The notes under the pieces: model-generated
What the model was told of the DNA's origin: nothing
The model's input: the letters and a program-made list of their open reading frames with translations, nothing else
Databases searched by the model: none
Program-made: the position numbers and the translations under genes
Assembly (NCBI RefSeq): GCF_963921235.1
Contig: NC_086107.1
Span: 105,092,001 to 105,156,000, forward strand
Direction of reading: 5' to 3'
Origin: Mobula hypostoma
Lineage: Eukaryota
Length of the DNA stretch: 64,000 bases
Shown: positions 1-64,000 of the stretch, in pieces
How positions within the stretch are numbered: position 1 is the stretch's first letter
Layout of the letters: each line of letters begins with the position of its first letter

Positions 1-1293
1 TTTGTATTATCTTTTTTCATGAGGTAATTCTGTGATATTGAAATGTATAATTTATTAGCCCTCACGTTGGTCTTGGTATTATCTCAGGGAAAATTCAACT
101 GCTGAGCAATAACTAGAGATACCTTTACATACATTAGTTCAGGTTTGCCTCACCATGTGAAATAACTACCTGTCAACGATCACATGAAGAATGGCCGGCT
201 GTGGCAGATGACAAAGGATTTGCCTTTGTAATTGAACTGGAATGATAATTGATGCAGTGGAAGATAATTAATTTGTATTGTTGGGGGTGGGGATGGTGAA
301 GTGTAAAGGAAGTCCTGAAAGATCAAATAGACATGAGTTAGAAAGCACTTCTGTGAAGTAGAAGTGGGCCCTGAAATTCCATAGAGGTCCTCTTATTTAA
401 ATATATACACCTTACACGTTTTCTCTTGAGTTCTTGTCTTCTGCTGATGTTGCAATTGGAGACTGATAGAGATCTTGTAGAATTTCGGAATCTAGTTTAA
501 TATCACCAGTGTATGTCGTGAAATTTGGTGGCTTTGCAGCAGCAGCACAATGCAGTACATAATAAGAAGAAAAATCTTCGTGGGTTCAATGTCCATTCAG
601 AAATCGGATGGCACAGGGGAAGAAGCTGTTCCTGAATCACTGAGTGTGTGTCCTCAGGCTCCTGTACCTCCTCCCTGATGGTAGCAATGAGAACAAGGCA
701 TGACCTGGGTGATGGGGTCCTTAATGGTGGACACTGCCTTTTTGAGGCATCGCTCCTTGAAGATGTCCTGGATACCACAGAGGCCAGTGCCCATGATGGA
801 GCTGACTGAGTTCACAACTTTCTGCAGCTTCTTTCGATCCTGTGCAGTAGCTCCCCGCCCCGCCCCCCCCCCCCCCAACCATACCAGACGGTGTTAGAAT
901 GCTCTCCATGGTATATCTATAGAAATTCAGGGCCACATATTTTCAAAATTTACCCAGGGTAGTGTACCATAGTACTCGGCTTTGTTGTGTATCTAATCAT
1001 GTAAACTCTCACAAAGAATTGTTGCATGAGATTAGGATTCATTGAATTGGGATAATATGTAACCACGGGTTGGGTGTTGATTGATGGAGCAACAGGGTGT
1101 CACTGATTGAGTTACTTCAGGATCATTTCTTGCCCTCAGCTGTTTTCATGAAGATGACACAAAATATGGAAACAAATGTATTTCCTATCAGTAGTTTGGA
1201 AATTAATCTAAAAGGATGCAGTGAAAGGTAGAATGTGTCGTGTCTAAGAAAATTGTAATTAGAAATTAAAATGCAGTATCTGCTTTCTAACAG

Positions 1294-1575
1294 GACAAGA
1301 TTTCCCAGAGGAGGAGGAGGAGGAGGAAGAGGAGCCCACTCCTGAGGCAGCTGCTGAAGAAGAGAAGATGGATACGGAGGAACAGAATCGGGAAAAGCGA
1401 CAGCTGGAGGAAAGCCAGCCAGAGGGGCCACAGGTACCGCCGCCAACCCAGATGCCTCCCAGAGCACCAATGCAAGCTCCACCGATGCCTGGGCCTCCTC
1501 CGCTTGGACCTCCACCTGCACCCCCACTAAGACCCCCAGGGCCACCATCTGGTCTACCACCAGGACCACCCCCAG
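1294..1575 (+). CDS. WBP11: WW domain-binding protein 11, internal coding exon (acidic then proline-rich)
   Basis: Acceptor ctaacag|GA and donor CCAG|gtaaga, phase 1-1. Translates (G)QDFPEEEEEEEE...QAPPMPGPPPLGPPPAPPLRPPGPPSGLPPGPPP, matching the WBP11 proline-rich region. Upstream exons lie outside the window. Confidence 0.93.
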
Positions 1576-2263
1576 GTAAGAAACAAGATTGAAGTATTGA
1601 AATGGCTCCCAATGATGTGACTGTTTATGATGGAAGCTGAACATTTGAAATAAGCATCATGCTGTGTCCTTGCACTATCTACCGTACCAGTAGATGTTTG
1701 AAGTTGCTCTGTCTAACTCGAGTGGATCTGAGCTAATACAGTTGAAGCACGGTGGAGAACTGGAAGGTAAAATGAAACATGGATTCCTCTTGACACATCA
1801 AATTCAAACTTACCCACAAGCAGTTTACTCTGTGATAACTAGCAATGCAGTTAGAGTAATAATGCTTCTTTTAATGAACAGTTATGGATAGCTGCTTCTC
1901 AAATCTTGTCATCGGTGTAAGTCTGGCGAAGAGTGGTGAAAATCTTTGCCTTGTGTGTTTATAGATTTCTAAGCCTTGAACAGCTAAAGAGCAGTGATGT
2001 TTGGGTTGGAATATAATATTACTTGTTAAAATAAAATACAAATAATTGAATGGATGGGAGTAAATCAAATAGCAAATTTAGTTTTTTTATTAACTGGATG
2101 TGCATGTTGGCCTGAGGCATACTATTGGCAGTGCGGTGAGATCTAACTTATGCTGAATGCCCAAGTTCTTTATTTATTTCTAAAATAATTTCTCCTTTCT
2201 TCATGAGTGACAGTTCTTCCATTTATTAGTTTAATATTCAGCCCTGCTTGGATCAGAGGAAAA

Positions 2264-2666
2264 ACATAGAAACATAGACATAGAAAATAGGTGCAGGAGT
2301 AGGCCATTCGGCCCTTTGAGCCTGCACCGCCATTCAGTATGATCATGGCTGATCATCCAACTCAGAACCCTGTACCAGCCTTCTCTCCATACGCCCTGAT
2401 CCCTTTAGCCACAAGGGCCATATCTAACTCCCTCTTAAATATAGCCAATAAACTGGCCTCAACTGTTTCCTGTGGCAGAGAATTCCACAGATTCACCACT
2501 CTCTGTGTGAAGAAGTTTTTCCTCATCTCGGTCCTAAAAGGCTTCCCCGTTATCCTCAAACTGTGACCCCTCGTTCTGGACTTCCCCAACATCGGGAACA
2601 ATCTTCCTGCATCTAGCCTGTCCAATCCCTTTAGAATTTTATACATTTCAATAAGATCCCCCCTGC
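2264..2666 (-). mobile_element. CR1 LINE 3' end, same family as 34554-37103
   Basis: RGDLIEMYKILKGLDRLDAGRLFP...FFTQRVVNLWNSLP. (CATAGAAA)n tail on the plus strand. Confidence 0.9.
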
Positions 2667-4799
2667 CATCCATAATAAATCTTTGACTCCTGTCCTTTCT
2701 CTGTGATTGTCCAGCTACTCAGCTTGCAGGTTGTTCCAGCACATTTGGGAGAGGCATTTAAGGAACGTCTCTTTAAATTAAATCATGTATTTGAAAATTT
2801 AAAAAGCAAACTGAAATCTTTATGGAACCCTGTAACATTGTATGTGTAAAAATGTGTGTAGAAGTTTAATTATTTTAATTAGTCATAAGAGCAGAGGCAT
2901 TTGCCTGTTTAACTTCTCCATTCACTAAGATCATATATGATCTTTTACCTCAGAGCTACTCTCTTGCACAAACCCCATAATCCATTGATTGCCTTAATAC
3001 CAGGCATGCATACATGTTTAGATTTTAATATACTGTACTCATCAACAAGAATCAGCAGAGGATGAAGACCTGTGAACCCCAAGTTCAAGGACTGCAGTCA
3101 GAGGACTGTGAGGATGAGGGTCAGTGATCCCTGGTAGGGGAGTAGAAAGGGGGTTGGTTTGCTGTAGTGGTGTTTGTCTTGTTGTATCTTGACGTCAGTT
3201 TGTTCTGTTGGACGTGCTGTGTTACGCTGGCGTCGGAGGTGTGACGCCACTTGTGGGCTGCTCCCAGTACATCCCTAGACCGTGTTGGTTAATGCAAACA
3301 ATGCATATAACTCTGTGTTTTAATGTATATGTGCATTAGATACGTGGGTTATGACCGAAGTAAAAACTGGCTGGAGTCGCCTGGCACTATAGTGCATGGG
3401 TGTCTATTAGGTGTGTCAAAAATCAAACTTACAAAAATTAGTGAAAAGAAAAAATGCAAGTATTTACAAAATGATATCTACAGGTAAACACAATAAAGCC
3501 CAGTACTTATTCTTGTCCAGTGGTACCTCTTCGCAGCCCCTATCTCTCTGGTACTGAGGGCAAAGAGTTTTTTTTTGGCATTGGGACACAGAGAAGAGAA
3601 AATCTGCAGATGCTCGGAATCGAACGAACACACACACACACACACACACTCACTGTCTATCTCGTATCTCTCTCTCTCTCTCCATCTCTCTCCCCCCTCC
3701 TCCCCCTCTCTCCCACCCCCACTCCCCGAGAAAAACAGCAGGCCAGAAATGTCGACTGTACCCTTTTCCACAGATGCTGCCTGGCTTGCTGAGTTCCTCC
3801 AGCACTTTGTGTGTGTTGATTGGGACATATATCTTTAATTACTAACAAAGTTAAGACTACACACAAATTAGAATACGATGCACCCCACAGTGTAGTTACA
3901 ATCATATTACAAAATAAACAAAAGTATCTACCTTAAATGCAGCATACAAACAACATAGACACATTTTCACATCCCCATTACTAAAGAAATGAATATTCCG
4001 TCATGTTGTATGGTGAGAAAGGCACCATAAAGCCAACCCGAGCGTATCAGCTCGGTTTAGAATTGAACTAAACTTTGGTGTCTGATTCTGAATGTATGCA
4101 GCAATGGGGAGGGAAAACAGTTGGTAGACCAGGGAAGACATTGAAGTGTGTGCTCTCACCACCACAACAACAGCAGAACGGCAAGGCGATGTTCGTTTGT
4201 AAGTGAATGTGTGTTATGTACAGAGTGCGTTTACCAAGTGCTCTCCATCTCAAATGACTAATAAACCCAATCCAATCTAATCACAATCCTCTTAGTTCAA
4301 GAATTCCAAGAATTCCTTGTCTTCTAGGTAAGGAAATTTTCTATCCTGATTAGTCAATGATTTATTTTCAGATTGACCCCTAGTTCTGGACACCACAGAT
4401 TGGAGAAACATCATCCCCGCATTTAACCTGTCAATCTCTCCTGCCTAACAAACTTTAGCTTTCCTATCTCCATTGCAAGTCCTTTGTTCTGCGATCAGAC
4501 CTACTGTATTCACAATATTCAAAATGGATTCTCACCAGAGCCCTCAATAATTAGAGCAAGACGTCTCTACTTCGCTACTCAAATACTCTTGCAATAAAGG
4601 CTTTCCAAATTGCTTCCTGTACCTGTAAATTAACTCTGAGTGATTCGGGTACCGGGACACTTTGAATCTTTCAATTTTTTAATTAAAAAAAGATTCTCTG
4701 CCATTTTTCTTGCACATTTTCATATTTATTTCACTTGCCATGTCCTTGCCTGTTCACTTAACCTGGTCATATCGCCCTTAGTTACTCTGCACTTTCCTC

Positions 4800-5365
4800 A
4801 TAAGAACGCAAGAAATAGGCGCAGGAGTCGGCCATCTACCCGTCGAGCCTGCTTCACTATTCAATAAGATCATAGTTGGTCTGGCCATGGACTCATTTCC
4901 ACCTACCTGCCTTTTCCCCATAATGCTCAATTCCCTTACAATGCAAAAATCTATCCAAAAATGTCTTAAATATATTTACTGAGGTAGCTCCACTGCTTCA
5001 TTGGGCAGAAAATTCCACAGATTCACCACTCTCTGGGGAAAAGCAGTTCCTCCTCATCTCCATCCTAAAGCTACTCCCCCGAATCTTGAGGCTATGTCTC
5101 CTAGTTGTAGTCTCACCATCCAGTGGAAACAGCTTTCTTGCCTCTATCTATCACTTTCATAATTTTATATGTTTCTATAAGCTCTCGTCTCATTCTTCTG
5201 AATTCTACTGAGTACAGCCCCAGACGTCCCAATCTCTCCTCATATTCTAACCCCTTGATCTCTGGAATCAACCTGGTGAACCTCCTCTGCACCGCCTCCA
5301 AAGCCAGTATATCCTTCCTCAAGTAAGGAGACCAGAACTGCACACAGTACTCCAGGTGTGGCCTC
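4800..5365 (-). mobile_element. CR1 LINE 3' fragment
   Basis: RPHLEYCVQFWSPYLRKDILALEAVQRRFTRLIP plus CR1-type 3' UTR. Confidence 0.88.
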
Positions 5366-5906
5366 AAATCCCAGACAATCATCAGCAAACTTGTCTATAT
5401 TATACTTGGTGCTGAATTGAAGTCATTGATCTAGGCTGTGAACAGCTAGGTCCCAGCACCAGTCCCTACCCTGGTGGCTTATAGCCTCCAAATCTGTTTT
5501 ATTCCTTTTTTTCCTGTTTATTAGCCAACTCTCAATTCATTCCAGTAAATTGCCCCCATTCCTGTGTGCTGTAATTTTGTTCAATAGTTTCTTGTGTGAT
5601 TCCTTTCTCAAAGGCCACCTGAAAGTCCAAATACATCATATCAACTAGTTTTATCTATTCCACTAATCCATTCTCATGAAAAAACCATGAGCAGATTTGC
5701 AGACTGTGCAATCCCATTATTTTGAGCTCTCTCTTATTATAATAATAGATTGCAGCCCTTTGCCCACCATTGATATCAAGCTAGTTTCTCTATAGTTCCC
5801 TATTTTCATTCCTTTCTTTAATAGAGTAATGGTTGTTACGTTGTATATTATGGGATTAATTCAAGTACTTGTTTAGTCTGACTTAACAGTGTGCTGTTTA
5901 TCACAG

Positions 5907-6089
5907 GGGCGCCTCCATTCATACGACCACCAGGATTGCCTGGAATCAGAGGACCGATTCCACGTCTGCTTCCTCCTGGACCACCACCAGGGCGACCTCC
6001 AGGCCCACCACCAGGACCCCCGCCAGGCCTTCCTCCAGGCCCACCACCCCGAGGACCCCCTCCAAGATTGCCACCACCTGCACCCCCAG
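5907..6089 (+). CDS. WBP11: WBP11 penultimate coding exon (proline-rich)
   Basis: tcacag|GG ... CCAG|gtaagt, 183 nt, phase 1-1. GAPPFIRPPGLPGIRGPIPRLLPPGPPPGRPPGPPPGPPPGLPPGPPPRGPPPRLPPPAPP. Confidence 0.95.
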
Positions 6090-8050
6090 GTAAGTTCAAA
6101 CAAATTGGGAGTCGGCGGATTATATATGCTTATGAACTGCGGTCAAAAGGCTGTTTCAGTCCAGATGAGAATCCTTGATCCAAAACGTCAACTGTTTCCC
6201 TCCACAGATACCTGACTTAATGTGTTCCCCCGACAGGTTTTTGGATCCAGATTCCAGCATTGTCCTGTGTCTTCACTAATTGTATCATACCTGTTAGTGG
6301 GTCTGTATGTGTCCTACTTAATACAGTTCAAAGTAAAGTTATTATCACAGTACATATATGCCACCATATACAGCCCTGAGATTCATTTCCTTGCAGACAC
6401 ACTCAATAAATCTATAGAATACTAATCATAACAGAATCAGTGAAAGACCGTACCAACCAGTGTGCAGAAGACAAGAAACTGCAAATACGAAAAGAAAGAA
6501 ATAATAATAATAATAATAATAAGTAAATGTTGAGATGAAGAGTCCTTGAAAGTGAGTCCATAGGTTGTGGGAACCTTTTAATTATGGGGCAAGTGACGTA
6601 TAGGACTGAGAGGGTAAATAACCATTCCTGAACTTAGTGGTGTGAGTTCTGAAGCTCCTGTACTGCCTTCCTGGTGGCAGCAATGAGGAGAGAGCATGTC
6701 CTGGGTGTTGGGGGTCCATGATGACGGATGCTGCTTTCCTGTGACAGCATTTCAGGTAGATGTGCTCAGTGGTGGGGAGGGCTTTACCCATGAGGGATGT
6801 TGAAGGATTTTCCATTCAAGGGCATTGGTGTTTCCATACCAGGCTATTATGCAGCCAGTCAAACATCTATAGAAGCTTGTCAAAGTTTTGGATGTCATGC
6901 CAAGTCTTTGCAAACTCCTAAGGAAATAGAGGTGCTACAGTGCTTTCTTCATAATTGCATGTGCATGCTGGGTCCAGGACAGCTCCTCTGAGATAGGTGA
7001 TACAGGCCGACTGGTCTCGGCACGAAACGTCGACTGTACTTTTTTTCCATAGATGCTGCCTGGCCTGCTGTGTTTTTCCAGCAGTTTGAGTGTGTTGCTC
7101 AGGTGACACAGGTGTAAACTTTAGGTGAGGGTACTGTAAATAAAATGTCAACTACTCTATTTACTTGCAGCTGATTTTTTTTTTGGCTGTTATCCTGTCA
7201 ACTCGAAAACTTCATCTTCAACTTAACTCCATTCCAAGCCTGGCCTTGCCCCATCGGAGATGCTCCCTGTTCAAGCAAATTTATTTCTGATTTCAAAGCT
7301 AATGTGACTATATTAGTGATGTGCTTTAATACAAATTTAATTATTATTGAACTTGTAGGATGGAGTGTAAGCATCTTTTAGACCCCTTAGCCAGATTTGC
7401 TATTCAGTAAGACCTATTACATCAGTAGTATCTTGTTGGTCTGAGCCAAAATGGTTTCTCTCTTCTTGGATGCCGCCAGACCTGCTGAGTGTTTCAAACA
7501 TTTTCTATGAAAAGCCCTTGCTCTTAATTCTTGGATTGTGCTCTCCAGTGCTAGATTCTATTTGTCTACTAAGATATTCCTTGTTAGTATCATTAAAGCT
7601 TCAATCAGATCAGAGCCACATACGAGAGCATTAAAACAGAGTTGGTCTCTGATCGTCCTTGAAGCATTGTCCCACTCCCTTAACTCATCAGACTTTGAAC
7701 TTGAGTTTGACATCTGTGCTGCCTAATGTGCAGTCACTTTGTATTCTCGCATCGCCCCCTTCCACATGCTGACTTTTGCGTTCAAGGCTACCTTTTATAA
7801 AGTGGATGAAATAAATGATAAATGCTTGTAAATGATATCTGACTTCTGTTGCACAGAATCAGTACTTTAAAGAATATGATGTGGAAATAAAATGTATTTA
7901 TTTGTGTAGTCTTATAACAATTTCTGTGAAGTACAGTAGATATAATATCCTAAGTCTGAACAAGTTACAGTAAATCAAAAGTGGTATTTGAAGAGTCAGG
8001 TGAGTCATAAGCACTCTATCCAGACTGTGAAATAAAAGGAAATTTGTGTG

Positions 8051-8085
<35 letters not shown>

Positions 8086-8168
8086 GTATATATAATTATC
8101 ATTGTTTAAGGAAATGTAATTATTCATTGGTTTTCTGGAGTTGTCTAAATTTCCCTTTCTGTTTGAAG

Positions 8169-8584
8169 GTATCCCACCTCCACGGCCAGGTATGATACGC
8201 CCACCCTTGGCTCCTCCACTTGGTCCCGCGCCCCCAGGATTGTTCCCGCCAGCCCCGGTGCCAAACCCCGGTGTCCTCAGCGCTCCTCCAAGTCTCATTC
8301 AGCGGCCGAAGATGGATGAGAACATCACCACCATCGAGAAGAAAGCTATTGCCACGATCAGTGCAAAGCCCCAGATCACCAATCCTAAGGCAGAGATCAC
8401 CCGCTTTGTGCCCACCGCCTTGCGAGTCAAGCGAGAAAGTAAGAGTCAGGCGCCACTGAAGAAAGGAGAGGAAGAAGTTGTCGCCCCGACGAAGCCCGTA
8501 CCAAAGGCTGTGCCAGCTGTCTCAATCCAAACGAAGGATGACATATACGAGTCTTTCATGAAAGAAATGGAAGGTCTTTTATAA
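8169..8584 (+). CDS. WBP11: WBP11 last coding exon
   Basis: ctgtttgaag|GT acceptor. GIPPPRPGMIRPPL...ATISAKPQITNPKAEITRFVPTALRV...QTKDDIYESFMKEMEGLL*, the characteristic WBP11 C-terminus. TAA at 8582-8584. Confidence 0.96.
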
Positions 8585-8687
8585 CTAACTCAGACTTGGT
8601 CCCTCCTGATCCTAGATTACCAACCTTTCAGCAGTGTTCTTTGAGATTAATGTCTCAATGCATCCCAAGTTTGCTTTTTAAAAAAAA

Positions 8688-8693
8688 AATAAA
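8688..8693 (+). terminator. Candidate proximal polyadenylation signal of WBP11 (a distal AATAAA is at 10349-10354)
   Basis: AATAAA about 100 nt after the WBP11 stop codon. Confidence 0.5.
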
Positions 8694-11289
8694 TACATTT
8701 CTGTAACATAAATGTTCACGTGAAAACACTGATTTATAAAATTGTTATTCATATGATGTAACCCAACCCTATAACCTTTGTGGTTAGGAATTTTGCAGCT
8801 GAGAACAGACCCTTACTCGTGAGCTTTCAAACACTGTGGCTAAAGATTAGACTTGCGGCATGCTTGCAAGCGTTATCAAAACCTAAATTAAAAAATAACT
8901 GCTTCGACCATAAGGGGTAATGATTTATAGAGACATTTTGCAGGAAATGTTGGAGAAAATATCATTTTCGTTTGTGTATAATTTAAACACGGGAGTCTCC
9001 AACAGTAAGAGTTTCAACCTTTAGCACTAATAGAGAAAATAGTTTTGGATTGGTGAATTTAAAAAAAAGTTTGGAGCAAATTGGGTATCAGAGGTCATGC
9101 GTTAGCTGTTGTAAGTCCCTTCCGTATTCTTAGCTCAACTGAATTGCTACAGTTACTAAGCTTGTGGGCAGGGTGAAGAGAGGTCATTCTCCCATTGATG
9201 TCTACTGAAACTGTTATCAAAAAAATTCCCTTTTTTGTTTTGTGGGTGTCTGTACATATAGCCCTCAGTAGTATCTCTGCCCAGTCTTCCTTTTAGTGAA
9301 TGCTTTACTCCCTATTTTTCTATTTTACATGAATAATTTTGGTACTGTATCAGTACTAGTGTATACAGAGGCAGAACTTCGACAGGACTGATAAAAAATG
9401 GTTCCACTGATCACTCTGGTTGCATGTAAAAATTCTTCACATCCCTTAATGAATTTCTTGGAAATTGATTGGAGAAAAAAAAGCTTCATCTTTTGCAAAT
9501 GTGCAATGTAATGTTAAAAATGTTTAGTTTTATTAAGCCTTTCTGTGGAAAAGGAAGACATTTTAAGGGACATTTTGGAAATGAGAACCTTGAAATCAGT
9601 GTCCTAGATCAAACTTCCAGCCAACTGGTAGTGTAGTGGGATCAGCACTGGACTTCGAGGCCAGTGGTCTTAGGCTCAAATCGTAAACACAAAATAATCT
9701 GCAGATGCTGGGGTCAAAGCAACACTCACAACACGCTGGAGGAACTCAGCAGGTCGGGCAGCATCCGTGGAAACGATGAGTCGACGTTTCCACGGATGCT
9801 GACCGACCTGCTGAGTTCCTCCAGCGTGTTGTGAGTGGTCTTAGGCTGGAATCTGGCTGGCTCCTTGCATGCTTTCCATCCGTGCTGGGTTGAGTGTTAG
9901 GGTAGCAACTCAGCCTTTTTTTTAAAAAAAAAAGACAAATGCTAAGGAAATGAGAAGAATGCTGCCCAAAGTGTCACAAGGTGCAAAAAGGAACAACAAG
10001 ATCTAACTTTTATTGGCATATTTGTTACAATTGCTCTGGAGCTCATCCAAACTATAAAACTTTTTTCCCACATGATTTCACATCTGCATTGCATTAATGT
10101 AGGGCATGGATTTCTAAAGGCATCCCTGTACTTGTCTGTTGTCATTATCCATATCTAGTGTTCTAATGCATTATGGGGTAAATTATTGAATGTTCATGAA
10201 TGAGTGCTATTCTTCTGTGCCACTGCAAATATATCATCAACATCATGTAAGGGTGGACCTATAACCACCAGTATTTCAGCCTACAGTGATAGCTTTCTAA
10301 ACACTCTGTAAGCATTACCTGCTTTATCCCAATGTTGCATAAAACTTCAATAAATTTCCTATTTACACATTTTGGAAATGGGTGGCAACTCAATTTCAAT
10401 CAAATAATCCAAGGACCTAATCAGAAAGCACTGCAGTTTTAAGAATTATTGTATTGTTTGATCCTTATTGAGGTGAATTATTGTATTGTTTGATCCTTTT
10501 GTTTTGTGTTCTACAGGATGGAGTAAATAGAATTGGTTCAATTAATAGATCTCTTGTTTTTATTTTGCTTAAAATGAGGAATATTATACCAATTTTGCCA
10601 CTTCACAGTACACATCTGTCCTAAAGGAGAAAGGAGTGTTTGTTCATAAGCTAAGTTATTACTATCTGTGTTGAGTACACTAATCAACATCTGAAGGGTT
10701 CAAGCTTCAATCCAGGGATAGAGAAGCTCCAGACTGACAAAATGAAATGGACTGTTGCTGGCACCATCCTTTAGACGAGCTTTTAAACTGAGGCTTGGCC
10801 AATATTTATTCTTCACTCAGTGCTACTAAAAGTCCTGCCTAATTGGCAGCCACATTTCCTACATGACAACAAAGTGCTTAAGACCATAGGACAGAGGAGC
10901 AGAATTGGGCCATTTGGTCCATTGAATCTGCCTTGTCATTCAATCATGGCTGATCCTCCATGCCCCAGCCCCACTCCCTGGCCTTCTCCCCGTAACCTTT
11001 GATGCCATGTCCAATCAAGAACCTATCAAGTTCTGTCTTAAATACAGTCAATGACCTGGCCTCCACAGCTGCTTGTGGTAATACGTTCCACTAATTACTT
11101 GAGAGGCTGGAGTGCACTGGGATATCTTGGAAGAATTGTGAAAGGTTTAACTGAAATATCAATCTGCCTTCCTCTACATCCAACTTGGGTGTTTTAACTG
11201 CTTTCAACAATTGGTTTTGAAAATTGTGGAGCTTTGTTTAAATGCAGTATGCATTGTCTTGGCCTTGTATGAAAATCACACAAAATAAA

Positions 11290-12240
11290 TATACCGGTTA
11301 GCAAGACCAAAGAAATGATTATTAACTTGAGGAGGAGGAAACTGGAGGTCCATGAGCCAGTCCTCATCAGGGGATCAGAAGTTCAGAGTCAGCAATTTTA
11401 AATTTCTGGGTGTTATCATTTCAGAGGATCTGTTCTGGGTCCAGCATGTAAGTGCCATTACAAAGGAAGAACAGCATTGTCTCTACTTAAAAGTTTGTGA
11501 AGATTTGGCATGACATCTAAAACTTTGACAAACTTTTATAGATGAGTGGTGGACTGTATATTGACTGGTTGCATCATGGTCTGATGTGGAAACACAAATG
11601 TCCTTGCACAAAAAATCCTATAAAAAGTAGTGGATACAGCCCATTCCATTCCATAACCCCCCCCCCCCCCATTGAGCATATCTATGAGGAGCACTGTCAC
11701 AGAAAAGCAGCATCTATCATCAAGGACCCCCACTATCCAGGCCACGCTTTCTTCTCACAGCTGCCAGCAGGAAGAAGGTATGGGAGCCTCAGGACCCACA
11801 CTTCCAGGTTCAGGAACAGTTATCACCCCTCAACCATCAGGCTCTTGAAATAGGGGGGTAACTTCACTCACTCCATCACTGAACTGGACTCGCTTTCGAG
11901 GATTTCATCCCATGTTCTCAATATTTATTGCTTATTATTATTATCTTTTTCTTTTTGTATTTGCAGAGTTTGTATTTTTTTCACATTGGTTGTTCTTGTT
12001 GGGTGTGGTCTTTTATTGATTCATTAGTATTGATAAAGGGTTTCGGCCCAAAACATCGGGTGTTTACTCTTTCCATTGATGCTACCCTGACCTGCTGAGT
12101 TCCTCCAGCATTTTGTGTGTGTTGCTTTCATTGATTCTATCGTTTCTTGTATTTACTATGATTGCCCACAAGAAAATAAATATCTGGGTTGTATATGGTG
12201 ACATATATATAGTTTGATTATAAATTTACTCAGAACTTTG
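11290..12240 (+). mobile_element. Rex1/L2-like LINE 3' fragment; related pieces at about 500-930, 6320-6990, 13765-14480, 16725-17210, 28650-29990, 44560-45090, 56190-57480
   Basis: Recurrent KAASIIKDPHHPGHALFSLLPSGRRYRSLRTHTxRFRNS motif and a shared 3' UTR ending in (TTGAAC)n. Confidence 0.8.
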
Positions 12241-14489
12241 AAAAGTTCACTACCCTCTATATGAAGAACATCCTTCTTGTCTCAGTCCAAATGGGCTTGA
12301 CCCTTATTCTGAAATTGTCCTCTAGCCCTTAACTCCTCAGCCAGGGAAGAAACTTCCTTGCATTTCATCTCTATAGCCTTTTAAGAATACCGTATTTTTG
12401 AAAGAGATTTCCTCTCATTCTGAACTGTGCTTGTCTACTTAATCCTTCTGTATAGCACATTCATCATTGTTATAATTAGTCTTGTGAATAGTCATAGTCA
12501 TACTTTATTGATCCCGGGGGAAATTGGTTTTCGTTACAGTTGCACCATAAATAATAAATGGTAATAGAACCATAAATAGTTAAATAGTAATTTTTAAATT
12601 ATGCCAGTAAATTATGAAATAAGTCCAGGACCAGCCTATTGGCTCAGGGTGTCTGACCCTCCAAGGGAGGAGTTGTAAAGTTTGATGGCCACAGGCAGGA
12701 ATGACTTCCTATGACGCTCAATGTTGCATCTCGGTGGAATGAGTCTCTGGCTGAATGTACTCCTGTGCCCAACCAGTACATTATGTAGTGGATGGGAGAC
12801 ATTGACCAAGATGGCATGCAACTTAGACAGCATCCTCTTTTCAGACACCTTAACATGGCTATGGCAAATATATCCTTGGGTAAGGAGAACAGTTGTACAC
12901 AAGGCTGGTCTCACCAAGGCCTTATGCAATTGCAATAAGGTATCCTTACTTCTGTATTCAATTCCTTTGGCAATAAAGGTTAACATACCATTTGTGCTCT
13001 TAATCATAGTAACTGCATGTTAGTCTTTAGATTAGTCTTTTACCATGCAAAGGTCCCTTTGAACATCAATGCTACATAATCTCTACCATTTCACAAATTC
13101 TCGGCTTTTCCATTATCTACAAAGCAGACTCCATAAACTTTTGCACATTATATTTGCCTGTTATATTCTCACTCACTCTTTCTGCTTGTCCACATCTATT
13201 GAAGGTTCTTTAATCCTCTCCCTGGTTTATTATTGTAAGCTAACTTGAAATATGAGATGAAAATTTAAAAAAACATGTCGAAAATATGAACTATACACTT
13301 TTATTGCAGATATGACATTTAATCCTTCAGCCCAACTGTTGATAGAGACTGTGAATAACTGGGTCCCAAGCAATGATCCATGTGGCACCCCACTAGTCAT
13401 AGCCTGCCAAGCTGGGAACTTATTGATTCCTCATTTTCGTTTTCTGATTACCAATTCTTAATCCACATGATCCACCCTTGTTGAGCAATCTGTGTGAAAC
13501 TTATTCTAACCTTTTTCCTAAAATCTAAATGTGAAACATCCACTTATTTCCCTTGATCCGTTGGTTACATTTTTTTAAAAGAGATCCAGCAGGTTAGAAA
13601 ACATTTTCTTCACGTAAATATATTGTTCTTTCATTCTAAGGTATTCTGTTATAATATCCTTTATTTTAGATTTCTAACACTAGTGGTAGGCTAACTGGTT
13701 GATAACTTCCTTCCGAGCAATCGGTACCCCCCCCCCCCCACGATACTTTGATTAGAATTTCCTACTAAAAGTAGTGGATATGGCCCAGTACTTCACAGGT
13801 AAAGTCCCCCCCACTATTGAACACATCTATACAGGGCATTGTTGCAAGAAAGCAGCATTCATCATCTAGGAACCCCACCTCCCTCCGCAACCACCACCCA
13901 GATGATACTCTCTTCTCGCTGCTGCCACCAGGGAAAAAAGGTACAGGAGCCTCCGGACTCACATCATCAGGTTCAGGAACAGTTACTGTCTCTCAACCAT
14001 CAGGCTCTTGAACCAAAGGGGATAACTTCACTCAACATCACTTACCCCATCATTGAAATGTTCCCAACACCTACGGACTCACTTCCAAGGACCCTTCATC
14101 TCATGTTCTCGATATTTATTGCTTATTTATTTATTTATTGTTATTTTTAAATTTGCACAGTTTATTGTCTTTTGCATACTGGTTGTACGCCCAGTGGTGT
14201 GGTCTTTCAATAATTCTGGCAACACACATCAAAGTTGCTGGTGAACGCAGCAGGCCAGGCAGCATCTCTAGGAAGAGGTACAGTCGACGTTTCAGGCCGA
14301 GACGAATGTATGAATGTACGTGTGTTGCTTGAAATTCCAGCATCTGCAGATTTCCTCGTGTTTGCGTCAATAATTCTGTTATGGTTATTGGAATTATTGG
14401 GTATGTCCGCAAGAAAATGAATCTCAGGATTACATATGGTGACATATCAATACTTTGATAATAAATTTGCGTTGAACTTTTGAGAACAC

Positions 14490-14570
14490 CCTGGTGCCGG
14501 TCCCTTTAAATCCAGGATCGTAGTGCCGCGGTGACCGCTGGGATCACCATAGCAACTGAAACGCCAACAT
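14490..14570 (+). promoter_or_regulatory. CpG-enriched promoter/5' region of the CCDC96-like gene with an RFX X-box-like site (14543-14556)
   Basis: Local CpG enrichment at about 14490-15080. ATCACCATAGCAAC has a perfect RGCAAC half-site 12 nt before a strong Kozak ATG (gccaacATGG). Confidence 0.6.
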
Positions 14571-14586
14571 GGTGAAGTTAAGTGAG
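14569..14586 (+). CDS. CCDC96: CCDC96/CFAP184-like, proposed first coding exon (MVKLSE)
   Basis: Kozak gccaacATGG and donor GAG|gtaaat. Phase 0 fits the next exon. Sits in a CpG-rich region with an X-box. Confidence 0.6.
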
Positions 14587-15393
14587 GTAAATATGAGTTG
14601 CGCGTAGTTTACTGAGTTTTAATCTCGATAATTCTTTCAGACGGAAACTAAGGTAGTTCCGATTACAAATTAACGATTCCAACTTTTTATCCGAACTTCG
14701 ATCTAACAGGTATAGTCAAATCTGTCCTGTTGCAGGGTTTCGACCCGGAATGTCGTCAAATCTTCTTCCCCCACAGATGCTGTTCAACCCACTTCGTACC
14801 CCCGGCAGGTTCTGTGTTGATCCGATTTCAGCATCTGGTGTCTCCATCATCAAATCTGCGCCTTATTTACAAGCTTAACGAGGCCCCGGTTGAGATCCCG
14901 CCCTAAGAACTCAGCTATTGGTTTATGAACATGTTAGTCAAAGTAATCCCACCCTTTCTTAATAGTCATTGGGTCTTAATTGTGATTGACATGAGATTTC
15001 GTACTCTGATTGGCGATCTGGACCAGTTCTATTTCATTCGGAAATAGGCGCTTCGGTCCCTTGAGTCCCGTTCGGCCATAAAACACCCTAATCCTGGACT
15101 GATCTCAGTTTATTTTCCATATATTCTTATTAATTCCTCTTGACTAAGGGACAGACTGGTATAAGTATATAAAATCATGAGGCATTGACGAGGGGGTAGT
15201 CAAATCACAAAGAGAAAATCTGCAGATGCTGGAAATCCGAGCAATACACACAAAATGCTGGCGGAACTCGAAACGTCGACGAGACTCTTTTCCATTGATG
15301 CCGCCTGGCCTGCTGAGTTCCTCCAGCATTTTGTGTATGTTGACGAGGTGGTAGAGATGTTTTCTCAGGGTAAAAATGTCAAATGCAAGAGGG

Positions 15394-15859
15394 TGGCCAT
15401 GTCTGGGAATGCCTGGGTAGCCTCCAACCTGATGGCATGAACATTGACTTCTCTAACTTCCACTAATGCCCCACCTCCCCCTCGTACCCCATCCGTTATT
15501 TATTTATATACACACATTCTTTCTCTCTCTCTCCTTTTTCTCCCTCTGTCCCTCTGACTATACCCCTTGCCCATCCTCTGGGTTTTTCTGCCCTCCCCCT
15601 TGTCCTTCTCCCTGGGCCTCCTGTCCCATGATCCTCTCATATCCCTTTTGCCAATCACCTGTCCAGCTCTTGGCTCCATCCCTCCCCCTCCCGTCTTCTC
15701 CTATCATTTCGGATCTCCCCCTCCCCCACCCACTTTCAAATCTCTTACTAGCTCTTCCTTCAGTTAGTCCTGACGAAGGACCAAAACGTCGACTGTACCT
15801 CTTCCTAGAGATGCTGCCTGGCCTGCTGCGTTCACCAGCAACTTTGATGTGTGTTGCTT
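15394..15859 (+). mobile_element. Penelope-like element (family A) 3' end with terminal repeat
   Basis: Encodes LGSLQPDGMNIDFSNFH* (PLE GIY-YIG ORF C-terminus), then a pyrimidine-rich UTR and a decayed hammerhead motif. 13-bp TSD AAATGCAAGAGGG. Confidence 0.8.
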
Positions 15860-17444
15860 AAATGCAAGAGGGCATAGCTCTAAGGTGTGTATTTCACACG
15901 GAGAATGTATATGCCTCAATGCGCTTCCTGGGTGTGGATGGGATCATAACGGTGTTTAGGAGGCATTTAGAAAGACACGCGAACGTGCAGAGAATGGAGT
16001 GATGTGGATCGTGCAGCTAAACAGATTTATTGTAATTTGGTATCATGGTAGATGCAGACATAATGGGCCGAAGGACTTGTTTCTATGGTACACGTGACAA
16101 TAGTAAACCTTTTCCGGTTCCAGTTCTACTTTTGTCATTCACCTTCACACAAGGGGCCAATCTACCAACGCGCACATTTTTGGGATGTAGAAGGAAACGG
16201 GAAAACCTGGAGGAAACTCCTGCAAACTCCACACAGACAGCATCACAGCTCAGGATTGAACCTGGAGTGCTGGAGCTGTGTGGAACAAGTGTCATGTGGT
16301 CCAATGATTTCACACTATGTGACCCAAACTAATTAGTCCCACCCTACCACCCTCTCTGCAGATATTTAACAACCTCACATTTTCCAAATTTGGAAATCTA
16401 TGAACTCTGAGGATAATAATAAATTTCACAGAGGTATAGCCAAGCTGGTGGAACAGGCAAGTAATTTGCAGATGAAATTTAATAGAGATGAATATGAAGG
16501 GGAGAGAATATAAATGAACTAGAACAATTCTGGAATGAGTACAACAATTGGAGATTTGGGAGCATAGTGCATAGTGTGCCGAGAAAGTGATTCAGGACTA
16601 GACGGGAGGCACAAAAGGATTCAGAAATAAATGATGAGACACAGAAGACAAAAGATCCTGGAATTTGGATCGAAATACAAACTAAGGGAGGAACTCAGCA
16701 TGTCAAGCAGCAACTGTGGAGGCACTATCTGGCGGGGTGGGGTGGGGTGGTGGGGTAGCTACAGCACAGGATCAAAATAAACTGTCGAGAGTTGTAAACG
16801 TAGTCAGCTCTATCATGGGCACTAGCCTCCGTAGTATCCAGGACGTTTGCAAGGAGTGATGCCTCATAAAGGTGGCATTCATCATTAAGGACCCCATCAC
16901 ACAGATCACGCCTTGTTCTCATTGCTACCATCAGGAAGGAGGTACAGAAGCCTGAAGGCACACACTCAGTGATTCAGGAACAACTTCTTCCCCCCACAGC
17001 CATCTGATTCCTAAATGGACATTGAACCCATGAACACTACCGCATTACTTTTTTATTTCTTATTTTACACTACTTATTTCATTTAACCAATGTATATATA
17101 CTTACTGTAATTCACAGTTTTCTCTATTATTATGTACTGCATTGTACTGCTGCCACAAAGACAACAAATTTTGTGACATATACTGGTGATATTAAACCTG
17201 ATTCTGATTCAGTGTTTCAGGTTGAGACTCCATGTAAGGACGTGATCAAAGGGATGTCCTTACAAATGCTTCTTGATCTGCTGAGTTTCTCCAGAAGTTT
17301 TCTTTCTGTTTTATAAATTCAACACACCTTCAGAAGTGTGCTGAGGCTGGCTATTGCAATGGTCAAGACGCCAATGAACTGGAAGCTTTTTATATCTGTA
17401 GTGTCCTAGTCCTCTGACATGTTCATTTTTTTTCTCTCTAATAG

Positions 17445-17481
17445 CAGCAGACAGGAACAAACCAAAACTACTTGAAGGAAG
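17445..17481 (+). CDS. CCDC96: CCDC96-like proposed exon 2 (QQTGTNQNYLKE)
   Basis: Strong polypyrimidine tract plus tag acceptor, donor AAG|gtgagt. Phase 0 to 1 links exon 1 to exon 3. Confidence 0.6.
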
Positions 17482-18759
17482 GTGAGTTTGCTGTCCAAAC
17501 CCGGAGTCGTAAAAATGGGCTTGCTAATTATATTTCTGTCAAGGTTCAAGATTCACAATTGTTTAATGTCATTTCCAGTGAAGGAGAATGAAAATCATTG
17601 CTATTCTGGATGTTCAGGGATTCCTGTGGATAGTTTTCTCCCGGTAATATTCATGATATATTATTGTTGGAAGCACAATTCCTGCCGGAAAATTGTCAAA
17701 TCCATCAATGAGTTTATGCATAACCTGTAAAAAATGGAAAATTAATAATTAATAATCAAATTAAATGGTGATTGTTTCGAGAAGGCCAACCATGCCACCG
17801 AGGATTTCTGCTCTTCAAGTAGTGCTGCTGGATCAAGGGGACGTAGCATTTCAGTTATAGCATCCAGAACCTGGCACCTTCACTCTCCAACTTCTGAATT
17901 ACATTCAACCTAGATTGCATTCTCAGCTGTGATATAAGTCTTCTGCAATTTTCTGTCCTCTCTTCTCTCATGACTATGAATCAAACTGCTGGAGGAACCG
18001 AGTGGGTCAAGCAGCATCTGTGGGGAGAGAAGAGTTGTCCATGTACTGGGCTGCGACCCTACATTGGGACCGAGAGTGGTGCGGGAATGTAGCCAGCACA
18101 GAAAGGAAAAGGGAAAGGGGGCCAGGAGATGATAGGCGGATCACGGAGAGGTGAAGAATGGTGGACAGAAGGAAGCAGGTGAAGGGAGGGCTGAGTGGGG
18201 GCAGAGGCTGAAGCAGGGACACAAAGGCTACGTGCTGGAGTCTGATAAATACAGAGGTGATAATGGGACCCTTTGTGGGAGAGATGGAAGGCAGATAGAA
18301 CCAGGTAGGGAAGGGGATCTGATAATTCCTTTCCTCTCACAGATGTCGCTCACACTGCCGAGTCATTTCAGTAGTAGATTCCAAAATCTGCAGTCTCTTG
18401 TGTATTCAGGAAGGGATTTACTTTGTCCAATTAATGAAAAAGTCTGTATTTAACTACAGGACTGTATATGTTTCTTTTATTAATCATGTATGGGCATCAT
18501 GGCAAGATCAGCATGTACGATCTGCCCTTGAAAAGGTGAGCTACCTTCTTGATCTGCTGCAGTACTCCCATTGTACTATTGGCTGAGAAGTTTCAGGATA
18601 TGAACCAAGTGACAGTGCAGGAAGGACGATACGTTCTCAAATGAGGAGAGTAATCAGCAGGGTCATTGCTGTTACCATGAACCTGGCTTCCATGTCTTGG
18701 TGCTGGCAGTCTTGGGTTGGCAAGATGGTGTGCAGAATAGCTGGCCAAGTGGTTGTGGG

Positions 18760-19170
18760 CAGGTTGGAAGTTGGAGGCAAAATTGATGGGATTAACGAGC
18801 TCAGCATGGGAGGAGGAGGTAGCATCAATGCAGTCTTTGGTGTAGCAGAGAAAGAGTTGGGGAGGATTACCAGTGTAGACTTGTAACATGGACTGTTTCA
18901 CATGGATGACACAGTGGCAGGCATAGCTGGGGCCCATGTGAGTGCCTATGGCCATGCCTTTAATTTGGAAAGAATGGGAGGAGCTGAAGGAGAAATTGTT
19001 GAGTGAGAACCAGCTCCACCAGATGGAGGAGGAGGGTGTTGAAGAGGAAATGGTTAGGTCTGTTGTCCAGAAAGAAGTGGAGAACACTAAGACCTTGCTG
19101 ATGTATGGGGACTGAATGCCCATAGTGATCAGGACCAGGGAATTGAAAGCAATTGAAATGATAGTTCATG
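18760..19170 (-). mobile_element. Penelope-like reverse transcriptase fragment
   Basis: LNNFSFSSSHSFQIKGMAIGTHMGPSYA resembles the PLE RT motif NxFxF...QxxGxAMG...PxxA. Frameshifted. Confidence 0.75.
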
Positions 19171-19502
19171 AGTGTGTTGCTGTAGGTGTGTTCCTGTAGG
19201 TGATTAAGTGCATTGCATTTTATGGACTTTGGTCAAAAACAGAGCAGTCGAATGTTTAGGGTGCTTGATGGTGTACTGATGAAATGGGCTGCTTTGTCCA
19301 GCCTGATGTGATGTTTCTTGTTGTACTCGTCTTGAGACCCTACCACTGATAGTGATGACATTGGGGGATGCATGAAGTGTGGAAGTGTTGTGTAACAGCA
19401 TGATCTTTATCGATGATACAATTAATTTAATATATATTAATTCTAACTTAACCTGGTTTCAAAGCACACTGTAAAAAAATGCTTTATTTTTGCTCACCTT
19501 AG

Positions 19503-19613
19503 ACCAAATTACTGAAGAAAATGAAGAAGAAACTGAGGCTGCTGGAGATTCACAGACACAAGAAATCCAGGCATCTGCTTCTGGAGCTCTTGGGCAGAAG
19601 GATGAACAGGAAG
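19503..19613 (+). CDS. CCDC96: CCDC96-like exon 3 (acidic N-terminal region)
   Basis: caccttag|AC ... AAG|gtgaga, 111 nt, phase 1-1. DQITEENEEETEAAGDSQTQEIQASASGALGQKDEQE. Confidence 0.75.
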
Positions 19614-20067
19614 GTGAGAAGAAGTGTGATTTTTGGCTGAAAATCATGATCTGGCCAGTTGACCTACCAACCTGCTCGTCTTTAAGGTGTGAGAGGAACC
19701 TGGACAATCTGGAGCAACCCAAGAAGCCATAGGGCGAGCGTTCGGACTCCACACCGACAGCACCAGAGGGCAGGACTGAAACTCTGGTTGCTGGGATTGT
19801 GAAGCAGGAGCACTACTAACCATGCCACTGTGCTGTCCTAATGTCACATTACAGATTGACTATCGCGTCTGAAACTAAAGAAATGTTTATGGGAAGCGGC
19901 GGGAAATTAAGGAAGTTCCCCCTAATTCCCTTAATTAAAAGAAAATCCCATAGTCTTCCTGCCTTAGGTAAGGAGAGGCACTGATACTAGTCGGGGAGGA
20001 ATTCTTGGTATATACTTTATTTTTAAGCTGGTAATTATATATTCAGCCCAGGTGCTATTCAACGCTG

Positions 20068-20860
20068 CTGGCAGATGCAGTTTAATGTGGATAAATACTT
20101 TGGTGGCAAGAACGGGAAGGCAGATTACTATCTGAATGGTGTCAAGTTAGGAAAAGGGGAAGTACAACGAGATCTAGGTGTCCTTGTTCATCAATCACTG
20201 AAAGTAAGCATGCAGGTACAGCAAGCAGTGAAGAAAGCTAATGGCATGCTGGCCTTCATAACAAGGGGAGTTGAGTATAGGAGCAAAGAGGTCCTTCTGC
20301 AGTTGTACAGGGCCCTGGTGAGACCACACCTGGAATACTGTGTACAGTTTTGGTCTTCAAATTTGAGAAAGTGCAGCGTAGGTTCACGAGGTTAATTCCC
20401 AGGATGGTGGGACTGTCATATGTTGAAATATTGGAGTGACTGGGCTTGTATACACTGGAATTTAGAAGGATGAGAGGGGATCTGATTGAAAGATATAAGA
20501 TTATTAAGGGATTGGACACGCTAGAGGCAGAAAACATGTTCCCGATGTTGGGGGAGTCCAGGACCAGAGGCCACAGTTTAAGAATAAAGGGTAGACAATT
20601 TAGAACAGAGTTGAGGAAAAACTTTTTCACACAGAGGGTTGTGGTTCTGTGGAATGCTCTGCCTCAGAAGGCAGTGGAGGCTAATTCTCCGGATTCTTTC
20701 AAGGAAGAGTTAGATAGAGCTCTTAAAGATAGCGGAGTGAAGGGTTATGGGGAGAAGGCAGGAACAGGGTACTGATTGTGGATGATCAGCCATGATCACA
20801 GTGAATGGCGGTGCTGGCTCGAAGGGCTGAATGGCCTACTCCTGCACCTATTGTCTATTG
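20068..20860 (+). mobile_element. CR1 LINE 3' fragment
   Basis: MQFNVDK...LYRALVRPHLEYCVQFW and FFTQRVVVLWNALP, with a (CTATTGT)n-like tail. Confidence 0.9.
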
Positions 20861-20892
20861 AAAGCATATAATGTTCTTTTTTCACATTTCAG

Positions 20893-21062
20893 AGATCCCA
20901 CAAGAGGAGGAAGAACAGGTGGATATAGACAAAATAATTGCTGATGACGAGGTGATGGAAGCCATTCTGAATCCTGGCAGTGAAGAAACTTCCCACGAAG
21001 TTCCAGAAACTAAAGGCGATGGAACACCGCTATTAGGCAGAGAAAGTGAACTGAGCATCTAT
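20893..21062 (+). CDS. CCDC96: CCDC96-like exon 4 (acidic); donor ambiguous, 21062 or 21066
   Basis: catttcag|AG acceptor. EIPQEEEEQVDIDKIIADDEVMEAILNPGSEETSHEVPETKGDGTPLLGRESELSIY. Donor TAT|gtgggt keeps frame with the exon at 30268; donor G|gtatgt would require an extra exon. Confidence 0.72.
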
Positions 21063-23619
21063 GTGGGTATGTTTGCCTTCGAGAGTATGAATGAGAGAGC
21101 AATCAGAAACCTGGTTATCCCTAGATGGTGCAGTAATACAATTGACTGAGTGCATTACCTCCTATGTGAGAGTTTTTCATCTCTGCCTTGGTTATCAAGC
21201 ACCAGCATGGTATTTGTGTTTGGTGGGGGCGGGGGGGCGGGGGAAGAATGGAGTGACTGAATTTGTTGTTTCTATTGAATACGCTTGTTCTTTTCGAGAG
21301 CAGACTGAAACCAGAGCTGTAACAAATAAGGAATTATCCCAGAAATAGAGTGAATTGGCATCCTTAAAGGAAACAAAAATGAAATGGGAGCAGAAGTTTA
21401 AATATATTTAGAATTAGACAGCAGTTACCGCAGAAAGCATTTTCCGTTCATTTTGATTTTAGTTCACTGCCTTAAGCTTATGAATTGTATAAGGTCCTAA
21501 GAGTACACAGTGAATTAAGCTTCAACATGTGAGAAAATGACAAATTACGAAATAGTACTTAAAATTCTGTGGAATTCTCTGCCCAGGAAAGCAGTTGAGG
21601 CTTCCTCACTAAATATATTTAAGAATCAGTTCGATATGTTTTTACGTAGTAAGGGAATTAAGGGTTACGGGGAAAAGGCAGGTGGATGGATCTGAGTTTA
21701 CGGACAGATCAGCCATGATCTTATTGAATGTCAGGGGCAGGCTCGATGGGCCGGATGGCCGACTCCTGCTCCTATTTCTTATGTTCTTATGTTATTATGT
21801 TCAATGGTTTTAATCTGTAAAGTTGTAAGGAGCATGGTTTAATTGATACGGTTTGTGGGTTGCGGACTGAAACATGTTATGATGTGTTTCTGGTTTCTGC
21901 TTGCTCCTTTTTTTGTTGCTAGTTTGGGCGATTTTGAATCGGGGCTGACTGCAGATAAGAAACACTGAGCTGAACTGAAATATGCCTTTTGATTTTGCTT
22001 TTTATATTCTGTTTCGTGCTTTTTTTGTTGCTGTTGTGCATTGGGGTGGTGTGGGGATTTGATGTTTTTTCTCTTTGAACGGGGTCCATGGTCCTTCTTG
22101 TTTGGTGGCTGCCTGTGGGAATCTCAGGGCTTTATGCTGTATATGTACTTTGAATCTTTGCATTGGTGGAGGTTAAATAAGGTCATGAATTCAGTAGGAC
22201 AGATGGATAGAAAAGCAAGAGAGAATGGGGGTGGTAGGGGTGAGTCTTGATTTTGATTTAGTTAAACTGAACAAAGAAGAAAAATATGTAGGGATGAGGA
22301 GGAGCGAATAAAGTACCTTTGAATTGATCAACTTTTCACTGCTTGTGTACTTGGAATATTTTATTTTTCTAAAAGCTGCAATCTTAATTGCCTGTTTTCA
22401 ATTTAATAGAACAAGAAAAAACAGAACCCTTGCAACTGGCTATTACAATAATTCCTGTGAGTACCCATTCCTCTCTTACAAAAATATTAGGGGAATTAAA
22501 TTGTGGGGAATAAGGCTGGTGAACTGTTGACATGATGCTGAGTTACATCGTCAGTGATGTAACCTGGGGTCATACAGTGTTTCGGGTCTTTCAGCATCAG
22601 ATACCCTCGCCCAGGTGACCCAGCCAGGGTTGATCAGGCCTTGGCTTGTGTCCCAGCAGCACTGGTCCAAAGGTTACACCTTTTGATCCATAGCCATCTG
22701 GAGGCTCGCTTAGCAATCTCTGTGACAATCCTGATGACTCTTTTCTTTGCAGCCCCCATAATGTCAAGGAGAGAGTAGATTCTAAACAGTGAGCAGCCAG
22801 CAAACCTCTACACCCCACCTCTATAGGCTAGTATCGTGCCCTTCACCCCTGCCTCTGCCACTGCTCTACCAGCTCCTGGTATTTGGCTTTTTTAACGTTC
22901 AGATGCCTGCTCTATCTGGTCTTCCCAAGGCACCATCAGTCTACCATGACCACCTGCTTCGAGGTTTCTAACAGAGTGACCATGTCAGGCCTCAGTGATG
23001 ATGATGCGATGATGTCAGGGAACTTTAATTGCTTGCCAAGATAGGCTTTCAGTTGCCGGACAGGCACTGTGGCGAAAAAGCCTGCTGGTAATCTGGGCTG
23101 AGGCTATGGTTGGTCTCCAGCTTTGACCAAGGCTTTCTGGGTTGGCAGAGGTGCCTACTGTTGTTAGTGGCCGAGGAGCTACTTTCTTCCACTGCCAGTG
23201 GTGGCGACCTTCTCCCAGGGCTTTTAGGCAGCCGTACTGCAGTTGGATGCATTGGCGATTGAAATGATAATGACAAGGGTCAGGTTAAAAATATCAGCAA
23301 ATGCCAGGGTGAATAGCAAACATTCAAAGGGGAGGTGAACATTAAGTGAGATGAAGCGTGCGCGCGAGAATCAGAATCAGAATCTGGTTTGATGTCACCG
23401 ACTTGCGTTGCAAGATTTGTCGTCTTTGCAGCAGCACATTGCAATACTTAATTAAAAAGAAAGTAGTGAAGTAGTGTTCATGGGTTCAATGTCCATTCAG
23501 AAATCTAATGGCAGAGGGGAAGAAGCTGTTCCTGAATCGTTGAGTGTGTGACTTTAGGCTCCTGTACCTCCTTCCTGACGGTAGCAATGAGAACAAGGCA
23601 TAACCCGGATGATGGATGG

Positions 23620-24660
23620 TTTTTAAAAGATTAGCTGCCAACATAAATGGGAATCCTAAAGTATTTCATTGGCATACAAAAAGCAAACAGAGTATAAAAC
23701 AGAGTGGTAACGGTATATGGAAGTGTAGGGCCCATTAACAAACAAAAATGGGAACTTTCAGATAAGGAGGAGGTCATGGTTAAGGATCTGAATGAGTATT
23801 GTCTTCACCAGGGAAGAGTGTGCTTCCAAAGTAACTTTGAAGGAGTAGATGGTTGAATCTCTAGATATGTTGAAAATTGAATCCATGGAGATATTGGAAA
23901 AGCCTTTCCTAGGATTCCTTTCCTTACTCTTGTTGAGAAGTAACTCAACAAGATCCTAAGATTCGAGGAGGAAATCATGTGGGCACTGACCATAATCTTT
24001 TAATGCTCTTTGGATAAGTTGTGGTGGTAGATAACTGGGGAATAATGAATGTTCCTCCTTCAATCAGGAAAACAATGGAACAAAAAAAGCCCAACAACTA
24101 AAGGCTAGCCTGCTTAACCTCCCAGTGTGAGGTTATGTTTCTCAGAATTCATACTTTGGAAAGCACAACAGGATTAATAATCACCAGGGATTAATTCAGG
24201 GGAAACTGTGTTTAATCAATTTGGCAGAGAATTTTGAGGAGAAGCAGAAAGAACTGAAGAAGGTAATGTAATGGATATGATGTACATGAACTTCAGGTTT
24301 TTAATAGGGTACCACATACCAGGTTCATCAGAAATTTAAAAGCTCATTGGTTGTGCCGTATTCTCTAGTCCTCAGGATCTTCATCAAAGAGAACATCCTA
24401 CCATAATCCACTCTGCCCACATCACACATCTTCATCATATTTCTATCAGATCTCCCTTTAGACTCTTTGGGTTTGGAGGTGACTAAAGAGAAGACGGCAG
24501 AGTGTAGTGGTTAACAATTTTTTTGGTCTGGACAAAAAGAAAATAGCGGCATTCCCCAGGGATTGATATTAGGGCCATTGCTATTTTTTGATCTCTATTA
24601 ATGACCTAGACTTCGGAGTGCTTGGCAAATGTTCTAAGTTTGCAGATGACTTGAAACTTA
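23620..24660 (+). mobile_element. Old, degenerate CR1 reverse-transcriptase region
   Basis: Decayed equivalents of the CR1 RT motifs (GPLLF, SKFADD at about 24630) with many stops. Confidence 0.65.
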
Positions 24661-25199
24661 GCAGTGCAGGCTCGAGGAACGAGCTCCGATGAACCTCCCC
24701 GAGTTAACAAATCGGTGATACTGGAGTTTGAGGCCAAATGTTTGGGGTTCCATCAACGGTGAGTCTAGAGATCCTAGTGTTTGGTGATCAGCTTGTCTTG
24801 GGATCAATGCCATGGATTGAAGCCCAGGGGTCAAGCCAGAAGTCCAGAAATCAATGCTCGTTGTCTGCAAATCTTTCTGAAATCCGCTGGAGAAGTTGAA
24901 TCCCAGTGACTGCAGGTCCGAGTCTGAGTCCGCTGGAGGTTAGAGACCGGAGGCCAGACCTGGGGTGGGGGAATGAAAAACTGTGTATTTACATGGGTAG
25001 GAGGGAGGAACAGGGATCGTTTTGTTCATTTTGTTTTGTTGTTTGTTATGTTCTGTGTTCTGTTGTCCATGGTGGGCAGGCTATGTTGGAGCCGGAATAT
25101 GTTGTGACACTTGCAAGGTACTCTCAGCACACCTTGGGTGCATTGATTGTTGATACAAATGAGACATTTCACTGTATGTTTTGATGTACATGTGATAAA

Positions 25200-25900
25200 C
25201 TTAGATAGATACATGGATACTTTGTAGGTCCCAAAGGAAATTACAGAGTCACAGGAGCATTACAAATGCACAGATATACAGTATTAGAATAGATGTAAGA
25301 CGAATAAATAAAAAATAAGTTATCTTAAACCGTTTAACAAGAGAGGAGGTTATCACTTTCCCGGCTATAGGTTGACTCATGGCTGAAGGTGTGGATGACC
25401 TCATATAGTGCTCTTTGGAGTAGTGCAGTTGTCTTGGTCTATTACTGTAAGTGCTCCTCTTTTCAGCCAAGGTGGCACACAGAGGGTGAGAAACATTGTC
25501 CAGAGTTGTCAGGATTTTCTGTAAAGTCCTTTGTTCTACCACAGCCTCTAGTGTGTCTATAGTGGCTCCTATAAACTTTCTAATCAGTTTATTGAGTCTG
25601 TTGGCATCACCTGTGTTGATGCCATTGCCACAGCACACCAGTGCATGGAAGATTGTACTGGTGACAGCAGACTGGTAGAACATGTGAAGGAGAGGTCTGC
25701 ATACTCCAAAGGACCTCAGTGTCCTCAGGAAGCAGAGGGGACTCTGGCCCTTCTTGTACACAGTCTCTGGGTTGTCTGTCATCCAGGTGCACCCCCAGGT
25801 ACTTGTAGGTCCTCACCACATCCACGTCCTCACCATCAATAGTAACAGGGAGCAGTGCAGGCTTAGACTTCCTGAAATCCATCACCATCTCCTTTGTCTT
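25200..25900 (-). mobile_element. Rex1/Babar-like LINE 3' fragment
   Basis: KTKEMVMDFRK...YKYLGVHLD...LRSFGV...FYQSAVTSTIF, a DUF1891-type C-terminus. Confidence 0.8.
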
Positions 25901-27241
25901 GAATATTGAATCTTGTACCTTATTGTGTGAAGATAATAGTGACAGGTTGTGGCAGCTATACAGGTCTTCCCCAATCTACGAAGCTAAACCTATGTACAAT
26001 CCATACATAACAGACTAGTGGGATGGATTTCTCATCTGCTGGGGGGCTGCAGGCAGCTTCTGCTGGGTAGATGTGTGGCATTTTGGTAGAAAGGATGAGG
26101 AAAGGCAACATAGAATAGAAGATCATGTTGAAATAGAGGAGAAGTTTGAGAAGGACCTGGGGATATAGGTGAACGTCACTGAAAGGCAGATTGAGGAAAT
26201 GGTTAATGAGGTACACACAATTTGGGACATTACCAACAAAGGCAATGAGTATAAAAGTGAGGAAGTAAACTTTTATAAAACAGTGGTCTAGCTTCAGCTG
26301 GAATTTTGTGTCCAATTCTAGTCACCATGTTACGTGAAAGCCTTTGGAGAGTGTCCAGAAAAGATTTTTGAGAATGATTCCTGGGATGAGGAACTGTGGT
26401 TACAAGGATAGCTTAGAGAGTGTGGGACTGCTTTCTTTGGAGAAGAGAAGGCTAAGGGGAGATCTGATTGAAGAAAATAAGATGATGTAGGGTCTGGACA
26501 GGGTAGACAATGGGAAGCAAAAGGAAATGCAGTTACCAGTATCTGGAGCACTGCTATGATATAGAGCTGGTGTAGGCAGGATGGGCTTGTATTTTGTAAT
26601 TCTACAATCTAAACATGTTAGTGTGTCTACGTTTATAATCAAATTTATAAGGGAAGATGCCTCAGTAGAATCAGAGTTCCACAGCATGGTAAAGGTCCTC
26701 CCACCCAACTCATCCATGCTGATCTAGGTACTTACTTGATCCAGTCCTATTTAGTTCCATTTAGTCCAAATTTCTCTAAACCTTCCCTCCCAATGTGCAC
26801 ATCCAGATATCTTTTAGACATTATAATTGTACCCACTTCTACCCCTTCGCCAGACAGCTCGTTCTATATACACACTACCCTCTGTGTGGAAAACTTCTTT
26901 CAGGTCCCTTTTCAGTTTTGCTCCTCTCACCTCAAACCAGTGCCCTCTAGTGTTAGTCTTTGTTGCCCTGGGAAACAAGACGGTGACAATTCACCTTACC
27001 TGTTCCTGTTATGATTTTTTTGTTCTCTATAAGGCTCCTTTGCTCCAGGGAAATCAGTCCCCCTCTATCCAGTCTCTCCTTAAAATTTAAGATGTCAAGT
27101 ACTTGCAACATCTTTGTAGGCCTTTCCTGCACCCTCTATAGCTTAATCACATTTTTCTTTTAGTATTTCAATCAGAATTACACAGAATACTACAATGTAG
27201 TCCACTAATGTCTTCTACAGCTAATGTTCCAACACTAATAC

Positions 27242-27583
27242 CTACTTACTGCCCGTTATGCTGTTGGCATTTAAGGCAACAATGAAGGTTCTCCATCTCT
27301 GTCTGTCCATACCGTTGCACACAGATATAGAAGGATTCTTCATCGCTGTTTCTGTAACAATTTCTTTTTGTCCAGTCAGGGTTGTCAGCCCTGAGCTGAA
27401 CCCCCAAACCTGGAGGACCAGTGGACCACTCTTAGTCTGACCTCTACCCTTTGACCTGTTTGGCATGGGTGACCCTACCAAGAGCCAAAGCACAAGGCTC
27501 TGTCTCCAGCCAACAGAACTCTCTGGATCATTGAGGCACGCAAGCTTCCAAACCCTATGGCAAGGTTGTGGTCCTCTTGGAGG
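27242..27583 (-). mobile_element. Non-autonomous RTE-derived short element (5' UTR fused to 3' end), copy 1
   Basis: Near-identical to 32790-33089 and 48432-48825. RTE/Expander-like 5' UTR joined to a DRQRWRTFIVAL-type RTE 3' end. Confidence 0.8.
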
Positions 27584-30267
27584 CACATTGATACTTATAC
27601 TATAATTACATACTGTAAAGTTCTGCCAATTCTAATTTATCAAAATTAAATTTAACCAAAGGGACTTGTTCCTGACTAGGACAAACCTGCCATAGTTATA
27701 GGAGTTATGATCATGAGCTCTCAATTAACCTGCTGTGCTCGGAATCAACATGCCTGTAACCATGGCAGGGTTGTCCTGGTCACAAACAAGTCCCTTTGGT
27801 TAAATTTAATTTTAAAAATAAAATAAGTGGGAATTGGCCAAATTGTACAGGATATAAACATAGTACGGCAAGTATTGGTGTTGGAACATCAGGGGTGCAA
27901 GAAGTTGGTGAGATCACACTTGGAGTATTCTGTGCAGTTATGATTGCCATACCATAGGAAGTATGTGGTTAAGCTGAAGTGGGTGCAGCTTAATTACAAG
28001 GATGTTGCAAGGACTTGACAGCTTAAGTTAAAAGACGGAGACTAGATAGGGTGGGACTATTTTCCCTGGAGCAAAGGAGGCTGAAAATATAGAGGTCAAT
28101 AGAAGCAACAATGGTTAACAAGGACAATATTCATAACCTTGTGACAAGGTTCCTTTAAACTGTGGAGACTCGGCCCCTGAGTGATTGAGAGGGATTATGA
28201 GGAAACCTTCTCAGACCTGCCTGTCCTTAGTATTTCTTTACTTTTCTATGTCTGCTATATGTGTAGAGCCATCATTTTTGTTATAAGCAAATATAGAGTC
28301 TTAACGAGAATCAGTAAATTGTCATTTGGAGTGGTTTAATGTTTCTCTTGCCTTAGTCTTGGTGCAGAAGTCACTTTGCATGATGAGTAAATCTCCAGCT
28401 GAAGCCTACTGTTTCTGAACTGGGGATCGGGCATGGTACCGACTGCTCTGTGCCCCACTTCCACATTTACCAATCACCAGGAGAACCAATGAATGTCTTG
28501 CAAATGACGAAGGAAATTTGAGCAGAACGTAAAATGAGATAGAGAACCAAATGGGCTGGAGAACCTAGTGTCCAGGTGACAAGGAGCAACCTTTCCTTAA
28601 TGTCAGCTAACAAAAGAGCAGGACTTTGACATCAGGAAGCAGGGCAGAGTACTTGCTCTTGTATGTATCAATGGTGGTGAGGTGGAGATGGTTGAGAGTT
28701 TCACGTGTGTAGGTGTGTAGCTTGCCCTGGTCCTACCACATAGACACTATGGCCAAAAAAAGCTCACCAGCACTGCTACTTCCTTAGAAGGTGAAAGAAA
28801 CTTGGGATGTCCCTGTCTCCGTTCACCACTTGATATAGATGCACCACAGAAAGCATCCTATCCAGACGCATCCACTCTGTACAAAACTACAAGAAATTTC
28901 TGAGAGTTGATGGACTTAGTCTATTGAGAAAACTAGCCTCCACTCTGTCAACTGTCTACAGTTCTCCCTGTCCCCGGAAAGCAGCAATGTAATCATAGAC
29001 TCTTCCCAACCCAGTCATTCTCTCTTCTCCCCTCTTCCATGGGGGAGAAGATTAAAAAACTTGAAAAACACACACTACCAGGCTCAAGGACAGCTCTTAT
29101 TCCACTGTTATGAGTCTTGAACTGCCCTCTTGAATGATAAAGGTGAATTCTTGACCTTTCAATACATAGTACCTTGCCATGGCCCTTGTACCTTAGTGAC
29201 TACCATTACACTTTCTCTGTAACTGTAATACTAGAAGGGCTGTGATTGCCTGTTTCCGTGCTGTAATTGTTATATGGTTATATGGTTACCATATTCTGCA
29301 TTGTGTTGCTGCTTTTCCCTTTGTACTAGCTGAATTACTTGTGTTTTGAAATATCTTTCTAGATGGCATGCAAAACAACATTTTTCACTGTATCTCGGTA
29401 CATGTGACAATAATAAAGCAATTCTATAGATGTGTAGTGGAAAGTGTATTGACTGGCTGCACCACAGCCTGGTGTGGAAACTCCAACGCCTTTGAGCAGA
29501 AACTCCTAAAGAAGGTACATCACAGTTGATTCCCTCCCAACCATTGAGCACATCTATGTGAATCGCTTTCGTAGATCCATCGTCGTCATAGATCCTCACC
29601 ACCCAGGCCATGCTCTTTTCTCGTTGCTGCCATCAGGTAGAAGGTACAAGTACTTCAAGATTTGCACCAGGTTCAAGAACAGTTACTGCCCCTCAACCAT
29701 CAGGCTCCTGAACAAAAGGGAATAACTATATTCATCTATTGAGATGTTCCCATAACCAATGATCTCATTTTAAGGCCTCTATCTCGTTATCTCACGTTCT
29801 CATTATTTATTGCTGTTTATTTATAATTGCATTTGCACTGTTGTTGTCTTCTATGCTCTTGCTCTTTCATTGATCCCGCTACAGTTACTGTTCTGTAGAT
29901 TTGCTGAGTATGCCCACAGGAAAATGAATCCCAGGGTTATATGTGGTGACATGTATTTACTCTGATAGTAAATTTTACTTTGAACTCTGATTACCAATTA
30001 TCCTTTTAAACATAAGCATGATAATAATTGGTAATAATCTGGCAATATTTAGACAATTATATTTGTCATGTATACGACATGTACAAGGCAGTAAAACATA
30101 CATCAATGTCTATGTAGATATAATGCAGCTGGACAATGGCAAATATAATGGATTGAGGAAAATTACACTTCAACCCACATCCTATTTATAATATTTTCTA
30201 TTGCTTCAGTGATTCACCAGTTCTATTTACAGGGTTTAATATTTAATCTTTGTCCACAATTAATCAG

Positions 30268-30442
30268 AGTGAAGAAACTAGTGAGACAGAGAGACAGACC
30301 ACACCTGCTTTCCCCGACACTGAGAACTTTATAGAAGGAGACGAAGAAGCAATTCGTGAAGATCTATCTCCTGCAAGTACTGAAGAGGGGGAGCTTACAA
30401 ATGTTCCATCAATCATTGAACCTGAGACACCAGAGAGGAGAG
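30268..30442 (+). CDS. CCDC96: CCDC96-like exon 5 (acidic)
   Basis: taatcag|AGT ... AGAG|gtactg. SEETSETERQTTPAFPDTENFIEGDEEAIREDLSPASTEEGELTNVPSIIEPETPERR. Ends in phase 1, matching exon 6. Confidence 0.75.
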
Positions 30443-31069
30443 GTACTGTCAGCAGCCTTGTGGATGGCACAGAATACATTATGCACTTGAGATGTTGCAG
30501 CTTCTGATTGCGATGGATGGGGTGGTTGTTAAGGAAAGAAAAAAAACACTTTCATTGGGTCATGCTAGGTTGAAGAGAAAGGATATAACTTCCATTAAAA
30601 GGCACGTTATCTCAGGTGAATAGGATTCGGAAGGAAGAAGGTAGTGGCTCATTGAAACCCGTGATGTAAGCAAAACTTGAAAAGGTATGCTGCCCTTTCA
30701 GCTAAGCAGAATTGTGGCATGAATATTAGCAGTTTGTACATTGGAAATCCTATGGTAATAGTTAACCATGTTAAAGAACAGAAATTTGGTTATCCAGCCA
30801 CATTATGTAATATGACAATGAAATTCAGTTACAATCAAGTATTAGTTGTAGATGTGTTGTCCTGGTTATGTGCTCCTCCCTATGGTAATTATGTTACAGC
30901 AAAGCCCAAGGCCTTTACAAAATCTTTTAGACGGTTAATTCAATGTCCCAGATTGCCAAAGGTGAAAAGAATGATCTATAGGAGAAATGAGGTTCTAAGT
31001 TTTGATTTATATTATGGGATACAAAAGGAAGTAATGCCAAATTTAGAAACCAAACACAGTTTTGCACTG

Positions 31070-31287
31070 AGCAGGCCAGGCAGCATCTCTAGGAAGAGGT
31101 ACAGTCGACATTTCAGGCCAAGACCCTTCGTCAGGACTAACTGAAGAAAGAGCTAGTAAGAGATTTAAAAGTGGGAGGGGGAGGGGGAGATCCAGATATG
31201 ACTGTACCTCTTCCTAGAGATGCTGCCTGGCCTGCTGTGTTCACCAGCAACTTTGATATGTGTTGCATCTGCAGAGTTCCTCGTGTT
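31070..31287 (-). mobile_element. Short Penelope-derived (family A) inverted-repeat insertion with hammerhead motif at 31103-31138
   Basis: 14-bp TSD ACAGTTTTGCACTG. Minus strand reads AGTC-CTGACGA-AGGGTCTTGGCCT-GAAATGTC-GACT. Confidence 0.8.
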
Positions 31288-31699
31288 ACAGTTTTGCACT
31301 GTTATAGAATTATTAGTGAAACCATGAAAAATTGTGTAAAATATGGTTTAGGACTACGACTAGGTTGTTTGGCTCGTCGGGCCTGCTGTACCATTCGTTA
31401 AGATGAGTGGCAGATTTGACTGTAAGTTCACTTTTACATTCTTACCTACCTCTGTTAACCATTCTCCTCCTTGATTATCAAGAATCTATCTACTTGTAGA
31501 GCCATGCAACATAAAAATAGAGTCTTTTGGCCACCACGCCCATGCCCAGTAAATATCTATCTACACTAATTACACTTACCATCTATCTACACTAATTATT
31601 TGGTCCACAGCTTTCCATTCCTTGGCAATTGTTGATATCTACATGGAGGACTTTGAGGAGAGGGCTCTGAGTTCATTGCCTTTACACCTCAACAGCTTC

Positions 31700-32112
31700 T
31701 TCAGATACGGAAAAATTGGTGGTAGCAGAACACTGCATTGACAATGACCATTGGATTGATTTTGATGACACAAAACTACTGTGCCTCGCCAATGACTTTT
31801 GTTAAAGGAAGCCATTGAGACAAACCTAGAGGAAAAGAATTTTAACAAAGACGATGGTCTCGCTCTAAGTAAGAACTGGAATTTGATTGTAAACAAGGTG
31901 GGAGAGCGGAAACCTGATTGAATGAGGACTAACTAATCAGGAGGGATGGAGTACAGGGGTATAAATACCACCAGTCTAGACATACTCAGGTATCATCCCT
32001 GAAGAAGATGGCAGAGTTTGTAATGGGTTATAATCGATACCTGTACCTGGCTGGAAGCACAAGAAGATTTTATTCATCATATATGCCAGGAAAGCACTAG
32101 ATCCTTTTTCAT
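31700..32112 (+). mobile_element. Penelope-like element (family B), second copy with hammerhead core deleted
   Basis: Collinear with the reverse complement of 37750-38190 (VAEHCIDNDHWIDFDDTKLL). CTGAAGA is present but the GAAAC segment is missing. Confidence 0.75.
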
Positions 32113-32789
32113 GGTTTCTTCAATCCATATTTTTCATGATATGCCAAGTACAGAAGTATTACACTACTTTTCAGCAACTATAACGCGCTGTGACAAAGTC
32201 TAAGAGAACAATGGGTCAGCAAGAGACGAGGTGATTACAGGATCATTGTAATCAATTATGAGGCTCTGAAGATTAAATGCTTATGATAAGTATTTCATTT
32301 CTTAAAGTAAGCCTCAGCTGCTCCCCCTCCCCTGTCGATCCCTTTATCTTCATTGGCCCATTAGAAACTCAAACCACCTCCAGGGGGCAGTATCACCCAC
32401 TTTGGGAACTATTCTGTTCTACTGATTACTTTTTAACTTGTGTTGTAAATGCACCTTATTATTTGTTAATTTATTTGTGGTGATATTACTTTATGTGTTG
32501 TGTGTTTGTGAGTTATATGTACTGTGTTGTGCACGTTGGTCCAGGGGAATGTTGTTTTCTTTGGCAGTATACAACTATACATTTGAATGACAATAAATTG
32601 AACTTGAACTTATGAACTTGTGTACCACTGGTAGCTCCCTCTCCCCACCCTCCACCACTCCAAGGAAAAGAAACGATGCCTGTCTATTCTCTCATTGCTA
32701 AAATTTTCCTGGTGAATCTCCCCTGCATCATCTCGTGCAATCATATCCTTCCACTAGTGTGGCAACCAGAAAGTATTCCAGCTATAGTC

Positions 32790-33089
32790 CTACTGACTGC
32801 CCATTACATTTAGGACAGCAATGAAGGTCCTCCATCTCTATCTGTATAGAAAGATTCTTCATAGCTGTTTCTGTAACAATTATTATTTGACCAGTCAGGG
32901 TTGTTAGTCCTGAACGTGGAGGGCCAGTAGACCACTCTTGGTCTGGCCTCTACCCTTTGACCTGTTTGGCATGGGTGACCCTATCAAGAGCCAAAGAACA
33001 AGGCCCTGACTCCGGCCAACATTGCTCTCCTGGTCATTGAGGCACACAAGCCTCCAAACCCTATGACAAGGTTATGGTCCTCTTGGAGG
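32790..33089 (-). mobile_element. Non-autonomous RTE-derived short element, copy 2
   Basis: Same family. Flanked by the 12-bp duplication CCAGCTATAGTC. Confidence 0.82.
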
Positions 33090-33144
33090 CCAGCTATAGT
33101 CTAAATAATATTTTACAAAGTTGTGCCTCCCAGCTCTTATGTTC

Positions 33145-33612
33145 CATAGTAGTCATAGTCATAGTCATACTTCATTGATCCTGGGGGAAATTGGCTTTCG
33201 TTACAGTTGCACCATAAATAATAAATAGTAATAGAAATAGTAATAGTAATATTACTATTAGTAAATAGTAAATAGTAATAGTCATGGAAATAATTAGTAA
33301 TAGAATAGTAATAGAAAAATTGTAATAAATAGTTAAATAGTAATATAGTTAATTATGCCAGTAAATTATGAAATAAGTCCAGGACCAGCCTATTGGCTCA
33401 GGGTGTCTGACCCTCCAAGGGAGGAGTTGTAAAGTTTGATGGCCACAGGCAGGAATGACTTCCTATGACGCTCTGTGTTGCATCTCGGTGGAATGAGTCT
33501 CTGGCTGAATGTACTCCTGTGCCCACCCAGTACATTATGTAGTGGATGGGAGATATTGACCAAGATGGCATGCAACTTGGACAGCATCCTCTTTTCAGAC
33601 ATCACCGTGACA
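33145..33612 (-). mobile_element. Rex1/Babar-like LINE 3' end; other copies at about 12490-12850 and at 34395-34553 plus 37104-37230
   Basis: EKRMLSKLHAILxNxSHPLH...RLIPPRCNTERHRKSFLPVAIKLYN, an (AATAGT)n tract and an (ACTATG)n tail. Confidence 0.75.
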
Positions 33613-34553
33613 GTCATGCTCTGAGTAATGGACAGGTATAGAATATGCTTTCTTCATCACCTTGACGACTTGTGCTGCCCTCTTTAAGGATCCTTGTACT
33701 TATACACTGAGCTTTCTCTGTTTCTCAATACTCTCTCAAGTCCGACCATTCACTGTAGAAACCAAGTTCTAGATACCCTCACAAGAGGATTTATCGTTTT
33801 CACATCCACACTGGAACTAACAAGTTGCAATCAATCCAGCCCTCACTCTCTAAACTGTAAAGTGTACTCTGTACAGCCTCTCCTCATGAGACAACCCTCC
33901 CATTCCAGGTATTTAACTAGTAGACCTTGTGGACCTGCATTAGAACACCCAGATCTCTCTGCTTCGCAGACCATAATAGAGTCATATTTATTTCCTTGTC
34001 AGAGTGGACTATTTACCTTTTCCCACATTTTACTCTACTTGTTAGATCCTTATCCGTTCACTTAACCTAGCTGAGTCCCTCACTTAACCCATCTGCATCC
34101 AGTTTATTAAGGACACCTGCTCGTTAATGCAAATATCTCATTAACCAGTCATGTGGCAACAATTCAATGCATAAAGGCATGCAGACATGGTCAAGATGCT
34201 CAGTTGTTGTTTACATCAAACATCAGAATGGAGAAGAAATGTGATCTAAGTGACTTGGTGCCAGATGGGGTGGTTTGAGTATCTCAGAAACTGCTGATCA
34301 CCTGAGATTTTCATGCACAGCAGTCTCTAGAGTTTACAGAGAATGGTGTGGGGAATAGAAAAAAAACATCTAGTGAGCTGCAAGTCTGTGGGTGTTTTTG
34401 CTACAGTCGCACCATAAATAATTAAATAGTAATATGTAAATTATGCCAGGAAATAAGTCCAGGACCAGCCTATTGGCTCAGGGTGTCTGACCCTCCAAGG
34501 GAGGAGTTGTAAAGTTTGATGGCCACAGGCAGGAATGACTTCCTATGACGTTC

Positions 34554-37103
34554 CTATGGTATTAAACAGGAAATTAGAAATGTGTGCAATAAAGGAACAG
34601 CAGTTATAATGGGTGACTTCAATCTACATGTAGACTGGGTGAACCAAATTGGTAAAGGTGCTGAGGAAGAGGATTTCTTGGAATGTATGCGGGATGGTTT
34701 TTTGAACCAACATGTCGAGGAACCAACTAGAGAGCAGGCTATTCTGGACTGGGTTTTGAGCAATGAGGAAGGGTTAATTAGCGATCTTGTCGTGAGAGGC
34801 CCCTTGGGTAAGAGTGACCATAATATGGTGGAATTCTTCATTAAGATTGAGAGTGACATAGTTAATTCAGAAACAAAGGTTCTGAACTTAAAGAGGGGTA
34901 ACTTTGAAGGTATGAGACGTGAATTAGCTAAGATAGACTGGCAAATGACACTTAAAGAATTGACGGTGGATATGCAATGGCAAGCATTTAAAGGTTGCAT
35001 GGATGAACTACAACAATTGTTCATCCCAGTTTGGCAAAAGAATAAATCAGGGAAGGTAGTGCACCCGTGGCTGACAAGAGAAATTAGGGATAGTATCAAT
35101 TCCAAAGAAGAAGCATACAAATTAGCCAGAGAAAATGGCTCACCTGAGGACTGGGAGAAATTCAGAGTTCAGCAGAGGAGGACAAAGGGCTTAATTAGGA
35201 AGGGGAAAAAAAGATTATGAGAGAAAATTGTCAGGGAACATAAAAACGGACTGTAAAAGCTTTTATAGATATGTAAAAAGGAAAAGACTGGTAAAGACAA
35301 ATGTAGGTCCCCTGCAGACAGAAACAGGTGAATTGATTATGGGGACCAAGGACATGGCAGACCAATTGAATAGTTACTTTGGTTCTGTCTTCACTAAGGA
35401 GGACATAAATAATCTTCCAGAAATAGTAAGGGAGAAAGGGTCCAGTGGGATGGAGGAACTGAGCGAAATACATGTTAGTAGGGAAATGGTGTTAGGTAAA
35501 TTGAAGGGATTGAAGGCAGATAAATCCCCAGGGCCAGATGGTCTGCATCCTAGAGTGCTTAAAGAAGTAGCCCAAGAAATAGTGGATGCATTAGTGATAA
35601 TTTTTCAAAACTCGTTAGATTCTGGACTAGTTCCTCAGGATTGGAGGGTGGCTAATGTAACCCCACTTTTTGAAAAAGGAGGGAGAGAGAAACCGGGGAA
35701 TTATAGACCGGTTAGCCTAACGTCGGTGGTGGGGAAACTGCTGGAGTCAGTTATCAAGGATGTGATAACAGCACATTTGGAAAGCGGTGAAATGATCGGA
35801 CAAAGTCAGCATGGATTTGTGGAAGGAAAATCATGTCTGACGAATCTCATAGAATTTTTTGAGGATGTAATTAGTAGAGTGGATAGGGGAGAACCAGTGG
35901 ATGTGGTATATTTGGATTTTCAAACGGCTTTTGACAAGGTCCCACACAGGAGATTAGTGTGCAAACTTAAAGCACACGGTATTGGGGGTAAGGTATTGGT
36001 GTGGGTGGAGAATTGGTTAGCAGACAGGAAGCAAAGAGTGGGAATAAACGGGACCTTTTCAGAATGGCAGGCCGTGACTAGTGGGGTACCGCAAGGCTCA
36101 GTGCTGGGACCCCAGTTGTTTACAATATATATTAATGACTTGGATGAGGGAATTAAATGCAGCATCTCCAAGTTTGCGGATGACACGAAGCTGGGTGGCA
36201 GTGTTAGCAGTGAGGAGGATGCTAAGAGGATGCAGGGTGACTTGGATAGGTTGGGTGAGTGGGCAAATTCATGGCAGATGCAATTTAATGTGGATAAATG
36301 TGAAGTTATCCACTTTGGTGGCAAAAATAGGAAAACAGATTATTATCTGAATGGTGGCCGATTAGGAAAAGGGGAGGTGCAATGAGACCTGGGTGTCATT
36401 ATACACCAGTCATTGAAAGTGGGCATGCAGGTACAGCAGGTGGTGAAAAAGGCGAATGGTATGCTGGCATTTATAGTGAGAGGATTCGAGTACAGGAGCA
36501 GGGAGGTACTACTGCAGTTGTACAAGGCCTTGGTGAGACCACACCTGGAGTATTGTGTGCAGTTTTGGTCCCCTAATCTGAGGAAAGACATCTTTGCCAT
36601 AGAGGGAGTACAAAGAAGGTTCACCAGATTGATTCCTGGGATGGTGGGACTTTCATATGAAGAAAGACTGGATGAATTGGGCTTGTACTCGTTGGAATTT
36701 AGAAGATTGAGGGGGGATCTAATTGAAACGTATAAGATCCTAAAGGGATTGGACAGGCTAGATGCAGGAAGATTGTTCCTGATGTTGGGGAAGTCCAGAA
36801 CGAGGGGTCACAGTTTGAGGATAGAGGGGAAGCCTTTTAGGACCGAGATTAGGAAAAACTTCTTCACACAGAGAGTGGTGAATCTGTGGAATTCTCTGCC
36901 ACAGGAAACTGTTGAGGCCAGTTCATTGGCTATATTTAAGAGGGAGTTAGATATTGCCCTTGTGGCTACGGGGGTCAGGGGGTATGGAGGGAAGGCTGGG
37001 GCGGGGTTCTGAGTTGGATGATCAGCCATGATCATAATAAATGGCGGTGCAGGCTCGAAGGGCCGAATGGCCTACTCCTGCACCTATTTTCTATGTTTCT
37101 ATG
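34554..37103 (+). mobile_element. 5'-truncated CR1 LINE (endonuclease C-terminus, reverse transcriptase, 3' UTR); young but with a frameshift and a stop
   Basis: ORFs 34582-35220 (IMGDFN, LDWV, SDHN), 35228-36385 (PGPDG, YLDFQTAFDKV, GVPQGSVLGP, KFADD) and 36413-37012. Frameshift in the A-run near 35210, TGA at 36383, (TTTCTATG)n tail. Confidence 0.95.
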
Positions 37104-37749
37104 TTCTGTGCTGCATCTCGGTGGAATGAGTCTCTGGCTGAATGTACTCCTGTGCGCACCCAGTACGTTATGTAGTGGATGGGAGGCATTGTCCAGGATG
37201 GTATGCAACTTGGACAGCATCCTCTTTTCAGAATGCCTTCGAGAAAGTCTGCTCAATATGCTCACTGCATGTTGCTTCTTTAAAAAATCTTCAATAAATT
37301 AATCTCCATTATACAAAACCATGTTGACTTTGCTTGATTTTTTTCTGCTTCACATCTCTAATAAGTTTCTAACACTCCTCTAGCCAGACATTAAAGTTAC
37401 TAGCTTGTAGTTTCTTGCATCCTGTTTCCCTCTCTTTTTGAATAAAGGAACAACATTTGTTATTTTCCAGTCTAATTAAGAATTGAATGGTCTGACGAGC
37501 GTTTTTCTCCTGTCAATTATTGATTGTAACCAGCGGCAGGATATTTGACTAACTAATGATTTCTCTATGCCAAATGATTTTTTTTTTGCTGAGTGTCAAT
37601 AAAAGTGGCGTTACAACTATAATAATTCTTGTCCTCCTTTCTTTGTTCAGAATCCAACCCAGTAAAATCATTGAAGGAGTTTTAGCAAGTTGCCATTGGT
37701 TATATTTTGCTGGCCTGTCCCTAATGTACCATATCTCCTGGATGTAACA

Positions 37750-38325
37750 AAATTCAGAAAAAGGATCTTGTGCTCTCCCAGCGTATATGACAAATAAACT
37801 CTTCTCAGGCTTCCAACCGGTTACAGGTATCGATTTTAATCGACGTTTCAGTGACAAACTCTGCCATCTTCATCAGGGATAATGCATGGACATGTCTAGT
37901 CCGGTGGTATACTTATCCCCATCATCTGGCCTTCTTGATTGGTTAGTCCTCAACTAATCAGGTTTCAGCCGTGCCACCTCGCTTACAATCGAATTCCAGT
38001 TCTTACCTGGAGCAGGACCTTCACCTTTGTTAAAATTCTTTTTCTCTAGTTTTCTTTCGATGGCTTGCATCACCAGGCGGCCCCAACAGCCATTGGCGCA
38101 GCACAGTACTTTGTGCTGTTGAAGTCAGTCCTGTGGCCGTTGCGAATGCAGTGTTCTGCTACTGCCGATTTCTCCAGGTAGCCCAAACAACAGGAGTATG
38201 TTTACTGCTGGACTCGACATGCCTAGGCATTACCACTATCGAAGATGGCAGAGTTTGTCATCAAAAGTTCTGTTAAAATCAATACCTGTACCTGGCTGAA
38301 AAGATCGAGAAGAGTTTATTCATCA
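37750..38325 (-). mobile_element. Penelope-like element (family B): GIY-YIG C-terminus, terminal repeat with hammerhead, and inverted partial repeat
   Basis: Minus strand encodes EKSAVAEHCIRNGHRTDFNSTKVL...AIERKLEKKNFNK. 38241-38325 is an inverted copy of about 37790-37870. Confidence 0.8.
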
Positions 38326-38688
38326 AAGTTGTACAGAGAGACTCAAACAAGGAGTCTTACTTGAGTTTCTTCCTGTTAAGTTTACTAGGTAGGCTTCTCT
38401 ACAATCATGCTTGTTATCCAGGCCAGTTCATTGCAGAGAGCAGAATCTGTCAGCTAGTTCACTGCAGCCAGGAGAATCTATGCATGATGCTTTGTCAGCT
38501 TCGAAGGCTGGGTCTGCGGTCCACCATGCCCACCTGCGCTGCATTCAGAAGGGTTGGAGTGAAGTAATTTTATAATTGGAGCACATGCTATTGTTAAGGA
38601 CTGCACATTATAGATCAGAACTGTGACAATGAAATGCTCATACAAGCCCTGTACTCACTTTAAAGAGTTTTTTTAAATGTTTTATTAG

Positions 38689-38792
38689 TGACACCAGTGA
38701 TAGAAGTGATAGAAGTGATAGATGACCAAGATAATGAAGATGACCAAGAGCAGAAAAGACTGTATCGAGAAGAATTGGAGTTGAAGCATAAA
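38689..38792 (+). CDS. CCDC96: CCDC96-like exon 6
   Basis: ttttattag|TG ... AAA|gtaaat. VTPVIEVIEVIDDQDNEDDQEQKRLYREELELKHK. Phase 1 to 0. Not in the ORF track. Confidence 0.8.
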
Positions 38793-40346
38793 GTAAATTA
38801 CCTCTTGTTTGACTTCTTTGATTTTGCATTGCCTCCTTAGTCCCACTCAGTTATTTGGTTTTGTTAGTTACATTCATTACTTAACTTTCCTCTTCTTTTA
38901 TCATCTATTCCTCTTGGGTAATTGGATACTCATCTTGCTGCACCTACTGGATCTTGTCCTCTGAAAGATTGCTTGGACATCTTAAATCCCACCTAGTGAT
39001 GAAACGGAAAAATACTGGAGCTGCTCAGCTGGGCTGGCAGGTTTAGTGGAAAGGGAAACCGAATTAACATTTCAGGTCAATGACCCCTCATTAGAGTTGG
39101 AAGAATATTGAGCCTATATATATTCCAGGCAGACGTCCATGAACCATAAGACATAGGAGCAGAATTAGACCATTTGGCTCATCGAATTTGCTCTGCCATT
39201 TCATCATGGCTGATTGCATGTTGAAATATAAGACCATTTTCAGTTTTTAGAACCATACTGTGCAGAAGGAGGCTATTAGATTAGTGCCTATTACTTTGAG
39301 GGGAAGTCCAGTTAGTCCAATTTCCTGCCCTTTCTGCAGATCCCAAAGAGAAGGCAATTTAACTTCTACTGAAATCAATTTCATTTATTCTGTCTGAACC
39401 CTTCATGATTTTATACACTACCAAATTTTCTCTTCACCTTCTCTGTCTAAGCTGAACATGGTGAGGTTTTAATTTGTGATTTGTAAAAGCACTCAAATTT
39501 ATGTGATGTGATCTTTAGCTTTAAAGTTCAACGTAAACTTATTATCAAAGCACATACCTATGTCCTTGCAGGCATTTACAGAAAAATAAAGAGATACAAT
39601 AGAGTTTACGAAAGACCATTTATAACAAAGACTGATAGATATCCATTGCGTAAAAGAGGACAAATGTGCCAAAAATAAATAAAAAAGTCAATACATTATA
39701 CTGAGAACATGAGTTGTGGAGTCCTTGAATTATAGAGTCCATGAGTGTGGACTCAAGTCAGCGTTGAGTTGAGTGAAATGTTGGGACAGCACGGTAGCAT
39801 AGAGGTTAGCACAACGCTTTACAGTTCCTGCCGCTGCCTGTACATTCTCCCTGTGATCATGTGGGTTTCCTCTGGGTGCTCTGGTTTCTTCCCACAGTTC
39901 AAAAGATCTATCAGTTGGTAGGTTAATTGGTCATTGTAAACTGTATGATTAAATCAGGGGTTTCTGTGCAGCATGGCTTGAAGTTTTAAAAAAAGTTATC
40001 CACGCTGCTTCAGTAATTACAGTAATAACTGTTTCTGAATCTAGTGGTGTTGTACCCACGGCTCCTGTACCTCCTGCCCGATGTAGCAGCAAGAAGAGAG
40101 CATGGGCTGCTCTCTGCTCAATCAAAGGCTGCCCTTTGCCATCCTACCACTCAGCAGCACTTTCCAGAGGCCAGAGCGAAGAAGAACAGTCCAATATCTA
40201 ATCAGTTTTAACTTTTACGTAGTTTAAACTATGCACAATGCAAATCTCTTCTCATGACCTTTCAGATTTGTGAGGTTATTTGGAGGCAGATTCGCAATTG
40301 TAAAACATGCAGGAAATTGAAGCCCTTTTCTCCCATCGTTATCCAG

Positions 40347-40497
40347 GACTTGATTGCAGAACGGGAGAAGTTGATGAAACACAACCAAAAAATGGAGAAC
40401 AAGCTAGCTGAATATTATAAGAAGAAAGCAGAGGAATCAAAGATTGAGTTAAAGAAATCCCACGCTGATTATGATCAACGATACTTGAAGTTCATGG
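40347..40497 (+). CDS. CCDC96: CCDC96-like exon 7 (coiled coil)
   Basis: atccag|GAC ... ATGG|gtaagg. DLIAEREKLMKHNQKMENKLAEYYKKKAEE...DYDQRYLKFM. Confidence 0.88.
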
Positions 40498-41113
40498 GTA
40501 AGGCAAAAATTAGGATGTGGAAAGGATTATCTGGCAAGGAAACATTAGGGAATGAGGGAGTGAATACAATTTCTGGGATAGTGGATGTAGAGCCAGTCCA
40601 GGGGTCTTCTATGCCTTGGAAGCAGTCGAGCTTCTTCAATGTCGTTGGAGCTATAAAGAGCACTCTTTAACAACACTTCAGCAGCAAGAAATCTACTGGA
40701 GAAACACAGAGAGTTAAGCAGCATCGTTGGAGAGAGGGTGGGAAGGAACTGTCGAGGTCTTGAGTCAAAGCAATGTGTTGGGACTGAGTGGAGAGCGAGA
40801 TGGGCAGTATAAAGTGGGGAGGGGGAATGATGAGAAAGGCACCCAAGGCAATTGGTGGAGTGAAAAAGTGTGAAAGATGACAGGCTGATTGCATCAGATA
40901 GGGGAGAAGAGTGGGCATGGGAGAAAGTGACAGGAGAATGAGAGATGGAGGCAGACAAGGAGAGAGAAAAAGGTAGAGTATAGAATGAACATATATTAGC
41001 AGTCCAGCATCCAAGGATGGTGTTCCTTCATTAATTTTACACCCTCAGGAAAGGAGTGGAGAAAGGTAGATCAGGACGGATGCCGTTGACCCGTGTTTGC
41101 TCGTCTCTCATAG

Positions 41114-41307
41114 ATCTTCTGGCTAAGGTGCAGGGTACTTATAAGGAAGAGCTGGCATTGTATGAGGAACAGATCGGCCATCTTAACGCCAAGTGTGAGG
41201 AGCAACAGCAGCTGACAGATAATGAATGGAAGATGGTTCAGTCTAGGAAGAAAGCTGTAGCAAAGACTGCAATAAACAAGCGGCCGGGAAGGCAAGCCGC
41301 TCTTCAG
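41114..41307 (+). CDS. CCDC96: CCDC96-like exon 8 (coiled coil)
   Basis: ctcatag|AT ... CAG|gtaaat. DLLAKVQGTYKEELALYEEQIGHL...NEWKMVQSRKKAVAKTAINKRPGRQAALQ. Confidence 0.88.
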
Positions 41308-41588
41308 GTAAATTGATCTTTACTCAATACAGCTTCAAGGAGTGATGGAGCATATATTGCACTGCATAATGTGTTTCATTTGTAACAGAACACAGTCTGA
41401 ATTAACTCTCACTGTCCTGTTAATGCCTCTCTTGTTGAACCCCCCCCCACCCTGCCAGCTGACTACTTCAAATAATTTTGTTGAGTTTTTTCAAGATACT
41501 GAGAACTGATGTTGTTTAACTTTGTATCACACACACACACACACACACAAAATGCTGGAAGAACTCAGCAGGCCAGGCAGCATCTTTG

Positions 41589-41824
41589 TGTGGTAAACCA
41601 TATATATATGTTGTAACTGGGTTACCTGCCTGGACACAGCCCTCTGCTGATTGCTCCTGTGGCTTCTCCCACAGACCCCTGAATAAAGGCGACTGCGCCA
41701 TTGCTCCTCCTCTCAGTCCAGGGCAGATACTCAGCATGGTGGAGATCACATTTTACTGCTAATAATAAAAGCCTTTCAGTATTTACTCTACTTCCAGTCT
41801 TTTGGAGTTATTGATGGTGCATCA
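41589..41824 (+). mobile_element. Solo LTR inserted into a family-A Penelope repeat
   Basis: TG...CA ends, internal AATAAA, and a degenerate 5-bp TSD (CTTTG/CCATG) that splits the host GCAGCATCTATGGAAAAG. Confidence 0.7.
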
Positions 41825-44794
41825 CCATGGAAAAGATGAGTCCCTACATCAGGACTCGAAAGGAAGGGAGAAGTCAGTGTAAGGAGGTGGGGAGGAAGAA
41901 GTACAAGGGGGCAGGTGATAGGTGGAACCGGGAGAGGGAGAGGCAGTGAAGTAAAGGGTTGAGAAGTTGTTTGGTGAAAGAGATAAAGGGCTGAAGAAGG
42001 GTGAATCTGATATGTGAGGACTGAAGACCAGGGAAGAGGGGAAGGGAAGGAGCACCAGAGGGAGGTGATAGGCAGGTAAGTACAGAAGGTGAGAGAGGGA
42101 AACGGGAATGGGGTATGGTGCAGGAGAGGAAGTGGGGGCAACTACCAGAAGTTCAAGAGATCGATGTTTATGCTATTAGATTGGAGGCTAAGTTAACTGT
42201 CACTATCCTGTTGATGTCTTTCTTGTTGACTAGTTTAAATAATTTTGTTATGTTTGTCCACAAAGCTTCAAGTTACTGAAAACTAGAGTTATGTAACTCA
42301 GTGTCTGAAACTGAAAAACTGAGGTGAAAAGTTAACATCAACGTTGAAGTTAGGAAAGTCAGGGAGCAAATAACAGAAGCCAGAAATTGCTGTGGATTTT
42401 AAATGTCTCTAGAAGAGAGAATGGAGAGATTTTATGAGACTCTGCAACCTAACCGGCTATGGGTTTGGTCAGAAAACTAAGAATAATCTAATCTAATCTA
42501 ATAACTCACGTGAAGTTTTGGAGCACCCCAGTAGTCAGGCAGTATCTATGGGAAGGAATAGAGTTGATGTTTCAGGCCGAGACCCTTCATCACGACTAGA
42601 ATGAAAGGAGGAAGAAGCCATAATAAGAAGATGGGGGAGGGAGGGAACGTCGACTCAGACCATGAGGGGCCTGTGTCGGGCATTTTCATGCCTTACAAGG
42701 CGCAGATTGGGAGTCTGTGTGGGACGCCACTCCTCGCACAGACACTAGAGCAATGTGTGGTTAAGTGCCTTGCTCAAGGGCACAATCACGCTGCCACAGC
42801 CGAGGCTCGAACTAGCGACCTTCAGATCACTAGACGAACACCTTAACCATTTGGCCACGTGCCCAACACGAGGGGAAGGAATTACAGGCTATAAGGTGAT
42901 AGGTGAACCCCTGTGAGGGGGGAGCTAGGTGGGTGGGGAGGGGTGAATTAAGAAGCTGGGACGTGATAGGTGCAAAAATCAAAGTGCTGAAGAAGGAGGA
43001 ATTGATAGAAAAAGGGGAGTGGACCTTGGGAGAAAGGAGAGGAGGAGGGACATGAGAGGGAGTGATAGGCAGGTAAGGAGAAGAGAAGAGGTGAAGGGGA
43101 AGCCATAATGTGGAATAGAAGATGAGAGAAATTGCGGGGGTGGGGGGGGAGGGAGAAACAACCGGAGGCCATGCCATAAGGTTGGAGACTACCCGGACAG
43201 AGGTGGATGGTGCCTTTGCTTTTTTGCAGAAGTGGGTGGGGGTGGGAGGGCCGTCGTTATGGAGGCTGCTTGTGCGTGGGGGCGTGGGGGGTAGTCGGGG
43301 AAGCGTTGAAGTTCCAACGTTTTATCTGTCACTCACTCTGTGGGGCCCTTTTCTATTTTCATGGATGTCTGCAAAGATCAACAATTTCAGGAATTGAATT
43401 GAGTTTATTTCTTACATCCCTCACATACATGAGGAGTAAAAATCTTTATGTTACATCTCCGTCTAAATGTGCAATATATAGTAATTTGTGATAAATAGTA
43501 TGTACAACAGGACAGTCAATATACCATAGAAATACAATTGTATCAGCATGAATTAATCGGTCTGATGGCCTGGTGGAAGAAGCTGTCCGGGAGATGTGTA
43601 TTGCATACATTTCTCTGATATTAAATGGAACTTTTGAACTATTGAATACGAGGCGTTGCCCCTCCAGCCTGGGAGTGGTCTCATCTCAGCAGCTGAGGAG
43701 GCCATGGACTGACCTGTTGGAATGTGAGTGGGTTTAAATTACTAATCTAACTTCTGCATTGTCAGCTGGGCCTTCTGTCTGCAGTACTGAAACAAAAAAC
43801 ACTAATGGACGGCTATAAGGGGGGCACAGCTGAACTCTGCATCCATGGCTGTGGACCTCGTTCAGACCTGCAATTTCACCCAGACCTGGGACTCCTCAGC
43901 ATAATTCTGCGAGGTTTGAGGAATTCACCCCACCTGGCAATATGAAAGGAAAGAACAGTCTGTTGCCTACCATATGATTCCTATGAACAGTGAATGGTTA
44001 CCTGTCACCACCGGCTACTTGCTTTTTCTTGTGGACTGTAAATCTCTAAAAGCGGCAGGTCTGTGTTAACACATCTATACTGTCTCAAGCCCCCTGAGCC
44101 AGTACTCAGACTGGCTACTTCTATCTTTGCTGCAAAAATCGGTGCTTTAATACTAAGAAATTCTCAAGTGAGGGAAAGAAGAAGACCAGAGCAATGTTAA
44201 TCAAATGTAGGACGACAGAATAATTGAAATGGAGGTAGAGAGAGGAAAGAGCAAGGGTTCCTAACCTTTTTATGCCATAGACTGAGGGGTCTGTGGACCC
44301 CCGGGCTAGAGGAAAGTAAACGTGATTTTAGGTTAATTCTACCAAAGAGTTAAATGAACTTCCCTTGATAAGGGAGTAGTGGTAAAGGTGATTCTGTGAA
44401 TGCATCCCACTTTCAAAGGGAGCACAGGTCAGAATTAGAAGGACAATGGATTCATATTTTCTTATCCAACTGCCTCTCCCCCCCACCCCTCACCAGCAGC
44501 AGTAGATGATATGTCTCCCTTGTTGGATTTTGACAGGAGTGAGCTTTATAGACAAAGACCTGCAAGAAAAAAAATCCTACAAAAATGGTGGCTACAGCCC
44601 AGTCCATCGCAGGGAAAGCCCTCCCCACTATTGAGCACACCTACAAAATGTGCTGCCACAAGAAAGCAGGGACATTATCAAGGACCCCCACTCTCCAGGC
44701 CAGGTTCTCTCCTTCCTGCTGCCATCGGGAAGAAGGTACGGGAGCCTTCAGTCCCACACTAACAAGTTCAGGAACAGTTGTCACCATCAGGCTC

Positions 44795-44836
<42 letters not shown>

Positions 44837-45501
44837 TTCTAAAGATTACTTATGTATCTATCTATTTATATATTTACTTATTTATCTATATGTGTTTATC
44901 TGTTTATTTATTTGCACTTGACCACTTCGTCTTCTTTTGCAAGTGGTTGCTTGTCAGTCATTATTTGTGTTTAGTTTTTCATTGATTCTGTTGTATTTCA
45001 TTGTTCTGATGTGAATGCCTGCAAGGAACTGAATCTCAGGATTGTAAATGGTGACATATATGTACTTAGGTAATAAATCTGAACTTGTAGAAGGGACGAG
45101 TCTATTTAATGGAAACATTTTGATGTGAGAAGGCACTAAATGGGCGTGTTGGCGGTTTAGAGTTACTTCTGGGATTTGTAGAATGATACCAACTTTTCCT
45201 ATTACCTTCCCACATGCTTTACTTGTCGCCAGTAAATGAACACAAGAACATTTAGAATCACAGCTCTTGAAACTCTGAACCTGGGTAGATATCTGTTAGT
45301 GAATCAAACACAAAGTATTAGAGTTTGGGAATGGAACACTTACTGTAACAGTGGGAGATCCAGGGACAATACTATACCCTCCCAAATCAAGTTTGGCTTG
45401 GTTTCAATACAGTGTAAGGGGTATACTCCATTGCCTTATATTCATTGGTTCCAAACATACAAATGCAATTCTTAAACTCAAAACAAAAATAAATAAATAG
45501 G

Positions 45502-45795
45502 CATCCATTAGTCTTGCGAGACCATGGATCTGCACCTGGAAAGTCTTCACTCTCCAGGGTGCAGGCCTGGCCAAGGTTGTATGGAAGCCCATGCTGCAAG
45601 TCTCTTCTCTCCACGACACCAATGTTGTCCAAGAGAAGGGCATTAGGACCCATACAGCTTGGCACCAGTGTCATCACAGAGCAATGTGTGGTTAAGTGCC
45701 TTGCTCAAGGACACAACACATTCTCTCGGCTGGGGCTCGAACTCACGACCTTCAAGTAGCTAGTCTAGTGCCTTAACCGCTTGGCCATGTGCCCA
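45502..45795 (-). mobile_element. tRNA-derived SINE; related copy at about 42646-42870
   Basis: Minus strand has TGGCCAAGCGG (A box), GAGTTCGAGCC (B box) and a GTGTCCTTGAGCAAGGCACTTAACC core. Confidence 0.75.
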
Positions 45796-45842
45796 CAAAC
45801 AAAAATAAAGATAAATTTAAAAAAAACAACTCATTATCTTAT

Positions 45843-45881
<39 letters not shown>

Positions 45882-46094
45882 GAACTAGAACAAATTCAGA
45901 ATATCGAGGAGCAGAAAGAGAAGGAGTTGAGGCAGACTCGATTCCTGACTATCAGGATGAAGAATAAGCTGAAGTATTATGAGCATCAACTGAAGGCGAA
46001 GGAGGAACTGGCAGGCGGGCTAAATCTGATCGACTATGAACAGCTGAAAATCGAGAACCAGACTTACAGTGAAAAGATTGAGGAACGTATTGAG
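45882..46094 (+). CDS. CCDC96: CCDC96-like exon 9 (start of the DUF4201-type conserved domain)
   Basis: (tg)n-tag|GAA ... GAG|gtaagc. ELEQIQNIEEQKEKELRQTR...KEELAGGLNLIDYEQLKIENQTYSEKIEERIE, matching the GLxLIDFEQLKIENQT motif of CCDC96/CCDC113. Confidence 0.92.
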
Positions 46095-47362
46095 GTAAGC
46101 AGGGGCAAAGAGCTAAAGAGAGTGTAATCACACTTACTACGTAAATGGGCTACGTAAGTTAGTATTGCAATAACCTGGTTCAACAGTGTTACATTATGCT
46201 ATATCAACATTGCAAGTAGTTGTCCAGACTGAAATGTCAGGTTAGTTCAACCTGAATGGTGAGAGGATTGAGTCATACTGAATTTAGAGTACTGTATTTT
46301 GTAAATAAGGAAAATTTACGAGGATGTTGCCGGGACTTGATGACCTGAGTTATCAGGAAAGATTGAATAGGTTTGGACTTTATTCCCTGGAGCGTAGGAG
46401 AACGAGGGAGACTTGACAGAGATACACAAAGTTATAAGGGATATAGGTAGGGTTAATGCAAGCAGGCTTTTTTTAAACCGCTAAGGTAGGGTGAGATAGA
46501 ACTAGGGATCGTAGGTTAAGGGTGAAAGGTGAAATATTTAGGGGGAACTTCTTCACTCACAGTGTGGAACAAGCCGTCAGCGGTAATGGTGGATGTGTGT
46601 TCCATTAGGGGAAGTATGGGTGAGGTTGTATAGAGGTCTATGGTTCAGATGGGACTAGGCAGAATAATAGTTTGGTACGGACTAGATGGGCCAAAGGGCC
46701 TGTTTCTGAGTTGTATCAGTGGGATATTCCAACAGCAAGAGGACCCAAACTACTTTGAGATGGAATTCCCGGTGTAGAAGTGGCAATGGGATAAGCAGTA
46801 CTTCAAAGGCAAAATACCGTAAATGTTGGAACTTCTGGAGCATCTGTAGTACACTACTTTTGGATTTCTGTTTCTTTTAAGGAGAGTTTATGTAATCTAG
46901 GATCTTATTTTCTGAAATGTTGGAGATTGAGTGGTGATCTGCTTGAGATATGTAAGCTCATGAGGGGTATAGAGAGAGAAGCACTTAGTCTCCTTCCCAG
47001 GGAGGGGAGCTAAAAATGAGAGAGCATAGGTTGAAGGTCAGAGGTGAGGAATGTAAAAAGTACATCAGGAGCAGCTTCTTCATGCAAAGGGTGATACCCA
47101 TCTGGAATGAGCTGCCAGAAATACTGGTTGACACAGACACCATCCAGATTTAAGAGCCATCTCAAGAAGTACATCTTAGGAGAGGTTTAGAGATTGAAGG
47201 ACCAAGCTTGAGCTGATTGGATTAGCGTGCTGGGCATCACATCGGGGATGAATTGTGCTGAACGGCCCATTTTGGTGCTCAGTGACCATCACTGTTCCCA
47301 GATCAATGGTTGTGATATATGTGTGATGCTACTGCCTTTTAGCCACTGGCAGTTAAGGCAAC

Positions 47363-48431
47363 TTTGATAAAGTGAAGCACAATAAGTTATTTGAGATACT
47401 ACAGGAAACTCTAGCTTTAGATTCGAAAGACCTCCGCCTAATCAGAAATCTGTACTGGGAACAAACTGCCACTGTAAGAATAGATGGAGAAGTGAGTCAG
47501 TTTACAAAAATCAAGAGAGGCATTAGACAAGGGTGTGTTTTCTCCCCTGATTTATTTAATGTGTACAGTAAAACAATATTACAAAAAATAAGAGATATCT
47601 TGGGAATCAAAGTTGGCGGTGAAAACATCATTAATTTCAGATATGTGAATGACACTGTGTTAATTGCAAGTACGGAGGAAGAACTACAAACTTAATTGAT
47701 ATAATTGTTGAAGAAAGTGCAAAAATGAGTCTATCTATCAATTGCAAAAAGACAGAATGCATGGTGATCTCCAAAAAGAAGGAGAATCCCATCTGCAGGC
47801 TGAGAATAAATGGGGAAGACATAAAACAAGTACAGAACTTTTGCTACTTAGGAAGCTGGGTAACATTGGATGGCAGGTGCGACATGGACATCAAAAGAAG
47901 AATAGGGATGGCGAAAGACACCTTTATGAGAATGAAGAGTATACTGACCAATACTAAACTAGGCATGACAACCCGCCTCAGAGTACTGAAATGTTACGTT
48001 TATCCAGTTATGTTGTATGGCTCAGAATGTTGGACAATATCTAGTAACATGAGGAAATGAATTGAAGCAGCAGAGATGTGGTTTTTGAGGAGGATGCAAA
48101 GAACATCATGGACGAAACGAATATCTAACGAGGATGTCATGAACAGAGCAAACACAAAAAGACAAATAATGTATGAGATCATGAAAAGGCAACGTAACTT
48201 CATTGGACATGTGATTAGGAAAGAGGAGTTAGAATGCACGGTAATTATGGGAAAGATTGAAGGGAAGAAAGCAAGAGGAAGGCAAAGACAAATGATGATG
48301 GAGACAGCAGCCAGAGAACTGGAAATGAATACCAATGAATTGATCCACTTGACCCGAAACAGGAGTGGGTGGGCCATGGCAGTCAGAGCTCAAACGGGGC
48401 ACGGGACGTGATGATGATAATGATGATGATT
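47363..48431 (+). mobile_element. 5'-truncated RTE-clade LINE with (GAT)n tail
   Basis: RGIRQGCVFSPDLFNVY, FRYVND, FCYLGS, LYGSECW. Tail gatgatgataatgatgatgat. Flanked by TTAAGGCA(A/G)C duplication. Confidence 0.9.
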
Positions 48432-48825
48432 TAAGGCAGCAACGAAGATCCTCCATTTCTGACAGTGTTCAGGGCTTCCTTCAACATGTCAGTATCTTCC
48501 TCTTGGTTTTCACTACTGTCAGTCATGCAGTTCCCGGGTGGAGACTGAGGAATACCGTCACACTCAGACGTGGAAGGATTCTTCATTGCTGTTTCCGTAA
48601 CGGTTTTGTTTTACCAGTCAAGGTTGTTAGCCCTGAGCTGAACCCCCGAACCTGGAGGACCGGTGGACCACTCTTAGTTTGGTCTCTACCCTTTGACCTG
48701 TTTGTCATGGGTGACCCTACCAAGAGCCAAAGGATAAAGCCCTGACTCCAGCCAACATAGCTCTCCAGGTCATTGATGCAGGCAAGCCTCCAAAACCAAA
48801 GACAAGGTTGTGGTCCTCTTGGAGG
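48432..48825 (-). mobile_element. Non-autonomous RTE-derived short element, copy 3 (its 3' tip at about 47329-47362 is split off by the RTE insertion)
   Basis: Same family, longer internal segment. Confidence 0.8.
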
Positions 48826-49021
48826 ATGGAATGATGAGTGGATGCTAGTTCCCAATATCCTCATGGTGTAAGGACTTACTCGAAAGCAGAGATACAGTCG
48901 AAGGATATAATGATAGATAAGACATGAAAACATTTGTACAGCAGCAGGACATTGAACCTCAAGAGTTCTGCACAAATGCAGCCCCTGCTTTGCATTTTAC
49001 AGCCTTGGTTTAATTTTACAG

Positions 49022-49159
49022 GAAGTCACCAAACTGAAGAAGAAGATAGCAGCTACCATTGAAGTGCTGACTCACACCAAGGAGAAGCTGGAGTATGTGG
49101 AGAAAGAGAACGAGAAGAAGAAAACTGAACTCAGGGAGGTTGAGGCCACTGTAGCACAG
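49022..49159 (+). CDS. CCDC96: CCDC96-like exon 10
   Basis: ttttacag|GAA ... CAG|gtaatg. EVTKLKKKIAATIEVLTHTKEKLEYVEKENEKKKTELREVEATVAQ. Confidence 0.92.
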
Positions 49160-49454
49160 GTAATGGTGATAGGGAGAGGCTATTAGAAGGGAAGATGAGG
49201 GAGATAGCAAACACTGGAAGGGAGAGAGTGGGAATACAGGTGTGGTGAGGATAGGGAATATAGGCAGGGAGTGTCTTTTGCAGTGGGTTCAGGAAGTGGG
49301 GTAAGTTGGGAGGGATGAGTAGCTAGGAGGTGTGAGTGTAGTAAGCTGAGGGAAAGGGCAGGTACTGGAGAGAGGATGGATGCAAGGAGTACATAGAGGT
49401 ACTAGAAACAAAGGGAGCAGGGTCATGTAGGGTTTTGGTGATATAGAGGAACTT

Positions 49455-49760
49455 TGCTCCCCTGTGTTAGGCAGTGACAGACTTGCCCTCTATTACACTA
49501 TCCCAGTGTTATTACAGTGACAGACCTGTACTGTATTCCAGTGTTATACAATGAGAGACCAACTCCCACCAGTGGTACGGTGCCCCAGTGTTACAAACTG
49601 CCAGACCACCAGCACTGTACCTGTGTGTGTAGAGGTACAGATCTATTCCCAGCAGTACTTTATCCCAATGTTATGCAATGACAGACCTTTGTCTACCAGT
49701 AACTGTGCCCCATTGTCATACAGTAATGGACCTGTGTCCACCATTGCTGTGCATTGTGTT
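49455..49760. repeat. Degenerate minisatellite of about 30 bp (CAGTGTTATACAGTGACAGACCTGT-like)
   Basis: Repeated cagtgtta..cagtgacagac motifs. Confidence 0.6.
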
Positions 49761-51190
49761 CAGAATGTATATGGTTGATAATGAACCCAGAAATGAAAGG
49801 GTAAATGATTAAGGAGTGTTTGATGGCCTTGAGCCTGAACTCATTGGAGTTTAGAAGGATGAGGGGGGGATCTTGTTGAAACCTACCAAATATGAAAGGC
49901 CTAGATCGAGTAGACATGAAGAGGATGTTTCCAATAGTGGGAGAGTCTAGGATTAGAGGGGAGATTCTCAGAATAGTAGGACATCCCTTTAGAGCAGAGA
50001 AGAGGAGTAATTTCTTTAGCCAGAGAATGGTGAATCTGTGGAATTCATTGGCACAGATGGCTGCGGAGGTCAAGTCATTGGATATATTTAAAGTGGAGGT
50101 TGAGTGGTTCTTGATCGAGCATCAAAAGGTACAGGGTCCTCCTAATAGAAGAGTTGGGTTAAGAGGGAAAATAAATCAGCCATAATCAAATGATGGAGCC
50201 AATCAAACAATTGGGTGAATGGCTTAATTCTGCTCCTATGTTTCTTAGACCTGGATCCAGACTTATGCCTGAGATGGTCCATGCATCTCACTCATCCCAG
50301 TGTCTCCAATTGTGATATTAGGTGTGACCTGGGAACTGGACTATCTGCAGTGGTGTTGAGATGCTGCCTGCACCGTGCTCCTCTTGACTCCTATGCAAAT
50401 CTGCCTGGCAGACAATTTCTGAGGAGCTGGAGCTGCCATGGTGATTCCTGAGAGCTGTTGGCCATCCTAGAGCCGGAGCAGCTGGCAGGGCACTTGTCCA
50501 GGGCGGACAGAAGTGAGCCACGTAGATCAGGAGTCTCACTCCATCAGGTTCCTGACCCTGGCTGTAGACAGAGTTCTTGCGGAGAAACCGTTCCCGTTCA
50601 TGAGGGAGAAACCAATTAATTCCATCGGCATGAAAGTGAATGAAATGATCAGTGAAAGTACAAAAAGTGAAGCGAGGTAAACTTCTTTATACAGAAAGAA
50701 GTTTACCTCACTTCACTTTTTGTACTTTCACTGATTGTAGACTGAAAACCCAGACTGAAAGTCTTAGGAACAGCTTCTTTCCCACCCCTATCAGATTTCT
50801 GAATGGCCCATGAACCCATGAACACTTCCCCGTTATTTGTCCTTTGCATTATTTATTTGTTTGTGTAACTTATTGTAATTTTTATGCTTTGAACAGTACT
50901 ACTGCCCACAAAGCAACACATTCCATTACATATGTCGATGACGATAAAGCTGATTCTGTAAAGCTCTGCGGGGTTGGGTGGTGGAAACAGGTTCGTATTG
51001 TGACATCTGAAAGAGAAGTTGATAAGTCTTTGAAAGAAGAAAGTGAAGGTCTGAGGAGAATGCTCAGGGGTGCAGGGGGTAATTAATTTGTCCTAATGTT
51101 GGATTGGCACAGACTTGATGGACTGAATGGCCTCCCTCCACATTGGGATTTCTGATTCTGTAACCCAGCTTCCATTTGCTGTTGTTACAG

Positions 51191-51445
51191 AAGAGGGAGA
51201 TCTTGACCAAAACAAAACAGGCACGGGACAGGTTCCGGACCGCCAACGCCAAGCTGAAGGAGGAGTGCGGCTTGCTGTGTAACAAGCTGCTGCTTCATGA
51301 CCTCGAAGACAACGTGGACACCAACGAGAGACTGCGGTACAAGCTGGAGGAGCTAAAGAGGCGACACATTGACTTAACTCTCAACTCCTATGGAATCAAG
51401 AAGAAAATTGAGTGGGTAAAGATGGGGCAGTTGCAGGCTCAGTGA
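51191..51445 (+). CDS. CCDC96: CCDC96-like last coding exon
   Basis: gttacag|AAG acceptor. KREILTKTKQARDRFRTANAKLKEECGLLCNKLLLHDLED...KKKIEWVKMGQLQAQ*, the CCDC96-type C-terminus. The 11 exons sum to 1566 nt, an open frame. Confidence 0.92.
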   Translation, partial: KREILTKTKQARDRFRTANAKLKEECGLLCNKLLLHDLEDNVDTNERLRYKLEELKRRHIDLTLNSYGIKKKIEWVKMGQLQAQ

Positions 51446-51493
51446 GAGCCCTCAGGAGACAGGGAGAGAAGCATTTCTACTGCATTCTGTTAC

Positions 51494-51528
51494 AATAAAT
51501 ATTAAATAAGATGTTATATGACTTTATT
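51494..51528. terminator. Opposed polyadenylation signals: AATAAA (+, 51494-51499) for CCDC96-like and AATAAA (-, 51523-51528) candidate for PDE6H
   Basis: Hexamers read directly. The minus-strand one is the first AATAAA I found downstream of the PDE6H stop. Confidence 0.6.
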
Positions 51529-51942
51529 CTGAATTCTTAGTTGTGACAAGCAGGAATAAAAGGGCTTTCTCTACAGAAATGCAAGGCATGAAGTGAGTAC
51601 AACAGTACTAGTTCCACCAAGACTTGGGGCAAAACACAATTAAAAAACTGGAGGAGATCAGTGGGTCAGTTACAGCCCAAAATGTTTTCCGTCCGTCTCC
51701 CTCTTTGGATGCTGCCGAACCCGCTAAGTTCCTCCAGCTTTCTGTGTGTTGCTCCAGGCAGGTTTTCAAGGGGAAACCAGAGCTTCATCCATTGTATGAA
51801 CCAATTTTTTCCCACTTCAAAGACAATAAAAGTTTTAAATCTTTTTTTTACATTTTCATTCTCTACATGTTAATGGACATTCCAATTTCACACAGCACAG
51901 ACAGCTAAATGAATTCATTTGGAGGTGTGAGAGAAACCTTTC

Positions 51943-52203
51943 ACAAACATGAGAAAGTCTGCAGATGCTCGAAGTCCAAGTGACACACACAAAATGCCGG
52001 AGGAACTCAGCAGGCCAGGCAACAACTATGGAAAAGGGTACAGCCGATGTTTCAGGCCTAGACCGTTCACCAGGACTAGGGATCTCAGCAGGCCAGGCAG
52101 CATCTATGGAAAAGAATACAGTCGACGTTTCGGGCCGAGATCCTTCGTCAGGACTCAAGGAACTCAACTGAGTTCCTCCAGCACTTTGTGTGTGTGTTGC
52201 TGG
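51943..52203 (-). mobile_element. Penelope-derived (family A) insertion with two tandem hammerhead motifs
   Basis: 78-nt tandem unit with motifs at 52120-52155 and 52042-52077. TSD GAGAAA(C/T)CTTTC. Confidence 0.8.
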
Positions 52204-52575
52204 GAGAAATCTTTCCGCACGTTTCTCCTGGAGAGAATCCAAACAGACTTCTTAATGAATGGAACAGAAAATGACCAATGCAATAATCAAAATTCTGTAC
52301 TAAAAAGTAGAACTTTACTGTACAACTTTCCTGAAATCCACAGAAGCAATTGAACCCATGAATATATATGGTGACTACACAGTGCCCTTCACAGTCGTTG
52401 TATGAAAACTGACAGCTACATTAATGTTCAGGCTCCAGATGGTGAACAGTAATCGTGCAGTACAGCACACAGTGGATTCTAATAGCGACTCTGCTCCTTC
52501 TGCCTCACTAGGATTAATGCTGCAGCAGAAACACCAGCCACTCCCTGACGTTCGGTCTGCACTTCCCTGCCTCTG

Positions 52576-52652
52576 TCAGACGATTCCGTATTGAGCCAGT
52601 TCGTGAAGCTCCAAGTGGCTGAAAGCCTCCCAGGGGCAAATCACAGTAATAT
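52576..52652 (-). CDS. PDE6H: PDE6 gamma subunit, last coding exon
   Basis: ctttcag|AT ATT ACT... [25 protein letters not shown], the PDE6 gamma inhibitory C-terminus. Confidence 0.95.
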
Positions 52653-52734
52653 CTGAAAGCAGAGCGAGAATTTATCAGAATTCCTTTCATGGATACAATC
52701 AGGAATTGGTATGAGGCTCCCCTGTTTCTCATGC

Positions 52735-53230
52735 ACCCCACCATTCAGAGTATCTGCCCTACACTTGTATATTGGATTCCCTCTATTCCTCAATACTCCC
52801 TACTATTTGTGGTGTAAGTCTTTCCCTTGTAAACTGATGTCCCCCTGTTCTTTGATACTCCCTACCACCCACCATATGTGAGCCACCCTCATTCACCAAG
52901 GTCTCTCTGAATCTCAATACTCAATACCATTCATGGTGTGTGTTCTGCCCTAGAACACTGAGGTCCCTTTGTTCCTCGATGCTCCTCCCCATTCACCGTG
53001 TGCGTCCTACCCTCGTACACCGAGGTCACTCTGTTCCTCAATACTTACCATCATTCACAGTGTTGGTCCTACACTTGTATACTAAGGTCCTCTGTTGCTC
53101 ACTAACACTCAACTTTCATGGGGTGTGTCCTACCCTCATACGTCAAAGTCACCCCGCCTTTCATGACGTGTGTCCTACCCTCATATGCCAAAGTCCCCCA
53201 CCTTTCATGGTGTGTGTCCTACCCTTGTGC
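52735..53230. repeat. Degenerate tandem repeat of about 60-bp units in the last PDE6H intron
   Basis: Recurrent ccattca..gtgtg.gtcctaccct...aaggtc.ctctgttcctcaatact units, about 8 copies, shortening to about 48 bp. Confidence 0.7.
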
Positions 53231-54126
53231 ATAACAATTAGGGTGATGCTGGATGCTTTCATATTCTGGGCTGTTGTTTAGGAAGTTCAATATCCCACTA
53301 TGTATTACTAACTATGTATAGGAAGGATGTGGAAGCTTTAGAAAGGGTGCAGAGGAGAATTTACCAGGATGCTCCCTGGATTACAGAGCATATCTTATGA
53401 GGGTAGTCTGAGTGAGCTAGGGGGAAGGAGGATGAGAGGTGACTTGATAAAGATATACAAGATAATAACAGGCTTAGATCTGGTGGGTAGCCAGAGAATT
53501 TTATCCAGGACGGAATTGGTTAATTTGAGGGAGTGGTGATTGGAGGAAAGTATGGGGGGGGGGTGTTGTCAGAGGTGTGATCTTTACACAGAGAATGGTG
53601 GGTGCATGGAATGCACCACCAGGGGTGGTGGTAGAGGCAGATATACGTATTAGAGACATTTAAGAGACTCTTAGACTGGCACGTGGATGATAGAAAATGG
53701 AGGGCTATGCAGGAAGGAAAGGTTCAATTGATTTTAGAGTGGTTGTGGGTTGAAGGGTATATACTGTGCTGTAATGTTCTCTGTTCTGTGTTTTGACCAC
53801 TTGCACAGCATATTCTCCAACTTTCAAAGATTTATGCATTTAGTCAATCCAGGTCCTCTGCTCCAGCACACTCTTTAGAACTGTGCTACATAATTAATCT
53901 TGTCTCTCCTTATCCATCCTTCCAAAATGCCATCCATATCAATTTTCTTTAAAGCACTGTGCCTTTTACCAGTGCCTTGGCCAGGTGGTCATGCTGAAGC
54001 AGCAGTAGTTTGTCTGACCATAGAGATCCTCGCTCACCACTAAACAACGGAGGGTACGTGTGTGATTCGTGTGTGTGTAGACTCCAGATATTGTTTGTGA
54101 ACGTCTAAGAATGTCTGCCCACGTAC

Positions 54127-54167
54127 CTGTGCCGAGTCCCTCCATCCCGGGAATATCATCGCCAAAC
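54127..54167 (-). CDS. PDE6H: PDE6 gamma subunit, middle coding exon
   Basis: cctgcag|G ... ACAG|gtacgt, 41 nt. FGDDIPGMEGLGT. Confidence 0.95.
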
Positions 54168-57077
54168 CTGCAGGAGAACAAGAATCAATCAATGTCTGAC
54201 GCCCCCAATAAATCAGCAGAATATCAGGAATTCAAAAGGAAAACTCTGATCGTAGTCGACCAATGGAAGACAGAATCATAGAGTCCAGACACAGGCACTT
54301 TTGGGCCACTGCATCTGCACTGAACATCAAGCATCCTTTTACACCCCTGCTGTAAGTTCCCTTAGTGTATACGCAAGTGGCAGAATCTGGGGGAGTTAAT
54401 GGGATTGTAGAGAGAACAAAATAGGATTAGTGTAGGGTATTAGTAATTGATAGTCACGTGACAATAATAAACCAATACCAAAAGCAATTGATGATCAGCA
54501 CAAACTCTGTGAAGAGTACGAATTTCAGGTTCTATACTGTATACATCCTCTGATATTAGATGAACCTTTGAACTAATAGTAATTGATGATCAGCACATAC
54601 TGGATGGCTAAAGGTCTGTTCCTGTGCTGTATGACTCTTTAATCCCAACTAAGAGGTGACACTTATAAAAGTAAGTCTTCCACAAAGTATTAATATGACA
54701 CTTTTTGTTCTGGCAGGTAATTTCACAACGTTGTTAAAATAGCAGTCAAAATTACATCATCTGGACACATTTAATCCTGGTCTACACATTTCTGATCCTT
54801 TTCAGGTCTACCTTCAGTTAATTCATCATTACTTCATTAGCTCACAGGGTTTCAGCAGCATAGTCAAGTTACTGAATTAAAACAAATTGCTGGAGTTAAG
54901 CAGCTTCCTACGGGTGGAGTGTGCAGGGAGGGGAGGGAAGGAATTCAGTCGCTCCGCTGAATTCCTCCTGCAGTTTGTTTTTTTTTGCTCCTGATTCCAG
55001 CTTCTTGCAGTCTCTTATGTCTCCCTACGGTAACCAGGGGTTAAAGGGTGGGAATTCTTAGCAGGTGACTCATCTCCTGATATCCCACCATCCACAAGGC
55101 ACATCAGGAGTACAATGGAATATTTGCCACCTGCCTCTATGAGTACAGCTTCAACATTCAAAAGATGTCAACATAATCCAGGATAAAGCAATTCATTCCC
55201 TCAAATTATACCAGCGTGATTCAGACTTAAATCACGCCGGTATAATTTGAGGGAATGAATTGCTTTGTCCTTTGTACCCCATCACTTATTCATTCATTCA
55301 TTCATTTATTTATTAATTATTTTTTCCCTTTTTGTCCTTTTCTCTCTCTGTCCCTCTCACAATAACTCCTTTGCTGCTCTCCATCTTCCTCTGGTGCTCC
55401 CCTCCCCCTTTCTTTCTCCCTAGGCCTCCCATCCCATGATCCTCTCCCTTCTCCAGCCTTGTATCCCTTTTCCAATCAACTGTCCAGCTCTTGGCTCCAT
55501 CCCTCCCCCTCCTGTCTTCTCCTATCATTTTGGATCTCCCCCTCCCACTCCCACTTTCAAATCTCTTACTAGCTCTTCTTTCAATTAGTCCTAACGAAGG
55601 ATCTCGGCCTGAAATGTCGACTGTACCGCTTCCTATAGAGGCAATTTGGCCCATCAAGTCCTTGCTAGCACCCAGCAGAGCAAAGCCATCAGTCCCATTC
55701 TTCTTAGACCTTCACCTTGTTCTCTCTCGTGCACATTGGCTCCACATTGATTTTCTTTTGCCGCTTACCTACGCTAAGGGTAGCTTACAATACCCAATTA
55801 ACATACCAGCATTTCTTTGAGATGTGGGGTCACCCTATAGAAAGTCACGGGGGTGGGAGGGTGTGCAGCTTGGCACTGAAAGCACCCTGGTGGTCAGGAC
55901 TGATCGCAGAGTAGCACAGTGGTACTGTACTGTGAGTTGAACCGCTGTCTCATTGCTTCGACGACCTGGGTTCAATCCTACCCTCGGCTGCTGATCAGTG
56001 TGCTGTTTGCGTGTTCTCCGTGTGACTGTATGCATTTACTCACACACCCTCAAGTTGTAGGTCAAGTGTAGCAATGAGAAAAAAATGGGGACAAAAAGGT
56101 TGCAGTGAAAATTAATGAAGGAATGGGAATTTTCTGTGACTCTGCACACATTTTTTTATTTCAGTATGAAAGTTCATCCACACTGAGCCCATGGTGTTGA
56201 TGGATCTTAACAGTGTCCGTAGTGTCCTGGTCATCTTCAAGGAGCAGTGCGTCAGGAAGGCAGTGTCCATCATTAGGGACCTCCGCCACCTACTTCTCAT
56301 CACTACCACATCAGGAAGGAGGTACAGAAGCCTGTAGACACATTCTCATCCATTCAGAAACAGCTTCTTCCCCTCTGCCATCTGATGTCTGGATCGACAT
56401 TAAACCCATGAACACTACCTCATTACTTTTTCATTTTTACATCCTACTTTTGTACTAATTTAATTTAACTATTTAATATATATACTTACCGTAATTCACA
56501 GTTTTCTTTTCTCTCTATTATCATGTATCGCATTGTACTGCTGCCACAAAGTTAACAAATTTCACAACCTATTAAACCTAATTCTGATTCTGATCCTTGG
56601 TGTCTCTGACCCATGAACTCACCCTTACAGTTTCTTTTTGCATCCACTGGACTCAGTTCTCCAGATAATGGGGCTAACACACACCTGGGTGTGACTGCTT
56701 CTTTGTTAAAGGGACCATGCACATAGCAAACTGAACACCCAAATGGGCAATGTGCAGGGGATGGAGGAAGGAAGGTCTGAAGCTGACTGTCCAACTACTG
56801 GGAGGCTACAGAACAAATGTTGCTGGTCACTACGTGGTGAAGGCCGTGTTTCAGTGTTGCTCCATTTGGCCAGGAAGTACGGAAGCCTTAGGTCCCACAC
56901 CACCAGATTTAGGATCTGTTATTACCCTATAACCATCAAACTCCTGAACTGGTGTGGGTTACTTCATTCACCACTCCTCTGAACTGATTTTATGACATCC
57001 ACACTCACTTTCAAGGACACTGTCCACCTCTCCTGTTTTCAGTATTATTTTTATTTTCAAGTTTGTCTTCTTTCGAC

Positions 57078-57333
57078 CTGGCTGGTGGCGTAGTGGCATC
57101 AGTACCGGATTTTGGGAAAGGTCCCGAGTTCGAATCCAGTCAGCTCCCCTGCACGCTTTCCATCCGTGCTCGGTTATGAGCGGGTGATCTCTTTGGAAAC
57201 TCACCCGGCAGAAGGCAATGGCAAACCACTTCTGTAACTTGCCTCGTACACGGTACCCCACTACGTCAGAGAGGCGTGGAGGGAAATCGTCTGCGAGCCG
57301 GAGAAACTCCGGATGCGATGTACCTTTCCTTTC
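57078..57333 (+). mobile_element. tRNA-derived SINE with RTE/BovB-like body
   Basis: A box TGGCGTAGTGG, B box GTTCGAATCC, AGAAGGCAATGGCAAACCAC segment, (CCTTT)n tail. A related SINE head is at about 9620-9990. Confidence 0.75.
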
Positions 57334-57551
57334 AAACATTGGTGTTTGTTAATGTATAGTTTTTGTAAAGATTTATTGTATTTTTTCTCTGCAAACACTT
57401 GCAAGAAAATGAATCTCAGAGTAGTATATGATAACATATACATACTTCGATAATAAATGTATTTTAGGCTTTGAACATTCTGAAAACTGCACATAATTCA
57501 TAATGTAATTTCCCTCAGGCTCTAATATACATATAAGATTCTGGTTCATAC

Positions 57552-57679
57552 CCTTTCACGCCTGCCTTTGGGGGTTTGCTTTTGAACTGTCGGGTTGCCC
57601 TTTGTTTGAACTTTGGTGGTCCTTTCCTGGGGGAGGTGGGGCCTCCAGTTGCTTTGGTTGGTGCGCTGATAGAGTTCAT
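57552..57679 (-). CDS. PDE6H: PDE6 gamma subunit, first coding exon (exon acceptor at 57714)
   Basis: [43 protein letters not shown], donor GG|gtatga. PDE6H is preferred over PDE6G because of the short N-terminus, AFSHL and linkage to WBP11. Paralog identity is an inference. Confidence 0.9.
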
Positions 57680-58062
57680 TTTGGCGAGGCAGAAAAATCT
57701 TCCCACAGAGCTCACTGGAAGAGAAGAAGAAAATCATAGTTAGAGCAGAGGGGATGGCCAACTCCAATTCCCCAAATTTAGGACAAGTTACCTGAGTCTG
57801 GATAACAACTACAAAATCAAGTAAATAGAAAGTTATTCCCACTGTGGCAAAATGCAGTATGTACCTTGGTTCTCATTTACCGGATTTGCTCTATTTGGAC
57901 AAGTGTACCATCAAGGAGGAGGTACAGGAGCTTAAAGATAATCGTTCAACATTTTGGAACAACTTCTCCCCCTCTGACATCAGATTTATGAACAGATAAC
58001 AAACCCAAGTACCTTTTTTTCTGCTCTCTTTTTACACTTCTTATTTGTATTTAACATATATA

Positions 58063-58845
58063 CCGTGGAGTCCAGTTAATTGGGACACATCGGGACTAGT
58101 ACATTTGGCTGAATTAAGTGGCTGCTGCAATTAGCCAAAATAGTTAAAAAGGTATAAAAAAAGAAAAACTGATTAACTTGTCAAATATTTATATGAAACA
58201 CAGAATAAATTAGAACACTATCCAATAGTACTACAGTACTATAAAACTGTATTATTTCCTAATGGTTATCAACAGAGGAATTCATCCAGTGTACACAATG
58301 AACAAAATCAGCTCAGACACTGAGTGTAGATATCGGACTGTCTTCATACAATGTTATTGACAATTGCATCCTCCAAATCTTCATTTTCATTGTAATATTC
58401 AAGAGGACTTATTGATAGCTTCAAATTCTTCATAGTTCCTAACTTGTTGAAGTAGTGAAATCCTTTCATTTTCACTCCTGGCTGTTTCTGGCATCTCCAA
58501 GTCTAAATGCTTGAAACCGCAGTGAGCAAAACAATTTTGGAATTGTCTTATTGCTTATTTCTCACCAACTATCAGTCAAAAATCACAGTTTTTTGAACAC
58601 AAACACATGTGACTGATGCTATTTAAAAACCGCTCGAAGCACGGTGTAGTGTCTAATGGCCAAACAAGTTCCCATGACTGACAGTAGTTAGAACCTGTTC
58701 GGCAACAGCCTCCTGCCCCAATTAAGCAGCATAGTGTCCTAAATAAATGAAGGGAATTTCCTTGAATAGCTTTCGTCCTTTAAGAGTTGTCCCAAATAAA
58801 CAGCCACCCCAATTAACCAATGTCCCAATTAACTGAAATTCGCTG
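58063..58845. mobile_element. Non-autonomous Tc1/mariner (pogo/Tigger-like) DNA transposon
   Basis: TA duplication. TIRs CCGTGGAGTCCAGTTAATTGGGACA and TGTCCCAATTAACTGAAATTCGCTG, with subterminal repeats. Confidence 0.8.
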
Positions 58846-58950
58846 TATTTTTTATTGTAATTTGATAGTTTTTTATCATTATGTATTACACTGTACTACT
58901 GCTGCAAAACAACAAATTTCACAGCTTATGCCAGTTATTAAACCAGATTT

Positions 58951-58951
58951 T

Positions 58952-59027
<76 letters not shown>

Positions 59028-59097
59028 AACAGAGACAGAGACAGAGAGAGAACAGAAAGAGAGGGAGTGAGAGAGAGAGAGAGACAGTGTGTGTGTG
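58951..59097. repeat. Compound microsatellite (TG)n(AG)n(ACAG)n
   Basis: Read directly from the sequence. Confidence 0.95.
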
Positions 59098-59282
59098 TTC
59101 AAGGAGACATCTGCACCTAGACTCTTCCACTAAGGAAAGAAGAGTCACTGTAATATAGAAGAGAATTTAAGAGCACACCAGAAAAAATGGAGTGTTAGCT
59201 ATCACACAGATCCAGTCTATAACATATTAGTCAATGAATTTTGAAAGTTCAATGTAAGGCGACAGTGACAATAAAGTCTCAC

Positions 59283-59620
59283 CTCTGAGTTTTCCCAGCA
59301 GACGACAGGGGTGTTTATTCCTGAGCGGGCTTGAGGGATATTACAGACAGTAAGTGTTCATGTATCGCATAGGTGTTGAGACACATACTCGATCTGAACC
59401 AGAGCATTAATAGTGCAGACAGGCACACTGATTAAAATAGAGTTTTGAAACACCCTCAAGCCTTCTGATTATGTAAAATTAACCTTTATCATAGCCTGCA
59501 AGTGTGGTGTTTATTTTGACTTCATTCTCCTTTAATTTATTTAGTGTAATTCTTTGAGAGTTCGTACTTTGCTGGATTAACCTAATGCATATAAATTGGA
59601 CTATTTACAGATTAATGCAC
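59283..59620 (-). promoter_or_regulatory. Probable non-coding first exon (donor at 59283) and photoreceptor promoter of PDE6H with clustered CRX/OTX-type TAATCN sites
   Basis: Donor GAG|gtgaga on the minus strand. GATTA cores at 59429, 59466, 59574 (GGATTA) and 59609 (AGATTA) in non-repetitive sequence. Confidence 0.55.
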
Positions 59621-60093
59621 GACAGCTCTCTGTCACGCTCTCTCCCATTCTCTCTCTCTCCTTAGTAAGTATCTTAGCTAAGATTTGTCAAAGGCTGAAA
59701 CTATAAGCAGATTTTCTCCAGGGGGAAAAAAACACATCAGTGGAAAGGTAATTTAGACTGGAACACGTGAAAATTATAATGTCATTTACCACAGATTTGC
59801 CTGACACTGAACACAAAAGCAAGGATTTTACAGAAAGTTCCACTAAAGGAATAACATATCCAGACCATAAAATGTGCTCTGGTGTTTCTCTCCACGTGAG
59901 CTATCTCGTCTAATCCCATCTCTGTCACACCCCATATATCCCACTTAATTAAATGCTATTCCTCCCTAATTCCCCATATTCCCTTTAGCATCCTGTTGAG
60001 TCTAACCCCACTCTCTCCTGTTTGCCATACCTTTCGTTACCAGCCCATATATTACCTTTCTTCCTTTGTTCCCATTCTCACTCAGTCTAACCT

Positions 60094-60710
60094 TGTGAAA
60101 CACGCTGGTTTCCTCGGCTGTGTAAGCCTAGGGAAGACAGTCTCTGGCCCCGCTAAAAATGTGTGAGGTTGAGGCACGAGCCCACCCCGAAACCCCCGTT
60201 TGTGTGGATGCTGTGTCATTCGTTATCCTGAAACAAATGAGTGCCACAAAATAACAGATGGAACACCGCATAAAATTAAAAAGTTTAGCTTTATCATTCT
60301 TAATTTGACTAAAAGGTTAGTAAAGAAAGAACAAAAAAAAAAGAAAAGGGCCCATTTTAACGTATCAGTCTAATGTTCACAAGTCCGAGCTCGTGGTTTC
60401 CCCATCGCTGATCCTCCACGGATCTCACCCCGGGCCTCATTGAATCACGGCCCCGCTCCAGGTCGAAACCTACCATCTCTTCTCTCCTCACCTCTCCCTA
60501 ACAAAAAGCCCCAAACCCAACCTTAGTGTCCCTCACCAGAGAAACCTCCCCTTAATCTGACTATCCTAACTGGATGGCACACAATTCTCCTCGTCCCTTA
60601 TCTTCAACAGTAACCCAAACGCAAGCTGAAAAACGAGCAGCCCGCACAGAACAGCACAAAATGAAATACAGAAGAGCATAACAGTAAAAAATATGAACCA
60701 GGGCATTACA
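60094..60710. mobile_element. Possible solo LTR upstream of PDE6H
   Basis: TGT...ACA ends. A CpG-richer block interrupts a degenerate AGTCTAACCCC repeat region. No clean TSD. Confidence 0.45.
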
Positions 60711-61612
60711 GTTGACTTTCCTCACTCTCCTGAGTCCAATCCCTCAGTCTAATTCCATTCTCTTCTTAATATACAGTTTAACATTCCAGTCAGTCCAACC
60801 CCGTCTGTTCTCCATATTTTGACCTTTATTATTTTTTATTTGTAGCAGACTCATCCTAGTCTCATGCAAAATAAACGAAATTCCAGGGGTACTGAATCTC
60901 AATGCATGTCCCATACACTATCCAAGAATCAGCTTATATTAAACTATTTAATATTTAATTTAATAATATCTCACCAGTTTTATTTAAATAACCAACAAAT
61001 TTCCGAATGTTATTGATTGGGTAATTCACAAGGATTAATGTAATGTCTGAAAAGGAGTTAAATTGGGATTATTGGATGCCAGTGGAAATTTTTTCCCTGA
61101 AACTAATTTACATGTTATAATGGAATCAACAGAATTGGAGAAGTTTATGGCATTGAATAAGATCATTCTGATTATTGTGTTCATCTCTGCAAAAGATTAA
61201 TGACTAATCCACCTCAGGTCCTGGTCTGCGGTCCATCTGGTGCCTACGCAAACCTTACCTTCCCTTTTCCTTGACCGCCTTCCAGTCTATCTACCAATTA
61301 AACTAAAAACATTTACTGAGAGACAGCACGGAATAGGTCCTTCTGGCTCTTTGAGCCAAGCTGCCCAGCAATCCCCCGATTTAATCCTAGCCTAATCACG
61401 GGAAAATTTAAAATGACTATTTAACCTTCTAATGGGTACGTCTTTGGACTGTGGGAGGAAACGTACGTGGTCACTGGGAGAACGCACAAATTCCTTACAG
61501 GCTGCAGTAGGAATTTGAATCTGGGTCACCTGTATCGTAAAGCGTTATGCTAACCAGTACACTACCGTACCACTCTGTTTTCTGATTATTGACCTCTCCA
61601 TAAAGAGATATA

Positions 61613-62070
61613 CACTCATATGTCACTTTATTATGTACTTGCTGTACCTAATGAAGTGGCCACTGAGTGAATGTTTGTGATCTTCTGCTGCTGTAGCCCA
61701 TCCACTTCAAGGTTTGACATGTTGTGCACTCAGAGATGGTCTTCTGCACACCACTGTTGTAATTTGAATTACTGTTGCCTTCCCGTCAGCTTGAACTAGT
61801 CTGGTCATTCTCCTCTGACCTCTTCCATTAACAAGGCGTTTCACCCACAGAACTGCTGCTCACTGGATGTTTATTTTTGTTTTCGCACCACTCTCTGTAA
61901 ACTCTAGAGACCGCTGTGTATGAAAATCCCAGGAGATCAGCAGTTTCTGAGATACTCAAACCACCCTGTCTGGAACCAACAATCATTCCGTGGTCAAAGT
62001 CACTTTGATCACATTTCTTCCCCACCCTGCTATTTGGTCCAAACAACAACTGAACCTTTTGACCATGTGT
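61613..62070 (-). mobile_element. Tc1-like transposon relic; another fragment at about 34098-34395 (+)
   Basis: KKCDQSDFDHGMIVGSRQGGLSISETADLLGFSYTAVSRVYREW (Tc1 transposase N-terminal HTH) and a CACTCAGTGGCCACTT-type TIR. Confidence 0.8.
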
Positions 62071-64000
62071 CATGTGCTGGGTGAGGGACAGGTGGCAGAG
62101 AGGGTGTGCCTGGGGCAGGGGGTGGCACGGGTGCCGACAAACCCAGCCCTGAGACACCAGGCAAGATGATTTGATTCTAAACAATTAGTTTATTGATCAT
62201 TACAGAATGTCTCTCTGGTGCTTCCTGCACCCTCCTCTCTCCCTTCCCCTTTTCCCAACCATGATTTCCCTCCCCCTGCCCCCTTCCCACTCTCAGTCCA
62301 CAATAGAAACTCATATCAGAATCAGGTTTATCATCACTCACACGTCATGAATTTTTTTTGTGGTAGCAGTACGGTGCAATACATAAAATTACTACAGTAC
62401 TGTGCAAAACTTTTAGATATTTTAGCTATATATGTATGTGCCTAAGACTTTTGCATGGTTCTATGTGCATATGACCTCAGAATTCTGTACAAATCAGTTG
62501 AATCTTTCCTCAAGCATCTTTGTTTCAGAATATAATGACCCCAGCCATAGCAGTCTCTCCCCCCATGACTCTAATTCTCTACACTGGCAATATCCTTGCA
62601 GTCTTTAGCCCACTCTAATAATGCAATAGCATCCTAACCTGGTGCAATAATTAGGACTTTAATTATGGGTGAGCTAATGTTTAGTGTAGTTCCAGCATTA
62701 TTGTCCTATTATTGTATACCAAACTTTGACCAAGAAGTATTCTTTATCTTCAACCTCATCTTCCTGCCCCCTCTGTTGTTGTCTATGGTCATTCACTTCA
62801 ATTCCCCTACATTGTTCTGCATCCTACCATTTGCCATGTGTTCTCTCTCCAGGTGGATTTTCCATGTCTTCCAAGAGTTTTCCACCTACCTGACCAATCT
62901 CTTGGCATCTTCCTGCATCCTACAAATGATTTGTGGGAAGGGAGAGCTTCTGGGGCTTCAATGTTTCTATGATTCATTCTATGGAGTGGTCTAGTCTGTG
63001 CTGCAGTGACCCTATGACTCTCTGACGCCTTGTTTCGCGGATGTCGGTGAAGAGTAAGAATTTCAGGTTGTACACTGAATACATTCTCTGATATTAAATT
63101 GAACCTTTGAACCTTTGAACTTCCTCAACCTCATCCTTCCCATCACACTTGGTATCATCTGAAACCCACGCCCCTGCATTTAACTCATTAGTATACACCA
63201 TGAAAGGTAAGTTCCATGACATAATGATATGCCCAATTTGGAGACTGATGCAATTGCAAGTTAGAATGTAAACTAAATCAGTGCTGATCAGTCCCATTTC
63301 AACCACCAGCTAATAGCATTTCAGGATTTAATTTCACTTAATGGATTTGACTAATCATCTTGCTGATCTGCCCATCCAGTACATGTCCACTGTTGATTCT
63401 GATTTCAGGTAATCCTTTTTTACCTAGCTAACTCATGTTGTAAAGGACCTTTGAGTACTTCTTCGGAAGGCTATATCCCACTTACATGAAAGCAGAGAGC
63501 ACTGGAAATACTCAGCATCTGTGGAGAGAGAAAACCGAGTCAAAATTTGTAAACACAATAGATTCTGCAGATGCTGGAAATCCAGAGCAACACGCACAAG
63601 ATGCTGGAGGAGCAATGCGAGGTCAGACAGCATCTATGGAGGGGAATAAACAGTCAACGTTTCGTGCTGAGACCCTTCATCAGGATTTGGAATAAACAGT
63701 CGACGTTTTGATCAGGACCTGACCTCAAGTCCTGAAGAAGGATCTTTGCCCTGAGCATTGTCTGTTTATTCTTTTTCATAAATGCTGCCTGACCTTCTGA
63801 GTTCCTCCAGCATTTTCTGTGTGTGTGTATTGCACAGAATCAAAACTGCAGACTAACCATCTCTTTTGAACATCCCAGTTTCACCTGGTCCAATATTCCT
63901 CCAACAGAATTTGCTTTCCAAGCATGGAAACAACTGTGAGTCCATAGAGACTGTGATGACTAAAATAACCAGGCAAAATTAGTATGTCACCAATGACTCA

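What the first reader, a model, noticed from the sequence alone, without database searches (positions are those of the whole stretch)
32929..33089. Candidate HDV-like self-cleaving ribozyme defining the exact 5' end of a non-autonomous RTE element (3 copies)
Seen: three copies (27423-27583, 32929-33089, 48665-48825; all minus strand, each 161 nt) start at the same base, CCTCCAAGAGGACCA. In copy 2 a perfect 12-bp TSD abuts that base. By eye, the consensus RNA folds in HDV order: P1 CCUCCAA/UUGGAGG, J1/2 GA, P2 GGACCAC/GUGGUCC, P3 ACC/GGU (as in the HDV antigenomic ribozyme), L3 UUGUCRUAG, a single G-C P1.1 pair, a long P4 (UGACC/GGUCA, UGCCU/GGGUA), and J4/2 ACUAAG with the putative catalytic C just before P2'. 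Established: HDV-like ribozymes process the 5' ends of R2, RTE and L1Tc retrotransposons. Inference: this short internally deleted RTE cuts itself out of host transcripts and borrows RTE enzymes. It deviates from the norm in having C rather than G at position 1, a 9-nt L3 and a swapped P1.1 pair, so it could be a variant class.
Basis: partly seen in the sequence, partly recalled or inferred. Interest (0 to 1): 0.8.

Follow-up and report, generated by a model that had tools for sequence, protein, structure and literature searches.

The report
HDV-like ribozyme heading RTE retrotransposons
The first 161 bases of a short, very abundant jumping element fold like the hepatitis-delta self-cutting RNA, and the same fold is kept through matching base changes in related RTE elements from this genome and other sources, so it very probably trims the element's RNA to its exact 5' end; this is a known trick seen here in an uncatalogued lineage.

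Summary
The own genome holds 679 near-exact copies of the 39-base head, against 0 for a reversed control.

The element is an internally deleted derivative of an RTE-clade LINE. It keeps the 5' UTR, the first ~50 codons, the last ~25 codons and a (GTAA)n tail.

The HDV-like nested double pseudoknot holds up across 14 lineages: four from this genome and ten metagenome RTE loci.
- P1 has 7 unpaired positions of 98, against 28.5 when partners are permuted.
- P2 has 5 of 98, against 31.3.
- The single P1.1 pair switches G-C to A-U (9 G-C, 4 A-U, 1 G·A).
- The base of P4 covaries at 5 of 5 pairs.
- L3 (UU-R-N-C-G) and J4/2 (C-N-A-A) are conserved.

Target-site duplications abut the first base of P1.

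The L3 ancestor carries a CpG.

Cleavage itself is untested, and no Rfam model matches. Ribozymes of this kind at RTE 5' ends are already known, so this is a new member of a known kind. Its lineage-specific traits are C-G at the cleavage site, a purine-in-L3 P1.1 pair and a conserved branched P4.

The parts
33090..33101 (-). Upstream target-site duplication of copy 2 (GACTATAGCTGG), ending at the base before the first ribozyme base
33083..33089 (-). Copy 2, P1 5' strand (element positions 1-7, CCUCCAA); the predicted cleavage site is immediately 5' of 33089
33074..33080 (-). Copy 2, P2 5' strand (positions 10-16), after the 2-nt J1/2 (GA)
33058..33072 (-). Copy 2, P3 (ACC/GGU, positions 18-20/30-32) enclosing L3 (positions 21-29; UUGUCAUAG here, ancestral UUGUCGUAG). 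G23 is the L3 partner of P1.1
33050..33057 (-). Copy 2, P1 3' strand (positions 33-39, UUGGAGG) followed by C40, the J1/4 partner of P1.1
32942..33049 (-). Copy 2, P4 domain (positions 41-148): base helix 47-51/140-144, second helix 55-58/128-131, then three hairpins (64-76, 77-103, 104-123)
32936..32941 (-). Copy 2, J4/2 (positions 149-154; CCAAGA in this copy, CUAAGA in most copies). C149 (window 32941) is the putative catalytic cytosine
32929..32935 (-). Copy 2, P2 3' strand (positions 155-161)
32790..32928 (-). Copy 2, rest of the short element: conserved post-ribozyme 5' UTR piece, ORF start remnant (ATGAAGAAT...), ORF C-terminal remnant (...RWRTFIAVLNV...) and a decayed (GTAA)n-type tail
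32778..32789 (-). Downstream target-site duplication of copy 2
27423..27583 (-). Copy 1, ribozyme domain (161 nt; one P1 pair decayed, GGAAG)
27239..27422 (-). Copy 1, rest of the short-form element up to ...GGCAGTAAGTAGGTA
48665..48825 (-). Copy 3, ribozyme domain (161 nt; L3 and P3' decayed)
48429..48664 (-). Copy 3, rest of a long-form element (keeps ~50 N-terminal codons). The 3' end is replaced or followed by a (CAT)n run

Best explanation
The 161-nt head is an HDV-like self-cleaving ribozyme. It forms the 5' end of an RTE-clade non-LTR retrotransposon family and of that family's internally deleted, non-coding derivatives, which include the three window copies.

Proposed mechanism:
1. The element has no recognisable promoter of its own and is transcribed as part of longer host or read-through transcripts (inferred).
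2. The RNA folds into a nested double pseudoknot. P1 is positions 1-7/33-39, P2 10-16/155-161, P3 18-20/30-32, with a one-pair P1.1 (23/40) and a large branched P4 (shown by covariation).
3. The conserved cytosine of J4/2 (C149, motif C-N-A-A) and the L3 loop (UU-R-N-C-G) form the active site. They cut the chain immediately 5' of C1 (inferred from likeness to HDV-type ribozymes).
4. The released RNA starts exactly at C1. RTE endonuclease/reverse transcriptase copies it by target-primed reverse transcription starting at the (GTAA)n tail. New copies therefore carry target-site duplications that abut C1 (boundaries and duplications shown).
5. The short elements keep both ends and borrow the enzymes in trans (inferred from structure and copy number).
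For: Sharp common 5' end:
- 679 versus 0 control matches of the 39-base head.
- 36 of 40 scored hits start at base 1.
- 30 of 30 loci have unrelated flanks upstream of the head.
- The same boundary appears in contigs of 4 runs labelled as other organisms.

Target-site duplications: exact duplications of 8 bp or more ending at base -1 occur in 7 of 49 copies, against 0 of 49 for a control 20-mer. Six of these are 11-15 bp long and directly follow the tail. L065 also has a 13-bp duplication with one mismatch.

RTE parentage.

Fold conserved by covariation:
- Families A and B differ at 10 pairs on both sides. 92.4% of cells are paired, against 28-51% when partners are slid.
- Over 14 lineages, P1 has 7 unpaired of 98 against a permuted mean of 28.5 (0 of 20000 permutations as good). 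P2 has 5 of 98 against 31.3 (0 of 20000). P1.1 is Watson-Crick in 13 of 14, split 9 G-C, 4 A-U and 1 G·A (18 of 20000).
- On the 16 metagenome matches, 89.7% are paired against 31-45% slid. 18 pairs change on both sides against 5-8 slid. P2 changes at 7 of 7 pairs. The P4 base changes at 5 of 5 and is 100% paired.

Conserved core: P3 is ACC/GGU or GCC/GGU, L3 is UU[G/A]NCG, and J4/2 is C-[U/G/A]-A-A in families A, A2, B and D and in most of the 14 strong metagenome matches (L122 reads C-G-U-A and found no parse).

Geometry matches published norms: P1 of 6-7 bp, P2 of about 7 bp, a short J1/2 (PMC4908430, part 1 of text read), J1/4 of 0-2 nt, and a catalytic C first in J4/2 (PMC3774820 section 16; PMC10879173 passages).

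Specificity: an HDV-type descriptor found 48 sites in 364 kb of held sequence, 41 of them at these heads, against 3 sites in the reversed control.

Competing fold: the thermodynamically favoured local hairpin (36-40/47-51) shows no covariation. It is 72% paired with 0 double changes, and 492 of 500 shuffles reach that value.
Against: - No cleavage data exist. All sequencing runs found are held only as contigs, so RNA 5' ends could not be read.
- No Rfam family matches, at gathering score or at E up to 10, either the window copy or eight relatives.
- The pair at the cleavage site is C-G in 13 of 14 lineages, not the G·U wobble of HDV (HDV detail recalled).
- P1.1 has the purine in L3, the reverse of HDV (recalled).
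- The register of the P4 base next to C149 is unresolved, because positions 41-46 and 145-148 hardly vary. One or more nucleotides may separate P4 from the cytosine.
- In the genome's family B, the first P3 pair is broken in 2 of 3 copies.
- The nested minimum-free-energy fold is not unusually stable (z = -1.21).
- The strands used were chosen by best self-complementarity within allowed offsets. This flatters the observed value against the permutations.
- The alignments were fitted to P2, P3 and P4.
- On the 80-row alignment dominated by decayed family A copies, slid controls show as many double-change pairs (16-26) as the true structure (24).
- One metagenome relative (L144) has a poor P1 (3-4 mismatches) and a G·A at P1.1. 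Another (L122) gave no parse.
Confidence: 0.85

Rival explanations
1. The head is a conserved structured 5' UTR that has HDV-like topology but is not catalytic. It could be a platform for the element's protein, an IRES-like translation start, or an internal promoter read at the DNA level. The uniform 5' end would then come from transcription starting at C1.
For: - Covariation shows structure, not catalysis.
- The large branched P4 and the next ~45 nt of the UTR are conserved between families with only 38-40% endonuclease identity. That is more conservation than a ribozyme alone needs.
- HDV-like ribozymes of R2 and L1Tc are reported to also act in translation or as a promoter (PMC6765202 passages; PMC3185411 abstract and passages).
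- C-G at the cleavage site departs from HDV (HDV detail recalled).
Against: - The invariant single-stranded motifs are exactly those of the HDV active site: C-N-A-A in J4/2 and U..CG in L3.
- The first base of P1 coincides with the first base of thousands of copies and with the edge of the target-site duplications.
- No tRNA-like gene is found, and no B box at 1 mismatch or fewer lies in any copy.
- A dual role would add to self-cleavage, not replace it.
Confidence: 0.08
2. The head is a different class of self-cleaver, for example a truncated twister variant as described at the 5' end of the RTE element Perere-3.
For: Twister variants sit at the 5' ends of some RTE elements (PMC8501958 abstract and passages; PMC7761336 passage). 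A ribozyme at this place therefore need not be HDV-like.
Against: - The order of the covarying helices (P1, P2, P3, P3', P1', P4, P4', P2') is the HDV order.
- No twister or other ribozyme family of Rfam matches at E up to 10.
- The copies start with CCUCC, not the A-rich cleavage site described for T-variants.
- All of P1 lies inside the element, whereas in Perere-3 the 5' strand of P1 comes from the target-site duplication (PMC8501958 abstract).
Confidence: 0.02
3. The helices are chance complementarity in an ordinary SINE. Its sharp 5' end would reflect polymerase III transcription or simply the short length of the element.
For: - Short elements are seldom 5'-truncated.
- Within family A, copies decay neutrally and give no covariation.
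- The nested fold energy is unremarkable.
Against: - Covariation is seen across independent families and sources.
- There is no tRNA-like head and no B box.
- The head is shared with the coding RTE element.
- The descriptor control gives 3 hits against 41 true heads.
Confidence: 0.02

Closest known systems
[quoted passage not shown] 2011; Webb et al. 2009). These are known to me only through the review PMC6765202; the two papers themselves are not held.
   Same: Same position (first bases of an RTE-type element without a promoter of its own), same double-pseudoknot order, and the same proposed role: release of the element RNA from a co-transcript, possibly with help in translation.
   Different: I could not check whether this lineage is among those described. 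Here the cleavage-site pair is C-G, P1.1 is a single purine(L3)-pyrimidine(J1/4) pair that switches G-C to A-U, and P4 is a conserved ~100-nt branched domain. The drz-Agam-2 ribozymes are described as having a structured J1/2 insert and a 12-bp P2 (PMC4908430); these have a 2-4-nt J1/2 and a 7-bp P2. No Rfam family matches.
R2 ribozyme and the R2-derived SIDEs (short internally deleted elements) (PMC3774820; PMC3414825 abstract; PMC6765202)
   Same: An autonomous LINE with a 5' HDV-like ribozyme, plus non-coding derivatives made by internal deletion. The derivatives keep the ribozyme and the 3' end and use the parent's protein.
   Different: R2 inserts at one 28S rDNA site and is cut out of a Pol I co-transcript. 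This element is dispersed, with variable target-site duplications, and reaches thousands of copies. R2 P4 is variable or absent, whereas here it is conserved.
L1Tc / NARTc of Trypanosoma cruzi (L1TcRz within Pr77) (PMC3185411; PMC3383444 abstract)
   Same: A 5' HDV-like ribozyme shared by an autonomous LINE and its truncated non-autonomous partner. P1.1 is a single base pair.
   Different: It belongs to a different clade (ingi/L1Tc), is a 77-nt minimal ribozyme, and has a documented promoter function at the DNA level. Nothing of that kind was tested here.
HDV genomic and antigenomic ribozymes and the CPEB3 ribozyme
   Same: Helix order and sizes, a 3-bp P3 abutting P1', L3 with U...CG, and J4/2 C-N-A-A. 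The comparison with the HDV sequences is from recall, not from a call.
   Different: G·U versus C-G at the cleavage site, C(L3)-G versus purine(L3)-pyrimidine in P1.1, a simple P4 hairpin versus a branched domain, and a different biological setting.
Twister-variant ribozymes of Perere-3 (RTE clade, Schistosoma) (PMC8501958)
   Same: A 5' self-cleaver of an RTE element with target-site duplications next to the cleavage site. It does the same job.
   Different: It is a different fold class, and its P1 5' strand is supplied by the duplication rather than by the element.

Membership tests
HDV-like self-cleaving ribozymes | Nested double pseudoknot in the order P1-P2-P3-P3'-P1'-P4-P4'-P2', supported by compensatory changes | tested here: met
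   10 double-change pairs, 92.4% paired against 28-51% slid. P1 7/98 and P2 5/98 unpaired against permuted means of 28.5 and 31.3; 18 double-change pairs against 5-8 slid.
HDV-like self-cleaving ribozymes | Helix geometry: P1 of 6-7 bp, P2 of about 7 bp, P3 of 3 bp directly abutting P1', and a short J1/2 | tested here: met
   P1 7, P2 7, P3 3, J1/2 2-5 nt, with no base between P3' and P1' in any lineage. Norms taken from PMC4908430 and PMC3774820 section 16.
HDV-like self-cleaving ribozymes | P1.1: one or two pairs between L3 and the base(s) after P1' | tested here: met
   13 of 14 Watson-Crick (9 G-C, 4 A-U, 1 G·A; 18 of 20000 permutations as good); 8 G-C, 3 A-U, 1 other. This pair was not part of the model that made the alignment. 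The polarity (purine in L3) differs from HDV (recalled).
HDV-like self-cleaving ribozymes | A cytosine at the first position of J4/2 (the general acid), followed by conserved adenosines | tested here: inconclusive
   C-N-A-A is present 1-3 nt before P2' in families A, A2, B and D and in 13 of the 14 strong metagenome matches; the 14th reads C-G-U-A. Whether the C directly follows the last P4 pair cannot be settled, because positions 41-46 and 145-148 do not vary. Its catalytic role is not testable here.
HDV-like self-cleaving ribozymes | Cleavage immediately 5' of the first P1 nucleotide, so the whole ribozyme stays on the 3' product | tested here: inconclusive
   Indirect only. Copy boundaries and target-site duplications coincide with the first P1 base. 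No RNA ends could be read.
HDV-like self-cleaving ribozymes | G·U wobble closing P1 at the cleavage site (typical of HDV and CPEB3; recalled) | tested here: not met
   pair 1 is C-G in 13 of 14 lineages and U·G in 1. This feature is typical rather than universal for the family (recalled), so it lowers likeness to HDV more than it argues against family membership.
HDV-like self-cleaving ribozymes | Mg2+-dependent self-scission giving 2',3'-cyclic phosphate and 5'-hydroxyl ends, abolished by mutating the catalytic C to U | not testable with these tools
   Needs a bench assay.
HDV-like self-cleaving ribozymes | Match to a curated Rfam model of the family (HDV, CPEB3, drz-type models) | tested here: not met
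   no ribozyme family at gathering score or at E up to 10, for the window copy or for 8 relatives. Rfam models omit pseudoknots and are lineage-specific, so this is weak evidence.
RTE clade of non-LTR retrotransposons | A single ORF of about 1000 aa with an N-terminal AP-type endonuclease and a reverse transcriptase, and no separate ORF1 | tested here: met
   relatives of 978-1043 aa carrying PF03372/PF14529 + PF00078 on 3.2-3.7 kb contigs; in L065 the endonuclease starts ~50 codons after the ATG that follows the head.
RTE clade of non-LTR retrotransposons | A very short 3' UTR ending in a short tandem repeat, and variable target-site duplications | tested here: met
   The ORF stop lies in the (GTAA)n-type tail. 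The tail consensus ...TTACTTAC (reverse strand) appears in 4 runs. Duplications of 11-15 bp are seen.
RTE clade of non-LTR retrotransposons | Placement inside the RTE clade in a reverse-transcriptase tree | not tested
   Only names given by sources ('craniofacial development protein 2-like') and the C-terminal motifs point to RTE. No reference set of clades was available.
Internally deleted non-autonomous LINE derivative (SIDE-like) | Shares both termini with the autonomous element, lacks the coding middle, and has several independent deletion forms | tested here: met
   short form (~300-345 nt), long form (~400 nt), forms like L004 and L037, and the 1.18-kb L065. All have the complete head and the same 3' end.
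tRNA/7SL/5S-derived SINE | A 5' head derived from a small RNA gene with internal Pol III boxes | tested here: not met
   ARAGORN finds no gene in 32600-33300. No B-box match at 1 mismatch or fewer falls inside any of the three copies.

The most novel reading that the evidence does not exclude
These heads define a distinct, phylogenetically wide subclass of HDV-like ribozymes tied to one RTE lineage. That lineage occurs in this 3.5-Gb animal genome, in at least four other labelled organisms, and in coral-, mollusc- and fish-type relatives. The subclass has a C-G cleavage-site pair, a reversed P1.1 pair that flips G-C to A-U, and a conserved three-hairpin P4 domain. It is absent from Rfam and possibly from the literature. 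The conserved P4 plus the adjacent GGUCCUCCAGG module would serve a second function, such as binding of the RTE protein or cap-independent translation of the 5'-hydroxyl RNA.
Probability: 0.3. Interest if true: 0.65.

Novelty: new member of a known kind. Interest (0 to 1): 0.45.

Why it matters
It explains how a promoter-less RTE family and its thousands of non-coding passengers obtain one exact 5' end. It supplies a well-supported comparative alignment: 14 lineages, with covariation in P1, P2, P1.1 and P4. That alignment covers an HDV-like ribozyme lineage that current RNA family libraries miss, so genome annotation pipelines leave these heads unlabelled.

The natural variation tests how much the HDV active site tolerates. 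Examples are C-G in place of G·U at the scissile site and the G-C to A-U switch in P1.1. This makes a compact, directly testable mutational series. The conserved branched P4 is a candidate for the second roles proposed for R2 and L1Tc ribozymes, namely protein binding and translation start.

Tried and rejected
- **RNA-end evidence.** The look-up of sequencing runs listed no holder on record as RNA. All 22 runs are Logan contigs. Laying 4 of the 22 gave boundaries but no molecule starts (table 6: none). Nothing can be said about expression or cleavage in vivo.
- **Rfam.** Nothing was found at gathering score or at E up to 10.
- **The LINE in the window.** The element at 34549-37012 was considered as the partner. 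It shares no sequence with the element.
- **Full-length partner behind an exact head.** 0 of 20 exact-head loci with 5 kb downstream hold one. The partner was reached instead from a LINE-specific 3' probe and a protein search.
- **More copies of family B and weaker relatives from the own genome.** These could not be fetched. Family B therefore rests on 3 copies plus the hit table. In that table, of 18 hits covering the 5' end, 12 start at the C and 6 start one base earlier; one of the 6 is the query itself.
- **Strict descriptor.** Requiring CG in L3 and no mismatch found only 1 site, because of CpG decay, so it was relaxed.
- **First free parse of the metagenome matches.** It chose spurious registers for 5 of 12 and was replaced by a parse anchored on L3 and GGU.
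- **Counting P1 with the pair-counting tool.** MAFFT put end gaps at the 5' end, so P1 was counted by script.
- **The 80-row alignment.** It is uninformative for double changes, because decay noise equals signal.
Rejected: it is unpaired in family B.
- **Local hairpin 36-40/47-51.** Rejected.
- **Second helix option at the P4 base.** Neither 41-43/145-147 nor 41-43/146-148 could be chosen, since each is contradicted once by lineage D.
- **RTE lineage C.** L097 lies upstream of a 1018-aa open frame. It has no model hit and no relaxed descriptor hit in 945 nt.
- **Earlier findings of the scan.** None were returned.
- **Papers not held.** Ruminski 2011 and Webb 2009. No supplements were opened.
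Full report
**1. The observation**

Aligned with 120 nt of flank, they share nothing upstream and become alike exactly at CCTCCAAGAGGACCA. A covariance model made later returns the very same coordinates: 32929-33089, 27423-27583 and 48665-48825.

Copy 2 carries the perfect 12-bp duplication GACTATAGCTGG. It touches the first C on one side and follows the tail on the other.

The window lies in a 3.48-Gb assembly of 200 contigs. In that assembly:
- The 161-nt stretch has 2863 first-look candidates. Of the 40 that were scored, 36 align from base 1, 3 from base 2 and 1 from base 5.
- The 39-base head is found 679 times at 2 mismatches or fewer, and its reversed control 0 times.
- In 30 of 30 loci fetched around the best hits, the upstream flanks are unrelated. 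These loci were chosen for full-length matches, so that count is biased.

An independent look comes from contigs of four sequencing runs labelled as four other (coded) organisms. There the element is present in very large numbers. Similarity stops at the same base, with loose ends that have no consensus: 82, 39, 1218 and 893 contigs, with smaller groups of 15 and 172 one base inside. The 3' boundary in those runs ends in ...TTACTTAC on the laid strand, which is a (GTAA)n tail.

**2. What the element is**

The repeat is 300-450 nt long, not 161 nt. After the head come, in order:
- a conserved UTR piece;
- an ATG followed by about 50 codons in the long form;
- the last ~25 codons of a LINE ORF (...DRQRWRTFIAALNASGVTGSK, with the stop inside the tail);
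- (GTAA)n-like repeats.

Several different deletion forms share the same two ends.

A probe from a form that keeps more of the ORF end led to LINE 3' halves. Their translation ends ...WRWIGHVMRRE...HWTPEGRRKRGRPKTTWRRTVE...AKDRQRWRTFIAAL. It also led to L065, a 1.18-kb copy that contains the full head, the UTR, the ATG, an AP-endonuclease N-terminus (KIGFWNVQTMYNN...IQCYVPTNDR), an internal deletion, the reverse-transcriptase C-terminus, the tail, and a 13-bp duplication with one mismatch abutting C1.

A protein search with that endonuclease piece gave 3191 first-look candidates in the genome, of which 150 were scored. Of 16 such copies whose upstream 430 nt I fetched, 15 carry the head.

In the large protein collection the relatives are single ORFs of 978-1043 aa. 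They have endonuclease and reverse-transcriptase domains, sit on contigs of 3.2-3.7 kb, and come from molluscs, corals, teleosts and a turtle. Some are named 'craniofacial development protein 2-like'.

Together with the tandem-repeat tail and the near absence of a 3' UTR, this fits the RTE clade. No clade tree was made. The LINE that lies in the window at 34549-37012 is unrelated.

**3. Is the fold real?**

Within one family the copies decay neutrally and cannot show covariation, so I looked for diverged relatives.

*A second RTE family in the same genome.* Family B has 38-40% endonuclease identity and 29 DNA hits of its head. Its head is alignable to family A. Comparing family A with family B:

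| Feature | Family A | Family B |
|---|---|---|
| P1 | CCUCCAA/UUGGAGG | CCUCCCU/GGGGAGG |
| P2 | GGACCAC/GUGGUCC | GUGCUGU/ACAGCAC |
| P1.1 | G-C | A-U |
| P4 base | GCCUC/GAGGC | GCCUU/AAGGGC |
| L3 | UUGUCGUAG | UUAUCGU |
| J4/2 | CUAAGA | CGAAU |

On that MAFFT alignment (8 rows of A, 3 of B), the full pseudoknotted structure has 92.4% of cells paired, against 28-51% when the partners are slid by 1-3 columns. It has 10 pairs changed on both sides, against 3-5 slid. These rows amount to about two independent lineages.

*A descriptor scan of held sequence.* I wrote an HDV-type descriptor and ran it over all 364 kb held. It found 48 sites against 3 in the reversed sequences. Of the 48, 41 are such heads. 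They include two further lineages: D (P1 CUUCUCC/GGAAAAG with one C·A, P2 GGAUUGU/ACAAUCC) and A2 (7-nt L3, shorter P4).

*Metagenome relatives.* A covariance model of P2 + P3 + P4 was built. An alignment of 14 RTE proteins was used to fetch 77 RTE loci from metagenome contigs. In these loci the model finds 16 matches at E up to 10. Fourteen of them have E of 1.4e-12 or better, all on the coding strand upstream of the ORF where the N-terminus is present.

I parsed them with anchors on L3 and GGU. Of 12 tried, 11 parsed, 1 gave no parse, and 1 of the parsed had a poor P1. Joined with A, A2, B and D, and taking one of the near-identical L123 and L124, they give 14 lineages. Over these 14 lineages:
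- P1 has 7 unpaired positions of 98, against a mean of 28.5 (minimum 14) when 3' strands are permuted among lineages.
- P2 has 5 of 98, against 31.3 (minimum 17).
- None of 20000 permutations does as well for either helix.
- Every P1 position except the first, and every P2 position, shows two to four kinds of standard pair.
- P1.1 is G-C in 9, A-U in 4 and G·A in 1; 18 of 20000 permutations reach 13 Watson-Crick pairs.

There is a caveat. The strands were picked by best self-complementarity within J1/2 of 0-6 nt and J2/3 of 0-2 nt, which favours the observed value.

On the model-fitted alignment of the 16 metagenome matches, 89.7% of cells are paired against 31-45% slid, and 18 pairs change on both sides against 5-8 slid. 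All 7 P2 pairs and all 5 pairs of the P4 base helix change on both sides, and the P4 base is 100% paired. P1.1 was not in the model, so its count (8 G-C, 3 A-U, 1 other) is not fitted.

The hairpin that free-energy folding prefers (36-40/47-51) shows no compensatory change, and 492 of 500 shuffles reach its pairing.

**4. The core**

The unpaired stretches that make the HDV active site are the conserved ones:
- L3 reads UU-[G/A]-N-C-G-N(0-3).
- P3 is ACC/GGU or GCC/GGU and abuts P1' without a spacer.
- J4/2 reads C-[U/G/A]-A-A, followed by 1-3 nt and P2'.

In family A the L3 CpG has mostly decayed to CA in this genome. G is read at that place in 38-55% of the depth in the four laid runs (place 1637), and all other lineages have CG. 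The ancestral loop is therefore UUGUCGUAG.

From recall, not from a call: HDV L3 is U-C-C-U-C-G..., and its J4/2 is C-G-A-A (genomic) or C-U-A-A (antigenomic). The likeness thus extends to sequence.

Published norms are met:
- P1 of 6-7 bp, P2 of about 7 bp, and a J1/2 spacer that is needed but short (PMC4908430, first part read).
- J1/4 of 0-2 nt, variable P4, and few invariant bases beside the catalytic C (PMC3774820, section 16 and passages).
- Catalytic C at the first position of J4/2 (PMC10879173, passages).
- A single-pair P1.1 in L1TcRz (PMC3185411, passages).

Three traits differ from HDV and are conserved here:
- The first pair of P1 is C-G in 13 of 14 lineages.
- The P1.1 purine sits in L3.
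- P4 is a branched domain of about 85-110 nt (base helix, second helix, three hairpins) that is alignable across all lineages.

The helix UGCCU/GGGUA is not kept. How positions 41-46 pair with 145-148 next to the cytosine cannot be decided, because they barely vary.

**5. The ends**

Exact duplications of 8 bp or more that end at base -1 and recur after the tail are found in 7 of 49 distinct copies. A control 20-mer taken 35-55 nt upstream gives 0 of 49. Six of the seven are 11-15 bp long and directly follow a (GTAA)-type tail. Copies are several percent diverged, so exact matching undercounts.

The inserted DNA therefore begins with the first nucleotide of P1. This is what a template RNA cut at the HDV-type site would give.

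ARAGORN finds no tRNA-like gene in the element, and no B-box match at 1 mismatch or fewer lies in any copy.

**6. What is not shown**

Nothing here shows cleavage.
- No run is on record as RNA, and all runs are held as contigs.
- No Rfam family matches the window copy or eight relatives. This was expected for models without pseudoknots, but it means there is no curated support.
- The nested fold energy is ordinary (z = -1.21).
- Family B in this genome rests on three copies, two of which lack the first P3 pair. More could not be fetched.
- Another RTE lineage with a 1018-aa open frame shows no such head within 945 nt, so the ribozyme is a trait of one RTE lineage, not of all.

**7. Comparison and novelty**

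[quoted passage not shown] So are ribozyme-bearing non-autonomous derivatives: the R2 SIDEs and NARTc. The role in release from co-transcripts, with possible help in translation, is also in print (PMC6765202 passages; PMC3414825 and PMC3383444 abstracts; PMC3185411). Other RTE elements use twister variants instead (PMC8501958; PMC7761336).

My three full-text searches found no paper describing this lineage, its C-G site or its reversed P1.1 pair. However, the two primary surveys (Webb 2009, Ruminski 2011) are not held, and no supplements were read. I therefore cannot say it is undescribed.

I file it as a new member of a known kind, with lineage-specific variations that may deserve a subclass.

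**8. Verdict**

- Observation: confirmed.
- Interpretation: supported, with corrections to P4, L3 and the position of the cytosine.
- Most likely mechanism: co-transcription, HDV-type self-cleavage 5' of C1, then trans-mobilisation of the short elements by RTE enzymes.
- Confidence: 0.85 for the ribozyme reading. The main rival is a structured but non-catalytic or dual-purpose 5' UTR.

Noticed in passing
window 32880-32928 (-), and the same place in L098/L099/L100 and the metagenome loci (the 12 nt after P2'): A module directly after the ribozyme (…CUGGUCCUCCAGGUU…GGGCUAACAACCC…) is 84% identical over 44 nt between families A and B. Its start (GGUCCUCCA or close to it) follows P2' in 8 of the 11 parsed metagenome rows, although P1 and P2 differ. 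It does not covary with P1', so it is not a P1 mimic. Its function is unknown.
   Followed up: partly
window 34549-37012 (+): Three consecutive open frames (223, 396 and 208 aa) with Exo_endo_phos_2 and RVT_1 domains. This is another non-LTR retrotransposon and shares no sequence with the element studied.
   Followed up: partly
window 25249-25812 (-): A 187-aa open frame with a weak match to ALKBH8_N (PF09004, E 1.2e-06). It is probably part of another repeat and was not examined.
   Followed up: no
L097 (G000:C36:131602163-131603107, minus): A third RTE lineage, with 38% endonuclease identity and a 1018-aa open frame. It has no match to the ribozyme model and no relaxed HDV-type parse in the 945 nt upstream. 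It does keep a look-alike of the GGGUUAGCAGCCCC...UACAGAAAC UTR piece.
   Followed up: partly
L030:1120-1264 (-), about 60 nt downstream of a family A copy: Lineage D ribozyme, with different P1 and P2 and J4/2 CAAAGA. It is followed by sequence unlike the A/B UTR. The element it heads was not identified.
   Followed up: partly
window 48409-48429 (-): Copy 3 loses the usual 3' end after ...CCUUAAAU and runs into a (CAT)n microsatellite.
   Followed up: no
L013:1150-1800 laid with runs X1, X3, X17, X18: The element is present at very high depth in contigs of runs labelled as four different coded organisms, with the same majority letters. Smaller word shares occur in runs of seven more labels. 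The family is therefore shared by a group of species.
   Followed up: partly
window 33090 (-), the base before C1 of copy 2: Base -1 is G, which could pair with C40, extend P1 and compete with P1.1. That effect was reported to lower cleavage in L1TcRz (PMC3185411 passage). It may make this particular copy a poorer cutter.
   Followed up: no

What the first reader, a model, noticed from the sequence alone, without database searches (positions are those of the whole stretch)
52042..52155. Tandem hammerhead ribozyme pair in sense orientation in the predicted PDE6H 3' UTR
Seen: on the minus (PDE6H) strand, between the stop (52576) and the first AATAAA (51523), are two motifs 78 nt apart. One is AGUC-CUGACGA-A-GGAUCUCGGCCC-GAAAC-GUC-GACU, with an intact catalytic core. 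The other is AGUC-CUGGUGA-A-CGGUCUAGGCCU-GAAAC-AUC-GGCU, with a mutated core. Established: Penelope-type minimal hammerheads have a loopless palindromic stem III (ACGU) and cleave as dimers. Inference: the tandem layout could let core 1 pair with the AUC site of copy 2 (stem I AGUC/GGCU, one stem III mismatch) and cut the poly(A) tail from a phototransduction mRNA. Alternatively, the mutations in copy 2 may reflect selection against cleavage.
Basis: partly seen in the sequence, partly recalled or inferred. Interest (0 to 1): 0.7.

Follow-up and report, generated by a model that had tools for sequence, protein, structure and literature searches.

The report
Dead ribozyme pair in retinal mRNA
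Two decayed copies of a small self-cutting RNA motif, carried in by a very common jumping gene, sit in the tail of a ray's retinal gene message, but mutations most likely lock them in a shape that cannot cut, so this is an ordinary leftover.

Summary
The two motifs are real, 78 nt apart, on the strand of a PDE6-gamma gene (probably PDE6H) of a stingray-like fish. They belong to one 261-bp Penelope-like element insertion: target-site duplication, inverted 5' arm, two hammerhead units in partial tandem, tail. The family has 28 fragments in this window (E<=0.001), one directly behind a Penelope ORF end. Spliced RNA-like contigs from two organisms run from exon 3 into the element, so it probably lies in the 3' UTR. 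The proposed cleavage is unlikely. Copy 1 keeps all 11 core bases but has an A.C mismatch in helix II and a competing 10-bp helix (predicted 80-96% formed; helix II 0%). The core-1/site-2 fold costs 21.9 kcal/mol, against 7.1 for a consensus tandem. Copy 2 has A6G, a broken 10.1-11.1 pair and a 15.2-16.2 mismatch; two of these changes are CpG transitions common in sister copies. One contig bridges site 2 uncut. Minimal hammerheads in Penelope elements are published and cut poorly even as designed dimers. The scan has noted this family repeatedly elsewhere in this genome. Verdict: a passive retroelement relic in a UTR; no cleavage assay was run.

The parts
52204..52215 (-). Target-site duplication, upstream copy (11 of 12 identical to the downstream copy; 13 of 15 if extended by eye)
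   Evidence: 0 of 150 random window pairs score as high; search windows were chosen by eye
52168..52203 (-). Inverted, 5'-truncated copy of the element tail (left arm); pairs with 52010-51983 as a 28-bp stem
   Evidence: I2, 93% complementary; mean pair probability 0.99
52120..52155 (-). Minimal type I hammerhead, copy 1: 11 of 11 core bases, ACGU palindrome, GUC site (cut would fall between 52124 and 52123); helix II has 3 of 4 pairs (A.C at 10.3-11.3)
52080..52143 (-). Competing 10-bp helix, 52143-52134 with 52089-52080, which sequesters the 5' strand of copy 1's helix II
   Evidence: pair probabilities 0.80-0.96 in four contexts up to 1.7 kb; helix II 0.000; also in the minimum-energy fold
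52042..52077 (-). Minimal hammerhead, copy 2: A6G, C.U at 10.1-11.1, ACAU in place of the palindrome, AUC site (cut would fall between 52046 and 52045)
   Evidence: site bridged by X1 contig 7, 51995-52108, 0 differences
51943..52041 (-). Rest of unit 2 and the element's 3' tail, including the right arm 52010-51983
51931..51942 (-). Target-site duplication, downstream copy
52576..52652 (-). Last coding exon of the PDE6-gamma gene (exon 1 57679-57552, exon 2 54167-54127; 81 codons plus stop, GT-AG introns)
   Evidence: Pfam PF04868 E 6.6e-15 for exon 1; cartilaginous-fish relatives named cone-type
51523..51528 (-). First canonical AATAAA; RNA-like contigs run past it. A second AATAAA lies at 50857-50852
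51630..51756 (.). A second, older and more decayed copy of the same family in the same UTR
   Evidence: 51671-51756, E 1.7e-7; I3, I5
15413..15884 (+). Reference copy of the family: C-terminal codons of a Penelope ORF (15413-15460), pyrimidine-rich 3' repeat, hammerhead at 15766, tail
   Evidence: 6 of 9 scanned relatives carry both RVT_1 and GIY-YIG

Best explanation
A 5'-truncated Penelope-like retroelement inserted once into the 3' UTR of the PDE6-gamma (probably PDE6H) gene. It left a 12-15 bp target-site duplication and the inverted-plus-partial-tandem layout typical of these elements. The two hammerheads come from the element's pseudo-LTR and have decayed since, partly by CpG transitions. 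They are transcribed as passengers but do not cleave the mRNA to any meaningful degree: helix II of copy 1 is mismatched and captured in a 10-bp alternative helix, the pair next to site 2 is mismatched, and core 2 is broken. Shown: sequence anatomy, family membership, TSD, lesions, predicted folds, contigs in the element. Inferred: insertion order, neutrality, no cleavage in vivo, strand of the contigs.
For: 28 family fragments at E<=0.001 in 64 kb; about 54,000 contigs laid on the stretch in each of two DNA-like runs, with depth piled on the repeats. Penelope ORF end, 3' repeat, hammerhead and tail in a row at 15413-15884. TSD at this insertion and at 5 of 7 others tested. A second partial tandem at 63713-63692 before the 63689 copy. 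Partial tandems, inverted 5'-truncated copies and tails are the described PLE layout (PMC8557442 passages). Active layout costs 21.9 kcal/mol against 7.1 for a consensus tandem, and 27.0 against 19.3 once flanks are added under a looser constraint. No single swap to the sister copy's letter comes below 14.8. Core not better kept than non-core in 10 sister copies (20 of 110 against 123 of 537, p=0.31); CpG changes 30 of 80 against 139 of 637 elsewhere. No covariation above shuffles (304 of 500). X1 contig 7 bridges site 2 with 63 and 51 letters on the two sides; X18 contig 32 reaches 32 reference positions past site 1. Even designed dimers of a minimal PLE hammerhead cut poorly in vitro (PMC4209133 results).
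Against: Copy 1 keeps 11 of 11 core bases and 8 of 8 CpG positions, where sister copies lose 37.5% of CpG positions; only 3 of 18 aligned copies keep the whole core. The element is present at the same place in a second organism whose flank differs at 74 of 803 letters, so it has been retained. Nearest-neighbour energies ignore tertiary contacts, proteins and co-transcriptional folding. Contigs show that uncut molecules exist, not what share is cut, and cut 5' products would be invisible in a poly(A) library. X1 and X18 are only guessed to be RNA, tissue is not given, and no listed X1 contig bridges site 1.
Confidence: 0.85

Rival explanations
1. The insertion was at first able to cut the mRNA, and selection switched it off: two changes in copy 1 break helix II and complete an alternative 10-bp helix, while copy 2 lost its core and palindrome.
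For: The changes at unit positions 14 and 72 of copy 1 pair with partners in the alternative helix and account for the two largest gains when copy 1 takes the sister letter (21.9 to 14.8 and to 19.7). Both possible pairings are disabled. Tandem hammerhead repeats are depleted from exons in Xenopus (10.64898/2026.07.22.740005).
Against: The position-14 change recurs in 3 of 13 sister copies that have a letter there. Helix II is predicted unformed in 6 of 8 copies folded, so inactivity is the norm. Two of copy 2's key lesions are CpG transitions also seen in 5 of 16 and 4 of 16 others. The coincidence was noticed after the fact.
Confidence: 0.07
2. The tandem is a weak or conditional cis-cleaver (core 1 on the AUC of copy 2) that removes the poly(A) tail and lowers PDE6H mRNA, perhaps helped by proteins or by co-transcriptional folding.
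For: Sense orientation in a probably transcribed UTR; intact core 1; 4 of 4 stem I pairs; nested geometry possible. AUC is a good site when properly paired (PMC1636495 passages). Precedent: the Clec2d 3' UTR hammerhead lowers a reporter by 80% (PMC2950038 passages). The X1 contig downstream of site 2 has lower depth (65 against 155-160), though contig depths cannot rank parts of a gene.
Against: 8 of 10 needed pairs; about 15 kcal/mol worse than the control; helix II probability 0.000; C.A at 15.2-16.2; site 2 bridged in X1; X18 depth is nearly flat on both sides (115 and 99). For an Anolis PLE hammerhead no RNA-seq read ends were found at the cut site (PMC11167929 passages).
Confidence: 0.04
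3. The element affects the mRNA, but through its 28-bp inverted-arm duplex (double-stranded RNA binding, editing or decay) and not through catalysis.
For: Arms 93% complementary over 28 nt; predicted pair probability 0.99 in the whole UTR.
Against: X1 contigs 1, 7 and 8 show 0 differences from the DNA, so no majority A-to-I editing. Inverted arms are common in this family in introns too. No functional data.
Confidence: 0.04

Closest known systems
Minimal type I hammerheads (min-HHR) in pseudo-LTRs of metazoan Penelope-like elements, including Xena, Poseidon and Neptune of fishes (Cervera and De la Pena 2014, PMC4209133)
   Same: CUGANGA/GAAA core, extra base between 9 and 10.1, G10.1-C11.1 in the family majority, short helix I, loopless palindromic 15.2-16.2, position behind an RT plus GIY-YIG ORF end, mostly truncated dispersed copies.
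   Different: Helix II is 4 bp here, against 7-8 bp in the Schistosoma families described. This insertion has no ORF, both copies are damaged, and it lies in a host 3' UTR. No shark, skate or Callorhinchus mention was found in the one supplement file searched.
Complex PLE insertions with partial tandems, an inverted 5'-truncated copy and a tail (Craig et al. 2021, PMC8557442; Frangieh et al. 2024, PMC11167929)
   Same: Inverted arm at the 5' end, partial tandem, tail, target-site duplication.
   Different: Very short (261 bp); the clade (Poseidon or Neptune) was not determined.
Non-LTR retrozymes of animals (Li, Clavereau and Pollet 2026, 10.64898/2026.07.22.740005)
   Same: Tandem units that each bear a type I hammerhead, PLE origin; exonic copies tend to lie in 3' UTRs.
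   Different: Fails their test for an active retrozyme (two consecutive complete hammerheads): copy 2 is incomplete and copy 1's helix II is predicted unformed.
Clec2d 3' UTR hammerhead of rodents (PMC2950038, review of the original work)
   Same: Hammerhead in sense orientation between stop codon and poly(A) site of a vertebrate mRNA.
   Different: Clec2d is a discontinuous full hammerhead, conserved across mammals and shown to lower a reporter. Here the motif is a damaged minimal dimer type from a high-copy repeat, with no shown activity.

Membership tests
Penelope-like element (EN+) derivative | Sequence is the 3' pseudo-LTR of an element with an RT plus GIY-YIG ORF | tested here: met
   Family copy at 15766 follows an ORF end matching C-termini of RVT_1 plus GIY-YIG proteins; similar remnant at 43733-43644 upstream of the 42597 copy. 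The UTR insertion itself has no ORF.
Penelope-like element (EN+) derivative | 5' truncation, partial tandem, inverted 5' copy, tail | tested here: met
   layout as in PMC8557442 passages
Penelope-like element (EN+) derivative | Target-site duplication | tested here: met
   11 of 12 identical; 6 of 8 insertions tested have one; 0 of 150 random pairs for each of the six
Penelope-like element (EN+) derivative | RT phylogeny placing it in a named clade | not tested
   No tree built; no full-length element in the window; no genome held
Minimal type I hammerhead motif (min-HHR) | Invariant core bases | tested here: inconclusive
   Met for copy 1 (11 of 11), not met for copy 2 (10 of 11, A6G)
Minimal type I hammerhead motif (min-HHR) | Helix II with G10.1-C11.1 and helix I pairable in the family | tested here: met
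   78.9% of cells paired in 18 copies against 15.8-50% when slid; covariation not above shuffles
Active dimeric hammerhead | Helix II formed in the catalytic copy | tested here: not met
   3 of 4 pairs in each copy; probability 0.000 for copy 1, at most 0.09 for copy 2
Active dimeric hammerhead | Fully paired palindromic helix III between the two copies | tested here: not met
   3 of 4 pairs; the C.A mismatch is at 15.2-16.2 of core 1/site 2
Active dimeric hammerhead | Self-cleavage shown in vitro or in vivo | not testable with these tools
   Only contigs were available; one bridges site 2
Active non-LTR retrozyme (Li et al. 2026) | [quoted passage not shown] | tested here: not met
   criterion read; census
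Domesticated 3' UTR ribozyme (Clec2 type) | Lies in the host mRNA 3' UTR in sense orientation | tested here: met
   Spliced RNA-like contigs reach 52170 (X1) and 52092 (X18); strand and tissue not shown
Domesticated 3' UTR ribozyme (Clec2 type) | Core and helices conserved in orthologues beyond the neutral rate | tested here: inconclusive
   Element present in organism F, but paralogue pile-up hid the letters inside the element
PDE6H (host gene) | PDE6-gamma family and orthology to the cone paralogue | tested here: inconclusive
   PF04868; cartilaginous-fish hits named cone-type, best overall hit named rod-type; WBP11 in the window, whose linkage to PDE6H is recalled; no tree

The most novel reading that the evidence does not exclude
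A Penelope tandem hammerhead landed in the 3' UTR of a cone phototransduction gene and was converted into a two-state RNA: two changes made an alternative 10-bp helix that holds an intact core off. This is either a record of selection silencing a self-cleaving insertion, or a latent switch that can still cut the mRNA when a protein or co-transcriptional folding frees helix II.
Probability: 0.08. Interest if true: 0.6.

Novelty: new member of a known kind. Interest (0 to 1): 0.17.

Why it matters
As found, it matters little: it is one of a very large number of decayed Penelope hammerheads in this genome, and it happens to sit in a UTR. If the pair did cut, it would be a rare natural case of a retroelement ribozyme controlling a vertebrate mRNA, and would give an in vivo test of dimer-type minimal hammerheads, whose activity is in doubt. 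The more useful point is general: with a family this dense, ray transcriptomes hold thousands of copies (3,876 and 2,901 contigs laid in two RNA-like runs). One could therefore test genome-wide whether intact sense tandems are purged from UTRs.

Tried and rejected
No whole genome is held, so no genome-wide counts or orthologue alignments were possible. Rfam gave no hammerhead match. Family patterns found 0 loci in viral contigs and 0 in two metagenome scans. No listed run is on record as RNA; X1 and X18 are RNA by guess, supported by their contigs stopping at the exon 3 acceptor. Joints that skip about 80 nt in X10, X14 and X18 were considered as a sign that relatives have one unit only, and rejected: any single-unit paralogue gives the same joint. 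The hole at 52109-52169 among the listed X1 pieces is not evidence, as the table is cut (117,559 pieces not shown). Summed depth over the element is not a copy number. The folding z-score of the 141-nt tandem is unremarkable (0.51). Core 2 on site 1 costs less (14.3 kcal/mol) but core 2 has A6G and a broken 10.1-11.1 pair; a search for natural hammerheads rejected such hits (PMC3088659 passages). Cleavage in trans by other family RNAs was considered and judged negligible, because it rests on 4+4 bp (inference). The first pair count was one column out of register and was repeated. Pfam did not recognise the decayed RT fragment directly; its relatives were used. No TSD was found at 63.7k or 51.7k. 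A look-up of earlier findings by sequence gave nothing.

Full report
OBSERVATION. The minus strand carries both motifs as written: copy 1 at 52155-52120 and copy 2 at 52077-52042. They head two units of a 78-nt tandem that are 83% identical over 76 nt. The host gene has three coding exons (57679-57552, 54167-54127, 52652-52576) with GT-AG introns and 81 codons; exon 1 matches Pfam PDE6_gamma. Cartilaginous-fish relatives are named cone-type, while the best overall hit is named rod-type. WBP11 lies at the start of the window, 99% identical over 94 residues to a stingray protein. Linkage of WBP11 to PDE6H is recalled, so PDE6H is probable and not proven. Lagman et al. report only PDE6G and PDE6H in elephant shark (PMC4906994, passages).

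WHAT THE ELEMENT IS. The motifs lie in a 261-bp insertion, 52203-51943, bounded by a direct repeat (11 of 12 identical; 0 of 150 random pairs as good; windows chosen by eye). In order it holds an inverted 28-nt arm, two hammerhead units and a tail. A profile built from 11 window copies finds 31 fragments at E<=1 (28 at E<=0.001), against 1 weak hit in the reversed window. Six of 8 insertions tested have 11-15 bp target-site duplications. Several have inverted arms, and the copy at 63689 is preceded by a truncated second unit. At 15413-15884 the last codons of an ORF are followed by a pyrimidine-rich stretch, the hammerhead and the tail. Those codons match the C-termini of relatives (E-values are for a 181-nt subject and so lenient). 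The relatives came from an RT-like remnant at 19003-18740 (282 hits at E<=0.001); 6 of the 9 scanned carry both RVT_1 and GIY-YIG. This is the 3' pseudo-LTR of an endonuclease-bearing Penelope-like element. Partial tandems, an adjacent inverted truncated copy and a tail are the described insertion pattern (PMC8557442, passages). The two units differ at 13 of 74 positions. They share only three differences from the window consensus, which I read as subfamily variants. The tandem is therefore old and probably arrived with the insertion (inference).

IS IT IN THE mRNA? Four runs were laid, all as contigs. In X1 (organism A) a contig matches 52170-52655 with no differences and stops at the exon 3 acceptor, with 201 further letters that do not follow the intron. 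X18 (organism F) behaves alike and reaches 52092. The DNA-like runs X10 and X14 continue into the intron. X1 and X18 therefore look like spliced RNA, although the tool only guesses RNA, the extra letters were not shown, and contigs give no strand or tissue. X1 contig 7 (51995-52108, 0 differences, depth 155 against 160 upstream) spans the junction of the units and bridges site 2 with 63 and 51 letters. Uncut molecules thus exist; the cut share cannot be read. No listed X1 piece bridges site 1. X18 contig 32 reaches 32 reference positions past site 1, but some of its 29 gap letters were not located. Contigs in both runs continue past AATAAA 51528, through the last exon of a convergent CCDC113/CCDC96-family gene and into its last intron. 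The X1 contig runs 286 letters beyond 51080, near the second AATAAA at 50857. The element is at the same place in organism F, whose flank differs at 74 of 803 letters, so the insertion predates that split. Whether F has both units could not be seen.

CAN IT CUT? In the dimer layout, core 1 uses helix I with the strand after site 2 (4 of 4 pairs), its own helix II (3 of 4; A.C at 10.3-11.3) and helix III (3 of 4; C.A at 15.2-16.2, next to the cut). Forcing the core-1/site-2 layout costs 21.9 kcal/mol relative to the free ensemble. A tandem of the consensus of 16 other window copies, treated identically, costs 7.1. Under a looser constraint the cost rises from 19.3 to 27.0 as flanks are added. 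The cause is a 10-bp helix between 52143-52134 and 52089-52080 (probability 0.80-0.96 in four contexts; helix II 0.000), inside a 28-bp stem formed by the arms (0.99). No single swap to the sister copy's letter brings the cost below 14.8. Core 2 on site 1 costs 14.3 but has A6G and C.U at 10.1-11.1. An A6 variant had low activity, and hits with core changes or mispairs at 10.1-11.1 were rejected in a large survey (PMC3088659, passages). AUC is a good site when 15.2-16.2 is paired (PMC1636495, passages). That a mismatch there lowers the rate strongly is recalled and was not found in a call. These energies ignore tertiary contacts and proteins, so only the comparison with the control carries weight. 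Cervera and De la Pena saw no cleavage by a single minimal hammerhead and low cleavage by dimers and trimers (PMC4209133, parts 1-2 of 4 read). For an Anolis element, no RNA-seq ends were found at the cut site (PMC11167929, passages).

DECAY OR SELECTION? I aligned 18 of the 31 fragments, those with some hammerhead part. Three of 18 keep all 11 core bases, and one (31138, a single copy) also has both helices pairable. In 10 full-length sister copies, core positions changed at 20 of 110 and non-core non-CpG positions at 123 of 537 (p=0.31); CpG positions changed at 30 of 80, 27 of them transitions, against 139 of 637 elsewhere. Copy 2's changes at 11.1 and 16.2 are such transitions, seen in 5 of 16 and 4 of 16 others. 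Helices pair in 78.9% of cells but show no covariation beyond shuffles. By my count from the alignment, copy 1 carries 4 of the 13 differences and copy 2 carries 9, which is not a significant gap (p=0.27). Against the neutral reading: copy 1 keeps all core bases and all 8 CpG positions, and two of its changes complete the inactivating helix. The first of these recurs in 3 of 13 sister copies, and helix II is predicted unformed in 6 of 8 copies folded, so I give selection for silence about 7%.

COMPARISON AND NOVELTY. The motif works like, and derives from, the minimal hammerheads of Penelope pseudo-LTRs, already reported from fishes. It fails the test for an active dimer and for an active retrozyme; that preprint also covers one chondrichthyan and finds exonic copies mostly in 3' UTRs (10.64898/2026.07.22.740005, parts 1-2 of 5 read; its supplements are closed and may list a related family). 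It resembles the Clec2d ribozyme only in position (PMC2950038, passages; PMC6155905, passages). I found no paper on this locus or on ray hammerheads. The searches were hammerhead ribozyme + Penelope + shark (1 paper, where shark refers to the ribozyme's name), a search including batoid (0 occurrences in the 10 listed of 38), (listing only), and PDE6H + ribozyme (8 papers, listing only, none on this). One of the supplement files of PMC4209133 could not be searched. Earlier notes of this scan describe the same family many times in this genome (31 notes fit the word hammerhead, 8 shown). They are unchecked and were read after my analysis.

VERDICT. A real but ordinary feature: a decayed Penelope-like insertion with two damaged minimal hammerheads, probably transcribed in a retinal mRNA's 3' UTR, and predicted unable to cut (confidence 0.85). 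Interest 0.17.

Noticed in passing
window 50794-51570: RNA-like contigs of two organisms run from the PDE6H UTR past the first AATAAA, through the last exon (51191-51445, + strand) and into the last intron of a convergent CCDC113/CCDC96-family gene. This suggests a UTR of about 1.7 kb that overlaps the neighbour in antisense; strand not shown.
   Followed up: partly
window 52156-52175: At the junction of the inverted arm and unit 1 there is a perfect 9-bp hairpin with a 2-nt loop, possibly a template-switch scar from the insertion.
   Followed up: no
window 9663-9847: Family insertion with a perfect 14-bp TSD whose two inverted arms meet at the ACGT palindrome of the hammerhead.
   Followed up: partly
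window 63550-63860: Inverted full hammerhead arm, a truncated unit and a unit with an intact core: a second tandem-plus-inverted insertion, upstream of PDE6H on its strand.
   Followed up: partly
window 31035-31301: The only one of 18 aligned copies with intact core and both helices pairable; single, antisense to the CCDC-family gene, 14-bp TSD.
   Followed up: partly
window 18740-19165 and 43644-43733: Decayed Penelope RT and endonuclease-end remnants, each upstream of a hammerhead-family copy on the same strand.
   Followed up: partly
window 52885-53225: Degenerate minisatellite (periods 62 and 45) in PDE6H intron 2.
   Followed up: no
window 20027-20858, 34549-37009, 47357-48408: Long reading frames that look like LINE (CR1/L2-like and RTE-like) remnants; the names are recalled and were not tested.
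   Followed up: no
window 1-8600 and about 19500-51570: WBP11 followed by a CCDC113/CCDC96-family gene on the + strand; a catshark model fusing both domains suggests that the order is kept in sharks (P0183).
   Followed up: no
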